In this document: in pieces, positions 1 through 64,000 of the stretch
Layout: every line of letters starts with the position of its first letter
Position numbering within the stretch: position 1 is the stretch's first letter
From: Oceanispirochaeta sp.
Lineage (GTDB): Bacteria; Spirochaetota; Spirochaetia; DSM-2461
Direction: 5' to 3'
Assembly (NCBI GenBank): GCA_963666275.2
Contig: CAXXOA010000001.1
Location: forward strand, 1-64,000
Length of the DNA: 64,000 nucleotides
Made by a program: the position numbers and the translations under genes
The notes under the pieces: generated by a model
What the model was told of the DNA's origin: nothing
The model's database searches: none
Seen by the model: the letters and a program-made list of their open reading frames with translations, nothing else

Positions 1-2713
<2,713 letters not shown>

Positions 2714-2888
2714 ATATTATTATTTATCCCTTGGTTGCAGAGGCGAGCAGTAAATCTCTGATTTACGACCAGCCTTTGAGATATAATTTTTATTCTGCTT
2801 TGAATTGCAGAAATAAATTATATCGTGTTATTTATAGAAATTAGCAGTTAACGCTGTTGATTATATATAGTGTGCTTCTGCACACAAT

Positions 2889-2995
2889 CTGGTGGCTATT
2901 GCGTTGAGGTTATACCCGTTCCCATCCCGAACACGGAAGTCAAGCTCAACTGCGCCGATGGTACTGCTACGGTGGGAGAGTAGGTCGTCGCCAGT
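2889..2995 (+). rRNA. rrf: 5S rRNA, copy 1
   Basis: CCCATCCCGAACAC...GCCGATGGTAC...GGGAGAGTAGG; helix I CTGGTGGC/GTCGCCAG. Confidence 0.95.
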
Positions 2996-3000
2996 TCAAT

Positions 3001-3031
3001 CGCCCCCTGTCTTCGGACAGGGGGCGTCTTT
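3001..3031 (+). terminator. Intrinsic terminator of rrn operon 1
   Basis: CGCCCCCTGTC-TTCG-GACAGGGGGCG perfect 11-bp stem with UUCG loop, followed by TCTTT. Confidence 0.85.
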
Positions 3032-3222
3032 AAGAAAAATCAGAATATCAGAATAATTCGCATTAGATTTGATACGGCTTTTGATGTGTTTCATGTTATT
3101 TGCTATATCAGGATCCCGATGCTGTTACTCAGAAAGCCCGTCTGTAAAATAACCGGGAAAACCGGTTTGTTCAGGCAGAATGGACTGTTTCTGTAATATT
3201 GCGAAAAAAATCCTGAAAAGGG

Positions 3223-3251
3223 TTTACAAAGGAAGTCATATTCAATATGAT
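3223..3251 (+). promoter_or_regulatory. Putative rrn P1 promoter
   Basis: TTTACA-17 bp-TATGAT with an upstream A-tract. Confidence 0.65.
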
Positions 3252-3339
3252 CATCCTCGCGCCTCAAGAAATTGATGCGCAAATGGAAATGATAAATAAC
3301 TGCCTTGAAAAGATTTAAAATATTTTTTTTGAAAAGCGG

Positions 3340-3369
3340 TTGACAAGAAATAGTAGTAACTGCTATAAC
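3340..3369 (+). promoter_or_regulatory. Putative rrn P2 promoter
   Basis: TTGACA-18 bp-TATAAC with an extended -10 TG and AT-rich UP-like sequence. Confidence 0.7.
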
Positions 3370-3398
3370 TTGTATCACATTGGCACGGAAGTTGCTAA

Positions 3399-3411
3399 TG
3401 GTTCTTTGAAA
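3399..3411 (+). promoter_or_regulatory. boxA-like antitermination site
   Basis: TGGTTCTTTGAAA just downstream of P2; resembles the rrn boxA consensus. Confidence 0.55.
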
Positions 3412-3751
3412 GAGTAAATAGAGAAGGGAAATTGAAGTATTTGACGAAAGTCAAGTCCATTGCGAATCACAGGCACTTGTGCCGGGGATCGCAATGATTG
3501 GTAGTATGTTCGGATCGCTGATCTTTTTAGATTGACGGTCCGCCCACTATGGTTCGGTTAAGGTTTATCTGAAGCCGTGACCATTAAGATTCCGTTCCTC
3601 GGCACTAGTGCCTGTGGTACGGAATATCGTTAGTTTTCTTTTAGAGATAAAGGGAATCTGACTCACTTTGAAGCGGATCAGGATGATTACATTCGACAGT
3701 ATCTGTTTTGAAGCTTTGATACGAACTTATCCACTTCGGTGGATAAATTAT

Positions 3752-5293
<1,542 letters not shown>

Positions 5294-5551
5294 AGCGTGA
5301 AAGGTATAAAGACCTTGAGTTTGTACACTTAAAGGCAGTGAGTCACTGAGCAATCGGTGCACTACTGATCATATATGGCTTGGCTTTCGTCAACTACTTC
5401 AAATTTCCCTATGGATCATCCTGCAGGTATTTATGCCGGTGAGGAATCCGACTCTTTTTATATAAAATCCGTCTTTGGACGGTCGTTTTATCCGGTTTGA
5501 CTGGATGGAATGCTTTTAAATAGGTAATAGCGAAGGGATAAATAATAATAT

Positions 5552-8483
<2,932 letters not shown>

Positions 8484-8709
8484 ATATTATTATTTATCCC
8501 TTGGTTGCAGAGGCGAGCAGTAAATCTCTGATTTACGACCAGCCTTTAAGATATAATTTTTATTCTGCTTTGAATTGTAGATATATTGCGAGAGCGAAGC
8601 GGAAGCATATTCAGCAATTCAAAAATTGCAGAAATAAATTATATCGTGTTATTTATAGAAATTAGCAGTTAATTCTGTTGATTATATATAGTGTGCTTCT
8701 ACACACAAT

Positions 8710-8816
8710 CCAGTGGCTATAGCGTTGAGGTTATACCCGTTCCCATCCCGAACACGGAAGTCAAGCTCAACTGCGCCGATGGTACTGCTACGGTGGGAGA
8801 GTAGGTCGTCGCTGGT
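8710..8816 (+). rRNA. rrf: 5S rRNA, copy 2
   Basis: Same core as copy 1; helix I CCAGTGGC/GTCGCTGG. Confidence 0.95.
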
Positions 8817-8821
8817 TTATT

Positions 8822-8852
8822 AAACCCTCAGTTTTAGGACTGAGGGTTTTTT
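8822..8852 (+). terminator. Intrinsic terminator of rrn operon 2
   Basis: AAACCCTCAGT-loop-ACTGAGGGTTT followed by a T-run. Confidence 0.88.
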
Positions 8853-8892
8853 CTTTTATAAGATTATTCTTTGGGGAGGAGAGTTGTAAGCG

Positions 8893-10464
8893 TCAAATAA
8901 ACACAGGCCCTTTATCAGCCGTAATGTTATCTTTTAAATTCCATGGTAATAATTCTTCCCATTCTTGTTCATTATTGATGAACGGAGCTTTAGAGAAAAC
9001 ATAATGCAGATAATCAAAGGGATTCAAATTATTTTGTTTTGCAGTCTCAATCAGAGAATACATCCCGCAGGAACTGTCTGCCCCTTTGGGATTCCCGGAA
9101 AATAGCCAGTTTTTCCTCCCCAGAACAAAAGGACGAATAGCATTTTCACTGCCATTATTATCCGGAGTCAGATAAGGACTTTCCAGATATCGGATCAAAT
9201 AATCCCATTGATTCAATGCATAATGAACAGCCTTACCTAAAGCACTTTCAGGTAAAACATTTTCAGCCCTTTTATCCAACCATTGTTTAAATTTTTCAAG
9301 AATGGGTTCGGCCTTGCTTTTCCGTTGTTCCTGGAACTCTTCAGGAGATAATTTCTTACTCCTTAGATCATTTTCCAAGGCATAGAGCTTCTTGATATGC
9401 TTGATTCCTTCCAGAGCACTTTTAGATTTTTTACTGGCTTTATCAGCCTCAAAGAACTTCCTTCTGGCATGTGCAAAGCAGCCTACCAGATGTATATCGG
9501 GATTGCCTTCTACCGCGGTTTTGTATCCTTGATATCCATCGGTTTGCAGATACCCTTTAAAACTAGTGAGAAAATTCTTTGCATATTCCGATGCCCGTGT
9601 TGGATGGTACTCATAATAAACAGCTTGTTGTCCCGGAGGACCGCCTCTGGACAGCCACATATAGGATTTCTGTTTGTTATCCCGACCTGGTTCATTCAGA
9701 ACCTGTACGGTTGTTCCATCCATTTGGATCACCGGACCGGATTTTATGTGGGTTTTCAGCAGTTCAAAGAGAGGGAGAAGAGCTTCATAAGCCTTTTTCT
9801 GCCAATTACTCATATTCTGACGGCTGATTCGGGCTCCCATACGCTCAAACCGCTTTTCCTGTCGGTAAAAAGGAAGATGGTCCACGTACTTGTTTACCAT
9901 CAGAAATGCCAACAGACCGGGAGTGACAATCCCTTTGGGGATAATGGTAGGCTCCGGAGGGGCAATCTTTACAGCAGGAACATCTTCATCGGCGGTTCCT
10001 TCGCAATTACCACAGGCATATTTTAACCGGACAATCCGTTCTACCCAGATACGGGGAGGGATCACATGCAGTTTCTCAGAGATTTCTTCTCCGATTTTTT
10101 TCAGTTCTGTTCCGCAGGCACAGTTTTTTTCATCTTCAGGAATATCAATAATCCGTTCTTTGCGGGGAAGGTTCTCATCCAGAGGCTTTCTGCCTGTTTT
10201 CTTACGCTTGTAAGAATCTATTTGCTGTTCTTCCGAACAGTCTTCCTCAGGAGTCTGTGGTTCATCAGAATCAAATAATTCAATCTGATCAGGGATATTT
10301 TCTGCTCTTCGACCGAATTGACGATGCAATGCCAAGGCCAACTTCTCTTCAAGAAGCTGATATTTCTTTTCCCAGTTCTGATTCTGGGCTTCTGATTCAG
10401 CAAGTTGCTTTTTCAGAGATAAAAATTCTTTTTGTGCTTCCAACGGAAGAGAGGAAATATCCAT
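8893..10464 (-). CDS. tnpC: IS66 DDE transposase TnpC
   Basis: Leucine-zipper N-terminus, CxC...CxxC zinc finger, HLPFYRQ, CFAHARRKF, DNNGSENAIRP, LLPW; stop codon lies inside the TIR. Confidence 0.95.
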   Translation of the reverse strand: MDISSLPLEAQKEFLSLKKQLAESEAQNQNWEKKYQLLEEKLALALHRQFGRRAENIPDQIELFDSDEPQTPEEDCSEEQQIDSYKRKKTGRKPLDENLPRKERIIDIPEDEKNCACGTELKKIGEEISEKLHVIPPRIWVERIVRLKYACGNCEGTADEDVPAVKIAPPEPTIIPKGIVTPGLLAFLMVNKYVDHLPFYRQEKRFERMGARISRQNMSNWQKKAYEALLPLFELLKTHIKSGPVIQMDGTTVQVLNEPGRDNKQKSYMWLSRGGPPGQQAVYYEYHPTRASEYAKNFLTSFKGYLQTDGYQGYKTAVEGNPDIHLVGCFAHARRKFFEADKASKKSKSALEGIKHIKKLYALENDLRSKKLSPEEFQEQRKSKAEPILEKFKQWLDKRAENVLPESALGKAVHYALNQWDYLIRYLESPYLTPDNNGSENAIRPFVLGRKNWLFSGNPKGADSSCGMYSLIETAKQNNLNPFDYLHYVFSKAPFINNEQEWEELLPWNLKDNITADKGPVFI

Positions 10465-10505
10465 AAGAGAATTTTAACAAAGACTGGAATTTGAGTAAAT
10501 TCCTT

Positions 10506-10853
10506 TCAGGCAATTTCTGAATATTTCAATGTTTCGTGGGCTTTCCAGAAGTCTATACCCTTCAGAAGCATAGAGAGTTCTTCAAAGCTGATGGCTTTAG
10601 CAGCTTCTTCCGTATCTGGCCAGGGGAAGCGGTGCTTCTCCAGACGCTTCTGCCAGAGGCAGAAGCCTGTCTGATCCCAGTAAAGGGCTTTCAGAATCCG
10701 TCTCTGTTTATTACAGAACATAAAAAGAGAGCCGCAAAAAGGATCAAGAGACATTTCATCCTGAACTTCTACCGCCAAACCATTAATAGCTTTCCGCATA
10801 TCGGTAACACCGGGTCGGATAAATATCTTGATTTGAGAGAAATCCTTAATCAT
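10506..10853 (-). CDS. tnpB: IS66 accessory protein TnpB (Orf2)
   Basis: TDMRKAINGL...LYWDQTGFCLWQKRLE signature. Confidence 0.93.
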   Translation of the reverse strand: MIKDFSQIKIFIRPGVTDMRKAINGLAVEVQDEMSLDPFCGSLFMFCNKQRRILKALYWDQTGFCLWQKRLEKHRFPWPDTEEAAKAISFEELSMLLKGIDFWKAHETLKYSEIA

Positions 10854-11148
10854 TGCACTGTACCAGGGTCTGAAGCAGTTTTTTCAATGTGATTGTATCA
10901 AAGTTCCGATCCAGTTTTATCCGGTAGGCATTCCATTGTAACTCAATGGATGAGCCTTTGACTGTTTCCTTGGGCAATTTAACAGGAACTTCAACCAAGG
11001 ATGGAGTTTTACGGTCATACCGCTTTTGCCATCCGTGGAAAGTCGTTGTTTTCAGTTTTTTATCCCGGCAGAACTGACTTACAGATTTTCCGGACTGTTT
11101 CCACTCTGCCAAAAGAGCGTAGCGCTGATCCATTGTGTATTGTTTCAT
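10846..11148 (-). CDS. tnpA: IS66 accessory protein TnpA (HTH)
   Basis: WKQSGKSVSQFC...TFHGW motif; overlaps tnpB. Confidence 0.88.
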   Translation of the reverse strand: MKQYTMDQRYALLAEWKQSGKSVSQFCRDKKLKTTTFHGWQKRYDRKTPSLVEVPVKLPKETVKGSSIELQWNAYRIKLDRNFDTITLKKLLQTLVQCND

Positions 11149-11221
11149 AGTAATTCTCCTGATGGAGATTGTACCGGGATGACTTGGAGATTTTTAGATG
11201 CGGTTTATTTGACGCTTACGG

Positions 11222-12940
11222 ATGATCAGGAGCTTTCTGCCGGAAAAATTTATGACCAGAATCTTTCTGGCACTGCTGCTCAGCGGATTGATACAGGTCC
11301 TTCTGCTGGGAGGAATTTCCATTCTGTTTTCCAATAAAATGATAGAAGACAGCCTGACCCATCAGTCATCGGGAAGAATGGAACTCCTTGTTTCGCGTCT
11401 GAATCTGTCGCTCCAGGAATACAGGGAACTGGGGAACAGGCTTGTGAAAAATCCCCTCTTTGAAACGGCACTTTTTGATCCTGTTTATCCTGAAAAAACC
11501 GTCCTTTCTCCTATGTATCAGGCATTATACAGAGAGATTGCCGGCAATCTGGAAACCTTGTCGATTCATCTTGTTGAGACAGAGGGCGTGAGGAAGTTTT
11601 CCACCCATATCCTTCCGGATATTTACAATCCCGGTTCAGTCAATGAGTCTCTCTCCACCTATAAGAAACTGAAAGAAGACAGCACTTCCATTACCGTGGT
11701 GGATGGATTTCTGAATCCCAAAGGGGAAAGGGTGGCTTTCTCTGTTATTACCAAGTTAGAGAAGGATACTGATCGGGAAGGGCTGATTATCATTGATGTG
11801 AATGTACAGCAGATTCTGGAGCTGACAGAAAAGATCAATTCGGATTTCTTTTCCGATCTCTATCTTATCGATCATACCACCCATAAGTACGTGAATCTGT
11901 TCAGAGAAAATGAGGCGGGAAATTTTTCAGGAATTGACTGGCGGGTGCAGCCGGGAATGAACGGTTCTTTTAAGAGCAATGATACTCTAGTAGTTTTTGA
12001 AACTCTCTATCCCGCCGATCTGATGCTCGTGGGGACACTGAAACTGAGTACAGCGGCCGGCAATTTCCTGCCCCTTATCCGACTAATCTTCCTGGTCTCC
12101 CTGGCGGGACTGTTTATCTCTTCCCTTTTCTCTTTCAGTCTGGCCAGGATGATAACCCGTCCTGTGAACACTCTGGTAGAGGGCATGAAAAAGGTGGAAT
12201 CCGGTGATCTGTCTGTCTCTCTTGAAGAAAAGAACGGTGATGAATTCGATATTCTTATCAACGGCTTCAATGATATGGTGTCTCAGATGCAGACTCTGGT
12301 ACAGGCGCGGATAGAAAAAGAAAAGGCTATCCGTGAAGCCGAAAGACAGGCTCTGCAGGCTCAGATCAATCCTCATTTTCTCAACAACACTCTGAATACA
12401 GTGAAATCTCTTGCCAAGCTTCACGGCGTAAAGGATATCGCTGTGATTATCACACAGCTGGGAAAGCTTCTCCGGAATGCCATGGATGGGCAGAGGGAAC
12501 TTGTCACCATAGAAGAGAGCCTTGCTCTTGTGGAAGGGTATCTGCAGATTCAGAAAATACGTTACGGGAGCAACTTCAGCTGGGAGATCCAAATGGATCC
12601 GGCATGCCGGACATTGCTGATACCCCATCTTCTCATTCAGCCTATTGTAGAAAATGCCGTCATTCACGGTACGGATCAACTGATGGGTCCCCGACGGATC
12701 TCGGTTCAGATCTGTAAAGAGCCTTTTCTTGTCAAAGTATCAGATAACGGACCGGGAATTGATCCAGAGGTCTGGGAGCACTCTCTGAACAGCCGGAACG
12801 CCATCGGACTGTACAATGTAAATCAGCGAATCCGGATCTACTTTGAGGGAGACTCGGGGTTGAGCTATAAACGGGAGAATAACTTATCTGTTGTGGTTTT
12901 AAATCTGGGGAAATTGCGTAAGGAGTACTATCATGTTTGA
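11222..12940 (+). CDS. YesM/LytS-like sensor histidine kinase (2 TM, HAMP, His_kinase)
   Basis: LQAQINPHFLNNTL, QPIVENAVIHG, DNGPG, IGLYNV motifs. Confidence 0.93.
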   Translation: MIRSFLPEKFMTRIFLALLLSGLIQVLLLGGISILFSNKMIEDSLTHQSSGRMELLVSRLNLSLQEYRELGNRLVKNPLFETALFDPVYPEKTVLSPMYQALYREIAGNLETLSIHLVETEGVRKFSTHILPDIYNPGSVNESLSTYKKLKEDSTSITVVDGFLNPKGERVAFSVITKLEKDTDREGLIIIDVNVQQILELTEKINSDFFSDLYLIDHTTHKYVNLFRENEAGNFSGIDWRVQPGMNGSFKSNDTLVVFETLYPADLMLVGTLKLSTAAGNFLPLIRLIFLVSLAGLFISSLFSFSLARMITRPVNTLVEGMKKVESGDLSVSLEEKNGDEFDILINGFNDMVSQMQTLVQARIEKEKAIREAERQALQAQINPHFLNNTLNTVKSLAKLHGVKDIAVIITQLGKLLRNAMDGQRELVTIEESLALVEGYLQIQKIRYGSNFSWEIQMDPACRTLLIPHLLIQPIVENAVIHGTDQLMGPRRISVQICKEPFLVKVSDNGPGIDPEVWEHSLNSRNAIGLYNVNQRIRIYFEGDSGLSYKRENNLSVVVLNLGKLRKEYYHV

Positions 12941-13679
12941 TGTTCTGATAGTGGAAGATGAAGAACCGATGCGGAAGGAGTTGATCCATACAACACCATG
13001 GGAAGACTTCTCCTGCAGTGTTGTCGGTGCCGCATCAAACGGGATCGAGGGGGAAGAGATGATTCGCCGCCTCTGTCCGGATATCGTGATAACCGATATC
13101 CGAATGCCCGGACAGAATGGTCTGCAGATGCTTAAAAAGGCACCCTGTTCCCATGCCGTCCTCCTGACGGGCTACAGTGACTTCGATTATGCAAGAGAGG
13201 CTATAAAACTGGGCGTTACAGACTACATCGTAAAGCCTGTGGACGATGAGGAACTGTATTCGGTTCTGAAAGGTATTACGGATAAACTGAAAGAGGAGAG
13301 AGAAAAATCTAATCCCTCACCTTTTGAAGAGTATATCAATCCTCCTGCCATGGATAAGCAGGAACACTATGTTGATCAGGCAGTCCGGTATATAAAGTCT
13401 CACTTTCAGGAGGATATTTCTCTGAATGAGATTTGCCGGACAATCGGGATTACGGAAAGCTATATGTCCCGGCTGTTCAGGGAGAAAACAGGTTATACCT
13501 TTCTGGAATATCTGAGAAATCACAGGCTGACAGTCGCCCTGGAACTGTTGAAGGATCAGAGCCTCCGTGTAAATGAAATAGCTCACATGACGGGATTCCG
13601 TGATATGAGCTACTTCTGTGCGATATTCAGAAAACACATAGGGACTACACCCGGCAGGTATCAGAACGGGAATCGATAA
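12933..13679 (+). CDS. YesN-like response regulator (REC + AraC HTH)
   Basis: VEDE, TDIRMPG, KP motifs; C-terminal AraC GFRDMSYF; overlaps the kinase stop. Confidence 0.93.
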   Translation: MFDVLIVEDEEPMRKELIHTTPWEDFSCSVVGAASNGIEGEEMIRRLCPDIVITDIRMPGQNGLQMLKKAPCSHAVLLTGYSDFDYAREAIKLGVTDYIVKPVDDEELYSVLKGITDKLKEEREKSNPSPFEEYINPPAMDKQEHYVDQAVRYIKSHFQEDISLNEICRTIGITESYMSRLFREKTGYTFLEYLRNHRLTVALELLKDQSLRVNEIAHMTGFRDMSYFCAIFRKHIGTTPGRYQNGNR

Positions 13680-14238
13680 TCCCCAGAACCTCTGTTTTCA
13701 GTGTCTCAAGGTCCCGGTAATGGACCGCGTTTATACCTACGGACCGGGCTGCCTGAATGTTTTCTGAGAAATCATCGATGAAGACAGTTTCTTCAGGCCT
13801 GCGGTGCTCCTCTTCCAGAATTATGTTCCAGAATTCAGGGGCGGGTTTTGCCCAGCCCATCAGATGAGAGGCGTAGACCCTGTCGAAAAGGGCATAGTCT
13901 CCCCGTTCGATGCTGACCTTCCAGTGGGCGTCGAATGTATTGGTTCCGCAGACGACTCTATGGTCTTTTCCCAGTTCTCTGATATAGGACTCCATCTGAC
14001 TGTCTCTGACAGGGCGAAATGTTCTGCCCCATCGGGGAGAGGATACCTTTGTATGATAGCGCCGGTTGAACTGTGCCCAGTACTCGTTTTCGCTGATCAG
14101 GCCGGCAGAGAAGTCGTACATCAGATTGTCTCTGTACATATCTCCGGGGGGGGAGCTTATTCCCTCCTCCCGGAGAATTGTCTCCATTTCAAATACATTA
14201 TGGAGAAGGACCCCTCCCATATCAAAAATAAAGAGCAT
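13645..14238 (-). CDS. HAD phosphatase, YihX-like (sugar-1-phosphate phosphatase candidate)
   Basis: IFDMGGV, KP, FIDD motifs; TAATG coupling to the upstream permease. Confidence 0.85.
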   Translation of the reverse strand: MLFIFDMGGVLLHNVFEMETILREEGISSPPGDMYRDNLMYDFSAGLISENEYWAQFNRRYHTKVSSPRWGRTFRPVRDSQMESYIRELGKDHRVVCGTNTFDAHWKVSIERGDYALFDRVYASHLMGWAKPAPEFWNIILEEEHRRPEETVFIDDFSENIQAARSVGINAVHYRDLETLKTEVLGIIDSRSDTCRV

Positions 14239-15092
14239 TATCCCTTCCTGGACGAGTAGACTGCCGAGCCGCCCACAAAGTATTCAGACAGGGTGAAAAA
14301 GAGCACAAACATGGGGATACTTGCCAGCAGGGCTACCGCCATCATGGCTCCCTCATCGCTGTGCTTTTCCGCTGTGAACTTTACAATATACAGGGGAATG
14401 GTTTTCATCTTTTCACTCTGGATGACTAGCAGGGGCCACAGCAGGTTGTCCCACTGGGAACGGAAAGCCAGGATCGCAAGAGTCGCTATGGTCGGACCGC
14501 TGTTGGGGAAAACGATAGACCAGAAAATCCTGAATTCTCCCATTCCGTCGATACGTGCCGCTTCCAGAAATTCATCCGGAAAAGTAATCAGGTACTGCCT
14601 CATCATAAATACACCGAAGGCGTTCACCATAAAGGGTATGATCAGGCCGCCGTAACTGTTCTGAAGCCCCAGTTTAGTCGTAACAAGGTAGAGGGGTATC
14701 ATAATCGCTTCGAAGGGAATCATCATGGTAGCCATAATCATAAGGAATACAACGATCCTTCCTCGGAATTTAAACTTTGCCAGACCGTACCCTGTCAGGC
14801 AGGCCAGTATGACAGTGGATACAGTTACTGTGATGGCGATGAGCAGGGAATTGAATATAGCCCGGGGAAACAGGTATCTTCCGTCGTTCCCGGCAATGGC
14901 TTTGGCAAAGTTAGGCCAGTGGATTGTATTGGGTATCCACCGGTAGGGCATTTTTACTATTTCCTTTGAAGGCATAAACGACGCTGTTGTCATAAACAGA
15001 AGGGGGGCGGCAATAAAAACCACCATGATTATCAGAAGGAAATACAGGATAAACATAGAGGCTTTTTCTTTCAAATGGTTTTTTTCAATCAT
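14238..15092 (-). CDS. Carbohydrate ABC transporter permease (MalG-like)
   Basis: EAARIDG loop, 6 TM; start moved to MIEKN, which has an AGAGG SD. Confidence 0.92.
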   Translation of the reverse strand: MIEKNHLKEKASMFILYFLLIIMVVFIAAPLLFMTTASFMPSKEIVKMPYRWIPNTIHWPNFAKAIAGNDGRYLFPRAIFNSLLIAITVTVSTVILACLTGYGLAKFKFRGRIVVFLMIMATMMIPFEAIMIPLYLVTTKLGLQNSYGGLIIPFMVNAFGVFMMRQYLITFPDEFLEAARIDGMGEFRIFWSIVFPNSGPTIATLAILAFRSQWDNLLWPLLVIQSEKMKTIPLYIVKFTAEKHSDEGAMMAVALLASIPMFVLFFTLSEYFVGGSAVYSSRKG

Positions 15093-15105
15093 ACATATAC
15101 CTCTA

Positions 15106-16020
15106 TTAATAGCTGGTTTCATCGGATTTCGAGAGTTTAAACTGAAGCCATGTGAAAAAGAGCATAATCAGGAAAAGAAGAATACTCATGGCACTGGCTC
15201 TGCCGATTCGGAAATCCCTGATACCTGTATTGTAGATATTCAGCGTGATAACATTGATCGGTGCCTGAGGGGCGCCGGATTGTGTAAACAGATACTGGGT
15301 GGAGAATGTCTTCAGGCACTGAAGCATACTCATGATGGATACCAGAACCACCGTCGGTCTGAGAAGGGGAAAGGTAATTGCCCAGAAGGCATCCCAGCGA
15401 GTGGCGCCGTCAATATGGGCCGATTCGTACAGACTGGGAGGTATATTGGCCAGTCCGGAAATAAAGATGATCACAAAATAGCCTATGTACTTCCAGAAAT
15501 AGACAATCATGGTGGATATGCGCACTGTAACGGCGCTGGCCAGCCAGCGATGGTCAATGCCGGGTGTTGCCATGATGAAATTCATCCACTGATTTGCCAG
15601 ACCCCGGGGATCGAATATGAGCAGCCATATGGAGGCTGACACGACTGATGAGATAACAGCCGGAGTGTAGTAGGCCATCTGGAAAAACCGGCCCACCTTT
15701 TTGGATATATTCATAATAAATGCTGCGAGCATCAGACTCAGGATCAGCAGGGGGAGAAAAGTCCCGATTGTAAAAATGAATGTGGCTTTGACGGAATTCC
15801 AGAAGTCAGATGAAGTCAGCAGGTACTGGTAATTTGCCAGGCCGATAAAATCGGGTTTTTTCAGGGACAGCAGGTTTTTTTTGAAAAGACTGGTGTAAAG
15901 GGCTGTCAGGATAGGATAGAAACTGAAAATAGAAAAAAATACAATGGAGGGAATCACAAAGATGACCCCCCATCGGGAAAGTTTTCTCTCAATTTTTCCT
16001 CTGGGAGAAGATTTTCTCAT
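15106..16020 (-). CDS. Carbohydrate ABC transporter permease (MalF-like)
   Basis: FIGLANY and ESAHIDGA loop. Confidence 0.92.
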   Translation of the reverse strand: MRKSSPRGKIERKLSRWGVIFVIPSIVFFSIFSFYPILTALYTSLFKKNLLSLKKPDFIGLANYQYLLTSSDFWNSVKATFIFTIGTFLPLLILSLMLAAFIMNISKKVGRFFQMAYYTPAVISSVVSASIWLLIFDPRGLANQWMNFIMATPGIDHRWLASAVTVRISTMIVYFWKYIGYFVIIFISGLANIPPSLYESAHIDGATRWDAFWAITFPLLRPTVVLVSIMSMLQCLKTFSTQYLFTQSGAPQAPINVITLNIYNTGIRDFRIGRASAMSILLFLIMLFFTWLQFKLSKSDETSY

Positions 16021-16038
16021 AAGACATAAACTCCTGAT

Positions 16039-16062
16039 TCAGCCGGCCCCCGGGCCGGCTGA
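16039..16062 (-). repeat. GC-rich intercistronic hairpin after the SBP gene
   Basis: TCAGCCGGCCC-CC-GGGCCGGCTGA inverted repeat; typical position for an mRNA stabiliser or attenuator. Confidence 0.7.
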
Positions 16063-16091
16063 AAGTTCAATTTCAATGTAAAAATTTCGAT

Positions 16092-17393
16092 TTAATACTC
16101 GTCGAGAAGTTCCTGGGCCTTTGCTTTAAGGGTAGCATGAGCCTGAACAGGAGATATGCCGGAAAGCATAACCGATTCAATGGCTTCTTTTACAAGTTCT
16201 TCCATTTTTGCACCATTCTCAGCAGTGTATACCACATTGGCTCTGGCCAGGTCGTCTACGAATACATCTGAATAGGGCATATTCTTGAAGGTCTCTGATT
16301 CCATCAGTTTTTTGGTGGGAGGAATGATGTTCACTTCTTTCAGGTACTCTTCATCATGGCTCATCATGAAGGAGACGAACTCCCAGGCCATGGCAATCTT
16401 TTTATCTGAATTCTGGGCGTTAACCATATAGTACTGACCATAATAGTTGGAGGCCACATCATTGACGGCATCTTCAAAGGTAGGGAAGGGAATGATCATC
16501 CATTCTCCCGAATCATAGAACTCTTTGTTATCGCTTCGGATTCTGGCTTCCTGATAGAGGCCGGAGAGGCACATGGCCATGTCGTTGTTGTCCATGTTGA
16601 AAATCTTCCGGGCATTCTTGTAGGTGGGAGATCCGAGGTTTCTGCCGTTGGGTCCCCATTCCTGCATGTAGGTCAGAACTTTGATCCAGGCGTCTTCATT
16701 GATAATGGCAGTTTTTCCGTCATCGCTGACAAGTTTACCGCCCAGCTGTTCTACCATGGGGATCACAGAGATCAAATAGTAGGGGTACCGGAAGTCAAAT
16801 CCTCTTCTGGTGATGATTTCGCCCTCTCTCAAAACAAGTTTTTCAGAAATGTCTGCCATCTCCTCCCATGTTTTGGGATAGTCTGTTTCGGCATTGAGAC
16901 CCGCATCGGCAAAAACCCTCTTGTTCAGGTAAATGGCCCAGTTGTTCAGCTCAAGGGGAATTCCGTAGATCTCATCATCCACAGTGACCGAGTCCAGAGA
17001 GCCTGTCATGTACTGATCCACCATCTCTGCCGCATCCGCATAACCTGCCGCTTCATAATTGACAGGGGCAACCCGGCCGTTGGAAATATACGAATAGGCC
17101 TGCTCTATCTGCATGTTGAAAATATCCGGTCCGGCATTGGCTGCAAACGCTGTCAGAACCAGTTCGAATATCTTTTTGGAAGAGTGGGTAACCCGGTTGA
17201 TGGTTACATTCGGATGTGTTGCCATAAACTCTTCGACATATCTGGTTTCAATGGCGTCACGGTTGGGGTCTTCATGGGTCCAGAACTCCAGGGTAATGGG
17301 TCCGTCTTCTGATTCACTCTGCTGTCCGTTGGCACTGACATTAAAAGTCAGTACTGCCAGAAGAGCTAAAGTGATTAAATAGGATTTTTTCAT
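16092..17393 (-). CDS. Sugar ABC transporter substrate-binding protein
   Basis: Signal peptide MKKS...ANGQQ, LEFW, PDIF, YGIP, PKTWEE; GGAGG SD before 17393. Confidence 0.92.
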   Translation of the reverse strand: MKKSYLITLALLAVLTFNVSANGQQSESEDGPITLEFWTHEDPNRDAIETRYVEEFMATHPNVTINRVTHSSKKIFELVLTAFAANAGPDIFNMQIEQAYSYISNGRVAPVNYEAAGYADAAEMVDQYMTGSLDSVTVDDEIYGIPLELNNWAIYLNKRVFADAGLNAETDYPKTWEEMADISEKLVLREGEIITRRGFDFRYPYYLISVIPMVEQLGGKLVSDDGKTAIINEDAWIKVLTYMQEWGPNGRNLGSPTYKNARKIFNMDNNDMAMCLSGLYQEARIRSDNKEFYDSGEWMIIPFPTFEDAVNDVASNYYGQYYMVNAQNSDKKIAMAWEFVSFMMSHDEEYLKEVNIIPPTKKLMESETFKNMPYSDVFVDDLARANVVYTAENGAKMEELVKEAIESVMLSGISPVQAHATLKAKAQELLDEY

Positions 17394-17524
17394 TTTATCC
17401 TCCATTGGATTGTTCTATTTATTATGGCCGGGGAAAAAAAAACAGGCTATATGAGATATTTTAAAAAAATAGGACAAATCTGATATCCCCCGGCCGGGGA
17501 TGCCGGGGGAGAAGGAGGGGGGGG

Positions 17525-18694
17525 CTAGGCCAGTAGGTTTTTTCGGATGTTTCCTTTTACAAGAGTCAGCAGCACATTGTACTGTTTGTCAAAGACGGTT
17601 ATATCAGCACTGTGCCCCGGGATCAGAGTTCCCTTACGGGAGAGTCCCAGAAGCCGGGCAGGATTACTGGTGGCCATCTGAACGGCATGTTCCACAGGGA
17701 CTTCCCAGGAAATCAGGTTCTTGATGCTCTGGATCATGGTAATGCAGCTTCCCGCCAGGACGCCGTCTGTTTTCTTGAAAACTCCTTCGTCCTGCCTGAC
17801 CTCTTCACCGTTGGCCAGCAGAGTGCCCTCTTTCTGGGAGGTGGGTTTCAGAGCATCTGTCACAAGAACGACTTTGCCTACAGGTTTCTCTCTCAGAAGC
17901 AGACGGATCAGTTCAGGATGAACATGAATTCCGTCTGCAATGATTTCGCAGGACATTTCGGGATGAATCATAATGGCCCCGACGGCTCCGGGGTTCCGGT
18001 GATGGAGCCGGCTCATGGCATTGAAGAAATGGGTGGAGTGCAGGATTCCTGCCTGCATGCCTTCAACCATGTTTTCATAACCCGCATCGGTATGCCCCGC
18101 CTGAAGGACAATGCCGTTCTTAAGGCAGAACAGTGCCAGTTCCCGCATATTCTTAAGCTCTGGAGCCACTGTCATATTGGTGATCAGGCCCTTTCCCCGG
18201 TCAAGGAACTTTTTCATAAGCTCCATATCAACAGGTCTCACGCCCTCTGCATTCTGGGCGCCGATCCGATGGGGGGAAATAAATGGACCCTCCAGGTGTA
18301 TGCCCAGTATTTCTGCCCCCTTCTCATTACCACGGGCCTGGACTACCGCATCTATAGAATTGAGCATGGCGTCGGGGCTGTTGCAGTACACGGTGGGGCA
18401 GAAAGAACTCACACCCTGCTGGGCCAGGATCCCTGACATTTCCAGAATAGCCTCGGAGGACTGATCTTCCGTACCGTAACCCCCGACGCCATGGATATGG
18501 GTATCGATGAATCCGGGAGTGATCCAGGCACCCTGAAGATCAAACACCAGGGTGTCAGAAGGGATCCTTTTCTGTTCGAACCGCTTGAGGCTGATCACAT
18601 CACCTATCTGCCCGTTTTCAATATAGACGCAGCATTTCTCCTGCTTGATATATCCTGTTACGGCTGTACCGTTAATTAACCAGATATTCTGCAT
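17525..18694 (-). CDS. nagA: N-acetylglucosamine-6-phosphate deacetylase
   Basis: PGFIDTHIHG, HLEGPF, GHT, THFFNAM, DGIH, VTDA, LAGS motifs; start moved to MQNIW. Confidence 0.93.
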   Translation of the reverse strand: MQNIWLINGTAVTGYIKQEKCCVYIENGQIGDVISLKRFEQKRIPSDTLVFDLQGAWITPGFIDTHIHGVGGYGTEDQSSEAILEMSGILAQQGVSSFCPTVYCNSPDAMLNSIDAVVQARGNEKGAEILGIHLEGPFISPHRIGAQNAEGVRPVDMELMKKFLDRGKGLITNMTVAPELKNMRELALFCLKNGIVLQAGHTDAGYENMVEGMQAGILHSTHFFNAMSRLHHRNPGAVGAIMIHPEMSCEIIADGIHVHPELIRLLLREKPVGKVVLVTDALKPTSQKEGTLLANGEEVRQDEGVFKKTDGVLAGSCITMIQSIKNLISWEVPVEHAVQMATSNPARLLGLSRKGTLIPGHSADITVFDKQYNVLLTLVKGNIRKNLLA

Positions 18695-18716
18695 AGTTTT
18701 AACTGAGCTCCTTTCT

Positions 18717-19730
18717 TTATGAAGCGTTTCCGATTTTTCTGGCTCTAACAGGCCTGTCCAGGTCAATATTGAGAACAAGCCCTGTTTCTACAAGTAAATT
18801 CCATCCTGCAGCCAGCTGCAGATAGTGCGGGAATTCCGTATTGACGGGAATCCGGATCCCCGGAAAAGGGGTTTCTCTGTCCGAAATGGCGAAGACTCCG
18901 GCTCCGGTTCCCGAAACTATACACTTCTGAATCATTTCATATTCACCGGGAAAGGGATCTATCAGAACCACCGCATCTTCCGGAGTCAGAACTTCTTCAA
19001 CCCCATGGAGAAGGTAGGTTCCCTCCAGGTAGGATGAAGGCTTCCGGGCGATCTCGTTTGTTTTGAGAGTCAGCTCTTCTGCCACTCCCGTATGGGGCCC
19101 GGCAAAATAGATCTTTCCGGCCCCTGCCAGTCTCTGAGGGATCTCCGGATCCACAGACATTGTCAGAACCTTTTCCATGTCCTGGGCAAGCTGATCCAGT
19201 CCGGTCAATGGGATTCCCTGTCTGGCCGCGGTGAAAGCTTGGAGCACAAGGGCCTGTTCCACTACGCTCTTTGTCGCAGCTACAGCCTGTTCCTTTCCTC
19301 CCGACAGGATAATATGAGAATCGGACAGCGGGATCAGGGGGGAGTCCTCTGCCGATGTGACAAGGCACAAGCCCCGGCACCTGTTTCTCTCCTGAGAAGA
19401 AAGGTGATCAAAGAGGACTGCCAGTTCCTTGGTTTTGCCTGAATTTGACAGGCCGATGACGGCCGTATCGCTTAAATCATAGGGGATGGCTTCGTAGGAA
19501 CCGGAAGTGTAGATGAAATCCTGTTTATGCCTCATATTGAAATGGATGGCATTTCTGCCGGGGAAAATACGGCTGCTTCCTTCGCCGGTAAACAGGACTT
19601 TTTCTGATGATCCCGTCTTCTCCTGAAACGGGGCGGCCGCATCGGCAGAAAAGCTTCTTATGATGCCGGCGGTTTCAAGCATCTCCCGGCAGAGACTGAA
19701 GCGGTTATATTTTTCTTCTGTTGAATTCAT
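18717..19730 (-). CDS. Double-SIS protein, likely glucosamine-6-phosphate deaminase (NagB-II type)
   Basis: GEGSS, SNSGKT, AATKS, EELTLKTNE, HG, RARK motifs; no glutaminase domain; adjacent to nagA. Confidence 0.8.
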   Translation of the reverse strand: MNSTEEKYNRFSLCREMLETAGIIRSFSADAAAPFQEKTGSSEKVLFTGEGSSRIFPGRNAIHFNMRHKQDFIYTSGSYEAIPYDLSDTAVIGLSNSGKTKELAVLFDHLSSQERNRCRGLCLVTSAEDSPLIPLSDSHIILSGGKEQAVAATKSVVEQALVLQAFTAARQGIPLTGLDQLAQDMEKVLTMSVDPEIPQRLAGAGKIYFAGPHTGVAEELTLKTNEIARKPSSYLEGTYLLHGVEEVLTPEDAVVLIDPFPGEYEMIQKCIVSGTGAGVFAISDRETPFPGIRIPVNTEFPHYLQLAAGWNLLVETGLVLNIDLDRPVRARKIGNAS

Positions 19731-19742
19731 TTTTCCTCCTCT

Positions 19743-20645
19743 CTATCTGGATGACCACAGATCGGCAGGATAGATTCCCTGCTCAATGTTTTTCAGGATA
19801 TGCTCCTGCACTGAGGGTTTATCCTCCTGATAGGTCACGCCGTACCAGCGGCTGTCTGTGGGGATCACATCCACTGTGGTTTTCCGATTCTGAATGAGCT
19901 GTCTCACAATGGTCGGTATATAAAACTCCGAAGTCAGATTCCCATGCTCCTGTTTCAGAAAATTTTTGAATTCCTCCCGGGCAAAGTCAAAAACCGGAGG
20001 GGTGAAGAGCCACATATTCATTGATACTGTATTCTCCGCCTCCAGGGGAAAAGAGGCCTGTGAGATAATCCGGTTCTCTCCGGCTTTTTCAATTCCCAGA
20101 ACCTCTTCGATATCGGTAAGGCTGTTATTGCCGTCGGTTTTACAGATACCTCTGGCAACGGATCCGTATTCGGAAAGGGTGTTTTTAAGTTTGTACCCTA
20201 TCATGGCCGCCTTCAGTTCCCGGGATGAGATCTTTTCCAGATAGGCTGAGGCCGCAACGAAGGCCTCCCTTCCGTAAAGATCATCCGCATTGATTATCGT
20301 AAAGGGGGTCTTTACTTCTTGCCGGGCTGCCAGGAGAGCCTGGCCTGTCCCCCAGGGTTTTGTTCTTTCTTCAGGACCTCTGAGTCCATCCGGAAGATCC
20401 CTGATATCCTGAAATACATAGGACACATTGACAAGACTGGCAAACCTGCTGCCGAATCTGAGGATAAAATCTTTTTCAATATCCCTTCTGATGATCAGGA
20501 CCACATTGGTAAAACCTGCCTGAACCGCATCATACACAGAGTATTCAAGGATTGTTTCCCCTCCGGGCCCGACGGCGTCAAGCTGCTTCAATCCTCCATA
20601 GCGGGATCCGAGACCGGCAGCCATAATGACGAGAGTTTTCCGCAT
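19743..20645 (-). CDS. Sugar-phosphate nucleotidyltransferase
   Basis: MAAGLGSRYGGLKQ, KPWGTG, NADD, WYGVTY motifs; start moved to MRKT. Confidence 0.88.
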   Translation of the reverse strand: MRKTLVIMAAGLGSRYGGLKQLDAVGPGGETILEYSVYDAVQAGFTNVVLIIRRDIEKDFILRFGSRFASLVNVSYVFQDIRDLPDGLRGPEERTKPWGTGQALLAARQEVKTPFTIINADDLYGREAFVAASAYLEKISSRELKAAMIGYKLKNTLSEYGSVARGICKTDGNNSLTDIEEVLGIEKAGENRIISQASFPLEAENTVSMNMWLFTPPVFDFAREEFKNFLKQEHGNLTSEFYIPTIVRQLIQNRKTTVDVIPTDSRWYGVTYQEDKPSVQEHILKNIEQGIYPADLWSSR

Positions 20646-20670
20646 ATTCCTGCTTCTCCTTAGAAAAGGA

Positions 20671-20733
20671 ATACTAGACCTTTCCATCAGAGGAGTGAAA
20701 TAGTGAAATCCGCTGAATATATGGACAAATCCG
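20671..20733 (-). promoter_or_regulatory. Promoter and AraC-type operator of the nucleotidyltransferase-SIS-nagA operon
   Basis: Minus-strand TTCACT-17-TAGTAT; AAATCCG direct repeat spaced 21 bp (20706, 20727). Confidence 0.55.
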
Positions 20734-20738
20734 TAAAA

Positions 20739-21608
20739 ATGGATGATTATATCTCCATGTTCAGCCCTTCAGATGTTGTGTATTCAGATGAAATGGTAGA
20801 TATTCTCAAACATATTACCAGGGTAATGGGGCTGAGGATGTCTCTGCTGGATCTTTCCTACCGTGAAATAGCCCCTCTGGACAAACTGCTTCCCTGCGAT
20901 TTCTGCAGAATAATTCAGAATGACCTGAATCTGTATGATTCCTGTGTCCGGAATGACAGGACCTACTGCCGCCGGGCCATGGAGGATCAGTCGGTTGTTC
21001 ACTATCACTGCCATGCCGGATTGAGAGAAGCTGTTTTTCCCCTGTTTATTGAGAAGGAATGCATCGGTTTTTTTCTGATAGGGCAATTCAGAACAGGAGA
21101 GGATCTGCCTCATGATATTCTGTTCAAAGCTCCTTCTCCTGTCCGGGAAAGTCTGATCCGGGCCCATAAAAAGCTCCCGGAGTACAATGGGGAGAAGCTT
21201 GAAAGTATCATTGAAATCCTCAAGATCACAACAGACTATATTCTGGAGCATCACTATCTTTCCCTCCGCAAATCCCTTCTGGGAGACAAGATCTTTGAGT
21301 ACATGCACCGGAACAGGGGACTGTCTCTTACCATGAAAGACCTTGAAGAGATATTTCACAGGTCTGCCTCCACTATTAATCAGGCTCTGAAACTGAAGAC
21401 CGGGAAGAGTTTCAAACCCCTGCAGCTCACTCTCAAAATCGATTATGCGGCGGAACTGCTGTGCAGTGCTCCCGAGCTGTCCATTAGAGAAATTGCCCAG
21501 AGGGCCGGTATGGAGGATCCCCTCTACTTTTCCAGAATTTTTAAAACCTACAAAGCCGTGTCTCCCTCCCGGTACAGAAAAGAAAGAGGGCGTAAATATA
21601 AGCTCTAA
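20739..21608 (+). CDS. PocR-domain AraC-family regulator (start uncertain: 20703, 20721 or 20739)
   Basis: CDFC...C...D...YHCHAGL...GQF PocR motif; C-terminal AraC DPLYFSRIFK. Confidence 0.88.
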   Translation: MDDYISMFSPSDVVYSDEMVDILKHITRVMGLRMSLLDLSYREIAPLDKLLPCDFCRIIQNDLNLYDSCVRNDRTYCRRAMEDQSVVHYHCHAGLREAVFPLFIEKECIGFFLIGQFRTGEDLPHDILFKAPSPVRESLIRAHKKLPEYNGEKLESIIEILKITTDYILEHHYLSLRKSLLGDKIFEYMHRNRGLSLTMKDLEEIFHRSASTINQALKLKTGKSFKPLQLTLKIDYAAELLCSAPELSIREIAQRAGMEDPLYFSRIFKTYKAVSPSRYRKERGRKYKL

Positions 21609-21675
21609 ACGGAAATGTCGGTATATTTCCGGGGAAGCAATTGCATTTACCCTGTATTGTCATTAGTATACAACT

Positions 21676-22821
21676 GTGTTACTGGAGCGATATCTGACGG
21701 CTGACTTAAGTCTGTTTCTCTTTTTTATTCTCCTAATGATTTCCATCGTTCACTGGAGAGTCAGAGGGGGCCGGTCTTTTCAGGTAACACTTTTTGTCGG
21801 TTTATGTAACTCCACTATGCTCATGATGCTTCTGGATGTGCTGTTCCGGTTTTTCAACGGAGGAGAGAACAGAGCTCTCATCAATATCATCACCTGGCTG
21901 TATTTTCTTGTAGAACCGGTTCCCATGCTGTTCTGGCTCTGTTATCTGGATTTCTACCTGCATAAATCGCAGAAACACCTGCAGCGGAGGTTCTATTACA
22001 TCCCTGTCTTCTTTGTTATTTTGATCGTTCTGCTGGCAGATCCTTTTACACACTGGGTGTACTTCATTGACGGGAATAATTCTTACAGGAGAGGGCCGCT
22101 GGTCCCTCTGGTTGTGTTCTTTAACTTTTTTGTTCTTTTTATCACTATGGTTACTGCTTTTATCAGGAAAAGGGATGTGGGGAGACGGGTGTTTATCAGT
22201 CTTGTCATGTTCAGCCTACTGCCCATAGCGGGCAATCTTCTGCAGTTTATGCTCCATGGAACTGTTATCCTGTGGCCCACAGTCGCTATGGCTGTCATCT
22301 TTCTCTATATTTTTCTTGAATCCCAGAAGGACAGGAAAGACTATCTGACAGGACTTATGAACAAACAGCAGATGGATGACACCATTCAGAATCGCCTGAG
22401 CTCACTGGACAGAAAAAGACCGTTTACTCTTGTGATGATAGACCTGGACGATTTTAAATCCATCAATGATACCTACGGGCACAAGGAGGGGGACCGGGCG
22501 CTTGTAAAGGCGGCAGAGCTGGTCTATCACTCCCTTCGCTCGGTTGATAAGGTTGCCCGGTTCGGCGGGGATGAGTTTCTTGTTCTTCTTGAAGAGGATC
22601 AGAAGGAGGAAGTGGAAAAGGTTATCTCCCGTCTCTATGAGGAAATTCGGTTTTTCAACTCCAGAGAAATCGTTCCGTATGCCATAAATCTCAGCTGCGG
22701 TTATAAGATCATTACCCGGAATGAAAATAAATCTCTTTATGATTATATTCATGAAGCCGATCAGGATATGTACAGGAATAAACGCCGGAGGAAAGAGTCC
22801 CGCCTTCCGCTGAACAGATAG
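21676..22821 (+). CDS. Membrane-bound diguanylate cyclase (multi-TM + GGDEF)
   Basis: DYLTGL, DLDDFKSINDTYGH, RSVD I-site, RFGGDEF. Confidence 0.92.
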   Translation: MLLERYLTADLSLFLFFILLMISIVHWRVRGGRSFQVTLFVGLCNSTMLMMLLDVLFRFFNGGENRALINIITWLYFLVEPVPMLFWLCYLDFYLHKSQKHLQRRFYYIPVFFVILIVLLADPFTHWVYFIDGNNSYRRGPLVPLVVFFNFFVLFITMVTAFIRKRDVGRRVFISLVMFSLLPIAGNLLQFMLHGTVILWPTVAMAVIFLYIFLESQKDRKDYLTGLMNKQQMDDTIQNRLSSLDRKRPFTLVMIDLDDFKSINDTYGHKEGDRALVKAAELVYHSLRSVDKVARFGGDEFLVLLEEDQKEEVEKVISRLYEEIRFFNSREIVPYAINLSCGYKIITRNENKSLYDYIHEADQDMYRNKRRRKESRLPLNR

Positions 22822-22985
22822 TTTCCGCCTCTGTTGACGGCCCCCTCTCCTATCACTATATTTTTCATAGGATTCGACTTTTTTCTTTGACTCGATTAAA
22901 ATTATCCATAGATATACCGGTACAGTAATAAAAGGTTCCCTCTGGGCTTCTCTCCTTTTGTATCGTTGATTGGGAGATAAAAGGA

Positions 22986-24020
22986 GTGTTTATGCCTTTG
23001 TCAAATCTTGTAAAGTCATCTCTGATACCCATGTTTCTGATTTTCATCCTCTCCTGTAATGGAAAAGACAAGGAGCTGATGCTCAGAATCGGAACAGCAG
23101 AATCGGAGATGAAGGAAGTGGCAGGAAATATTAATGAAGACTTTACTGACCTGCGGTCTCAGGTCGGATTCCTGGCTTCGTTCATTGAAGGGCTCTACGA
23201 AGAAGAGTCAATCCGGGAGACTCTGAAAAGTGTGGATACCTCTCTGTATGCTCTGCATCCCGACGGCGTTTTCTATAAGCCCCAGGATGACGGGAAATCA
23301 GCCGTGTTTGTTTCCGGGTATTATCCGGTAACAGAGGAAATAAAACGACATGTTTATTTTACAGAACCGGCGGATCAGGTTTTTATGGAAATCTGCCGCA
23401 GTTTTCCCGCGGTGGCACAGGCCTATTACAATGATAAATACAGCTATAACAGGATCTATCCTTTTTTCGATGTGATTACCCAGTACGAGCCGAAAATCAA
23501 TATCCCCTCCTTCAATTTTTATTTCCTGGCTGACGAAGAGCACAATCCGGACAGAGATGCCCTCTGGGTCAACGAACCCTATATAGATCCTGCCGGAAGG
23601 GGATGGATGGTTTCTGCCATTGCCCCTGTCTATGTCCATGACAGTCTGGAAGGGGTGGCGGGACTGGATGTGACAATCAATACAATTACAGACCGGTACA
23701 TAGGATCCGAACTGAATGATATTGCTATACTGGACTCTTCAGGAACTGTTGTTTCCATACAGGACTATCTTGTGACACTGTTCTCCCTGCCGGGACTTCA
23801 GAACCATAAATACCTGGAAACCATAAAGCAGGATTCCTATCTGGCGGATGACTATAACCTGCTTCTCAGCAAATCCAAGGAGATCCGAAGAGTGGCGACA
23901 GATATTTTTAAAAACCGGCAGAACCGGGTAACCTTCTCCAAAGGGGACGAAGAGTACATTGTTCTGGTAGAAGATATTCTGGAACTTGACTGGAAAATCT
24001 TTAAAGTTCTCAAGAAGTAG
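22986..24020 (+). CDS. Stand-alone Cache-domain lipoprotein
   Basis: Lipobox ILSC; W..EPYID...SAIAPVY...GVAGLD dCache signature; no output domain. Confidence 0.75.
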   Translation: MFMPLSNLVKSSLIPMFLIFILSCNGKDKELMLRIGTAESEMKEVAGNINEDFTDLRSQVGFLASFIEGLYEEESIRETLKSVDTSLYALHPDGVFYKPQDDGKSAVFVSGYYPVTEEIKRHVYFTEPADQVFMEICRSFPAVAQAYYNDKYSYNRIYPFFDVITQYEPKINIPSFNFYFLADEEHNPDRDALWVNEPYIDPAGRGWMVSAIAPVYVHDSLEGVAGLDVTINTITDRYIGSELNDIAILDSSGTVVSIQDYLVTLFSLPGLQNHKYLETIKQDSYLADDYNLLLSKSKEIRRVATDIFKNRQNRVTFSKGDEEYIVLVEDILELDWKIFKVLKK

Positions 24021-24031
24021 GGGCTCTCTCA

Positions 24032-27000
24032 TTGAAACGGTCAATTGTTGTTACAGTGTCATTCATACTCATCCTCTCGGTATTCATTGGAATTGTGGCC
24101 TACCATTTCAACGGTATTCTTGAAACACAGAAAAGATTCACCAATGAGATGCTGATCAATCAGACCGTCCTCAGCGGGAACAATCTGCAGAACTATATAC
24201 TGTCTTTTGAAGAGGAGGCAAAACATCAGCTGACCGTAACGCCCTATCAGAATATCATACGGAATGAAGAGATCGATTCCTACCTGTTTAATCAGATTCG
24301 CCGCTTCTATTCCAAATATCAGAATATTATCAACTCGATCCATATATTCGATTCGGAAAGATCCCGGTATCTTCAGAAAAGCGAGGAGAACTATTTTACT
24401 ATTACTGATATCCGGGAAACCCCTTCGAATTCACAGTTCGTAGACGAGACATCTGTCAAATCCAGACAGGGCCGACTCTTCTATCTTCTCCCCATCCGGG
24501 AAGGAGGCAGGGTGGTCGCCAATATGGAGATCGGCCTGGACCTGCCCGGTGCGGTCGGTCAGGAACTGCAAAGGTTTCACTATACCGGAAGACGGTCCTG
24601 GTACTGGTGCATCGATGCTGAAGGCCGGATCGTCTATTTTCCCGAACTGTCCGGCCGGGAGACTCTGCCTTCTGAATCAATGGATATGATCACCCGTGAT
24701 ATCAGTATGAATTTTGAAGGACTGATTGAGCATACTCTGCCCCTGGACGACGATATTTCCGTGTTCTCCGCCTACTATCCCATACAGATTTTCAACAACA
24801 GATACGGAGTTGTGTTCTCCATTGACCGGAAGGTCTGGTTCGGACAGATCAAATCGAAAACTATTATTATCATCATCTGTTTTATTATCCTGATCGGCCT
24901 GATCAGTATCTATTTTTCCCTGATCATCCGGCAGAGGAGAAAAGTCGAAAAGAAACTTGTTCAGAGTGAAGGTCAGATCAAAAACATCCTCGAAAATCTT
25001 CAGGTTGGTGTCGTTATTGTCAACAGGGAAACCCTGCAGATTGAATTTGTGAATAAGAATGCCGCCGATATGGTGCAAACGGAAGTTTCTGAGCTTGTGG
25101 GCAGCAGAAGCAGTTACTTTTCCTATTCGGACGGGTGGAGGAGTTCTCACGATGCGCCTCCGGAAGAGATCCTTATTACAAAAGAGCAGATCATCGACAG
25201 CTCCGATGGTGCCACAATGAATATTCTCAATACGATTTCGAGCATGGAGTACAGAAATCATCCCTGCCTGCTGAATGCTTTTATTGATATTACCGACAGG
25301 AAAAGGGCTGAAATCGAACTTCTGAAGATGAATGAAAGCCTGAGGGAACAGTCGGAGCTTTCAGGGATCCTGGCATCGAAAGCCGATGCCGCCAACAGGG
25401 CCAAGAGTGATTTTCTTGCCAATATGAGTCATGAGATCAGAACTCCCATGAATGCCATTGTCGGATTCAATACTCTTCTGAGGCAGACGGAACTGACGAC
25501 TGATCAGCAGGAGTATATGAATTTTATCGAGGAATCCATAAAGACCCTTCTGAAAATCATTAATGACATCCTGGACTTTTCAAAAATTGAAGCAGAGAAA
25601 CTCTTCCTCGATGCAGTGGATTTCAATCTGGATGAAGTGCTTGATAACATCTCCAGGATTGTCGGGATCAATGCTTTTCAGAAGGGCCTTGAATTTATTC
25701 TCATCAGGAATAAAAGTACTCCTGTCAATCTTGTAGGGGATCCGCTCAGACTGGAACAGGTGCTTCTGAATCTTACCAATAATGCGGTCAAATTTACAGA
25801 AAAAGGTGAAATCATAGTCAAAGTGGCGCTTATTGAGCAGGATTTCAGCCATGTTACCCTGAACTTTGAAGTCCATGACACTGGGATAGGCTTCAGTCCC
25901 GAACAGCATGAAGGACTCTTCGGAGCCTTCTCCCAGGCGGATACATCCACAACAAGGCAGTACGGAGGAACAGGGCTGGGGCTGACCATTTCCAGGCATC
26001 TTGTGGAACTCATGGGCGGGAAAATGACTGTGGAAAGCTCTCCCGGCAGAGGCAGTGTTTTCTCCTTTGTTGCGGATTTTCAGATCAGTCAGAAACGGGA
26101 GGAATCCAGATCCAGGGACCTTATAAAGCTGGGGAAACTGGATCTTGTCATGATTGTGGATGATAACAGCAGCGTACAGCAGGTTGTCAGGAATTATCTC
26201 AGTGATCTGGCCGAGGATTTTACAGGCGCGGACTCAGGGGAGCAGGCGGTTGTACTCTACAGAGAACTGCTGGCCGGGGGCAGAGTCCCGGATCTGATCC
26301 TGTTGGACTGGAGTATGCCCGGACTGGACGGAATCCAGACCTGGAGAAAAATACGGGAACTGCACCGGGGAGAGCCTCTCCCCCGGGTTATTCTGACAAC
26401 CGCCTACGGCTTCAATGAACCTCGATCCACCGCTGAAGAGGAAGGAATCCACAGCATTATAATGAAACCCATTACCCGGTCCTCCATTTTTGATGCTATC
26501 CTGAATGAATTCGGCGGAAGCATGGTGATAAAAGAGGCCAGAAAAAGCTCCCGACTCCCCGATTCGGGGACTGATGATATCCATATTCTTATAGTTGAGG
26601 ACAATCAGATCAACCAGGATGTTCTGTTTGCCATGCTGAAGACCAGCGGATACAGGGTCGATATTGCCGGAGACGGGCTGGAAGCCATAGAGCATCTGAA
26701 GCAGAACTCCTATGATCTTGTTCTTATGGATCTGCAGATGCCCCGATGTGACGGATACGAAGCCACCAGACGTATAAGGCATGAACTCCAGATGACAGAA
26801 TTACCTGTTATTGCTTTAAGCGCGGATGCCATGAAGGGAACAAGGGAAAAGGCACTGGAGTCGGGGATGAATGCCTATCTGACCAAACCTCTTGATGTGG
26901 ATGCCCTGTATACAGCAATCCAGCACTGGATCGGTTCGGGCCGCGAGACAGCGGATGGAGCGGAGTCTGTTCCCCCGGAGGAGACCTCTCTCATTCAGGA

Positions 27001-27367
27001 TCTTGAGCTGGAAGCCATCGCCTGGGAAAAGGGGCTGCAGAATGCTTCGGGGGACTGGGCCGGATATGCTGAAATTCTGAGGGACTTCAGGAAGGAAACA
27101 AGGTCTGTCACAGAACAGATCGGGGTCAGTATCAACAGGAAAAAAACGGAACAGGCGGAACAGATGCTGCGGTCACTCCAGGAAAAGGCATCCCTCATCG
27201 GAGCGGATATCCTTACGGACGCCGTAAAATCTTTCGAGCTGGTTCTCCGGTCCGGTGTCTTTGACAGGGAGCAGAATCAGCTCCTCCTGAACGGCATTAA
27301 GGACTTTCTGGTACTGATTTACTCGGATATTGATATGATACTCGACAGGGTCGGTAAAACGGTATAG
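24032..27367 (+). CDS. Hybrid sensor histidine kinase (2 TM, PAS, HisKA, HATPase, 2 REC, degenerate HPt)
   Basis: FLANMSHEIRTP, NAVKFT, GGTGLGL, LLDWSMP and LMDLQMP receiver motifs. Confidence 0.93.
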   Translation: MKRSIVVTVSFILILSVFIGIVAYHFNGILETQKRFTNEMLINQTVLSGNNLQNYILSFEEEAKHQLTVTPYQNIIRNEEIDSYLFNQIRRFYSKYQNIINSIHIFDSERSRYLQKSEENYFTITDIRETPSNSQFVDETSVKSRQGRLFYLLPIREGGRVVANMEIGLDLPGAVGQELQRFHYTGRRSWYWCIDAEGRIVYFPELSGRETLPSESMDMITRDISMNFEGLIEHTLPLDDDISVFSAYYPIQIFNNRYGVVFSIDRKVWFGQIKSKTIIIIICFIILIGLISIYFSLIIRQRRKVEKKLVQSEGQIKNILENLQVGVVIVNRETLQIEFVNKNAADMVQTEVSELVGSRSSYFSYSDGWRSSHDAPPEEILITKEQIIDSSDGATMNILNTISSMEYRNHPCLLNAFIDITDRKRAEIELLKMNESLREQSELSGILASKADAANRAKSDFLANMSHEIRTPMNAIVGFNTLLRQTELTTDQQEYMNFIEESIKTLLKIINDILDFSKIEAEKLFLDAVDFNLDEVLDNISRIVGINAFQKGLEFILIRNKSTPVNLVGDPLRLEQVLLNLTNNAVKFTEKGEIIVKVALIEQDFSHVTLNFEVHDTGIGFSPEQHEGLFGAFSQADTSTTRQYGGTGLGLTISRHLVELMGGKMTVESSPGRGSVFSFVADFQISQKREESRSRDLIKLGKLDLVMIVDDNSSVQQVVRNYLSDLAEDFTGADSGEQAVVLYRELLAGGRVPDLILLDWSMPGLDGIQTWRKIRELHRGEPLPRVILTTAYGFNEPRSTAEEEGIHSIIMKPITRSSIFDAILNEFGGSMVIKEARKSSRLPDSGTDDIHILIVEDNQINQDVLFAMLKTSGYRVDIAGDGLEAIEHLKQNSYDLVLMDLQMPRCDGYEATRRIRHELQMTELPVIALSADAMKGTREKALESGMNAYLTKPLDVDALYTAIQHWIGSGRETADGAESVPPEETSLIQDLELEAIAWEKGLQNASGDWAGYAEILRDFRKETRSVTEQIGVSINRKKTEQAEQMLRSLQEKASLIGADILTDAVKSFELVLRSGVFDREQNQLLLNGIKDFLVLIYSDIDMILDRVGKTV

Positions 27368-27421
27368 CCGGGGGAGTTCTCTCTTCTGGAGAACTCCTTC
27401 CAAATCAGAATCGTCAGGAAT

Positions 27422-28033
27422 ATGGGATTTATGGGTGAAAGCGGAAAAAAGAAGAAAACCTCCCGGGATATTCAGGCTGAGAAATCCAGAGAACGGATAT
27501 ATAAGGTGGCGTCTTCTCTCATTTCCCGGAAAGGATTTTATGATACAAGTATTTCCGAAATCTGCCGGGAAGCCCAGTGCTCTGTTGGGGCTTTTTATCA
27601 TCACTTTTCCTCAAAAGACAGTATCCTGGAGGAGACATTCCGTCTGGCCGATATCGATTTTGCGGAATGGGAAGTTCCGGATCAGCAAATCCTCGACGGT
27701 AAGGAACTTGTTCTGCTCTATATGACTTCCTATGCGGACCTGATAGAACAGACAGGTCTGAATTTTATCAAACGTTTTTACAACAACGGGAATAAAACCT
27801 TTATTAAACAGGGCAGGCCTATGCAGACCCGTCTTGTTGAAATTATCGAATCTTCCGCACAGAACGGAAAGCTTGCAATCAGAGACACTCCTGCGGTGGT
27901 CTGTGAAAAGATTTTCATTGCCGCCCGGGGTGTTGTCTTCCACTGGTGCCTTCATGAAGGCGGTTTTGATCTGAAAACCCTTCTCCTGGACATGGTGAGT
28001 TGCGTCCTTGCAGACCAGGAATACAGGCCGTAG
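27422..28033 (+). CDS. TetR/AcrR-family regulator
   Basis: GFYDTSISEIC...GAFYHHFSSKD N-terminal HTH. Confidence 0.92.
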   Translation: MGFMGESGKKKKTSRDIQAEKSRERIYKVASSLISRKGFYDTSISEICREAQCSVGAFYHHFSSKDSILEETFRLADIDFAEWEVPDQQILDGKELVLLYMTSYADLIEQTGLNFIKRFYNNGNKTFIKQGRPMQTRLVEIIESSAQNGKLAIRDTPAVVCEKIFIAARGVVFHWCLHEGGFDLKTLLLDMVSCVLADQEYRP

Positions 28034-28113
28034 ACCCGGCGTAACCCCGCCTTTCCGGCTTTCGGGGATTTTGGTGTCACTGTTTACTCTTACCTCATTA
28101 CAAAAGGCAGACG

Positions 28114-28142
28114 AAAAAAAAGGCCGCTCATCTGAGCGGCCT
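28114..28142 (-). terminator. Intrinsic terminator of the reductase gene
   Basis: AGGCCGCTCA-TC-TGAGCGGCCT with A8 on the plus strand (U8 tail on the minus strand). Confidence 0.85.
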
Positions 28143-28165
28143 GAAAGTATTCTGTTTAGGACAGA

Positions 28166-29947
28166 TTATTCTGCAGCAGCATTGGCTCCGGCAATTTTAC
28201 CGAATACATTGATGTCAACAAGAGCATTTCCACCGAGTCTGTTAGATCCGTGGATTCCTCCGGTTGTTTCTCCCGCAGCATAAAGACCAGGAATGATGTT
28301 TCCGTCTTTATCAAGAACCTGAGCTTTCTCATTGATTCTGATACCACCCATTGTGTGGTGTACAGTGGGGATTCTTCCTCCGGCAAAGTAGGGAGGAGTG
28401 TCCATTTTGTGCTGGAACAGGGTTCTGCCGAAAGAGTCGGGTCCGCCGGATTCAACTGCTGCATTGAACTCGGCAACAGCGGCTTTCAGGTTTTCAGCAT
28501 CCACATTCATTTTTTCGGCCAGTTCGTCCAGAGTATCAGCCATGAGAGCTCTGTCCTGGTCTACCAGTTCCTGAATGGTTTCATTGAAGTTGTTTTTGGT
28601 ATCCATTGTAGGATAGTTATGGGAATCCAGAACAATCCACATGAAGTTGTCTTTCTGTTCGAACAGGGCGCGGGTCATAACGTCCCGTCTTTCTGCTTCA
28701 TTGACAAATCTGTTTCCGTCTTTATTGATGAAAATTCTATTTTCAACAGCCTGCTCGATGTTACCGGAAAGGCTTCCTGTTACAGGATCACCCATGGGAA
28801 GGAGCTGAATGTGTTCCAGACCGATAAGTTCGGCGCCGATGTTCTCAGCCAGAGCCAGACCGTCACCGGTGGCGCCGGGGTGGTTTGTTGTTCCGACAGT
28901 GGACAGGGAGGGCCAGATCTTATTGTATTTGTCTCTCATTTCCTTGTTGGCACCGAAACCGCCGGTGGCAACGATCACAGCTTTATGACCCTGTGCTACA
29001 ACAGTACCGTTAGGTCCTTCGGCTTTCACAACATTGGCTCTTTTCACTCCATCCACATCTTCGAGGTAGATCTCGGTGACTTTTGTGTCTGTCAGGACTG
29101 TAATTCCGTCATGGGAGCTGATGTAGTCGGTATAGGTTTTGATATAACCTGTTCCCAGAGGGAGAACCGGTTTATGAGCTCTGGGCCAGAGACCGCCGAG
29201 AACAGTGAAAACATGATCCTTGAACTCCATTCCGAGGCTTTCAAGCCACTGGAGTGTAGGGTAGGAGTTTTCTACAAGGGTACGGACCATAACGGGATTA
29301 CCCAGGTTGTCTCCCCCTTTGAGGGTCTGTTCATAGTGCTTATCCACAGAGTCTTCAATTCCCTGGGGTTCCTGACGGGAGGGGTCAACCGCATTGTAGG
29401 CAGATCCTGAAATGATGGTATTACCACCGACCTGGGGCATCTTTTCCAGTACGATAACGCTGGCGCCGTTCTGGTTGGCAGAAACCGCAGCGGCAAGACC
29501 GGCTCCACCGGCTCCGATAACAACGATATCCGCATTCAGAACTTCTGTTGCAGCCGATACAGCATCAGCTTCTGTTTCTGTTTTGGTTGCCAGTGCCTCC
29601 ATATCAGCTCCGGCTTTGCCGAGGGCTTCTTCAACGGCTCCGATGATGGCGTTACTGGAGTATGTGGCTCCTGCCACAGTATCTACATCCAGGGTCTGAC
29701 CATCGATAATGGCTTTAATAATTCTATCGAAAGCCGCATCGGAAACACCGGGAGTTTCATGGTTTTCAATGACTTTGATTTCTTTGATAGATGATTTGTC
29801 CACGGTTACTTCGAGAACAACATCTTCTCCGTGAATACCGGGAGCGCCTCCCTGGTAGGTACCGGGTTCGAATTTTGCTTTGTTTCCGCATCCAGAAAAT
29901 GCGAGGACCATAGCAATGACCATAAGAAATGGGATTAGTCGTTTCAT
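28166..29947 (-). CDS. Extracytoplasmic FMN-binding flavocytochrome c / FAD-dependent enoate reductase lipoprotein (fumarate/urocanate reductase family)
   Basis: Lipobox FSGC; FMN_bind domain with DTVAGATYSS; GAGGAG; HHTMGG; GSNRLGGNA. Confidence 0.88.
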   Translation of the reverse strand: MKRLIPFLMVIAMVLAFSGCGNKAKFEPGTYQGGAPGIHGEDVVLEVTVDKSSIKEIKVIENHETPGVSDAAFDRIIKAIIDGQTLDVDTVAGATYSSNAIIGAVEEALGKAGADMEALATKTETEADAVSAATEVLNADIVVIGAGGAGLAAAVSANQNGASVIVLEKMPQVGGNTIISGSAYNAVDPSRQEPQGIEDSVDKHYEQTLKGGDNLGNPVMVRTLVENSYPTLQWLESLGMEFKDHVFTVLGGLWPRAHKPVLPLGTGYIKTYTDYISSHDGITVLTDTKVTEIYLEDVDGVKRANVVKAEGPNGTVVAQGHKAVIVATGGFGANKEMRDKYNKIWPSLSTVGTTNHPGATGDGLALAENIGAELIGLEHIQLLPMGDPVTGSLSGNIEQAVENRIFINKDGNRFVNEAERRDVMTRALFEQKDNFMWIVLDSHNYPTMDTKNNFNETIQELVDQDRALMADTLDELAEKMNVDAENLKAAVAEFNAAVESGGPDSFGRTLFQHKMDTPPYFAGGRIPTVHHTMGGIRINEKAQVLDKDGNIIPGLYAAGETTGGIHGSNRLGGNALVDINVFGKIAGANAAAE

Positions 29948-29970
29948 TTTTCTTCCTTCTTTAAAACTAT

Positions 29971-30029
29971 TTCACCGAGTGCCCTCTGTGAAGTGGGCAA
30001 AATATATTATATCGAGAAAAAAATATCAA
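29971..30029 (-). promoter_or_regulatory. Reductase promoter with downstream palindromic operator
   Basis: TTGATA-17-TATATT on the minus strand; TTCACCGAG-TGCC-CTCTGTGAA inverted repeat at 29971-29992. Confidence 0.6.
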
Positions 30030-30107
30030 TACTTTGTTATCGGTTTCCGGCCAGAAAATCGACTGTTTTATGGCGGGGCAGAAGGGATGTTCCGTCTGAA
30101 ATGAAAC

Positions 30108-31037
30108 CTATTGATTTAAGAGCATAAAGAAGAGATTTTTAAAAGAATTGCCGTCTATCTCCCGGCAGAGTTCTACGGGAGAGTCCTCTGCTCCTGCCCA
30201 GGAGACTTTTCCGTAAAGTTCCCCCTCTTCTGTATGAACTGAAGGGGAGGCAGCCAGGCTTGCCCGTATGAGAGATCTGTCGAGAAGCACTGCCAGGGCT
30301 ACAGCATCGGGAAGAGAAAACCCTTCGGTTGAGGTTTTCTCCTTCATAAACTGACGGAGCTTGCGGGTGCTTTTGAAAAGGAATTGAGACTCCCTGTTTT
30401 CCGCTCCTTCCAGAGCGGCAATATCCGAAGCGGTAAAGAAAGCTTTTCCCCTGCAGACATCAAAACCGGTAACACACAGAGGGATGCCCGAGTCCAGGAG
30501 AATCTTATAGGCAGGAGGATCGCAGTAGACATTGAATTCCGCATGGGCGGTAATATTGCCGGGGCCGAATCCTCCGGAGCTCATGGAGTAGATCTTTTTG
30601 ACTTTTTTCATTGTTCCCGGGGATTTTCTGATGGCAGAGGCCAGGTTTGTGGCCGGCCCGATGGAGAGGATTTCAAGTTCCCCCGGATAGGTTTCCGCCA
30701 AGTGCAGAATGGCATCCACCGCAGGGAGAGTTCCGGGAGCTGTTTCAGGATGGATCAGGCCGCAGTCTCCCATGCCGTCCCGCCCCTGTATTCTCCCCAT
30801 GGGGCTCGAAATCCCGTTCAGAGTGGACGGGGCACCACTGTAAACCCTGGGCGGCTCTCCGGGGGCTCTGACTATTTCCAGGCACATCAGGGCGTTTGCC
30901 GTTGCCTGCTCTACCGGAACATTTCCAAAAACGGAAGTCACGGCGCATAAATCCAGCTCGGGGGACTTCATGGCCATGATCAGGGCCGCCGCATCATCGC
31001 AGGCTGTATCGGTATCAATAAGGATCTTTCTTGCCAT
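30108..31037 (-). CDS. Nucleoside hydrolase
   Basis: DTDTACDD Ca-binding motif, GN, GPATN, AEFN. Confidence 0.9.
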   Translation of the reverse strand: MARKILIDTDTACDDAAALIMAMKSPELDLCAVTSVFGNVPVEQATANALMCLEIVRAPGEPPRVYSGAPSTLNGISSPMGRIQGRDGMGDCGLIHPETAPGTLPAVDAILHLAETYPGELEILSIGPATNLASAIRKSPGTMKKVKKIYSMSSGGFGPGNITAHAEFNVYCDPPAYKILLDSGIPLCVTGFDVCRGKAFFTASDIAALEGAENRESQFLFKSTRKLRQFMKEKTSTEGFSLPDAVALAVLLDRSLIRASLAASPSVHTEEGELYGKVSWAGAEDSPVELCREIDGNSFKNLFFMLLNQ

Positions 31038-31051
31038 AGGATTGTCCCGGA

Positions 31052-32548
31052 TCAGAAGAAGAAGTTCAGTCCTTCGGCTTTCATGTCTTCCAGAAAGCTC
31101 TGGAAACTCTTCATTTCGCTGATTCCGAAGAACTGTAGAACCATGTGATTCAGATCATCAAAGTCCCGTTCATTCCTGGCATAATAGTAAATTTCATTTC
31201 CCAGATAGACCGCATAGGTTATGACTTTATACTCTTCCACAGACTCCAGGGGGGTGTGGTGGTGCTGAATGGTCTGGATGAATTTGTCCGGAAAATCCCA
31301 TTTCCTTGCGAGCTGGGCTCCTATGGTTGAATGATTAAAACCGCTTGCCAGATCATCCAGGATCGCAATGGGTATATGTTTTTCCCGGCAAAGCTGCTCA
31401 AGTCTTCCTTCCAGTTCCCTGTTGAGCGAGTTCACAATGATTTTGCCGAAGTCGTGAATAAGAGCGGCTGTATAGATATCTTCTGCCAGCCGGTTTAACC
31501 CCTTGTACTGAGCCAGGAAACTGGCAATCAGAGCAACATGAAAGGAGTGTTCGTTGATCTCATCAATGGCCTTTTTGTTGAATTTCTTTTCAAAAACCTT
31601 CCGGGCGCCATAGTTATAGAGGATGGACTTGACCCCCAGCATCCCAATCATTCTTACTGCAGCGGCCACATCGGATATCTGATTTTTAATGCGGTAAACC
31701 GGCGAGTTGGCAATCCTGAGGATCTCCGCCACCAGAGAGGGGTCGGATGTTATTGTGTCTGCAATCGATTCAAATGTGCATCCGGGATTGCTCAGTTCCT
31801 TCTGGAGCATCTGGATGTTCTGGGGAAACTGGGGCATCTGTTCAATGGAATCGATGATCTCCCGGGCGAGAAGTTCTCCCTGTTCCCCGGAGATATGGGC
31901 CAGGGGGATCTGAATTGTGGTGCAGCCCCGGTTGTCTCTGTTCTGAAATGTGAGGACCCTTTCGTCCAGATTGGCTTTCCGCATCATCAGCAGGATCACA
32001 ATCAGGCCGTAACCGGCACCTTCTGTTTCATCAAATCCGTATGCCAGGACTTCCGCAAGGGATTCAAACTTCCGCGCCTGTTTGAGCCTTTCGGCAATAC
32101 GGATTTTCTCCTCCTGAAGAAGGGGGCTGTTATTGAGAATCTCAATTGTCAGATTTTCATCGGTTTTTGCATAGTTTATGGTGACAAAGGTCTCCTTTTC
32201 CCTGTGGAGACGCGCGTACTTTTCAAAATTGCCGAAAACATCTTTTTTGAATGTTCTGATCCCTCTGGCATAATCGTCACTGTTTTCGATATCCAGGCCG
32301 GAAGACTCGAAGTAGAGCCTTTTGGAATTGGCTTTACTGGCATTCATGCTCAGTTCGTTCTGAGTATACTCCAGGTAGGAGTAGAGTTTGTCCTGATTGA
32401 TTTCAGATAGGATCGCTTTTAAAACCCGGGAAAGGGAACTGTCAGTCTCCCGGTTCACATAGGGAACTGTGCAGCTGAAGACGCCATTGCTGCTGAACTC
32501 CTCCCGGATTTTTTCTTCCGGGAGGGATTCGAAATTTGTGTATTCCAT
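31052..32548 (-). CDS. HATPase-like + HDOD domain protein
   Basis: ELSMNASKAN and GAGYGL boxes; DPSLVAEILRIANSP, IHDFGK, HH HDOD motifs. Confidence 0.85.
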   Translation of the reverse strand: MEYTNFESLPEEKIREEFSSNGVFSCTVPYVNRETDSSLSRVLKAILSEINQDKLYSYLEYTQNELSMNASKANSKRLYFESSGLDIENSDDYARGIRTFKKDVFGNFEKYARLHREKETFVTINYAKTDENLTIEILNNSPLLQEEKIRIAERLKQARKFESLAEVLAYGFDETEGAGYGLIVILLMMRKANLDERVLTFQNRDNRGCTTIQIPLAHISGEQGELLAREIIDSIEQMPQFPQNIQMLQKELSNPGCTFESIADTITSDPSLVAEILRIANSPVYRIKNQISDVAAAVRMIGMLGVKSILYNYGARKVFEKKFNKKAIDEINEHSFHVALIASFLAQYKGLNRLAEDIYTAALIHDFGKIIVNSLNRELEGRLEQLCREKHIPIAILDDLASGFNHSTIGAQLARKWDFPDKFIQTIQHHHTPLESVEEYKVITYAVYLGNEIYYYARNERDFDDLNHMVLQFFGISEMKSFQSFLEDMKAEGLNFFF

Positions 32549-32570
32549 ACTAGCTCCAGAGGCATTGTGC

Positions 32571-33815
32571 CTACATATTCACTCTGTTCTTACCCTGCTG
32601 TTTGGCTTCATACATTTTCTTGTCAGCCAGACTGATCATTTCAGCAAATGTATCTTTCTTCTCCAGACAGAGTCCTATGCTGGCTGTAATCTGGAATGGT
32701 TTGAAATCAGTGTTAAATTCAATTTCCTGAATTTTGTATCGCAGCTCCTCAAACAGGAGTACCGCATCCTTGGGATGCATATTGTTTCCGACTATACAGA
32801 ATTCCTCTCCCCCGTACCGGCAGAGTATATCGCTCTCTCTGACATTCTCAGAGAGTATCTCAGAGACCTTTTCAAGGACCGTATCGCCCATGTCATGGCC
32901 CAGACTGTCATTGATGGCTTTAAAATTGTCCAGATCGATCATGGCAACCACCATGAACTGTCCCGTCCGCTGGGAGGTTTTGAAAAGGAGATCTCCCGTT
33001 TCAAAAAGGTAGCGTCTGTTATGAAGTCCTGTTAAGTGATCAATCAGAGCTTCTTCCTTGATATTCTCGAAACTGTCCACCAGACGGAGATTCTGATAGA
33101 TCCGGCAGAAAAGGAGGTCGCTGATAAAGGGCTTGGTGAAAAAGTCATTGGCCCCGTATTTGATGAATTTTATCATCATCGTATGGTTTCCCCGGGCAGA
33201 GATGCCTATGATGGCAAGTCTGTCGGTCGAGTAGGACTGGCGGATCCGTCTTGTCAGTTCAAAACCGTCACAGCGGGGCATACTGTAATCCGTGAGAACC
33301 AGCTTGATATCCATGTGGCTTTCGAGAATTTCCATAGCTTCCAGTCCATCTCTGGCTTCATAGACTTTGAACTGATGAATCTGAAGGAGCTGGAGAAGGT
33401 GTTTCCTGGCGACGGAAGAGTCGTCAACAACCAGGATTCCCAGATCCCGGTTACGGAAAAATCTCTGAATCATATCGATCAGATAATTGATGCAGTTACT
33501 GTCCTCTTTGAGGATATAGTCAATGACTTTCCGGGACCAGGTGGATTCCTGAACATCCGGTGAAAACCTTCCGGTCATAACGATGGAAGGAATATTCTCT
33601 TCGTTACAGAGGTCTACGATCTCTCCCTCTTCCGCATCGGGAAGGTGGAAATCCAGCAGAGCAATAGAATATTCTTTTTCTGTTTCAAAAGATTTCTTTG
33701 TTTCTTCCAGAGACTTGAACCAGTGAACTGTATAGCCCAGCCTGGATTCTATATTGTGTTTTAACAGTTTACCGAAAAACTGGCTGTCTTCAACGACGAG
33801 TATTTTAATATCCAT
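32571..33815 (-). CDS. Response-regulator diguanylate cyclase (REC-REC-GGDEF)
   Basis: Two receiver domains, RESD I-site, RYGGEEF. Confidence 0.92.
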   Translation of the reverse strand: MDIKILVVEDSQFFGKLLKHNIESRLGYTVHWFKSLEETKKSFETEKEYSIALLDFHLPDAEEGEIVDLCNEENIPSIVMTGRFSPDVQESTWSRKVIDYILKEDSNCINYLIDMIQRFFRNRDLGILVVDDSSVARKHLLQLLQIHQFKVYEARDGLEAMEILESHMDIKLVLTDYSMPRCDGFELTRRIRQSYSTDRLAIIGISARGNHTMMIKFIKYGANDFFTKPFISDLLFCRIYQNLRLVDSFENIKEEALIDHLTGLHNRRYLFETGDLLFKTSQRTGQFMVVAMIDLDNFKAINDSLGHDMGDTVLEKVSEILSENVRESDILCRYGGEEFCIVGNNMHPKDAVLLFEELRYKIQEIEFNTDFKPFQITASIGLCLEKKDTFAEMISLADKKMYEAKQQGKNRVNM

Positions 33816-33888
33816 TATCTCTATTGAAGATATTACGAAACAACCTTATTTTCAACATGAAACGGTATTATAGAGGCCGAATAGAGGC

Positions 33889-33913
33889 AAAAAATCCCTT
33901 CCTGAGGGGGATT
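33889..33913 (-). terminator. Probable terminator of the MMPL operon
   Basis: AATCCCTT...GGGGGATT stem with an A-run on the plus strand. Confidence 0.55.
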
Positions 33914-33953
33914 GTGCTGTTTCTCCTGCTGAAGGAGTTCCGGAGGCTGTGAA

Positions 33954-35240
33954 TTAATACTCGTACTGCAGACGGATATAGACGTTGTCTGACTCGTCTC
34001 TGCCTGTGAAAATATTTTCTTCCGCCCCTCCCGTGTTGATATCGGCTCCGGCTTCTACAAGCATCCTGTCTGAGAGGCCGTAGCTGATGCGCGGAGCAAT
34101 GTAGATATCCGGATAGAGAAGGCCTGTGTTTAATCCCAGATAGAGCTTCTCCCTCATAAACGAGCGGTGCAGATGAAGGACCGCAAAGGCGATATGCTCC
34201 CGGGGCTGAACGGCGAAGCTGTTGTATTCTTCGGCCAGCTCCTCAAACAGAGCGCTGTCATAGGGCTCCTCCAGGGCATCGTAGTTGATAAAATACTGAT
34301 ACACCAGGCTCAGCTGGGCAAAGGTTCCATTCAGAATAGAACCGGTAATCTGGGTATTCGCAGAGAAGCTTGAATTGGCAATCCCCGGATCTGTTCCCTC
34401 AGGATCTTCTGTCAGGGTAAATCCCAGATCCTCCGAGAGGATCGTCTCTCCCAGGGTGGTGCTTACAGCGGCTCCGAAAAGCTGGTTTCTGGTGTAGAGC
34501 GGCTCAATCTCTCCTGTCAGGACCTGGCCGTCCGCGTCCAGTTCCGACAGGTCGAATCCCGGTGTCTGTTCCGTATACCAGGCGTAGACAAGCTGGAGAT
34601 CAAAGGTATCGGAAAAGTGGTAGTACCTGAAAAAAAGGGACTGGGCCTGATCTGTCAGATAAGCCTGGCTGTCCCGCTCCAGAGTCAGATCCCATTCATC
34701 GCTCCGGAGGGTTTCCTTTGCAGAGGGATCATAGTCCGGACGGGGAAAGGGGACATAGATCAGTTCAAAGGTATCGCTGAAATTGGGATAGTACAGGATC
34801 TGGACCATCCCGTCGGGGCGGCGGCCGTCCACACTGTCATCCAGGCTGAAAATGGTCTGATCCGAGGCATTTATGATGTTCAGAGGGCCGTAGACATCGG
34901 AGAATCCGAAAGATGCCAGCTTCTGCCCCAGGACTATGTCGAAGTTCCCCGCCGGCAGAGACACATAGGCTTCCCTGAGTATATTTTCCGGGGCTGTGAA
35001 TTCCTCTTCTCCCAGGGGCTGATACCAGAGGTTGGCTGAGAGGTTCACATCCGCAAGATAGCCGAACAGGGATGCCTGGAACTGGGGCTGCAGATAGTAT
35101 CGGTTCCGCAGAGTCTCATAGCTCTCATCCGGTTCGACCGCTCCGTAGTAGTCTGCAAAACTCAGGAGCCGGAACTCCCCGTCCGCCGGAAAGAGCTGGA
35201 AAGAAAGGAGCAGGGTTAGCAGAATGAGGATCTTTTTCAT
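33954..35240 (-). CDS. Predicted outer-membrane beta-barrel protein (DUF1302-like)
   Basis: Signal peptide, LREAY and GQK motifs, amphipathic strands, C-terminal YIRLQYEY with terminal aromatic residue. Confidence 0.7.
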   Translation of the reverse strand: MKKILILLTLLLSFQLFPADGEFRLLSFADYYGAVEPDESYETLRNRYYLQPQFQASLFGYLADVNLSANLWYQPLGEEEFTAPENILREAYVSLPAGNFDIVLGQKLASFGFSDVYGPLNIINASDQTIFSLDDSVDGRRPDGMVQILYYPNFSDTFELIYVPFPRPDYDPSAKETLRSDEWDLTLERDSQAYLTDQAQSLFFRYYHFSDTFDLQLVYAWYTEQTPGFDLSELDADGQVLTGEIEPLYTRNQLFGAAVSTTLGETILSEDLGFTLTEDPEGTDPGIANSSFSANTQITGSILNGTFAQLSLVYQYFINYDALEEPYDSALFEELAEEYNSFAVQPREHIAFAVLHLHRSFMREKLYLGLNTGLLYPDIYIAPRISYGLSDRMLVEAGADINTGGAEENIFTGRDESDNVYIRLQYEY

Positions 35241-36016
35241 CACCGGTTCCTCAGGTATCTGGTTGTAAAAATGTTCTCGGGGATCTCTTCCAGCGAATAA
35301 TCATGAAAATCCAGAATGGACTTGTGGTCGGTCTGGACATTGTGCATGACGATGTTGGTCGGATAAATGGCGCCGTTGTTGTTGAGTGTCTCCTTGACTC
35401 TGTAGGTTTTCAGCAGGTTTTCGGAAAGATCGTAATAATCCCGGGCATAGAGGAAATAGTCTTCGGTGCTGTAGTAGTTGATCTGGTAGGCATAGCCCCT
35501 CTGCTGCCTCTCCTCCAGGCTCTTGGCCCAGTCTTTGATGACATGGCAGGTCCTGCCGTCTATAACCTGAGTCCCCAGATACTCTCTTTCATAGTTATCC
35601 TGGGTTTTCAGAATAAAATCGGAATAGGTAAAATCGCTGCCCATGAAATACCCGCCGCCCGACTGCTCCAGGGCCACCCTTTTTATACGGCGGACCGCCG
35701 GAAGATAGATCCACATATTGCTGTCATCGCCGTTGAAGAAGGTATGAAGCAGGATTCCCGTATCCCTTACCGTGGGGGGGTAGCTGAAGAGAAAGAGCAT
35801 GTTTGTCTGATCGTTTCCGACAATCTTCTGATAGGCCTGGGCCTCCACCTCGCGGACATCTCCTTTTTTGGAAATCATTTCCATCCGGATCGTTCCGCTC
35901 AGATTGGGAAATGTGAGGGTATCGCCGAAATTTTTCAGAATCTGGTCAACACTTACCTGGGCTGAAAGGATATTTAAAGGGATCAGAAAGATCAGTACTA
36001 TAAAGAATTTCTTCAT
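35240..36016 (-). CDS. Outer-membrane lipoprotein-sorting / LolA-like protein
   Basis: PPTVRDTG..L, WIYLPAVRRIKR, FMGSDFTYSD, IFTTRYL signatures. Confidence 0.85.
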   Translation of the reverse strand: MKKFFIVLIFLIPLNILSAQVSVDQILKNFGDTLTFPNLSGTIRMEMISKKGDVREVEAQAYQKIVGNDQTNMLFLFSYPPTVRDTGILLHTFFNGDDSNMWIYLPAVRRIKRVALEQSGGGYFMGSDFTYSDFILKTQDNYEREYLGTQVIDGRTCHVIKDWAKSLEERQQRGYAYQINYYSTEDYFLYARDYYDLSENLLKTYRVKETLNNNGAIYPTNIVMHNVQTDHKSILDFHDYSLEEIPENIFTTRYLRNR

Positions 36017-38214
36017 TTTGTATTCACCTCGTTTGTGGATTTATGGGGCAGTGCCAGAAGAGGCAGCAGGATAACACTCAGGAAAAAGGAAATGATAAGA
36101 GACGTAATAAGGAGGATCCCCAGATTCCTGGCTCCTTTGAAAGAGGAGAGCAGGAGGACCGAGAATGAGAAGAGGGATGTGAGGAAGCTCAACAGGATGG
36201 GAATGCCGCTGTAGTTCAGGATAAAACTGTAGGCTTCCTCCAGGGAGACCGCCTCTTTGAGGGATTCGATGGCTGTCAGGGTATGGATACTGTAGTCAAT
36301 CACAAGGCCGGTGATGATGGCGACGAATATAATGGAAAAGGCGTCAATGCTCAGGGAGGCACTGGAGATCATCCCGAAAGAAAAAATCATGCTGAAGATG
36401 GCCGGAACCAGGCTGAGAAGAGCCAGACGGAGATTCCTGTAGAAAATCAGGACCGTCAGAAAAATGAGGACGCTTCCGATCAGGAAGGAGACTATCCAGT
36501 TATTCCGCAGTTTTGACTGCTCCTTTTCCAGGTCCTCCACCATGCCGTGAACTGTCATGGTCCATCCGGTGGGGAGAGTCTCCCTGATCTCTTCCATGGT
36601 CAGGGAGAAGTCGTTCAGGTTGTCAATATTCCTGTAATAGACCATTCCTCTGATTGAGAAATACCGGTAGGAAGAGTCCAGCAGGGATTCGTATTCCAGA
36701 GGATCCACCGAAGAAGAGTAGTAGAGAAGATACTGTTCAATCAGCATGGGGAATATATCCGCAAGAAAGGGATCCGTCAGAAGGGATTCTTCGGATCCCT
36801 GAAAATAGAAATTCATCCTTTTCAGGACAGACAGGAATGAGTAGGCGTAACCGACGGACTCCCCCTGTTCCAGCCGGGAATGGATGGCATCAATGGTCAG
36901 TATGCTCTCCCTTTCCAGGAGGCTGTTGTTCTCACCGGTATCCACTTCGATGAAGTAGGGGACCGTTCCGAAAAAGGAGGAGTTGATAAGATCATCCGCC
37001 AGTTTCACCGTGTTGGAGTCGGGGAGCTGTTCGATGGGATAGGGTTCTATCCTCAGTTTCGGCAGCTGCAGCATTCCCCAGACCGTGAGCAGGGCCAGAA
37101 GCAGAAACAGGATGAATCTGTGTCTTGATATGAAGGTGAATACCCTCAGCTGTTTGCCTGCAAACAGCGGGAAAAGGGCCTTGTCCGATGTGGGAAAGCT
37201 CTGGTAGGGGAGCCAGAGGAACACCCCTGCAAAGGTCACGCTTATACTGATGGAGACCAGAGTGCCCAGCTGCCTGTGACCGGTTCCGTCCAGAAAAAGA
37301 AGGGAAAGGAAACCTGTCAGGGTGGAAATTGCCGTGAGCGACAGGGGGAACAGGAGCCGGCTTCTGATGGTGCCGCTTCCCTGCTGATGGGGCTCAAACC
37401 TGTAGTGATAGAAGTAGTGAATGATATAATCGCTCAGCAGTCCCATTCCGAAAACCGGGACCAGCAGGATCAGGGGAGAGTCCTCCATACCCAGGAATTT
37501 GATGAAAAAATAGGAGAGTCCCACCGAAAGGAGGATGAGCGCCCAGGAGATCAGGATAATCCTCAGATTCCGGAAGCTCAGAAAAACAAGGGTGATCAGA
37601 AGGATCAGAAGGGGAAGGAATATGGTTATATCCTTGGTGAGCAGATCTGCTGTCCTGGCCAGGATGGGGGCCCTTCCCGTATAGTGAAAGGGGATGATCC
37701 GGGAATAGGCCTTCTGAACCTCCGCCAGACTGCTGTTGATTTCTCCGGGAAGGCTGTTGTTTGAAAAATAGATATAGTAGAGGATCCTGTCCCGGGAGGC
37801 GTTCACATAGGGCTGCAGTTCAGGGTATGTTCCGATTTCTCCCGTAAAGTTTCTGATAAAATCTTCTGAAATTTCCGAGGGGTTTCCGGGGACCAGGGAG
37901 CTGACCAGGATATCATCGCCTTCGGATTTGATGACACTCGTACTGAACAGAGAGTCCACCCTGTTGACTCCCTCCATCCCTGCAAAGGATTTTTCCAGGT
38001 TTATGAGATCTTTGAAATCCCCCGGATCCGATAGTGAGAGATTTTCCCCCCCCAGATCAACTGTAGCCACAGCCACATTCCTCTGAGGGACCAGAAGGTG
38101 TGTTTCCATATCTGCATATATTTCAAGCTTTTCAGTTTTAGCCGTAGGTGAAAACAGAAGGAACGCAAGGAATAGCAGCAGAGCAAAAACCGGAAAACCG
38201 TATTTTTTTATCAT
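36013..38214 (-). CDS. MMPL/RND-family transporter
   Basis: Two TM repeats with GLLSDY and GLVIDY motifs, LTAISTLTGF. Confidence 0.85.
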   Translation of the reverse strand: MIKKYGFPVFALLLFLAFLLFSPTAKTEKLEIYADMETHLLVPQRNVAVATVDLGGENLSLSDPGDFKDLINLEKSFAGMEGVNRVDSLFSTSVIKSEGDDILVSSLVPGNPSEISEDFIRNFTGEIGTYPELQPYVNASRDRILYYIYFSNNSLPGEINSSLAEVQKAYSRIIPFHYTGRAPILARTADLLTKDITIFLPLLILLITLVFLSFRNLRIILISWALILLSVGLSYFFIKFLGMEDSPLILLVPVFGMGLLSDYIIHYFYHYRFEPHQQGSGTIRSRLLFPLSLTAISTLTGFLSLLFLDGTGHRQLGTLVSISISVTFAGVFLWLPYQSFPTSDKALFPLFAGKQLRVFTFISRHRFILFLLLALLTVWGMLQLPKLRIEPYPIEQLPDSNTVKLADDLINSSFFGTVPYFIEVDTGENNSLLERESILTIDAIHSRLEQGESVGYAYSFLSVLKRMNFYFQGSEESLLTDPFLADIFPMLIEQYLLYYSSSVDPLEYESLLDSSYRYFSIRGMVYYRNIDNLNDFSLTMEEIRETLPTGWTMTVHGMVEDLEKEQSKLRNNWIVSFLIGSVLIFLTVLIFYRNLRLALLSLVPAIFSMIFSFGMISSASLSIDAFSIIFVAIITGLVIDYSIHTLTAIESLKEAVSLEEAYSFILNYSGIPILLSFLTSLFSFSVLLLSSFKGARNLGILLITSLIISFFLSVILLPLLALPHKSTNEVNTK

Positions 38215-38358
38215 CGATTACCCTTTCAGCACATTTGGCGAATCCTGGTTGCAGACAATCCTATAATCATGAATATTACTTAATCAGTATAAAATATTGC
38301 CGGGGGAATCTCAAGTTTTCCGCCCGGTTCCGGGAGTCATCCCGGTTCTTTCCTGTTC

Positions 38359-40542
38359 TCAGATTTTTCCCTCTTTCGCCTTGATGGCTATGACCTCTTT
38401 CAATTGAATATCCCTGCTGCTGTTTCCCGCCATGATCACAAATTCACCCGGTTCCAGACGCCAGTTTCCCCGGTAGGGATCAAAATACTGAAAGGCTCTT
38501 TTGCCCAGTGAAAATGTCAGATGCTCGGATTTTCCGGGGAGCAGAAAAATTTTCCGGAAGGCTTTCAGTTCTTTGGGCGGCCTGATCAGATCGCTTTCCG
38601 GGTCCCGGATGTAGATCTGCACCACCTCTGCTCCCGCCCGGGTCCCTGTATTTTTGACTTTCAGAGACACTTCGCAGGAAAAATCTCCCTTTGTCTCCAC
38701 TTTTACCTTCAGACCGGTCAGGCTGAAACTTGTATAGCTCATACCGAAACCGAAGGGAAAGAGGGGGGGGATTCTCTCCCGTTCAAAGTGGCGGTAACCT
38801 ACAAAGATCCCTTCAAAATACTCCATGTCGTGAATCCGGCGCAGATAGGGATTCCCCTGGCCCATGGAGATCTGCCTGACCGATGTTTTATCCGGATTGG
38901 TCACATAGTGGGCGGTGGAACCGAAGTCCTCCCAGTGTTCCGACATGGTAAAGGGGAGTTTTCCCGATGGATTGATCTTTCCGAACAGGATATCCGCCAG
39001 AGCCGGGCCGGCTGTCTCTCCCAGGTAGAAGCTGTGGATAAAGGCCCTGACCCTGTCGATCCAGCCGGTGGTGTTCGCGCCTCCACCGGCGGTCATGACC
39101 ACAAGGGTATTGGGGTTGGCACTGGCAATGGAGAGAATGCTGTCTGACTGTCCGTAGGGAAGATCCCAGGAGCGGTCCCAGCATTCGCTCTCCTCGGTAT
39201 GACTGAATCCGGCGCAGTAGACCACCGCCCGGGCCAGTTTTATCTTTTCCAGATCTTCTTCGGAAAGAGAGTTTTCGCTCCAGGGCAGATACTCCACTTT
39301 CAGCTTCCCCGCCGCCTCCTGAATGCCTGTGAGAAAGTCTATGCCTGCAGAGGTCCTGACATAGCTGCTCCCGCCGCCTCCTGTTTCGGTGTCTTTTGCC
39401 ATCCGTCCTGTGACGATGAGGGTGCCCTCTTCCTCCGGATCAAGAGGAAGGAAGTCATTGCTGTTTTTAAGAAGGATCATGCCTTCGGCTGCCACTTTCC
39501 GGGCCAGTTTTATCTGGTCTTCCGAATGAACGGGCTTTTCCGGAGCTTTCTGCGGACGATGATAGACGCCCTCTTTCAGGAGGGTTCCCAATAGGTTCCT
39601 CACCATCCTGTTCAGGTCGGATTCCCGGATTTTCCCTTTTTTCAGAGCTTTCCGTATCCTTTTGTCGGAGAACCATTTCCCCTGGGGCATCTCCAGGTCA
39701 AGGCCGTTCTTTACAGGCCCCGCGGTGCTGTACAGACTGTTCCAGTCACTGAGGACGAAACCGTCAAATCCCCAATCTTCTCTGAGAATCTCCTGAAGGA
39801 GCTTTCCGTTTTCGCTGGCGTAGGTTCCGTTCACAGGGTTATAGGCTGTCATGACAGCCCGGGCGCCGCCCTCTTTTACAGCCATCTCAAAGGCGGGGAG
39901 GTAGATTTCCCGGAGGGCCCTTGCATTGACTACGGAGTTTGTCTTATGTCTGTCGTATTCTGAATTGTTGCAGGCAAAGTGCTTTACAGCAGTGATCACA
40001 CCCTCTTCCCTGGCGCCCCTGATATAGGAGGCGGCCATTTTTCCCGCAAGGAAGGGATCTTCTCCCATGTACTCGAAGTTTCTTCCGCATGTGGGAACCC
40101 TGTAGATATTGACTCCCGGTCCCAGCAGAATCGAGACACCCCTGTTTCTGAACTCCTGAGCCAGGGCTTTCCCGGCCTGGCGGATCAGCTCTTCATCCCA
40201 GCTTGCCGCCATGGCCAGAGGCGCGGGAAAGGCTGTTCCTCCGGGAAAGCTTCTCAGGCCGGCTGTAGCGTCACTGCACCAGATACTGGGGAGGCCCAGC
40301 CGCGGGAGGCCCTGAATCGCCAGATCCTGATAACCGCTGATATACTGGATTTTTTCATCCAGGGTCATCGAATCCAGGAGCTGGTCCGTCAGTTCTTCCA
40401 TGGAAATGTCAGAAGAGGGAAGACCCTGGAAATCTGCATCCTCCACATCCTGCTTGTGCATTCTGCGGACACCCTTTCCGGGATCACTGATGCTGTCCAT
40501 CTTTTCGCTGATCTTTTTTTTCAACCCTTTGTTCTGAACCAT
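38359..40542 (-). CDS. GH3 beta-glucosidase (no signal peptide)
   Basis: GRNFEY.GEDP, KHFACN, SDW nucleophile, NPSGKLP, C-terminal Fn3-like domain. Confidence 0.93.
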   Translation of the reverse strand: MVQNKGLKKKISEKMDSISDPGKGVRRMHKQDVEDADFQGLPSSDISMEELTDQLLDSMTLDEKIQYISGYQDLAIQGLPRLGLPSIWCSDATAGLRSFPGGTAFPAPLAMAASWDEELIRQAGKALAQEFRNRGVSILLGPGVNIYRVPTCGRNFEYMGEDPFLAGKMAASYIRGAREEGVITAVKHFACNNSEYDRHKTNSVVNARALREIYLPAFEMAVKEGGARAVMTAYNPVNGTYASENGKLLQEILREDWGFDGFVLSDWNSLYSTAGPVKNGLDLEMPQGKWFSDKRIRKALKKGKIRESDLNRMVRNLLGTLLKEGVYHRPQKAPEKPVHSEDQIKLARKVAAEGMILLKNSNDFLPLDPEEEGTLIVTGRMAKDTETGGGGSSYVRTSAGIDFLTGIQEAAGKLKVEYLPWSENSLSEEDLEKIKLARAVVYCAGFSHTEESECWDRSWDLPYGQSDSILSIASANPNTLVVMTAGGGANTTGWIDRVRAFIHSFYLGETAGPALADILFGKINPSGKLPFTMSEHWEDFGSTAHYVTNPDKTSVRQISMGQGNPYLRRIHDMEYFEGIFVGYRHFERERIPPLFPFGFGMSYTSFSLTGLKVKVETKGDFSCEVSLKVKNTGTRAGAEVVQIYIRDPESDLIRPPKELKAFRKIFLLPGKSEHLTFSLGKRAFQYFDPYRGNWRLEPGEFVIMAGNSSRDIQLKEVIAIKAKEGKI

Positions 40543-40683
40543 GAGCTGCTCCTTGCTGATTGCCCCCTATTATACTATAAGTCGAGGATACGTGCCAAAA
40601 CCAATAGAGAATGGTTGGTCTTTTATATCCTTTCATTCTATAATATATCCATCTTACTATCCATGAAGCGGGGTTTTATGTCC

Positions 40684-41181
40684 ATGAGACGCAGCTTTTT
40701 CCTGATCGGTCTGTTTTTTCTGGTCTCCAGCGGGCTTTTCGCCCTGGATCCGGGAGAGGTCTTTCCCTCTTTTTCGGTTGTTTCCGGTGACGGGAAAATC
40801 CTGATCTCCCCCGATCTGGAGGGAAGATGGGGCCTCGTCTTTTATGAAGACAGAAATGAAACGGAAAAAAACAACGCTCTGAAGAGTTATTTTCAAAATC
40901 AGAGCCTTGATGATGAACTGGTGGCTCTTGTCTTCATTGCCGACTGTACCGATGCGGGACTCAGAAAAAAGATCTGGGAAAATCAGCTGAAAGACAGCAG
41001 CCGCAGGATGGGTGTCACTGTGTACGGCGACTGGAACGGAAAACTCAAGAGAGGGCTGGGTGCCGTGGAAGGGGAAGCCTTTTTTTATCTGATTGATCCT
41101 GAGGGTATTATCCGCTACTTTAAAGAAGGGACTGTCCCAGAGGGGGATTTTCAGGAGATTCAGGCGCTGCTTAATCCCTGA
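40684..41181 (+). CDS. Exported YtfJ-like / thioredoxin-fold protein
   Basis: 3' part of the 39979 ORF; signal peptide MRRSFF...LFA; YGDW, YLIDPEGIIRY; no CxxC. Confidence 0.6.
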   Translation: MRRSFFLIGLFFLVSSGLFALDPGEVFPSFSVVSGDGKILISPDLEGRWGLVFYEDRNETEKNNALKSYFQNQSLDDELVALVFIADCTDAGLRKKIWENQLKDSSRRMGVTVYGDWNGKLKRGLGAVEGEAFFYLIDPEGIIRYFKEGTVPEGDFQEIQALLNP

Positions 41182-41199
41182 ACGCTATTCCATATTCAG

Positions 41200-42540
41200 A
41201 TGAAAAGACAAACTCTATCTAACCGCCAGCTTCTGTTTCTCTATTTTTCTTCGATTATTCTGGTCGGGATCCTTCTCCTGTCTCTGCCTGTCTCCTACCG
41301 GTCCGGTTCTCCCCGTCCCCTGATTGACAGGGTTTTCACTGCGGTCTCAGCCGTCTGCGTGACCGGTCTGGCAACCTTTCCCACAGAGGAGCTTTCCCGG
41401 ACAGGGCAGGTGGCTCTCCTTTTTCTGATTCAGCTGGGCGGCCTGGGGTATATCGCGTTTACCACGCTGTTCCTCTTTTTTCCGGGGTTGCGCTTCACCT
41501 TCCGGGATTCCTCCATTATCGAGCAGTATTTCGGTGACAGCCGTGTTCTCAAGCCTAAGAGAATTATCCGGAATATCCTGGGAACAACCTTTTTTCTGGA
41601 GCTCGCAGGAGCCCTGATCCTTTGGGGCGGGATGAGGCGGCAGGGGGTGGATTCCCCCATTTTCTCCGCTGTGTTTCATGCGGTTTCCGCCTTCTGCAAT
41701 GCAGGCTTTTCCCTCTATCCCGACAGCCTTACCCGATTCTCCGCCAATCCGCTGGTCATGGGCGGGGCGTCTCTCATGATTGTCACGGGAGGACTGGGGT
41801 TTATGGTTCTCTGGAACCTGGGGGGCAAACTGAGGAATCCCGGTGAGGTCAGACTGATGTATCACTCCCGGGTCATGCTTGTCCTGACACCCCTGTTTAT
41901 TCTGGCGGGGTTTTTCTTTTATCTTATACAGGAACGCACCGGAGCCTTTTCCGGAATGGACGCCGGAGAAGCGGCGGGAGCGGCTCTGTTTCAGTCCATT
42001 ACCACCCGGACAGCCGGGTTCAATACGGTAGATCAGGGGGATCTCTCTCTGCCCTCGCTTTTTATCACTCTCTTTCTCATGATTACAGGAGGCGGTTCCG
42101 GATCGACCGCAGGGGGGCTGAAGGTGACGACGATCTTTCTGCTTTCCCTGATCCTCATCAAAGGGGTGGATGATCACGGGGAGGTTACTTTTCTGCAGAG
42201 AAGGATCAGCCGGGATCGTCTCAACCGGGCCGGGGTGTACCTGATGAAAGCCATGGCTATACTTTTTATATCCATTCTGCTGATCCTGTTTGTGGAGGAT
42301 TCCCCCTGGGGCAGCTCCCCGGGCTTTATGGAGATCCTTTTTGAAGGGTTCTCCGCTCTGGGCACTGTGGGCCTGAGTATGGGAATTACTCCGCAGCTCC
42401 ACATTCTGAGCAAGATCATTCTTATTTTTACCATGTTTGCCGGGAGGATCGGCCTTTTCGCCATGATCATGCCTCCGGCTTATGAACAGGAAGTTCAGAA
42501 ATATATCCGCTATCCGAAAGGGGAGGTCCTGATAGGATGA
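41200..42540 (+). CDS. ktrB: KtrB/TrkH potassium uptake membrane subunit
   Basis: Four filter motifs CVTGL, CNAGF, RTAGF, GTVGL. Confidence 0.92.
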   Translation: MKRQTLSNRQLLFLYFSSIILVGILLLSLPVSYRSGSPRPLIDRVFTAVSAVCVTGLATFPTEELSRTGQVALLFLIQLGGLGYIAFTTLFLFFPGLRFTFRDSSIIEQYFGDSRVLKPKRIIRNILGTTFFLELAGALILWGGMRRQGVDSPIFSAVFHAVSAFCNAGFSLYPDSLTRFSANPLVMGGASLMIVTGGLGFMVLWNLGGKLRNPGEVRLMYHSRVMLVLTPLFILAGFFFYLIQERTGAFSGMDAGEAAGAALFQSITTRTAGFNTVDQGDLSLPSLFITLFLMITGGGSGSTAGGLKVTTIFLLSLILIKGVDDHGEVTFLQRRISRDRLNRAGVYLMKAMAILFISILLILFVEDSPWGSSPGFMEILFEGFSALGTVGLSMGITPQLHILSKIILIFTMFAGRIGLFAMIMPPAYEQEVQKYIRYPKGEVLIG

Positions 42541-43241
42541 AACAGTTTGCCATAATAGGATTGAGTTCCTTTGCCAAAAGGATCATTGAAGAGCTGGAGG
42601 CGTATCCCTGCGATATCCTTCTGATCGATAAGGATCCTGCCGCTATAGAGCTCTACAAGGACAGGGTTTCCCGTTCTTTTATAGCGGATGTTCTCAATGA
42701 AGAGACCATCCGCCGTCTGGTTCCCCCGGATATCAACGGCGTGGTTCTGGATCCGGGCGACAGGATCGAAGTGTCAATTCTTGTCACCAATTATCTGAAA
42801 AAAATGGGTGTGAAGAATATCTTTGTCCGGGCCGAAACCAATGAACATGGCGAGATCCTGGATCTTGTGGGGGCGGATCATGTGATTTTTCCCAACAGGG
42901 AGGCGGCTATCCGGATCTCTCCCATGCTTCTCACATCCCATCTGTTCAACTACCTTCCCATCAGCGACAATCTTGTCATTGCCGAGGTCAAGGCGCCGGA
43001 CCCTCTGATAGGGAAAACCCTGATTGAGGCGGATCTGCGGAAGACACTGAATCTGAATGTCATTGCTGTCCGGGAGGGGCAGGAGCAGGACTTCCTTTTC
43101 CGGAAGGCCGAATACAGGATCCAGCCGGGAGACATCCTTCTGCTGGCGGGGAGTCAGGATAATATCCACAGTTTTGCCGGAACCCAGAGGAATGAGAGTC
43201 CCGAAGGACTGAAACAGTTCTACAGGCGTCTGTTCAAATAA
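42537..43241 (+). CDS. ktrA: KtrA/TrkA RCK regulatory subunit
   Basis: TrkA_N plus TrkA_C domains; ATGA overlap with ktrB. Confidence 0.9.
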   Translation: MKQFAIIGLSSFAKRIIEELEAYPCDILLIDKDPAAIELYKDRVSRSFIADVLNEETIRRLVPPDINGVVLDPGDRIEVSILVTNYLKKMGVKNIFVRAETNEHGEILDLVGADHVIFPNREAAIRISPMLLTSHLFNYLPISDNLVIAEVKAPDPLIGKTLIEADLRKTLNLNVIAVREGQEQDFLFRKAEYRIQPGDILLLAGSQDNIHSFAGTQRNESPEGLKQFYRRLFK

Positions 43242-43355
43242 AAGTCTCCTCTCCTCCGTCCGTATTCTCCGGAATAAAAGAGGAATCGGGAAAACCTTAT
43301 ATTTTGGTCATACCTGACTCCGGTAATATTCCCCTGCCGGGGGAAAATCCATATA

Positions 43356-45233
43356 ATGGCGATCATGAATAAATTTTTCAACGGAAGGTCCCTGGAGTTA
43401 CTGGCTCCTGCCGGGACTTTTGATATTTATAAGACTATTATTGATTCCAAATGTGATGCGGTCTACTGCGGAGGAGAAGTTCTCAATATGAGACTGATCC
43501 GCAAGGGCTACAATTTAAGCAATGAAGAGCTGAAAGAAGCGGTTTATCTGGCCAATGAGCGGGATAAAAAAGTATACATAACAGTCAACAGCCTGCTGGA
43601 TCCCTCGGAACTCTCTCAGGCGGAGGAGTACCTCTCCTTCCTGGAGGAGATTCAGCCCCACGGTCTGATCATTCAGGACGCGGCTGTTCTGGACCTTGTA
43701 AAACGGAAAAAGCTGAACCTGACCCTGCACGGTTCGGTGATGATGAATATCCACAATCTGGATATGATCCGCTTTTTTGAAAAACAGGGTGTCAGCCGGG
43801 TGGTCCTCTCCCGGGAGATGTCTCTGAAGGATATCCGGGAGCTTTCGGCCCGTACGGATATGGAACTGGAGTACTTTACCCACGGGGATATGTGTGTGGC
43901 CCATGGGGCCCAGTGCCTCTACAGCTCCTGGCTTTTCGGTATGTCCGGCAGCCGGGGCCGCTGTCTCAAACCCTGTCGCTGGCCCTATTCCCGGCTCGGA
44001 ACGGATGAGGACAAACCCTTTCCCCTGGCCGTGAAAGACCTCAGCATGTACAGCTACCTGTCCGATATGATCCTGGCGGGAGTCTCATCCTTCAAGATCG
44101 AGGGACGTATGCGGGAGAAAGAGTTCATTGCCAGTCTTGTGAATACCTACGGAGAGGCTCTGGAGCGTTTTCTGGATGATCCCTACGGAGCGTCCCATGG
44201 GGATCCGGAAGACATGGAACCCTTTAAAAAGCGGGATTACTCGACAGGCTATGCCTTCGGTACCCCCGGCATAAAGAATATCAATACCCGGGGAGAAGGT
44301 TCCGGGAAGTTCTATTCAACAGGAAAGATGTTCAGCACCCCCACCCGGGAGAGGGAGATCAACGGGGAGGAATCCCTGCCTGCGGGAAGTCCCTCTGATA
44401 GCGTCCCTCTGGAAATGGCCGTTAAGGTAAACTCTCCCGATCAGGGCCGGCTGGCTCTGGAATACGGAGCCAGACGGATCTATCTGAGCGCCGAACCTTT
44501 TGCTCCGGATCTTCCTGTCTCCCGGAAAGATCTGGCAGAACTGGCGGATCAGTGCGGGCAAGCCGGTGCAGATCTCTATTTCAGTCTGCCCCGTATGATG
44601 TCGGCTCAGCAGAGCGACCTCTTCAGAGCCTACTTTTCAAGGCCCCTTCCGGTGAAAGGCGTCCTTGCCGGCCAGGCGGGAGTCCTTGAGTTTTTGAAAA
44701 GCAGCGAGTATTCTCTTGTCTGCGATACCCCCATGAATCTGTACAATGCCAGGGCAATCCGCTTTTATGCGGATCAGGGTTTCCAGGGTTGGACTCCTTC
44801 CCTGGAGCTTCCTTTTGACTCACTCCTTTCCCTTCCGGAAGATCTGAAGGCTCTGGGTTGCGAGGCCCGGGGGGAGGTGGTTCTCCACGGTCTGCCCACT
44901 GTGATGTATATGGACCACGATGTGAGCCGGCGGCAGGAGGATCGGGTGGAGCTGGACACTCCCGAATCCCGGCTGACCATACGGCGGGACTGGTGGAACC
45001 GGTATCATCTGCTTCCCCACAAAGAGCTCTCCCTGCTGCCCCGTCTGCCCGAACTGGTCTCCGCGGGGTACAGTCGTTTCCGTCTGGAACTCCAGGGCTA
45101 CGGGCCTGCGGAATCCCGGGAGGTTCTGAGGGCCTGCGGAGAGTCTCTGGCTGACCCCGCTTCGGGAGGGGGTATCCTGAAAAATCTGAAACCCATCGGA
45201 GGAGGCTTTACCTATGGCGCACACCATTTCTGA
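43356..45233 (+). CDS. U32-family Fe-S hydroxylase with a second, Cys-less U32-like domain (start may be 43365)
   Basis: ELLAPAG, DAVY.G, LSRE, HG-CX6CX15CX3C, KIEGR; repeat barrel with N.YN, ELP, HG. Confidence 0.9.
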   Translation: MAIMNKFFNGRSLELLAPAGTFDIYKTIIDSKCDAVYCGGEVLNMRLIRKGYNLSNEELKEAVYLANERDKKVYITVNSLLDPSELSQAEEYLSFLEEIQPHGLIIQDAAVLDLVKRKKLNLTLHGSVMMNIHNLDMIRFFEKQGVSRVVLSREMSLKDIRELSARTDMELEYFTHGDMCVAHGAQCLYSSWLFGMSGSRGRCLKPCRWPYSRLGTDEDKPFPLAVKDLSMYSYLSDMILAGVSSFKIEGRMREKEFIASLVNTYGEALERFLDDPYGASHGDPEDMEPFKKRDYSTGYAFGTPGIKNINTRGEGSGKFYSTGKMFSTPTREREINGEESLPAGSPSDSVPLEMAVKVNSPDQGRLALEYGARRIYLSAEPFAPDLPVSRKDLAELADQCGQAGADLYFSLPRMMSAQQSDLFRAYFSRPLPVKGVLAGQAGVLEFLKSSEYSLVCDTPMNLYNARAIRFYADQGFQGWTPSLELPFDSLLSLPEDLKALGCEARGEVVLHGLPTVMYMDHDVSRRQEDRVELDTPESRLTIRRDWWNRYHLLPHKELSLLPRLPELVSAGYSRFRLELQGYGPAESREVLRACGESLADPASGGGILKNLKPIGGGFTYGAHHF

Positions 45234-46470
45234 TACTAACCGGTCCGATTATATCGGTCCCGAGGGGATCATAGAAAAGAAACAGGAGTATCTGATGCCC
45301 TGTTCCTTTCATTTTTACAAAGACCCTCCCCAGCTTGTAAAAGGGAAAGGCACAAAGCTCTACGACAGCTCAGGGCGGGAGTATACCGACTTTTTTGCAG
45401 GGGTTTCGGTCATGAGCTGCGGCCACTGCAATGAGAAGATCAATGCAAAGGTTATGGAACAGCTCAATACGCTGCAGCATACCACTTCGATCTATCTGAC
45501 TCAGCCTGTGGTGGATCTGGCGCAGAAACTGGCGGAAGTCCTCCCGGGAAATCTGAAGCAGAGTTTTTTCTGCAACTCCGGATCCGAAGCCAACGAGGGA
45601 GCCATGCTGCTGGCCCGGGTTGCGACGGGAAAGCGGGAGTTCCTGGCTCTGGAGAGAAGTCTCCATGGAAGGACCTTCCTGACCTCGGGAGCCACGGGGA
45701 TTCCCATGTGGCGGACCGACCCTTTTGCGGATGAAAACCCTGTGCATTTTGCCTCTGATGCGGATCATGTCTGCCGGATCCTGGAAGAAAAGGGTGATGC
45801 CATCGCCGCTCTGATGGTGGAACCCATTCAGGGCAACGCGGGGATCCGTCCTCTGGAGCCGGATTTCTTTGAAAAGGTGGGCCCCCTGCTGAAGGAGAAG
45901 AAGGTGCTTCTTATCAGTGATGAGATCCAGACGGGGTTTGCCCGGACAGGACGGATGTTTGCCATTGAGCATTACGGGATCGTTCCGGATATCCTGACAG
46001 GAGCCAAAGCCCTGGGGAACGGATTTCCCATCGGTTTCTTTGCGGCCGTCCCCGAGGTTGCCGCCTCTTTTACAAAGCCCTCGGCTTCCACCCTGGGGGG
46101 GAACCCCGTCTCCTGTCAGGCCGGACTGGCTGTCCTGGATTTTATCCGGGAGGAAAAATTGATGGAAAAGGCGGATACACTGGGTGGAATTCTGAAAAAG
46201 GGACTGACCAGGTTCAGCGGTTTGACTGACCATCTGGGTGAGCCCCGGGGCATGGGCCTTATGCTGGGGATTCCCGTGCTGCCCGAGGGAACTTCCCAGG
46301 CGGCGGATATCACCGACAGGATCCTGGAAGGGATGAAAGACCGGGGATTCCTTATCGGAAAGAACGGTATGGGCCGGGATGTTCTGGCCTTTCAGCCTCC
46401 TCTTGTCATTTCAGAAGAGGAAATAAAAGAGATGCTTGCGGCATTGGAAGAACTATTAACGGAGTTATGA
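45214..46470 (+). CDS. Class III PLP-dependent aminotransferase
   Basis: NSGSEAN, HGRT, EPIQG, DEIQTGF.RTG, AKALGNG (PLP Lys), STLGGNP. Confidence 0.92.
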   Translation: MAHTISDTNRSDYIGPEGIIEKKQEYLMPCSFHFYKDPPQLVKGKGTKLYDSSGREYTDFFAGVSVMSCGHCNEKINAKVMEQLNTLQHTTSIYLTQPVVDLAQKLAEVLPGNLKQSFFCNSGSEANEGAMLLARVATGKREFLALERSLHGRTFLTSGATGIPMWRTDPFADENPVHFASDADHVCRILEEKGDAIAALMVEPIQGNAGIRPLEPDFFEKVGPLLKEKKVLLISDEIQTGFARTGRMFAIEHYGIVPDILTGAKALGNGFPIGFFAAVPEVAASFTKPSASTLGGNPVSCQAGLAVLDFIREEKLMEKADTLGGILKKGLTRFSGLTDHLGEPRGMGLMLGIPVLPEGTSQAADITDRILEGMKDRGFLIGKNGMGRDVLAFQPPLVISEEEIKEMLAALEELLTEL

Positions 46471-47336
46471 TGAAAAAGATTTTTACTGTTTTATATATTG
46501 CCTGCCTGACCCTTTCGGTTACGGCGGGAGGTCAGAAGGAAGGGGCTCCGGCGGATCAGCCTGTGCGGATCGGTGTTATGCCCGATGCGGGAGCTCTGCC
46601 TCTGTTCCTGATGGAGGGGGTCGAGACAGTTCCCTTTATGAGCGCCAAAGAGCGGGATACGGCTATGCAGCTGGGAGAACTGGACGGGATTATGACCGAC
46701 ATGGTCGCGGTGGTTTCCTACGGTCAGCGGGGCATGCCTCTGAAAGTCATGACAATCACAGAAAGCCGGTTCCTCCTGGTGGGGCATCCCGGTTTTTCCG
46801 AAGAGGACACCTGGAGCGTGGGGCTTTCGGAGAACACAGTGATTGAGTTTATGGTGGATCAGCTGGCTCAGGGGATCGATGTTGAAAAAGTCGGTATTCC
46901 CCAGGTCCCGGTGCGCATGGAGATGCTCCGGAACGGAAAAATCCCCCTGGCCTGTCTGACCGATGCCATGGCCTGGCCCCTACTGAGCCGGGATTTTCCC
47001 ATTGTAAGAGATCAGGCCGATACAGATCTGGAACCTGCTGTCCTGGCATTTTCTGCCGAGTATGCCGGAAAAAACAGTCACAAACTGGCGGATTTCAGCC
47101 GCCGATGGGATGAGGCGGTGGATAAGATTAACGCCAGTCCTGAAGAGTACCGGTCCCTCCTTCTGGAAAAAATCCGCCTCCCCGAGGACACAGATCACCC
47201 CTATCCCATGCCTGTATTCAGATCCATCCAGCTGCCTCCTGAGGGAACGGTGGAAAAGGTTTTAACCTGGTTTGATGAAAAATACGGACTCACCTCTCCG
47301 GTCTCCTACGGAGATCTGATGCTGCAGGGGGAGTAG
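46467..47336 (+). CDS. ABC substrate-binding protein (NMT1/SsuA-like)
   Basis: Signal peptide ending AGGQKE; IGVMP, F.SA.ERD...GELDG; co-operonic with a TauBC-like ATPase and permease. Confidence 0.8.
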   Translation: MMKKIFTVLYIACLTLSVTAGGQKEGAPADQPVRIGVMPDAGALPLFLMEGVETVPFMSAKERDTAMQLGELDGIMTDMVAVVSYGQRGMPLKVMTITESRFLLVGHPGFSEEDTWSVGLSENTVIEFMVDQLAQGIDVEKVGIPQVPVRMEMLRNGKIPLACLTDAMAWPLLSRDFPIVRDQADTDLEPAVLAFSAEYAGKNSHKLADFSRRWDEAVDKINASPEEYRSLLLEKIRLPEDTDHPYPMPVFRSIQLPPEGTVEKVLTWFDEKYGLTSPVSYGDLMLQGE

Positions 47337-47339
47337 TCC

Positions 47340-48788
47340 ATGTCCTATAAAAGTCTGCAGGATTTTATCAAGCAGCTGGAGAAGGAGGGAGAGCTGAAAC
47401 GGATCAGCCTTCCTGTGGATTCTCATCTTGAAATTACCGAAATTACAGACAGGGTCAGCAAGCAGAACGGTCCGGCCCTTCTTTTTGAAAATGTGAAGGG
47501 TTCTGAATTCCCCGTGCTTATCAATGCCATGGGGAGCTACAAAAGGATGGCCATGGCTCTGGGGGCCGCGTCCCTGGACGAAAAGGCCGCTGAACTGGAA
47601 GATCTGATGGAGTGGGGTTTTTCCCAGATGCGACAGCTGGACATTATGAGCTTCTTTCCCAAGATCAAATGGGCCCGGCTCTTTCTGCCCCACAAGGTCC
47701 TTTCCGCTCCCTGCCAGCAGGTGGTGGATCATGACCCCGATCTGGGGACACTGCCTGTTCTTACCTGCTGGCCCGGTGACGGGGGCCCCTTTTTCACACT
47801 GCCTCTTGTGATTACAAAAGATCCCGAAACGGGGGCCCAGAATATGGGAATGTACAGGATGCAGGTGTACGACAGAAACACAACGGGAATGCACTGGCAC
47901 CACCACAAGGACGGAGCCCATTTCTATCAGAAATACAAGGACCAGGGAGAGAAAATGCCCGTAGCTGTGGCACTGGGTGATGACCCTGCGGTGACCTATT
48001 CGGCCACAGCCCCGCTTCCCGAGGGAATCTCGGAGCTCTTTTTTGCAGGATACCTCCGGGGAAAGCCGGTGGATACCGTTAAGTGCATCACTTCGGATCT
48101 TCAGGTTCCGGCCAATGCGGAGTTTATCCTGGAAGGCTATGTGGATCCTTCGGAACCGCTGCGCCGGGAAGGCCCCTTCGGGGATCATACGGGTTACTAC
48201 TCCCTGGCCGATGACTTTCCCGTCTTCCATGTGACCTGCATTACCCGGAAGAAAAAGCCTGTTTTTCCGGCTACCATCGTGGGACAGCCTCCCATGGAGG
48301 ACTGCTATATGGCTAAAGCTACGGAAAGGCTCTTTCTGCCGCTTCTGAAGAAGATGCATCCCGAGATCATCGATATGAACCTTCCCCTGGAAGGGGTTTT
48401 TCACAACTGCGCCATCATCTCCATAAAAAAACGCTTTGCCGGGCATGTCCATAAAGTTCTGAGCAGCCTCTGGGGGCTGGGGCAGATGATGTACACCAAA
48501 ATGATCATTGTGGTAGACCACGATGTGGATGTGCAGGACCTGAGCCTCGTGATGTGGAAGGTCTTCAACAATATCGATGCCGAAAGGGATCTGATCATGA
48601 GTCAGGGCCCCCTGGATACTCTGGATCATGCTTCCCCCCGGGCCCGGTTCGGTACCCGCCTGGGCGTGGATGCCACCCGGAAAGGGCCCATGGACGGCCA
48701 TCACAGGGAGTGGCCTGAAGACATTGTGATGAGCGATGAAATCAAAGAACAGGTAGACCGCAGATGGAAGGAGCTGGGTTTTGAATAA
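47340..48788 (+). CDS. UbiD-family prFMN-dependent decarboxylase (MqnL-like)
   Basis: GPALLFENV, NMGMYR, EGPFGDHTGYY, GQPPMED, VDHDVD, LDH, GVDAT. Confidence 0.93.
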   Translation: MSYKSLQDFIKQLEKEGELKRISLPVDSHLEITEITDRVSKQNGPALLFENVKGSEFPVLINAMGSYKRMAMALGAASLDEKAAELEDLMEWGFSQMRQLDIMSFFPKIKWARLFLPHKVLSAPCQQVVDHDPDLGTLPVLTCWPGDGGPFFTLPLVITKDPETGAQNMGMYRMQVYDRNTTGMHWHHHKDGAHFYQKYKDQGEKMPVAVALGDDPAVTYSATAPLPEGISELFFAGYLRGKPVDTVKCITSDLQVPANAEFILEGYVDPSEPLRREGPFGDHTGYYSLADDFPVFHVTCITRKKKPVFPATIVGQPPMEDCYMAKATERLFLPLLKKMHPEIIDMNLPLEGVFHNCAIISIKKRFAGHVHKVLSSLWGLGQMMYTKMIIVVDHDVDVQDLSLVMWKVFNNIDAERDLIMSQGPLDTLDHASPRARFGTRLGVDATRKGPMDGHHREWPEDIVMSDEIKEQVDRRWKELGFE

Positions 48789-49683
48789 GCTCATCACCCT
48801 GGCGGGACGGGAGCTGGAAAGGGGAAAGGGGATCAGCCGGGCCGTGATGCTGGAGCATACCCTTTTCTCCCTGCCCCTGGCTGTGAGCGCCTTCCTTCTG
48901 GAAAGCAGGGGCCGTCCGGCTCTTATGGATGTGGTCTGGATTCTCCTGGCCGTATTCGGAGCCCGCAACGGCGCCAATGCGCTGAACCGCCTGATTGACC
49001 GGAAAATCGATGCGGCTAATCCCCGGACAGCCGGGAGGGATCTGCCCTCAGGGAAGGTGAAAGCCCTGGATCTTTGGCTTTTCACGGCTTTCTGCGGCAT
49101 CCTCTTTATAGTGTCCGCAGCCATGCTGAACCCGCTCTGTCTGGCCCTTGTGCCAGTCGGTGCCGTTCTGATCGGAGGCTACTCCTTTACCAAACGGTTC
49201 ACCTGGCTCTGCCATTTCTGGCTGGGCGTCACCTGCTCCGCCGCGGTGATGGGCAGTTATCTCGCCCTGACCGGCCACTTTGAGATCCGGTATTTTCCTC
49301 TGACCATCGCCGCGGCCCTCTGGATCGCCGGTTTTGATATGATCTACGCCCTTCAGGATATTGAGCACGACAGAGCCCACGGGATCCATTCGGTTCCCGC
49401 CCGGTTCGGCCGCAGCGGCGCTCTTGTGATCATCGCTTTGTGCCATGCCGGAGCGGTTTTGTTTTTTGCCCTGAATGCCCTGTTTTTTCCGGTCCGGATC
49501 TGGTACTTCCTGGGACTGGCCGGGGCGTCTCTTCTCCTGATCGCGGAAAACCTGATCGCCCGTAAGGGGAGCGTCAAATGGATTCCCCTGGCGTCCTACC
49601 ATCTGAATCAGATCCTTTCGCCTCTGTTTCTTCTCTTTGTCCTGCTGGATATCTATCTGCCCGGAGGACTGTATGGGAATTGA
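48781..49683 (+). CDS. UbiA-family aromatic prenyltransferase (MqnP-like)
   Basis: EHTLFSLP, NRLIDRKIDAANPRT, YSFTKR, FDMIYALQD..HD; TTG start overlapping the ubiD stop. Confidence 0.92.
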   Translation: MNKLITLAGRELERGKGISRAVMLEHTLFSLPLAVSAFLLESRGRPALMDVVWILLAVFGARNGANALNRLIDRKIDAANPRTAGRDLPSGKVKALDLWLFTAFCGILFIVSAAMLNPLCLALVPVGAVLIGGYSFTKRFTWLCHFWLGVTCSAAVMGSYLALTGHFEIRYFPLTIAAALWIAGFDMIYALQDIEHDRAHGIHSVPARFGRSGALVIIALCHAGAVLFFALNALFFPVRIWYFLGLAGASLLLIAENLIARKGSVKWIPLASYHLNQILSPLFLLFVLLDIYLPGGLYGN

Positions 49684-49698
49684 AGGACAGGGCCGGAG

Positions 49699-50451
49699 AT
49701 GATTGCCTTCAGGGACCTCTCCTACTGTTACGGCAGCGGCAAAGCTGTGATCCCCTGTCTGAACGGCTCCTGGGAAGCCGGCAGGATCCACGGACTGATC
49801 GGCCCCTCGGGCTGCGGAAAGAGCACGCTCCTCTATCTGATCGCGGGACTTTTAACTCCTTCGGGAGGGGATCTGCTTGTGGATTCTGAGACTCCGGTTC
49901 CGGGAAGGTATAAAACCGCTGTGATCCTGCAGAATCACGGGCTTTTCCCCTGGAAAACAGCCTGGGAAAATATTGCTCTGGGCCTCAAAATCCGCAAAGA
50001 GAAACCGGCTGTGATCCGCCGGAAGGTGGCGCAGGTTCTGGAGGAGCTGGGTCTTCAGGGAAAGGAGAAATCCTATCCCCGGGAGCTCTCGGGGGGAGAA
50101 CAGCAGAGGCTTGCCATCGGGCGGGCGCTGGTGCTGGATCCGGAACTCCTTCTGCTGGATGAACCCTTTTCCGCTCTGGATGCCATGACCCGGGAGAGAC
50201 TGCAGGACAGCCTCTGGATGCTGAAACAGAGGCGTTCGGAAGGGACGGGACTGACTGTTGTCCATGTGACCCACAGTATTGAAGAGGCTGTCTTTCTGAG
50301 TGACCGCATTCATATCATGGATCAGGCCGGTGAGATCCACAGCACGGAAAATCATACCCCCGGCCCGGGATACAGAATGGAAAGCTCCTATTTCGAACGC
50401 TGTGTGGCCCTGAGAAAGGCCTTTGATCTTCATACGGGAGGGGAGATGTGA
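49699..50451 (+). CDS. ABC ATPase (TauB/SsuB-like)
   Basis: GPSGCGKS, LFPW, LSGGEQQR, LLDEPFSALD, VTH. Confidence 0.93.
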   Translation: MIAFRDLSYCYGSGKAVIPCLNGSWEAGRIHGLIGPSGCGKSTLLYLIAGLLTPSGGDLLVDSETPVPGRYKTAVILQNHGLFPWKTAWENIALGLKIRKEKPAVIRRKVAQVLEELGLQGKEKSYPRELSGGEQQRLAIGRALVLDPELLLLDEPFSALDAMTRERLQDSLWMLKQRRSEGTGLTVVHVTHSIEEAVFLSDRIHIMDQAGEIHSTENHTPGPGYRMESSYFERCVALRKAFDLHTGGEM

Positions 50452-51173
50452 AAAGACTGATTCCTCCGCTGCTCTTTTTTCTTTTTCTCTGGTGGGTGCT
50501 GGCCCTTGTTCTGGCCATCCCGTTTCTGCCGGCACCGGACAGGGTGATACTGGAACTCTTTGATCAGTTCCGTCAGGGGCTCCTGGGGCCTCATCTGGCG
50601 ATTTCCCTCTACAGGGTTCTCACGGCTCTGGCTCTGGCGTTTATCCCCGCCCTGTTTCTGGGAATCCTCTCGGGCGTAAACCGGAAGATCGACCGAGTTG
50701 TCAGCCCCGGAGTATACCTGCTCTATCCGATTCCCAAAGTGGCCCTTCTGCCAATTATCCTCCTCTTTCTGGGGCTTGGAAACGGCTCGAAGATCTTCTT
50801 TGTGGCTCTTATTATTTTCTTTCAGTTCTATCTGAACTTCCGTGATGAAACCGCCGGGATCAATCAGCGGTACTTTGATTCCCTGACCACTCTGGGAGGG
50901 GGCCGTATCGATCAGTGGAGACACATCATTCTGCCGGCTCTGCTTCCGAGGATCTACTCTTCCCTGCGGATGACCCTGGGAACCGCCATTGCCGTCCTGT
51001 TCCTGGCGGAAACTTTTGCCACCAGGCAGGGAATCGGCTGGTACATCATGGATGCCTGGTCCCGGTTCGCCTATGTGGAGATGTATGCGGGCATTGCCGC
51101 TCTGAGTCTGTCGGGGCTGGTTCTCTTCCTTCTGCTGGATCTGGCGGAAGCTTTGAGCTGCCGCTGGAAGTGA
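50448..51173 (+). CDS. ABC permease (TauC/SsuC-like)
   Basis: PIPKVALLP, ILPALLP, AE...GIG motifs; GTGA overlap. Confidence 0.92.
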   Translation: MKRLIPPLLFFLFLWWVLALVLAIPFLPAPDRVILELFDQFRQGLLGPHLAISLYRVLTALALAFIPALFLGILSGVNRKIDRVVSPGVYLLYPIPKVALLPIILLFLGLGNGSKIFFVALIIFFQFYLNFRDETAGINQRYFDSLTTLGGGRIDQWRHIILPALLPRIYSSLRMTLGTAIAVLFLAETFATRQGIGWYIMDAWSRFAYVEMYAGIAALSLSGLVLFLLLDLAEALSCRWK

Positions 51174-51260
51174 ACTGAAGGTGGAGAAGGAAATGATAGA
51201 TCTTTGCGGGAATTGTCAAACAGCTGCAATAATGTATTCTCAAGGGGAAAAGAAGTTTTC

Positions 51261-52397
51261 CTATCCCTGAAATATATAATTATTTAGCCAAAGTTCAAAA
51301 ACCGGATCCAGAATGGTCAGGGATGATGATGTTATATCAATGATGTCATTCTCTTCCAGCCGTTTCTTATTTTTACTGACGTTCCCGGAAGTTCCCAACT
51401 TGTATTTTTGCAGGATCGATGCAGAGTTCAGCGAGGTTTCTCCATTACATAGTGCCCTGAGTAGATTTATCTGACTTGGACTGAAGCCTTCGAATTCCCT
51501 TGTAAAGAAAGGGCGGTTTGTATTGATTAACTGGTCTATTCCTGTATGAAATATTTCTTCGGTGACAATCTTTTCTGTCAGTGTCCAGATGATATGGGAC
51601 AGTTGTTGAACATAATAGGGGTGGTTTTTCATATGATCGGCAATTCTTCCGCAAAGAGCAGATGGAATGTCCTTTCCTGTTCTCTGAAAAGAATCTCCGA
51701 TGAAATCCACCCAGTGCTGCCGATCAATTTTTTCAAGAAAAAGAACTGTACCGAATCGATAGAACGGACTATTCTGGTTGTGGAAAATATGACTCATCAT
51801 ATGACGTTTACTGCCATACAGGCAGTAGGTCGTTAAACTGTGTGTCTGCCAGCGGCTGCGCAGCTCTTTCAGCAGTTCTTTGGGCTGTCCATATTGTGAG
51901 AGATTCTGAAATTCATCGATACATATCAGAAATTTTATTTTCTTCCTGCTAGCGATTTTCTCGGGTAAATCGAGAATCTCATGACGATGTTCTGAGACTT
52001 CACTAATATTGAAACTGAGAGATATATCTCCTCCCGCTGTATCAGGAGCAAGGGTAATCTTTGGGACTATGTTTTTCAGAAATGTTTTGGTATTCTGAAT
52101 TATTTCTTCCAGCTTTCCCGATGACGCTTTAATAACCTCTTTGGCATAAAGTTCCAGAAACTCCTCTTCAGTTCTTATACTGAAAAGATCTATCATTATG
52201 ACACGATATTGCTGATTTGGAATGAATGTCTCATCCATATACTTTTTTATTAATGAAGATTTGCCCCAGCGACGGGGAGATATAAGGATGGTCGATAAAC
52301 TGCTGGACAGGTTGGATTTGAGTAATTTCATGATCTCTTCCCTGTCTGTGAAGGATCTTCCTGATACAATTCTACCGAAAGAAAAGGGCGAAGTCAT
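51261..52397 (-). CDS. P-loop ATPase (archaeal ATPase/STAND-like) with a probable C-terminal wHTH
   Basis: PFSFG...FTDR, PRRWGKSS, IDEFQ, GS, HPYYVQ, DPVF; AAGGAG SD before MTSPF. Confidence 0.85.
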   Translation of the reverse strand: MTSPFSFGRIVSGRSFTDREEIMKLLKSNLSSSLSTILISPRRWGKSSLIKKYMDETFIPNQQYRVIMIDLFSIRTEEEFLELYAKEVIKASSGKLEEIIQNTKTFLKNIVPKITLAPDTAGGDISLSFNISEVSEHRHEILDLPEKIASRKKIKFLICIDEFQNLSQYGQPKELLKELRSRWQTHSLTTYCLYGSKRHMMSHIFHNQNSPFYRFGTVLFLEKIDRQHWVDFIGDSFQRTGKDIPSALCGRIADHMKNHPYYVQQLSHIIWTLTEKIVTEEIFHTGIDQLINTNRPFFTREFEGFSPSQINLLRALCNGETSLNSASILQKYKLGTSGNVSKNKKRLEENDIIDITSSSLTILDPVFELWLNNYIFQG

Positions 52398-52480
52398 TTG
52401 AAACTCCTTGGTATGATACTCGATAGTAGCATACCAAGAGGTATCATGCAATTAATAATTTATCTGAGAGAAGCTGGATA

Positions 52481-53968
52481 TCAGTTCAGATCTTCGATCC
52501 TGACGATTCCGATTTTATTCAGAACAATGCAGAAGTGGTAGATCTCTTCCTCTTCTATCTGACTGTCTTCCCTGAGGCTCATAATCAGATGGATTCTGTA
52601 GACCCGGTTTCCTTTGATTTTCAGTTTTTTCCGGTTCTCCAGGCGGTAGAAGATGTCTTTGGGATCATCCATCTCCTTGAGCCAGTCCTGAATGTTGATC
52701 CGGATTATTTCGGTGATACTGCTGGTCCGGCTGTGATGGTCCCTCAGTTTCCGGGACTTCAGCTCTATGATCCGTTTATAGTGAATGATATCCTGTTCCG
52801 GCAGGATCGAGCGGAAAGGGTTGGGCTGCTGATACCGGGCTTTCAGGATCTTCACCGGGACATCTCCGGCCTTTTCAAATCCCGCATATCCCCTGCTGAC
52901 ACCCACTTTTTTCTGCTGGGCCCTGTCAAAAAGGAGCGAGAGCTGATCCGAGGTAATCCGGGGCATCAGTTTCTTCATCCACTCCCGGAGGACTTCCTTG
53001 ATTCTGTCTTTGAACACATAGGACATGACAATCAGCAGTATCCAGGGAAGGCTGTTGGGAATGAACATCTTTCCGGCGAAGATCGTCACAAGCACCGCGA
53101 AAATCATAGCCACACCGGCGGCGATTCCCGCTATGATATGGCCCACTCTATGAGGGGTTCTGCTCTCTTCCAGGTTCATGTACATGGCTGACTGGGACCA
53201 CTTTTTGAGGATACTCTCCCTGTAGGCCATCCTTTCCCCCGAGTAGGGGTCGTTTTCCCTGTAGAGGTACTCGTATTTCATGCTCTCCCTGTAGACTGTT
53301 TCCGCCCGGGTTATCTCCTCATAGGAACTGAGCAGTTCCTCAGGGTTCTCCAGGGACAGGCTGTAGGTAAACAGCCGGTTCAGGGCCCTCTCCGTGGTTA
53401 TGCTTATGGATTCATCCGCCCAGGCCAGGGCGGTTCTCTGGACTTCTGAAACCCGGGGATTGATAAAGGCTTCGTGGAGTTTCCGGAAGGTTTTGAGAAA
53501 GGTCTGAACCTCATCCAGAAAGACATGGATCCTTCTGATACACATACTGTCCATATTGCGTTTCTGGATCTCATTGTTTATCAGTTCTACCGTGTTATCC
53601 ACTTCCACCTTATAGATATTCGCAAGAATCTGAAGCTCATGGAGGAGGACATCCCTCCTGCGGGGCTGCTTGATTTCAGGAATTTCCATAAAATTGAGGA
53701 TCCGGGTAATCGGGCTGAGTTTGTTTTTTTTATCCACCAGCATTTTCAGAGAAAGCCCGGGGGTGGAAAACCTTGTATAGACTTTAATGTTTTCTATAAA
53801 ACGTTTTACACCTATACGCCTTCCTGTGACATTCAGCTGGTTGGGGAAGAAAAAGTAGAAATCCATCTGGTAGTCGGTGAGCTTTTTATCCTTCAGGAGG
53901 GGATATTCCGATTTCAGTTCAAGGTGATGGCGGCTATGGACCCGGATGGAACAGTTGTATTCTTTCAT
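52481..53968 (-). CDS. Hypothetical membrane protein (2 central TM)
   Basis: 495-aa ORF with its own TTGCAA-17-TATTGT promoter; function not recognised. Confidence 0.75.
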   Translation of the reverse strand: MKEYNCSIRVHSRHHLELKSEYPLLKDKKLTDYQMDFYFFFPNQLNVTGRRIGVKRFIENIKVYTRFSTPGLSLKMLVDKKNKLSPITRILNFMEIPEIKQPRRRDVLLHELQILANIYKVEVDNTVELINNEIQKRNMDSMCIRRIHVFLDEVQTFLKTFRKLHEAFINPRVSEVQRTALAWADESISITTERALNRLFTYSLSLENPEELLSSYEEITRAETVYRESMKYEYLYRENDPYSGERMAYRESILKKWSQSAMYMNLEESRTPHRVGHIIAGIAAGVAMIFAVLVTIFAGKMFIPNSLPWILLIVMSYVFKDRIKEVLREWMKKLMPRITSDQLSLLFDRAQQKKVGVSRGYAGFEKAGDVPVKILKARYQQPNPFRSILPEQDIIHYKRIIELKSRKLRDHHSRTSSITEIIRINIQDWLKEMDDPKDIFYRLENRKKLKIKGNRVYRIHLIMSLREDSQIEEEEIYHFCIVLNKIGIVRIEDLN

Positions 53969-54066
53969 ATTTTTTTCTCAAATGTTAAAAAACTAACAAT
54001 AAACTAACATAACTGTGATTGCAAGGGCCTCCCTCTGGAGGGGCGGCGGCCGTTATGGGGCAAAAA

Positions 54067-55152
54067 CTATTTTTTATACAGCCGCAGCTGGGTCTTGTCA
54101 AAACTCAGATAGGCTTTCTCTCCGGGAAGAAAATTGTGCCTGTCCGGCCCTGTATTGGGTTTATGGATATTGAGGAATGATCCGTCGAATTCCACTCTGT
54201 ACTCGGTATGGGAACCCAGAAAGGATTTCACATCCACAACCGCACAGTAATCTCCAGGCTGCCGGCTTATACTGACCGCTTCGGGTTTGATGGAAAGATA
54301 TACCTCTTCGCCTTCATGGAAATACCGGGCGTGTTTTTCGACCTTCAGAACCAGGAGTTTCTCCTGCAGCCTCAGGGATATGCGGTGCCCCTCAATCTCT
54401 TCTATGACGGCTGTGAGAAAGTTGGTGTTCCCTATGAAATCCGCTACAAAAGGGGTAGCCGGAGAGTTGTAGATCTCTTCGGGGGATCCCGACTGAATCA
54501 TCTCTCCCCGGTTCATGACAATGATCCTGTCGGAAAGGCTCAGAGCCTCAGACTGGTCGTGGGTCACATAAATGACTGTGATTCCCAGCATCCTGTGGAC
54601 CCTTTTGATCTCTGTTCTTGTCTGAATCCGCAATTTGACATCCAGGTTGGACAGAGGTTCGTCAAACAGGATGATATGGGGTTTCAGAACCAGGGTTCTG
54701 GCCAGAGCCACCCGCTGCTGCTGTCCTCCCGACAGTTCCGAGGGAAAGCGGTTTTCCAGTCCGACAAGATTCACAACCTGACAGGCCATGGCCACATCGT
54801 TGCGGATCACTTCCCGGGACATCTTTCTGGCCCTCAGACCGTAGGCTATATTTTCGAAAACAGTCATATGGGGGAAGAGGGCGTAGCTCTGAAACACCAT
54901 GGGCATGGACCTTTTGTGAGGGGCCAGGGCGTTTATGTTCCTGCCCTCCAGGAATATCTGACCCTCCGAGGGGGCTTCCAGGCCTGCAATGATCCGCAGT
55001 GCCGTGGTTTTTCCGCTCCCCGAGGGGCCCAGAAGGGTCAGGAATTCCCCTTTCCGGACTTCCAGGTTCAATCTGTCCAGTGCAGATATTTCCTTCTCGG
55101 TACCGGGGAAATATTTTTTACTGATGTCTTTTAAAACAAGATACTCTTTCAT
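54067..55152 (-). CDS. ABC ATPase (AfuC/FbpC/PotA-like)
   Basis: GPSGSGKT, LSGGQQQR, DEPLSNLD, TOBE tail. Confidence 0.93.
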   Translation of the reverse strand: MKEYLVLKDISKKYFPGTEKEISALDRLNLEVRKGEFLTLLGPSGSGKTTALRIIAGLEAPSEGQIFLEGRNINALAPHKRSMPMVFQSYALFPHMTVFENIAYGLRARKMSREVIRNDVAMACQVVNLVGLENRFPSELSGGQQQRVALARTLVLKPHIILFDEPLSNLDVKLRIQTRTEIKRVHRMLGITVIYVTHDQSEALSLSDRIIVMNRGEMIQSGSPEEIYNSPATPFVADFIGNTNFLTAVIEEIEGHRISLRLQEKLLVLKVEKHARYFHEGEEVYLSIKPEAVSISRQPGDYCAVVDVKSFLGSHTEYRVEFDGSFLNIHKPNTGPDRHNFLPGEKAYLSFDKTQLRLYKK

Positions 55153-55161
55153 CAGGACTTC

Positions 55162-56826
55162 CTAAAACTGATTTGTGGTCAGGTACAGACCGGTTCTGCC
55201 TCCCCTGATGATCCGGGAGAGGATAAGAACAAACAGAGCTGTAATCACAATAAGGGAAAATGACATGACCGATGCCACTCCCAGGCGCATTATCTCTGTC
55301 TGGGCCAGTATCAGAACCGACATATGATTCCATCGGGCCGATATGAGAAAGATGATGGCACTGATGGCTGTCATACTTCGTATAAACGCGTAGGTGGCCC
55401 CGGCGAAAAAAGCCGGTCTGATCATGGGAATGGTGATCCGCCGGAGAATATAGGCGCTGTTCCCTCCCAGATTGGCCGCGGACTGGTCTATCTCCGGGGA
55501 AATCTGGCTTAACGCGGCGATGCCTCCTTCCACCCCGATGGGGAGATTCCGGAATACATACACAGCAATCAGGATAAAGGCTGTGCCCGAGAGCTTGAAG
55601 GGGCTGTGATTGAAGGCCAGCACATAGCTGATGCCCACCACTGTCCCGGGGATCGCATAGATCAGCAGGGACAGGTACTCGGGGATCCGCTTGCCCGGAA
55701 ATTTACCGTTGCGGCTCAGAAAGGCAATGAAAACCCCGAAAACCGCGGTGACCGGGGTGGAGACCAGCGCCAGGAGCAGGGTGTTCAGGAGGGTTTTGAA
55801 TCCCACATCATAGCTGTAGATAAAATGCTCCAGAGTCAGGGACCAGTCTTCTCCCCAGAGTTTGATAAAACTTCCGGCCATGATGGTTCCGTAGATCAGA
55901 AGGGTCAGGGCTGCCACAAGAGAGCAGAAGAGAAACAGCGCTGTTTTTATCTCTCTGCTCACAATATCACTGCTGTTCCGCCTGAAGTTTCCCGAAACAG
56001 TGACAAAATTCCGTCCTTTCAGTAAGCGCTTCTGAAAGATGAACACTCCCGTGGCGGGGAGTATCATCAGCAGGGCCAGGGCCGTCCCTCTCGTCAGATC
56101 TCCCATTCCCGTAAACTCCAGATAGGCCTGTACGGAGATCACGTTGAAGTCTCCCCCGATAATGATGGGATTGCCGAAATCCGTCAGGGATCCCACGAAT
56201 GTAAGGAGCCAGGAGGCTGTGAGCCCCGGAGTCATCAGTTTCAGGGTGATGGTCCGGAATACCCGCATTTTTCCGGCTCCCAGGTTCAGTCCTGCCGCCT
56301 CCAGATCCGGATTTATGCCCTGAACGATTCCCGAAAGGGTCAGGTAGGAGATGGGAAACAGGCCTATGGTCTGCACCAGCAGCAGCCCCTTCAGGCCGTA
56401 GATCTCCAGGTTGTCCAGGCCGAGCAGCCCCGCGGAGATCAGGCCGTTCCGTCCGAACAGCAGGATCGCCGACAGGGCGAACATGAAGGGCGGGGATATG
56501 AGGGGAAGGATGGCCATGGCCTGAAAAAGGCGCCGTCCCGGGATCAGCGCTTTATGGATCCCGTAGGAAAAAAGGAATCCTGTTATGGTAGCCAGGGTGG
56601 CGGTCAGCCCCCCCAGGAGAAGGCTGTTTGTCATGGCTCTCAGGTTCTGTGACTGATGAAAAACCTCTCTGTAGACGGCCAGACTGAAGTTCTGCCCCTC
56701 ATGTAGGGTGATCCTGACAGCCGAATAGAGAGGATAGAGGATAAAGAGGATCAGCAGCAGAAAGAGAAGGGCTCCTGCCGCCGGAAGGAGCAGATCCCTC
56801 CGGGGGGACCGGAATCTAATTCCCAT
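55162..56826 (-). CDS. Duplicated-domain ABC permease (AfuB/FbpB-like)
   Basis: SPPF, two EAA-like loops, DFGNP; start moved to MGIRF. Confidence 0.9.
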   Translation of the reverse strand: MGIRFRSPRRDLLLPAAGALLFLLLILFILYPLYSAVRITLHEGQNFSLAVYREVFHQSQNLRAMTNSLLLGGLTATLATITGFLFSYGIHKALIPGRRLFQAMAILPLISPPFMFALSAILLFGRNGLISAGLLGLDNLEIYGLKGLLLVQTIGLFPISYLTLSGIVQGINPDLEAAGLNLGAGKMRVFRTITLKLMTPGLTASWLLTFVGSLTDFGNPIIIGGDFNVISVQAYLEFTGMGDLTRGTALALLMILPATGVFIFQKRLLKGRNFVTVSGNFRRNSSDIVSREIKTALFLFCSLVAALTLLIYGTIMAGSFIKLWGEDWSLTLEHFIYSYDVGFKTLLNTLLLALVSTPVTAVFGVFIAFLSRNGKFPGKRIPEYLSLLIYAIPGTVVGISYVLAFNHSPFKLSGTAFILIAVYVFRNLPIGVEGGIAALSQISPEIDQSAANLGGNSAYILRRITIPMIRPAFFAGATYAFIRSMTAISAIIFLISARWNHMSVLILAQTEIMRLGVASVMSFSLIVITALFVLILSRIIRGGRTGLYLTTNQF

Positions 56827-57841
56827 CGCCGGATCCGATCGTTCTGTTCCACCGTTCCACGAGCCTCTGTTTATTGGCGGCGCTCCAAAGGTCATCCTGA
56901 AGAACCACATTCACATCTTCGATGGTAAAGGACTCGGATTCCGAGGGGGTCCTGTGAAAGGGAACCACATAGTGGGAGGCAAAAATTCTGGCCGCAGAAC
57001 CGCCCAGGGCCCAATTGAAGAGGGTCTCCGCCTGGGGCCGTTCACTCTCCGGTCCGTTTTTTATGAGGGATATAGAGGCAATCTCATACCCGGTTCCCTC
57101 CCGGGGAAAGGTTATCACCACAGGATAGCCCTCGTTTTTCAGGTACAGCGCATCATGGGTGTAGCCTATGGCAATGGCCACTTCTCCTATGCTCATATTT
57201 TTTCCCGGAGCCAGGCCGGAACGGGTGTAGTGGGTTATGTTTCTATCCAGTTCCTTCATGTAGGCAAAGGCTTCCTCTTCTCCGTAAATATGGATCAGGG
57301 TGGTGAGGATGCTGAAGGAGGTTCCCGAGGACCCGGGATTGGACATCTGGATATGGTTCCTGTATTCGGGACGGATCAGATCCTCCCAGGAATCCGGCGG
57401 CGACAACCCGTACTGGTCAAGCTTCTCCCTGTTGCTCTCAAAACAGAGCGGGCTGGCGTAGAGGCCCGTCCAGTAGTACTCGGGATCCCGGGAGTAGGGG
57501 AGGTCCGAACCGTTGGGAGAACGGAAAGGTTCGGTGAGCCCCTTGTTTTTGGCTTCTATATGGCCCAGACCGACCCCTCCGATCCAGAGGCTGGCATGGG
57601 GATTGCTCTGCTCCGTCTCCAGACGGGCCACACACTCTCCTGTGGACAGGCGTATCCAGTCCACCTGAATGCCAGTCTCTTTTGTAAAGGCTTTGAAGAG
57701 TTTCCTTGCCAGTTCCTCATCCAGGGTGGTATAGGCTGTGACCCTTTCGGGACGGGAGCAGCCTGAAAGGAAGAGAGTCAGAAGGATCACCGCAGCAAGG
57801 AGATGCCAGGGCCGGAATGCGGATGTCTCAGTATTTCGCAA
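56816..57841 (-). CDS. AfuA-like substrate-binding lipoprotein
   Basis: Lipobox LSGC; NPGSSGT, YTRSG, HD, GTGYE motifs. Confidence 0.85.
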   Translation of the reverse strand: MRNTETSAFRPWHLLAAVILLTLFLSGCSRPERVTAYTTLDEELARKLFKAFTKETGIQVDWIRLSTGECVARLETEQSNPHASLWIGGVGLGHIEAKNKGLTEPFRSPNGSDLPYSRDPEYYWTGLYASPLCFESNREKLDQYGLSPPDSWEDLIRPEYRNHIQMSNPGSSGTSFSILTTLIHIYGEEEAFAYMKELDRNITHYTRSGLAPGKNMSIGEVAIAIGYTHDALYLKNEGYPVVITFPREGTGYEIASISLIKNGPESERPQAETLFNWALGGSAARIFASHYVVPFHRTPSESESFTIEDVNVVLQDDLWSAANKQRLVERWNRTIGSGDGN

Positions 57842-58511
57842 GCTTATAGCCTCTCCCTCTTTCGGTCAGAAGATAGACCGGTTCCGACGGGTCGGGTTCG
57901 ATCTTTTTTCTCAGTCGCCGGACATTGACTTTTACCATCTCCCGGCCCCCTTCCCAGTCTTCATACCCCCAGACCTCCCGGAGCAGGACCTGCCAGGACA
58001 TGACCCAGTCGATCTTACGGCCCAGAACTTCGAGGAGCCTGAATTCCATGGGCGTCAGCTTGATCTCCCGGGAAGAGAAAAAGACCTCTTCCCTGTCCGG
58101 ATCGATAGAAAGCTCTCCTGTTCTGATAACAGAGTGCTCTTCCGTATGATAGGAACGGACCAGAAGTTTTTTGACCCGCAGAGTCAGTTCCTTATGGTTG
58201 AAGGGTTTTCTTATGTAGTCTTCCGCACCAATCTCCAGACCCGAGATAACATCGCTGTCCTTGTCCCGGCAGCTGAGGATGATCACAGGAATATGTTCCG
58301 AGATCTTGATCCTGTTGCAGACTTCCAGTCCGTTGATTCCCGGAAGATTGATATCCAGAAGAACCAGGTCCACTTTCTCTTTTCTGAGCAGCGAGAGCCC
58401 GTCTTCTCCCGAAAGAGCCGAAAGGACCCGGTAGCCCTCATCTTTCATGAGAAATTCCAGAATCCGGACCAGATGGAGATCGTCTTCAATGATCAGTATG
58501 GTTTGTTCCAG
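57828..58511 (-). CDS. OmpR/PhoB-family response regulator, predicted CTG start
   Basis: IIEDD acidic pocket lies upstream of the first ATG; LLDINLP, KPF, wHTH VNVRRLRKKIE...RGRGY. Confidence 0.88.
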   Translation of the reverse strand: MEQTILIIEDDLHLVRILEFLMKDEGYRVLSALSGEDGLSLLRKEKVDLVLLDINLPGINGLEVCNRIKISEHIPVIILSCRDKDSDVISGLEIGAEDYIRKPFNHKELTLRVKKLLVRSYHTEEHSVIRTGELSIDPDREEVFFSSREIKLTPMEFRLLEVLGRKIDWVMSWQVLLREVWGYEDWEGGREMVKVNVRRLRKKIEPDPSEPVYLLTERGRGYKLAKY

Positions 58512-59688
58512 AAAAAACTCCTTTGTATCGGGGGAGAGTGAATGATACGGTGGTACCGCTCCCCGGCAGAGAGCTGATATAGACCTCTCCCTTATGCTTT
58601 TTTATGATATCCCTCACAATTGTAAGCCCCAGGCCGGCCCCTTCGTTCTGATCCCGGCCGGGATCGCTGGACTGATAGAACTCGTTGAATACATGGGGTA
58701 TCTCTTTTTTTTCAATCCCGCTGCCCCTGTCGTGAACCGAGACCACCAGGCACTGCTCGTTCTCCTGAAGCTGAACCGTAATTTCAGAACCTTCCGTGCT
58801 GTTCTTGCTGCCGTTATGGATCAGGTTCAGCAGGACCTGTTCCAGCCAGCGGCGGTCTCCCAGTGTCTTTGAAAGGAGAGAGGGATAGTTGTATCTGAGA
58901 GTCTGTTTTTTCGAATCCAGAAAGGGTTTGATGTCGACCGCTGTCTTCCGGATGATTTTTCTCAGATCCAGAGGCTGCCGTTTCATGTCAAACCAGGCGA
59001 ATTCCACCTTTACCTGGGAGAGGATATTCTCCACCAGGTCATTGAGCCTTTTGGTGTTTTCCAGGGAGGAGGAGACAAGGGCCTTCTGGGTACTGTTCAG
59101 CGGCCCCGGTCTCTCTTCCATGACAAGTTCGTTGGAGGTCCGTATGACCGCCAGAGGGGTTCTCAGTTCGTGAGTCAGGGTGGAAAGGAGTTTGTTCTTG
59201 TTGTCCACAAGGTTCTTCATGTATTCATAGGCCCTGCGGGTTTCCTGGGCTTTGATTCCCACCATTTTCACAAGGAGAAAGATGCCTCCCCCCAGGGGGG
59301 GCAGGAAGAGCAGTTCCCTGCAGGTTCCTCTTATCAGAGCCCCTGTTGTCATGGTCAGCACGGCGAAAGAGAGGAAGAGTCCCGTAATCAGCCGGGGACG
59401 CTCGTTAAGAACAAGCTGTACCGCATACAGGCAGAGGAAGGGGAGGAGCAGAAAAGGGGATGTAAAGAGAAGCATCAGGTCCAGCAGGACGAGCTCGGAG
59501 ATCATCAGAACAGGATTTTCAAAAATATGCTCCCGGGAGGAGCTCAGACCGTAGGCATAGAAAAGGACTATCAGGGAGAAGGCCGTACAGATCCCCCATA
59601 ATGCGTGTACCGGCTCCTCTCGGGTGAAAAGATCCATGACCGCTGTCAGGAGTAGCATTAGGGATGTGAATAGTCTTGTTTTTTTCAC
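58486..59688 (-). CDS. Intramembrane-sensing histidine kinase
   Basis: Multi-TM N-terminus without a periplasmic domain; THELRTPL, N box, DRGSGI, GAGLGL. Confidence 0.9.
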   Translation of the reverse strand: MKKTRLFTSLMLLLTAVMDLFTREEPVHALWGICTAFSLIVLFYAYGLSSSREHIFENPVLMISELVLLDLMLLFTSPFLLLPFLCLYAVQLVLNERPRLITGLFLSFAVLTMTTGALIRGTCRELLFLPPLGGGIFLLVKMVGIKAQETRRAYEYMKNLVDNKNKLLSTLTHELRTPLAVIRTSNELVMEERPGPLNSTQKALVSSSLENTKRLNDLVENILSQVKVEFAWFDMKRQPLDLRKIIRKTAVDIKPFLDSKKQTLRYNYPSLLSKTLGDRRWLEQVLLNLIHNGSKNSTEGSEITVQLQENEQCLVVSVHDRGSGIEKKEIPHVFNEFYQSSDPGRDQNEGAGLGLTIVRDIIKKHKGEVYISSLPGSGTTVSFTLPRYKGVFSGTNHTDH

Positions 59689-59836
59689 GGGAGTTCTTGA
59701 TCTCCGGGGACTTCAGGTGCTCTGTACTGCTTCTTCCATTGTACTCCAATTCGGGAATATGTCTATAAAAAACCCCGATGATCCCGGCTTCCCCGTGACA
59801 AATGGACAAATATGCACGGATCAATAAAAAACGCAA

Positions 59837-59875
59837 GTTACAAAATGGTTACAGTTGCGTAACAGTTCGGTAACA
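59837..59875 (+). promoter_or_regulatory. Four GTWACA direct repeats at 11-bp pitch (OmpR-type operator)
   Basis: GTTACA 59837, GTTACA 59848, GTAACA 59859, GTAACA 59870. Confidence 0.8.
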
Positions 59876-59953
59876 ATCCCCGGACTGAGGTTTTCAACTG
59901 CCCGGTCCGGGCTTAGAGTAGAATCATACAAAGACTCAAAGGAGATATCAAAA

Positions 59954-60994
59954 ATGTTAAAAAAATCCCTTCTTCTTGCTGTCGTACTGGTTTCTTGTAC
60001 CGGTATGATCTTTGCAAGCGGTTCTCAGGACGGAGGAGCTGAAGACAAAGGAAGCCTGGTGTTCTATGCGGGACTTCAGGAAGATCACGCTGCCATGATC
60101 GCAGAGGAATTTGAAGCCCAGACAGGCATTAAAACGGAATTCGTCCGTATGAGCAGCGGAGAAATCCTTGCCAGACTGAAAGCGGAAAAAGATAATATGA
60201 CTGCCTCTGTATGGTACGGCGGACCCGTAGACGGTATCGTTGCAGCCAATGAGGAAGGCATCATTGAACCCTATGTTTCTCCCGAAGCTGTGAATATCCG
60301 GGAAGGTTTCAAGGAACCCGGCGGAATCTGGACCGGTATCTATATCGGTTATCTGGGATTCGTCGGAAACAAAGCCATTCTGGAAGAGAAAGGCCTTGAA
60401 ATGCCCACTTCCTGGGCGGACTTTCTGAAACCCGAATACAATCAGGAAATTGTCGTGGCACATCCCGGTTCCTCCGGAACAGCCTATACCATGCTGGCCA
60501 CACTGGTTCAGATGATGGGTGAAGATGAGGCCATGGAATACTTCAAAAAATTCAGTCCCCAGGTACGGCAGTACACCAAATCCGGAACTGCTCCCGGTAG
60601 AATGGCGGGACTGGGCGAAACCACCGTGGGGATCACATTCCTTCACGATGCCATCAAATACAAAAAAGAAGGATATGAGGACATCGTCATTTCTGCTCCC
60701 GCAGAGGGAACCGGATACGAAATCGGCGGTGTTGCCCTTCTGAAAAACGGCCCCGACCAGGAAAATGCCAAGAAATTCATCGACTGGGTTCTGACCAAAG
60801 AGGTTCAGGAAATGGGCAAAACCGTAGGATCCTTCCAGTTCCTTACCAATAAAGATGCCATGCCTCCCGAAGAAGCCATGCCTATCAGAGATACCAAGCT
60901 GATCGACTATGACTTTCAGTGGGCCGGTGAAAACAAAAGACGGCTTGTTGAGCGTTTCAGCCAGGAAACTTCTACAACCGCACCGACTGAATAA
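59954..60994 (+). CDS. AfuA-like sugar-phosphate ABC substrate-binding protein
   Basis: HPGSSGTAY, QYTKSG, FLHD, GTGYEIGG; AAGGAG SD before MLKKS. Confidence 0.88.
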   Translation: MLKKSLLLAVVLVSCTGMIFASGSQDGGAEDKGSLVFYAGLQEDHAAMIAEEFEAQTGIKTEFVRMSSGEILARLKAEKDNMTASVWYGGPVDGIVAANEEGIIEPYVSPEAVNIREGFKEPGGIWTGIYIGYLGFVGNKAILEEKGLEMPTSWADFLKPEYNQEIVVAHPGSSGTAYTMLATLVQMMGEDEAMEYFKKFSPQVRQYTKSGTAPGRMAGLGETTVGITFLHDAIKYKKEGYEDIVISAPAEGTGYEIGGVALLKNGPDQENAKKFIDWVLTKEVQEMGKTVGSFQFLTNKDAMPPEEAMPIRDTKLIDYDFQWAGENKRRLVERFSQETSTTAPTE

Positions 60995-61005
60995 TCTTTC
61001 ATAAA

Positions 61006-61033
61006 AGGGGGCTGCTCCCACGGGGCAGCCCCT
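61006..61033 (+). repeat. Intercistronic hairpin after the SBP gene
   Basis: GGGGCTGC...GCAGCCCC inverted repeat. Confidence 0.65.
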
Positions 61034-61064
61034 CTGTTTCCGGTTATTTGAAATAGGAGCTTCC

Positions 61065-62765
61065 ATGACCAATACAAAAAGACTGAAGTTCCAGAGTAAT
61101 CTTAAAACACTGATTAATCTTAAAAATGATCCCGCCCTGCTGGCGGTCATTTTGTTTACTCTGGCTCTTGTTACTTTTTTTATACTCATCCCCCTCTACA
61201 ACGTATTGATTGAAAGTTTTACCACCGATTCGGGGAGCACTTTCGGAAATTACAAAGCTGTATTCTCTATGCACGGGAATTTTAAAATCCTCGTCAACAC
61301 AATCATGCTGGGAATCGTCACAGCTGTTATCTCTGTTGTGGTCGGCTTTATTTTTGCCTACGTCACAACCTATATGCGTATCCGTTTCAAGAGGATATTT
61401 GATTTTATAGCTATACTGCCTATTATCTCTCCCCCCTTTGTGGTTGCTCTTTCGGCAATCCTGCTCTTCGGCCGGGTGGGACTGATTACAAGAGGGCTTT
61501 TCGGAATTCGCGATGCTGAAATCTACGGCTTTCACGGACTGGTTCTGGTCCAGTCGCTGAGCTTTTTTCCGATCGCCTATATGATGCTGGTGGCTCTGCT
61601 GCAGCGGATTGATCCCTCTGTGGAGGAAGCCTCCCGGGACCTCGGGGCCTCCCGTTTCCGGGTTTTCACCTCTGTCACACTGCCCCTCATGGTTCCCGGC
61701 CTGGCCAACGCCTTCCTTCTTGTTTTTATCCAGTCCATTGCGGATTTTGCCAACCCCGTTGTTATCGGCGGCAATTTCACAACCGTGGCTGTAAAGATCT
61801 ATCAGGAAGGAATCGGTAATTACCAGTTCGGTATCGCCACGGCTCTGGCCATGATTCTGCTGACCATATCCATTACGATCTTTGTCCTGCAGAAGTATTA
61901 TGTCAGTCAGAAGTCCTATGTGACCGTGACTGGTAAGGTATCCCGTCACAGGGATCTGATCGATTCTCCCCGGATCGTGGTTCCCTCAACGATCATTCTG
62001 CTGATATTCACTGTGTTTGTTATTATGATGTATATCCTGATTCCCATCGGTTCCTTTGTGAAACTCTGGGGAGTCAACTATACACCCACGCTGGAACACT
62101 ACCGCTACGTGTTCAAACCCAAGCTGTTCCAGCCGGTACTGACTACCTCGTCTCTGGCTCTGATCGCCACTCCCGTTTCGGGATTCCTGGCCATGCTGAT
62201 TGCCTTCCTTATTGTGAGAAAGAAATTTTTCGGTAAATCCTTTATAGAGTTTACCACCATCATGGCTCTTGCTATCCCGGGAACCATCATCGGTCTGGGA
62301 TATGTTATAAGCTATAACAAAACCTACGGGATCGGAGGGCTGACAATCATTCCTCCCATTACGGGAACGGCCTTTATCATTATAATGGCCTTTATAATAA
62401 GGAGCCTCCCTGTGGGGGTCCGTTCGGGGATTACCTCGCTGCAGCAGATTGATCCGTCCATTGAGGAAGCGGCCAGTGTCCTGGGAGCCTCCAGCAGGAA
62501 AGTTTTTACAAGCATTACAATTCCCATGATTAAAAATGCCTTTCTCAACGGTCTGATCTTTACATTCGCTCGCAGTATGACTCTGGTCAGTACGGTTATT
62601 TTTCTCATTTCCGCCCGGTACAAGCTTCTGACCACTACCATTATGGCCCAGATTGATGTGGGGAAAATGGGCGTGGCTTCGGCCTACTGTACGATCCTGA
62701 TCATTATTGTCAGCGCTGCCATGCTGATAATCAAACTTCTGGTAAAAAACATCAGTGCCGAGTAA
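61065..62765 (+). CDS. AfuB/FbpB-like ABC permease
   Basis: ISPPF, EEASRDLGA, EEAASVLGA. Confidence 0.92.
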   Translation: MTNTKRLKFQSNLKTLINLKNDPALLAVILFTLALVTFFILIPLYNVLIESFTTDSGSTFGNYKAVFSMHGNFKILVNTIMLGIVTAVISVVVGFIFAYVTTYMRIRFKRIFDFIAILPIISPPFVVALSAILLFGRVGLITRGLFGIRDAEIYGFHGLVLVQSLSFFPIAYMMLVALLQRIDPSVEEASRDLGASRFRVFTSVTLPLMVPGLANAFLLVFIQSIADFANPVVIGGNFTTVAVKIYQEGIGNYQFGIATALAMILLTISITIFVLQKYYVSQKSYVTVTGKVSRHRDLIDSPRIVVPSTIILLIFTVFVIMMYILIPIGSFVKLWGVNYTPTLEHYRYVFKPKLFQPVLTTSSLALIATPVSGFLAMLIAFLIVRKKFFGKSFIEFTTIMALAIPGTIIGLGYVISYNKTYGIGGLTIIPPITGTAFIIIMAFIIRSLPVGVRSGITSLQQIDPSIEEAASVLGASSRKVFTSITIPMIKNAFLNGLIFTFARSMTLVSTVIFLISARYKLLTTTIMAQIDVGKMGVASAYCTILIIIVSAAMLIIKLLVKNISAE

Positions 62766-62818
62766 ACCTGTAAGGGGAATGGGATGCCTGTTCCCCTGCG
62801 GCATCAAGGAGAACATTC

Positions 62819-63895
62819 ATGAATGAAAAAATAAAAGTGGAACTTCGCAACCTGACTAAAACTTTTGTGACCAACAAAAACGATCAGGTCAAAGCAGTAG
62901 ACAATATTAATCTGACAATCAATCCGGGAGAGTTCGTCTGTCTTCTGGGGCCTTCGGGATGCGGAAAAACCACAACCCTGAGGATGCTGGCGGGATTTGA
63001 AATTCCCACTTCCGGCGAGATCCTGATCGGGGATAAGAACGTGGCCAATCTGACCCCCGACAAAAGGGACACGGCCATGGTCTTTCAGAACTACGCCCTG
63101 TTTCCCCATATGAACGTGTATGACAACATCGCCTATGGGCTGAAGCTGCAGAAACTCCCTAAAAAGGAGATTGAGAGCCGGGTGGACAAGATCCTGGGGC
63201 TTATGAAAATGGAGGATTTCACCCATCGTGTTCCTTCGGAAATGTCAGGAGGACAGCAGCAGAGAGTCTCTCTGGCCAGAGCGCTGATTATGGAGTCGGG
63301 AGTCCTTCTCTTTGACGAGCCTCTGTCCAATCTGGATGCCAAACTGAGGATTCACATGAGAGATGAAATCCGGAAAATCCAGAAACAGGTCGGCATCTCC
63401 TCCATCTATGTGACCCATGACCAGGAAGAGGCCATGGGCCTGTCGGATAAAATCGTGATCATGAAGGACGGCGCCATACAGCAGGTGGGATCTCCCAGGG
63501 AGATCTATCAGAAACCTGTGAACGAGTTCGTGGCCCAGTTTATAGGCCGGGCCAATATTGTGGAGGGGAAAATCGTCGGAGAAAACGATGGAACCGTACA
63601 GCTGGATGTACACGGCGTTGTGTATGAAACAGAAAAAACCACCGGACATTCCGTGGGGGATGCCGTGAAATTCATGATCCGTCCCGAGTCTTTCCTTATC
63701 GGCGGAGGGGATTTCAGAGTGCCCGTGACAAAGAGCGTTTTTATGGGATCCCATCATGAATATGAGGTTGAACTCATGGGGAAGGTCTTTGAAATTTCTG
63801 AAAACAATCCCATGAGAAAAGAGGTCGTGGATGTGGGAGAAGAGCTTTCATTCTCTATGGATCCCAACTCCATTCATATTCTTGAGGAGTCCTGA
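62819..63895 (+). CDS. AfuC/FbpC-like ABC ATPase
   Basis: GPSGCGKT, MSGGQQQR, DEPLSNLD. Confidence 0.93.
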   Translation: MNEKIKVELRNLTKTFVTNKNDQVKAVDNINLTINPGEFVCLLGPSGCGKTTTLRMLAGFEIPTSGEILIGDKNVANLTPDKRDTAMVFQNYALFPHMNVYDNIAYGLKLQKLPKKEIESRVDKILGLMKMEDFTHRVPSEMSGGQQQRVSLARALIMESGVLLFDEPLSNLDAKLRIHMRDEIRKIQKQVGISSIYVTHDQEEAMGLSDKIVIMKDGAIQQVGSPREIYQKPVNEFVAQFIGRANIVEGKIVGENDGTVQLDVHGVVYETEKTTGHSVGDAVKFMIRPESFLIGGGDFRVPVTKSVFMGSHHEYEVELMGKVFEISENNPMRKEVVDVGEELSFSMDPNSIHILEES

Positions 63896-63926
63896 GGTTT
63901 TTGTGTTTTCCGGTTGAATTATCCTG

Positions 63927-63957
63927 ATCCCCTCTTTTTCTGAGGGGATTATTTTTC
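63927..63957 (+). terminator. Intrinsic terminator
   Basis: ATCCCCTC-loop-GAGGGGAT followed by TATTTTT. Confidence 0.75.
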
Positions 63958-64000
63958 TTTCATAAAAAGAAATACTATGCTCTGTGCCTCTTTCTTCCGG

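Follow-up and report, generated by a model that had tools for sequence, protein, structure and literature searches.

Seven genes within a 64,000-nucleotide stretch of DNA (the window) from the marine spirochaete Oceanispirochaeta sp. form a single operon made up of two separable modules. The core module comprises a solute-binding protein (SBP), a predicted MqnL-type UbiD, an MqnP-like UbiA and an ABC importer, with UbiX added in other genomes; the add-on module consists of a tandem-barrel U32 Fe-S protein and a class III aminotransferase (AT3). The gene families, the operon, its conservation and the linkage to flavin-based extracellular electron-transfer (FLEET) loci in Firmicutes were directly observed in this study. 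On balance, we favor the view that the operon provides the O2-independent head-group arm of an isoprenoid quinone serving an Ndh2/EetA/EetB-type (FLEET-like) chain.

The ORF listing and direct reading of the junctions placed all seven genes on the + strand in one array (Table 1). In 5′ to 3′ order, the junctions are a 20-bp overlap, ATGA, a 3-bp gap, an 8-bp overlap, a 15-bp gap and GTGA. The products carry Peptidase_U32, Aminotran_3, UbiD (three domains), UbiA, ABC_tran and BPD_transp_1 domains in Pfam. These results verified the families named in the original prediction and the junctions from which it had deduced one operon. A pattern scan of the operon for promoters and terminators yielded nothing above background, and no Rfam elements were found within the cluster. 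The long U32 gene is present in seven of ten congeners, and the order of all seven genes is kept in each of the seven loci fetched from them (protein identities, 51-92%). Thus, the array reflects more than chance and the genes do behave as the conserved unit that had been supposed. In one congener, SBP-UbiD-UbiA-UbiX-ABC occupies the same chromosomal site but U32-AT3 is missing, so the core can make its product without the pair.

Table 1. Position of the operon genes and of other features mentioned in the text.
Feature	Position	Strand	Description
U32 protein	43356-45233	+	625 aa
Second, weak U32 match	44649-45089		
Class III aminotransferase (AT3)	45214-46470	+	418 aa
Binding protein (SBP)	46467-47336	+	289 aa
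UbiD	47340-48788	+	482 aa
UbiA	48781-49683	+	300 aa, TTG start
ABC ATPase	49699-50451	+	250 aa
ABC permease	50448-51173	+	241 aa, GTG start
FMN_bind+FAD_binding_2 reductase	28166-29947		second of its kind in the genome, inside the window
UbiX	C2:1119295-1119846		unlinked; TIGR00421, 203.1 bits

UbiD contains the PF01977, PF20696 and PF20695 domains and scored 638.8 with TIGR03701 (mena_SCO4490), above the cut-off of 495.9; its sequence predicts a prFMN-dependent decarboxylase of the futalosine-pathway MqnL type. The protein is 81-92% identical to its counterparts in congeners and 57-61% to those in Firmicutes clusters. UbiA matched PF01040 (171.2 bits) and exceeded the TIGR01475 (ubiA_other) cut-off (254.5 against 180.8), did not reach the MqnP exception models (score/cut-off: 258.6/430, 200/420, 196.7/375), and obtained just 20.4 with the menA model. 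It is 42-46% identical to the UbiAs of Firmicutes clusters, 38% to the MqnP of the Paenibacillus mqn operon and 29% to E. coli UbiA, and is probably an MqnP-like aromatic-acid polyprenyltransferase of the UbiA superfamily. In a tree that included two wrongly extracted rows, cluster UbiAs and canonical MqnP were not separated. Paenibacillus encodes the UbiA of its EET locus separately from its own MqnP, and these two paralogues share 40-41% identity. The UbiA and UbiD families named originally were thus correct, and the pathway type could be refined to futalosine, since UbiD exceeds the MqnL cut-off and UbiA resembles MqnP more closely than it does E. coli UbiA.

The SBP matched no Pfam or NCBIfam model. 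Its N-terminus is signal- or lipoprotein-like, and its structure model (pLDDT 89) has a confident SsuA/TauA-type binding-protein fold. Foldseek retrieved SsuA (2x26, TMq 0.73), then TauA, ThiY and PqqT, at just 12-17% identity, so that the fold alone is established. Binding proteins of clostridial clusters are 28-32% identical to the SBP, and three of five of them carry PF09084/PF13379. The model suggests an extracytoplasmic solute-binding (lipo)protein of the NitT/TauT (SsuA/TauA/NMT1) fold, which we propose as the putative receptor for an imported aromatic head-group precursor. The ABC ATPase (PF00005, 107.1 bits) matched taurine/nitrate/sulfonate-type ATPase models below their cut-offs and shares 39-46% identity with its counterpart in clostridial clusters. 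The permease (PF00528, 60.5 bits) matched the SaoP, SsuC and TauC models, all below cut-off, is 38-44% identical to the clostridial-cluster permease, and appears to be binding-protein-dependent and SsuC/TauC-like.

The N-terminal half of the U32 protein is a U32 domain (PF01136, 253.6 bits) that bears the expected CX6CX15CX3C motif at residues 180-207; all four Cys are kept in 80 out of 80 loci, these being the best 80 of at least 527 related loci. Conserved Cys are absent from the C-terminal half, which forms a second, degenerate U32-like barrel, and a second, weak U32 match was recorded (Table 1). In BLASTP alignments, the C-terminal half (residues 364-578) aligned with the N-terminus of RlhA, and residues 438-530 with UbiV. 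The structure model (pLDDT 86.7) shows two alpha/beta barrels, and 5d88 was the sole U32 structure matched. Among E. coli U32 proteins, the best single match was the RlhA N-terminus (33% over 270 aa), with identities of 26% to UbiU and 24% to UbiV. The protein fell below all four NCBIfam equivalog cut-offs (among them TrhP, 153.3/534; UbiU, 140.8/440; UbiV, 71.1/275) and, in a tree whose only references were E. coli RlhA, TrhP, UbiU and UbiV, formed a clade of its own. In that tree it thus lies apart from E. coli RlhA and TrhP, as the original prediction required, and it is a candidate O2-independent hydroxylase. Two other U32 genes are found elsewhere in the genome.

AT3 is an ArgD-like class III PLP enzyme (PF00202, 304.8 bits). 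Its score with the argD subfamily model TIGR00707 (333.1) is below the 410.05 cut-off, and it reaches no NCBIfam cut-off among the 25 models listed. The nearest solved structures are acetylornithine and acetyl-lysine aminotransferases, and the closest characterised relatives (ArgD, LysJ, GabT) act on aliphatic omega-amines and aldehydes, not ring ketones. Residues K265, D236 and R388 do not vary among 11 orthologues, R388 presumably being the arginine that binds the substrate carboxylate in this class. The 20-bp overlap joins the start of the gene to the U32 gene, to which it is translationally coupled. AT3 adjoins U32 in 77 of the best 80 of at least 527 loci; the other three lie on cut contigs with no more than 687 nt left after U32.

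The association of U32, AT3 and UbiA, with or without UbiD, UbiX, SBP and ABC genes, recurs in varied orders in Spirochaetota, Paenibacillaceae and several clostridial lineages; hence, the objection that the synteny is not conserved fails. Within the best 80 of at least 527 related loci, UbiA is found in 69, EetA and EetB in 60 each, polyprenyl synthase in 51, Ndh2 in 48 and ApbE in 27; Paenibacillaceae dominate this set, in which independent lineages and arrangements number about five or six. In Paenibacillaceae and several Clostridia, the module lies inside FLEET loci (Ndh2, EetA, EetB, polyprenyl synthase, ApbE), at the place held by DmkA in Listeria. Pfam assignments gave the order EetA-EetB-ECF(A,A,T)-U32-AT3-UbiA in Paenibacillus (locus L051), with polyprenyl synthase and Ndh2 opposite, and Ndh2-polyprenyl synthase-U32-AT3-UbiD-UbiA-UbiX-SBP(NMT1)-ABC, followed by ApbE and EetA/B, in Clostridium (L080). 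U32-AT3 lies elsewhere in Vallitalea (L121; Ndh2-EetA-EetB-UbiD-UbiA-UbiX-ABC) and Anaerovorax (L122; Ndh2-EetA-EetB-polyprenyl synthase-UbiD-UbiA-ABC). An Ndh2 orthologue, EetB (PF07456) and a TIGR01475 UbiA were each detected in all 14 non-congeneric U32-AT3 genomes tested, compared with EetB in two of 14 control genomes. In each of five Paenibacillus genomes there are two genes with strong PF02621 matches (about 230-244 bits) and a separate mqn-operon MqnP, and the module lacks SBP and ABC. In nine clostridial genomes, PF02621 had no match in seven and a weak one in two (38.7 and 23.2 bits), MenB was above cut-off in none, and at least eight carry the importer. Importer and de novo futalosine genes are thus found in different genomes, not together.

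The FLEET location in Firmicutes, which did not figure in the original prediction, is the strongest functional clue.

FLEET-type genes are dispersed in the window's own genome (97% complete) and unlinked to the operon. Ndh2 (670 aa) adjoins a polyprenyl synthase, and a two-component system accompanies the FMN_bind+FAD_binding_2 reductase that this pair faces. The genome also encodes EetA/EetB and ApbE, and a second such reductase lies inside the window (Table 1). All 11 congeners carry EetB, even the two that lack the cluster, and cluster UbiD and Ndh2 are both present in nine of 11 genus genomes and both absent in one. The window had been said to hold no men, mqnA-E or methyltransferase genes; MenB, MenD, MqnA/D (PF02621) and UbiE/MenG proved to be below family cut-off in both window and genome, as did UbiC and an Rv2949c-like lyase in the genome. 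No SCP2/UbiT-like lipid carrier was found in the genome, which does encode chorismate synthase. Twelve generic methyltransferases match the UbiE model weakly, one of them adjoining ApbE, and a methylation step may therefore be possible.

From these data we infer a pathway, including every substrate, the order of the steps, the U32 and AT3 reactions and the product. The lipoprotein SBP and the ABC permease and ATPase would take up an aromatic acid as head-group precursor, one that the cell is unable to synthesize; a hydroxynaphthoate such as 1,4-dihydroxy-6-naphthoate or DHNA is the most likely, whereas 4-hydroxybenzoate or an amino analogue is less so. UbiA would add the polyprenyl chain from the synthase encoded beside Ndh2, and UbiD would strip the carboxyl group with prFMN from the unlinked UbiX; since the cluster has no methyltransferase, the product would be a demethyl-type quinone. 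The Ndh2/EetA/EetB-type chain would carry electrons to extracytosolic flavinylated reductases. The separable U32-AT3 pair probably tailors the head group without O2: U32 would hydroxylate a free ring C-H, and AT3 would replace the resulting hydroxy or keto group with an amino group or transform a carbonyl or amine of the precursor in some other way. The outcome would be a modified quinone, probably of lower potential and possibly an amino-quinone. Both proteins look soluble, and the genome lacks SCP2/UbiT; these observations favor a role ahead of prenylation over one on a polyprenylated intermediate. The original interpretation was partly supported, by the conserved unit, its recurrence and the separate U32 clade, and had to be amended to a futalosine-type core, two modules and a FLEET setting.

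Alternatively, though we judge this unlikely, U32 and AT3 could themselves supply the head-group precursor by de novo synthesis starting from central metabolism, for example through transamination of a shikimate-pathway keto intermediate or prephenate/arogenate conversion by Fe-S chemistry. Paenibacillus has U32-AT3-UbiA without an importer, one congener has the importer without U32-AT3 and many genomes have both, a distribution that fits two alternative supplies. The soluble look of both proteins in a genome without SCP2 and the presence of chorismate synthase agree with this reading, and the divergence of the Paenibacillus EET-locus UbiA from MqnP would be sensible if its substrate were not the futalosine head group. 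However, two enzymes are few for constructing an aromatic acid, Paenibacillus already produces the futalosine head group, and we know of no U32 member (UbiU/V, TrhP, RlhA) that makes an aromatic ring.

It seems improbable that U32 is a prephenate-dependent O2-independent ring hydroxylase like UbiU/V merely serviced by AT3, which would clear a keto-acid by-product (e.g., phenylpyruvate) or make a co-substrate, the product being a nitrogen-free benzo- or naphthoquinone, either plain or hydroxylated. The strict U32-AT3 adjacency in 77 of the best 80 loci and the overlap coupling in the window point to a more specific partnership; moreover, no aminotransferase is dedicated to UbiU/V systems, as seen at the E. 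coli ubiT-ubiU-ubiV locus, and class I aminotransferases are the usual enzymes for aromatic keto acids. Such servicing would nonetheless suit the U32 domain with its invariant four-Cys motif, the invariant R388, which fits an amino-acid/keto-acid pair, and the logic of the ubiquinone/plastoquinone pathway, where conversion of a prenylphenol to a benzoquinol needs exactly one hydroxylation.

That the product is another prenylated aromatic (secondary metabolite, cofactor precursor or envelope lipid) and not a respiratory quinone is very unlikely. UbiA/UbiD/UbiX trios of unknown function do occur in many anaerobes, and Fusibacter/Acidaminobacteraceae-type loci and the window have no FLEET gene within the flanks examined; yet the module sits in FLEET loci beside Ndh2/polyprenyl synthase in 61 of the best 80 of at least 527 loci, Ndh2 and EetB co-occur with it in 14 of 14 genomes, and UbiD exceeds the MqnL equivalog cut-off. 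Scarcely credible is an RlhA/TrhP-type RNA hydroxylase with coincidental quinone neighbours and otherwise ordinary menaquinone salvage: RlhA is the best E. coli match and similar in length (653 aa), but the U32 clade is separate in the tree with four E. coli references, the TrhP cut-off is far from reached, two other U32 genes could serve RNA, and linkage to AT3 and UbiA is kept across phyla.

The favored head-group arm has a close parallel in the FLEET locus, reportedly described by Light et al. in 2018. In Listeria monocytogenes and Lactiplantibacillus plantarum, this locus comprises Ndh2, EetA, EetB, DmkA, DmkB, PplA and FmnA/FmnB, and L. plantarum needs exogenous DHNA, according to the available parts of PMC9888254. 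In both systems, the quinone arm is a dedicated one that accompanies Ndh2, EetA, EetB, polyprenyl synthase and ApbE/FmnB, and the spirochaete and the Clostridia, with no head-group synthesis gene above cut-off, resemble L. plantarum as portrayed there. Here, however, an MqnP-like UbiA, an MqnL-type UbiD and UbiX replace the MenA-type DmkA, the module includes a binding-protein-dependent ABC importer and the U32-AT3 pair (the latter absent from the FLEET locus as described in those parts), and FLEET-type genes are scattered in the window's genome.

The late futalosine pathway (MqnP, MqnL, MqnM/UbiX in NCBIfam names) is matched by an MqnL equivalog, a UbiA nearest to MqnP models, and a UbiX that is encoded outside the cluster here and within it in other lineages. 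Unlike that pathway, the window's genome has no MqnA/MqnD or MenG/UbiE-type methyltransferase above cut-off, UbiA stays below the MqnP exception models, and Paenibacillus keeps a canonical mqn operon apart from its EET-locus UbiA. UbiU-UbiV-UbiT is reported by Pelosi et al. (2019) to be the O2-independent hydroxylase system of ubiquinone synthesis. Like it, the operon U32 has the CX6CX15CX3C motif in a quinone-biosynthetic context and two U32-like barrels acting jointly, here fused in one chain; it differs by its low identity to UbiU/UbiV, missed cut-offs and separate clade, a second barrel devoid of conserved Cys, and an AT3 partner in a genome without SCP2/UbiT. With RlhA and TrhP it has the U32 Fe-S domain in common and, for RlhA, a similar length, but it lies outside their clade, below the TrhP cut-off and in a quinone and EET context, not an RNA one. 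Rhodoquinone is made by RquA, or from 3-hydroxyanthranilate in animals; to our knowledge, RquA is not an aminotransferase. In the parts available of PMC6687433, ACNQ (2-amino-3-carboxy-1,4-naphthoquinone) is a soluble amino-naphthoquinone that works as an EET carrier and arises non-enzymatically from DHNA. Rhodoquinone and ACNQ exemplify amino-substituted quinones in anaerobic or extracellular electron transfer, comparable to the candidate amino-quinone; unlike the RquA and ACNQ routes, the operon encodes a PLP aminotransferase together with a prenyltransferase.

The U32-aminotransferase pair is also built into the EET loci of Paenibacillus and many Clostridia. Neither the operon nor this pair was described in the literature that our searches returned, in keeping with the undescribed status originally proposed.

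The seven plus-strand genes of the original prediction were all recovered from the ORF list (see table), and direct reading of the sequence reproduced the junctions described for them: a 20-bp overlap, ATGA, a 3-bp gap, an 8-bp overlap, a 15-bp gap and GTGA. Pfam assigned the products to the families that had been named, namely Peptidase_U32, Aminotran_3, UbiD (three domains), UbiA, ABC_tran and BPD_transp_1. The cluster is preceded by trkH and trkA and followed, on the opposite strand, by two genes, one for an AAA ATPase with weak ATPase_2/ORC-CDC6-like matches and the other for a 495-aa protein whose sole match, to PF07225, is weak and barely at the cut-off. An Rfam scan of the whole window returned rRNAs only (two tandem sets, with which the contig begins) and no element in the cluster; thus, no riboswitch accounts for its regulation. 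A pattern scan of the cluster for promoters and terminators gave background-level matches only.

Going by the names of the nearest homologues, the window belongs in or close to Oceanispirochaeta. Of ten congeneric genomes, seven carry the long U32 gene; a search of 30 remoter relatives did not find it. Synteny, on which the prediction had been staked, is conserved: all seven congener loci fetched contain the seven genes in the same order, at 51-92% identity. In one of them (congener L032/L021) the U32 gene is in two pieces, open frames of 546 and 102 aa; a frameshift, decay to a pseudogene or faulty assembly could explain the split. One of the three congeners devoid of the long U32 (locus L120) carries, at the same TrkH-TrkA site, genes for the binding protein, UbiD, UbiA, UbiX, ATPase and permease, in this order, with UbiX inside the cluster and neither U32 nor aminotransferase. 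Thus, the unit has two parts, a core and an add-on, the U32-aminotransferase pair, that can be separated from it. These data establish that the cluster is real and conserved.

Features located in the window, elsewhere in the same genome (C1, C2) and in fetched loci of other genomes
Feature	Sequence	Position	Strand
Seven-gene cluster	window	43356-51173	+
Second, weak U32 match (C-terminal half of U32 gene)	window	44649-45089	
Two genes directly downstream of cluster	window	51261-53968	-
First rRNA set: 23S (cut by window start)	window	1-2715	
First rRNA set: 5S	window	2888-2996	
Second rRNA set: 16S	window	3752-5292	
Second rRNA set: 23S	window	5552-8485	
Second rRNA set: 5S	window	8709-8817	
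Both rRNA sets	window	1-8817	
TetR regulator	window	27422-28033	+
FMN_bind/FAD_binding_2 protein (593 aa)	window	28166-29947	-
Ndh2 (670 aa) and polyprenyl synthase, adjacent	C1	2474506-2477488	
Ndh2 island (L115)	C1	2474506-2483259	
ApbE	C1	2113841-2114890	
EetA/EetB	C2	1581064-1581979	
UbiX	C2	1119295-1119846	
UbiX neighbourhood (L117)	C2	1115248-1123602	
Core without U32-aminotransferase, congener	L120	8416-13718	
Cluster UbiD, Clostridium	L080	13769-15613	
PAC_bac, Clostridium	L080	13254-13634	-
Cluster UbiD, Fusibacter	L053	16347-18152	
179-aa ORF, Paenibacillus	L051	17150-17689	-

Scanning one genome per species with an alignment of the long U32 yielded at least 527 related stretches, and the other genes in the best 80 loci were counted by tblastn. 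The aminotransferase gene directly follows that of the U32 in 77 of these 80 loci; in the other three only 66, 180 and 687 nt remain before the locus ends. UbiA was found in 69 loci, polyprenyl synthase in 51, UbiD and the binding protein in 16 each, the permease in 14 and UbiX in 11. The same count returned genes for flavin-based extracellular electron transfer (FLEET): EetA and EetB in 60 loci each, Ndh2 in 48, ApbE in 27. At least one of EetA, EetB and Ndh2 is encoded in 61 of the 80 loci. All of these counts are to be read as about five or six independent arrangements, since Paenibacillaceae account for at least 55 of the 80.

The arrangements were read from the Pfam annotation of seven loci. 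In Paenibacillus (L051), genes for NusG_II (EetA), Hpre_diP_synt_I (EetB), two ECF ATPases and a CbiQ T-component precede U32, aminotransferase and UbiA, and polyprenyl synthase and a Pyr_redox_2/DoxX Ndh2 are encoded on the opposite strand. In the Clostridium locus (L080) the order is Ndh2-polyprenyl synthase-U32-aminotransferase-UbiD-UbiA-UbiX, continued by genes for a binding protein of the NMT1 type, ATPase, permease and ApbE; tblastn also located EetA and EetB in this locus. Fusibacter-type loci have the U32-aminotransferase pair convergent with permease-ATPase-UbiX-UbiA-UbiD, the binding protein gene being divergent. UbiA is missing from three loci with full flanks, those of Anaerovorax, Vallitalea and Fusibacter ferrireducens, and UbiD-UbiA lie elsewhere in these genomes: in Vallitalea, a binding protein gene is followed by Ndh2-EetA-EetB-UbiD-UbiA-UbiX-ABC; in Anaerovorax, ApbE is followed by Ndh2-EetA-EetB-polyprenyl synthase-UbiD-UbiA-ABC. 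Two further genes were observed in such loci. One, for a PAC_bac protein (PF21758, bacterial proteasome-assembly-chaperone-like), lies between aminotransferase and UbiD in five of the 80 loci, L080 and four related Clostridium loci; the other, a 179-aa ORF with no Pfam match, separates the polyprenyl synthase gene from that of Ndh2 in FLEET loci of Paenibacillaceae (45 of the 80 by tblastn).

The association was also examined at the genome level in 14 non-congeneric carriers of the pair, five Paenibacillus and nine Clostridia. All 14 encode an Ndh2 orthologue (42-49% identity), a UbiA of the TIGR01475 type and one PF07456 (EetB) protein, the latter being found in two of 14 control genomes. Eleven have a UbiD above the MqnL cut-off, and the remaining three, all Paenibacillus, have lower-scoring UbiDs only. 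No MenB exceeded its cut-off in any of 18 genomes searched. PF02621 (MqnA/MqnD type) gave two strong matches, of about 230-244 bits, in each Paenibacillus genome; among the nine Clostridia, none in seven and weak single matches in two (38.7 and 23.2 bits); and among four congeners searched, a 41-bit match in one and none in three. Genomes with these early futalosine genes have the module without importer; in genomes devoid of them, the importer is present. In the published account (PMC9888254), the FLEET locus comprises Ndh2, EetA, EetB/DmkB, DmkA, PplA and FmnA/B, DmkA being of the MenA type and in need of DHNA. In the carriers of the U32-aminotransferase pair, by contrast, the UbiA module occupies the place of DmkA. 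Together, these results tie the function of the cluster to extracellular electron transfer (EET) that depends on a quinone.

The spirochaete genome itself, which is 97% complete, carries the FLEET set of Ndh2, EetA (NusG_II), EetB (Hpre_diP_synt_I), polyprenyl synthase and ApbE/FmnB. These genes are scattered and lie apart from the quinone cluster, unlike those of Paenibacillaceae and Clostridia, which are clustered with the module. Within the genus, EetB is found in 11 of 11 genomes, Ndh2 in ten and the cluster UbiD in nine; one genome has neither of the latter two, a fragmented one has a partial Ndh2 and no cluster UbiD, and in one congener some 6 kb separate Ndh2 from the cluster. In the spirochaete genome, the Ndh2 and polyprenyl synthase genes face those for an FMN_bind+FAD_binding_2 reductase, a two-component system (sensor kinase and response regulator) and another FAD_binding_2 protein (L115), in what appears to be a FLEET-like respiratory island in a spirochaete. 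ApbE-flavinylated FMN-binding domains mark extracytosolic electron-transfer systems (PMC8238504). The window also encodes, next to a TetR regulator, a 593-aa protein with N-terminal FMN_bind followed by FAD_binding_2, which by its domains would be a fumarate/urocanate-reductase-like enzyme of the ApbE-flavinylated extracytosolic type; lying 13 kb from the cluster, it may possibly consume electrons from the cluster's quinone.

No match at the family cut-off was found in the same genome for PF02621, MenB, MenD or a chorismate lyase of either kind; chorismate synthase is present. A search for UbiE/MenG gave 12 weak matches, the best at 50.9 against a cut-off of 158.35, and one generic methyltransferase gene adjoins apbE. 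No PF02036 (SCP2) match was obtained, hence no UbiT-type accessory protein.

Of the prenyl-aromatic enzymes, the cluster UbiD passes the MqnL equivalog model TIGR03701 (638.8 against 495.9). The cluster UbiDs of Clostridium and Fusibacter, of about 600-614 aa, carry a second UbiD_C stretch and exceed the spirochaete protein by about 120-130 aa. UbiX (TIGR00421, 203.1 bits against a cut-off of 108.9) is encoded elsewhere in the genome, and inside the cluster in one congener and in Clostridia. It is flanked by two further UbiD paralogues, of 450 and 445 aa, with aldehyde dehydrogenase, Fe-alcohol dehydrogenase, FMN reductase and GntR/RpiR regulators as neighbours (L117). These genes probably form a cluster of their own for aromatic-acid decarboxylation, whose prFMN synthase also serves the window's UbiD. 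The cluster UbiA matches PF01040 at 171.2 bits and passes TIGR01475 (254.5 against 180.8), falls below the cut-offs of the MqnP exception models (258.6 against 430, 200 against 420, 196.7 against 375) and barely touches the menA model (20.4). A second UbiA-family gene, at C3, has a very long branch and falls with E. coli MenA in a tree that is a polytomy and in which two rows are mere fragments (33 aa and 1 aa); pairwise identities were used instead. The UbiA of the Paenibacillus EET locus shares only 40-41% identity with the MqnP of its own mqn operon (canonically polyprenyl synthase-PF02621-UbiX-UbiA), against 49-58% with the UbiAs of clostridial clusters, and is therefore a dedicated second prenyltransferase. 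Listeria has DmkA as a second prenyltransferase beside MenA. By its gene content, the spirochaete genome combines an Ndh2-centred, flavin-linked electron-transfer apparatus with a polyprenyl synthase and one MqnP/MqnL/UbiX set.

The third gene encodes a 289-aa protein with no match in Pfam or NCBIfam and only chance matches by sequence in the PDB. It begins with a signal/lipoprotein-like segment, and its structural model (pLDDT 89) has the SsuA/TauA/NMT1 binding-protein fold, with a Foldseek TMq of 0.73 to SsuA (2x26); the Foldseek matches, only 12-17% identical, point to the family fold alone and give no pointer to the ligand. The cluster thus encodes all parts of an importer: a predicted type II binding-protein fold, a BPD_transp_1 permease and an ABC ATPase. 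A TauABC-like transporter next to a class III transaminase suggested an operon for taurine/aminosulfonate import and transamination. This reading was rejected because UbiD and UbiA separate the binding-protein gene from those for ATPase and permease, and because elsewhere the transporter travels with UbiD/UbiA/UbiX, not with the aminotransferase. The importer is embedded among genes for head-group processing, in a genome where no known head-group route was found.

The U32 protein passes PF01136 (253.6 bits against a cut-off of 22.4), and the four-cysteine motif CX6CX15CX3C attributed to it was confirmed at residues 180-207; the motif is intact in all 80 related loci. It falls below the NCBIfam equivalog cut-offs for UbiU (140.8 against 440), UbiV (71.1 against 275) and TrhP (153.3 against 534). 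In addition to the second U32 match, BLASTP aligned residues 364-578 with E. coli RlhA, at its N-terminus, and residues 438-530 with UbiV, and the predicted model (pLDDT 86.7, pTM 0.89) shows two alpha/beta barrels; the protein is an internal duplication. No conserved cysteine was found in its second half across the 80 loci. Used alone against 1.84 billion proteins, this half returned 270 representatives at E <= 0.001, 50 at 1e-10 and 6 at 1e-30; many are 600-680 aa long and share the architecture of the cluster U32. The PDB yielded nothing by sequence at E <= 0.01; a fold search gave low-TM matches to double-barrel proteins and one to a U32 fragment (5d88). In a maximum-likelihood tree of N-terminal domains, cluster-type U32s form one clade (support 91/89) on a long stem, set apart from the two other U32 paralogues of the genome and from UbiU, UbiV, TrhP and RlhA, these four E. 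coli proteins being the only characterised references and the deep branching order being without resolution. The cluster U32 forms a subfamily of its own.

The aminotransferase passes PF00202 at 304.8 bits, scores below the ArgD subfamily model TIGR00707 (333.1 against 410.05) and reaches none of the 25 NCBIfam models listed. Its PLP lysine, K265, is invariant in 11 orthologues and present in 76 of 77 loci, the remaining one being unaligned. The subfamily has GHC(N) in place of the GH(G/A)xP of three aligned ArgD structures. Two ideas were set aside: a CXXC redox motif (CGHC, invariant in 11 sequences), whose first cysteine is kept in 54 and second in 73 of the 77 loci, and HemL, as no glutamate-1-semialdehyde aminomutase model was among the 25 best NCBIfam matches. 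Complex prediction for U32 (10-625) and aminotransferase (38-418) scored 0.00 and gives no verdict either way on binding. The cluster holds an uncharacterised U32 subfamily locked to an aminotransferase.

We propose that an aromatic acid would be imported, prenylated by UbiA and decarboxylated by UbiD with prFMN, and that the product would not be methylated. U32 enzymes hydroxylate C-H bonds beside a carbonyl or phenol in UQ intermediates and pyrimidines, and class III enzymes transaminate carbonyls distant from a carboxylate. By analogy, we favour an O2-independent hydroxylation by the U32 at a free ring position, after which the aminotransferase would transaminate the hydroxy/keto tautomer. 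The pair probably acts on the soluble head group before prenylation, because both proteins look soluble, no SCP2 carrier is present and the dedicated UbiA of Paenibacillus adjoins the pair. The transamination step is weakened by the fact that the closest characterised relatives of the aminotransferase act on aliphatic substrates.

In its full form, the proposal is that a demethyl-(naphtho)quinol head group would be hydroxylated at its free ring position by the U32 and that the aminotransferase would exchange the hydroxy/keto group for NH2, giving an "amino-demethylmenaquinone"-like low-potential carrier. This carrier would be the dedicated FLEET quinone of Paenibacillaceae, many Clostridia and some spirochaetes, and organisms without the early futalosine steps would rely on cross-feeding, taking up the head group with the ABC importer of the cluster. 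No earlier enzymatic route would then have led to an amino-substituted isoprenoid quinone independently of both O2 and RquA; we consider this reading as a whole rather unlikely. ACNQ, an amino-naphthoquinone, is described in PMC6687433 as an EET shuttle formed abiotically from DHNA (-0.32 V vs Ag/AgCl).

Several rival explanations were weighed. The U32 and the aminotransferase might make the head-group precursor de novo, against which stands the presence of the pair in Paenibacillus genomes endowed with PF02621 genes. Alternatively, the aminotransferase might only service a prephenate-dependent U32; its constant place after the U32 speaks against this view. The EET genes found beside the pair argue against a product other than a quinone. 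Finally, the U32 might be an RNA enzyme, a reading that can draw on the alignment with RlhA and fares worst, the clade lying outside RlhA/TrhP. We conclude that the cluster probably serves quinone biosynthesis for FLEET, and that novel chemistry, in which enzymes would make an amino-quinone anaerobically, is a realistic, unproven possibility.

The literature searched, which covers few subscription journals, describes neither a U32-aminotransferase pair nor a UbiA/UbiD/UbiX-importer module in FLEET loci, nor does it describe the quinone source for Ndh2/EetAB in Paenibacillaceae, many Clostridia and these spirochaetes. The module suggests a concrete answer, namely the late steps of a futalosine-type pathway. 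In organisms unable to make the head group, an importer would feed these steps, and this implies cross-feeding of quinone precursors in anoxic communities. It also offers a new U32 subfamily locked to an aminotransferase. The module occurs in culturable Paenibacillus and Clostridium species, and only the U32-aminotransferase pair is missing from one natural congener, making the question directly testable with a ready-made comparison strain. If the pair aminates the ring, it would represent a new O2-free way to a low-potential quinone, parallel to rhodoquinone, and the enzymatic counterpart of the abiotic shuttle ACNQ.
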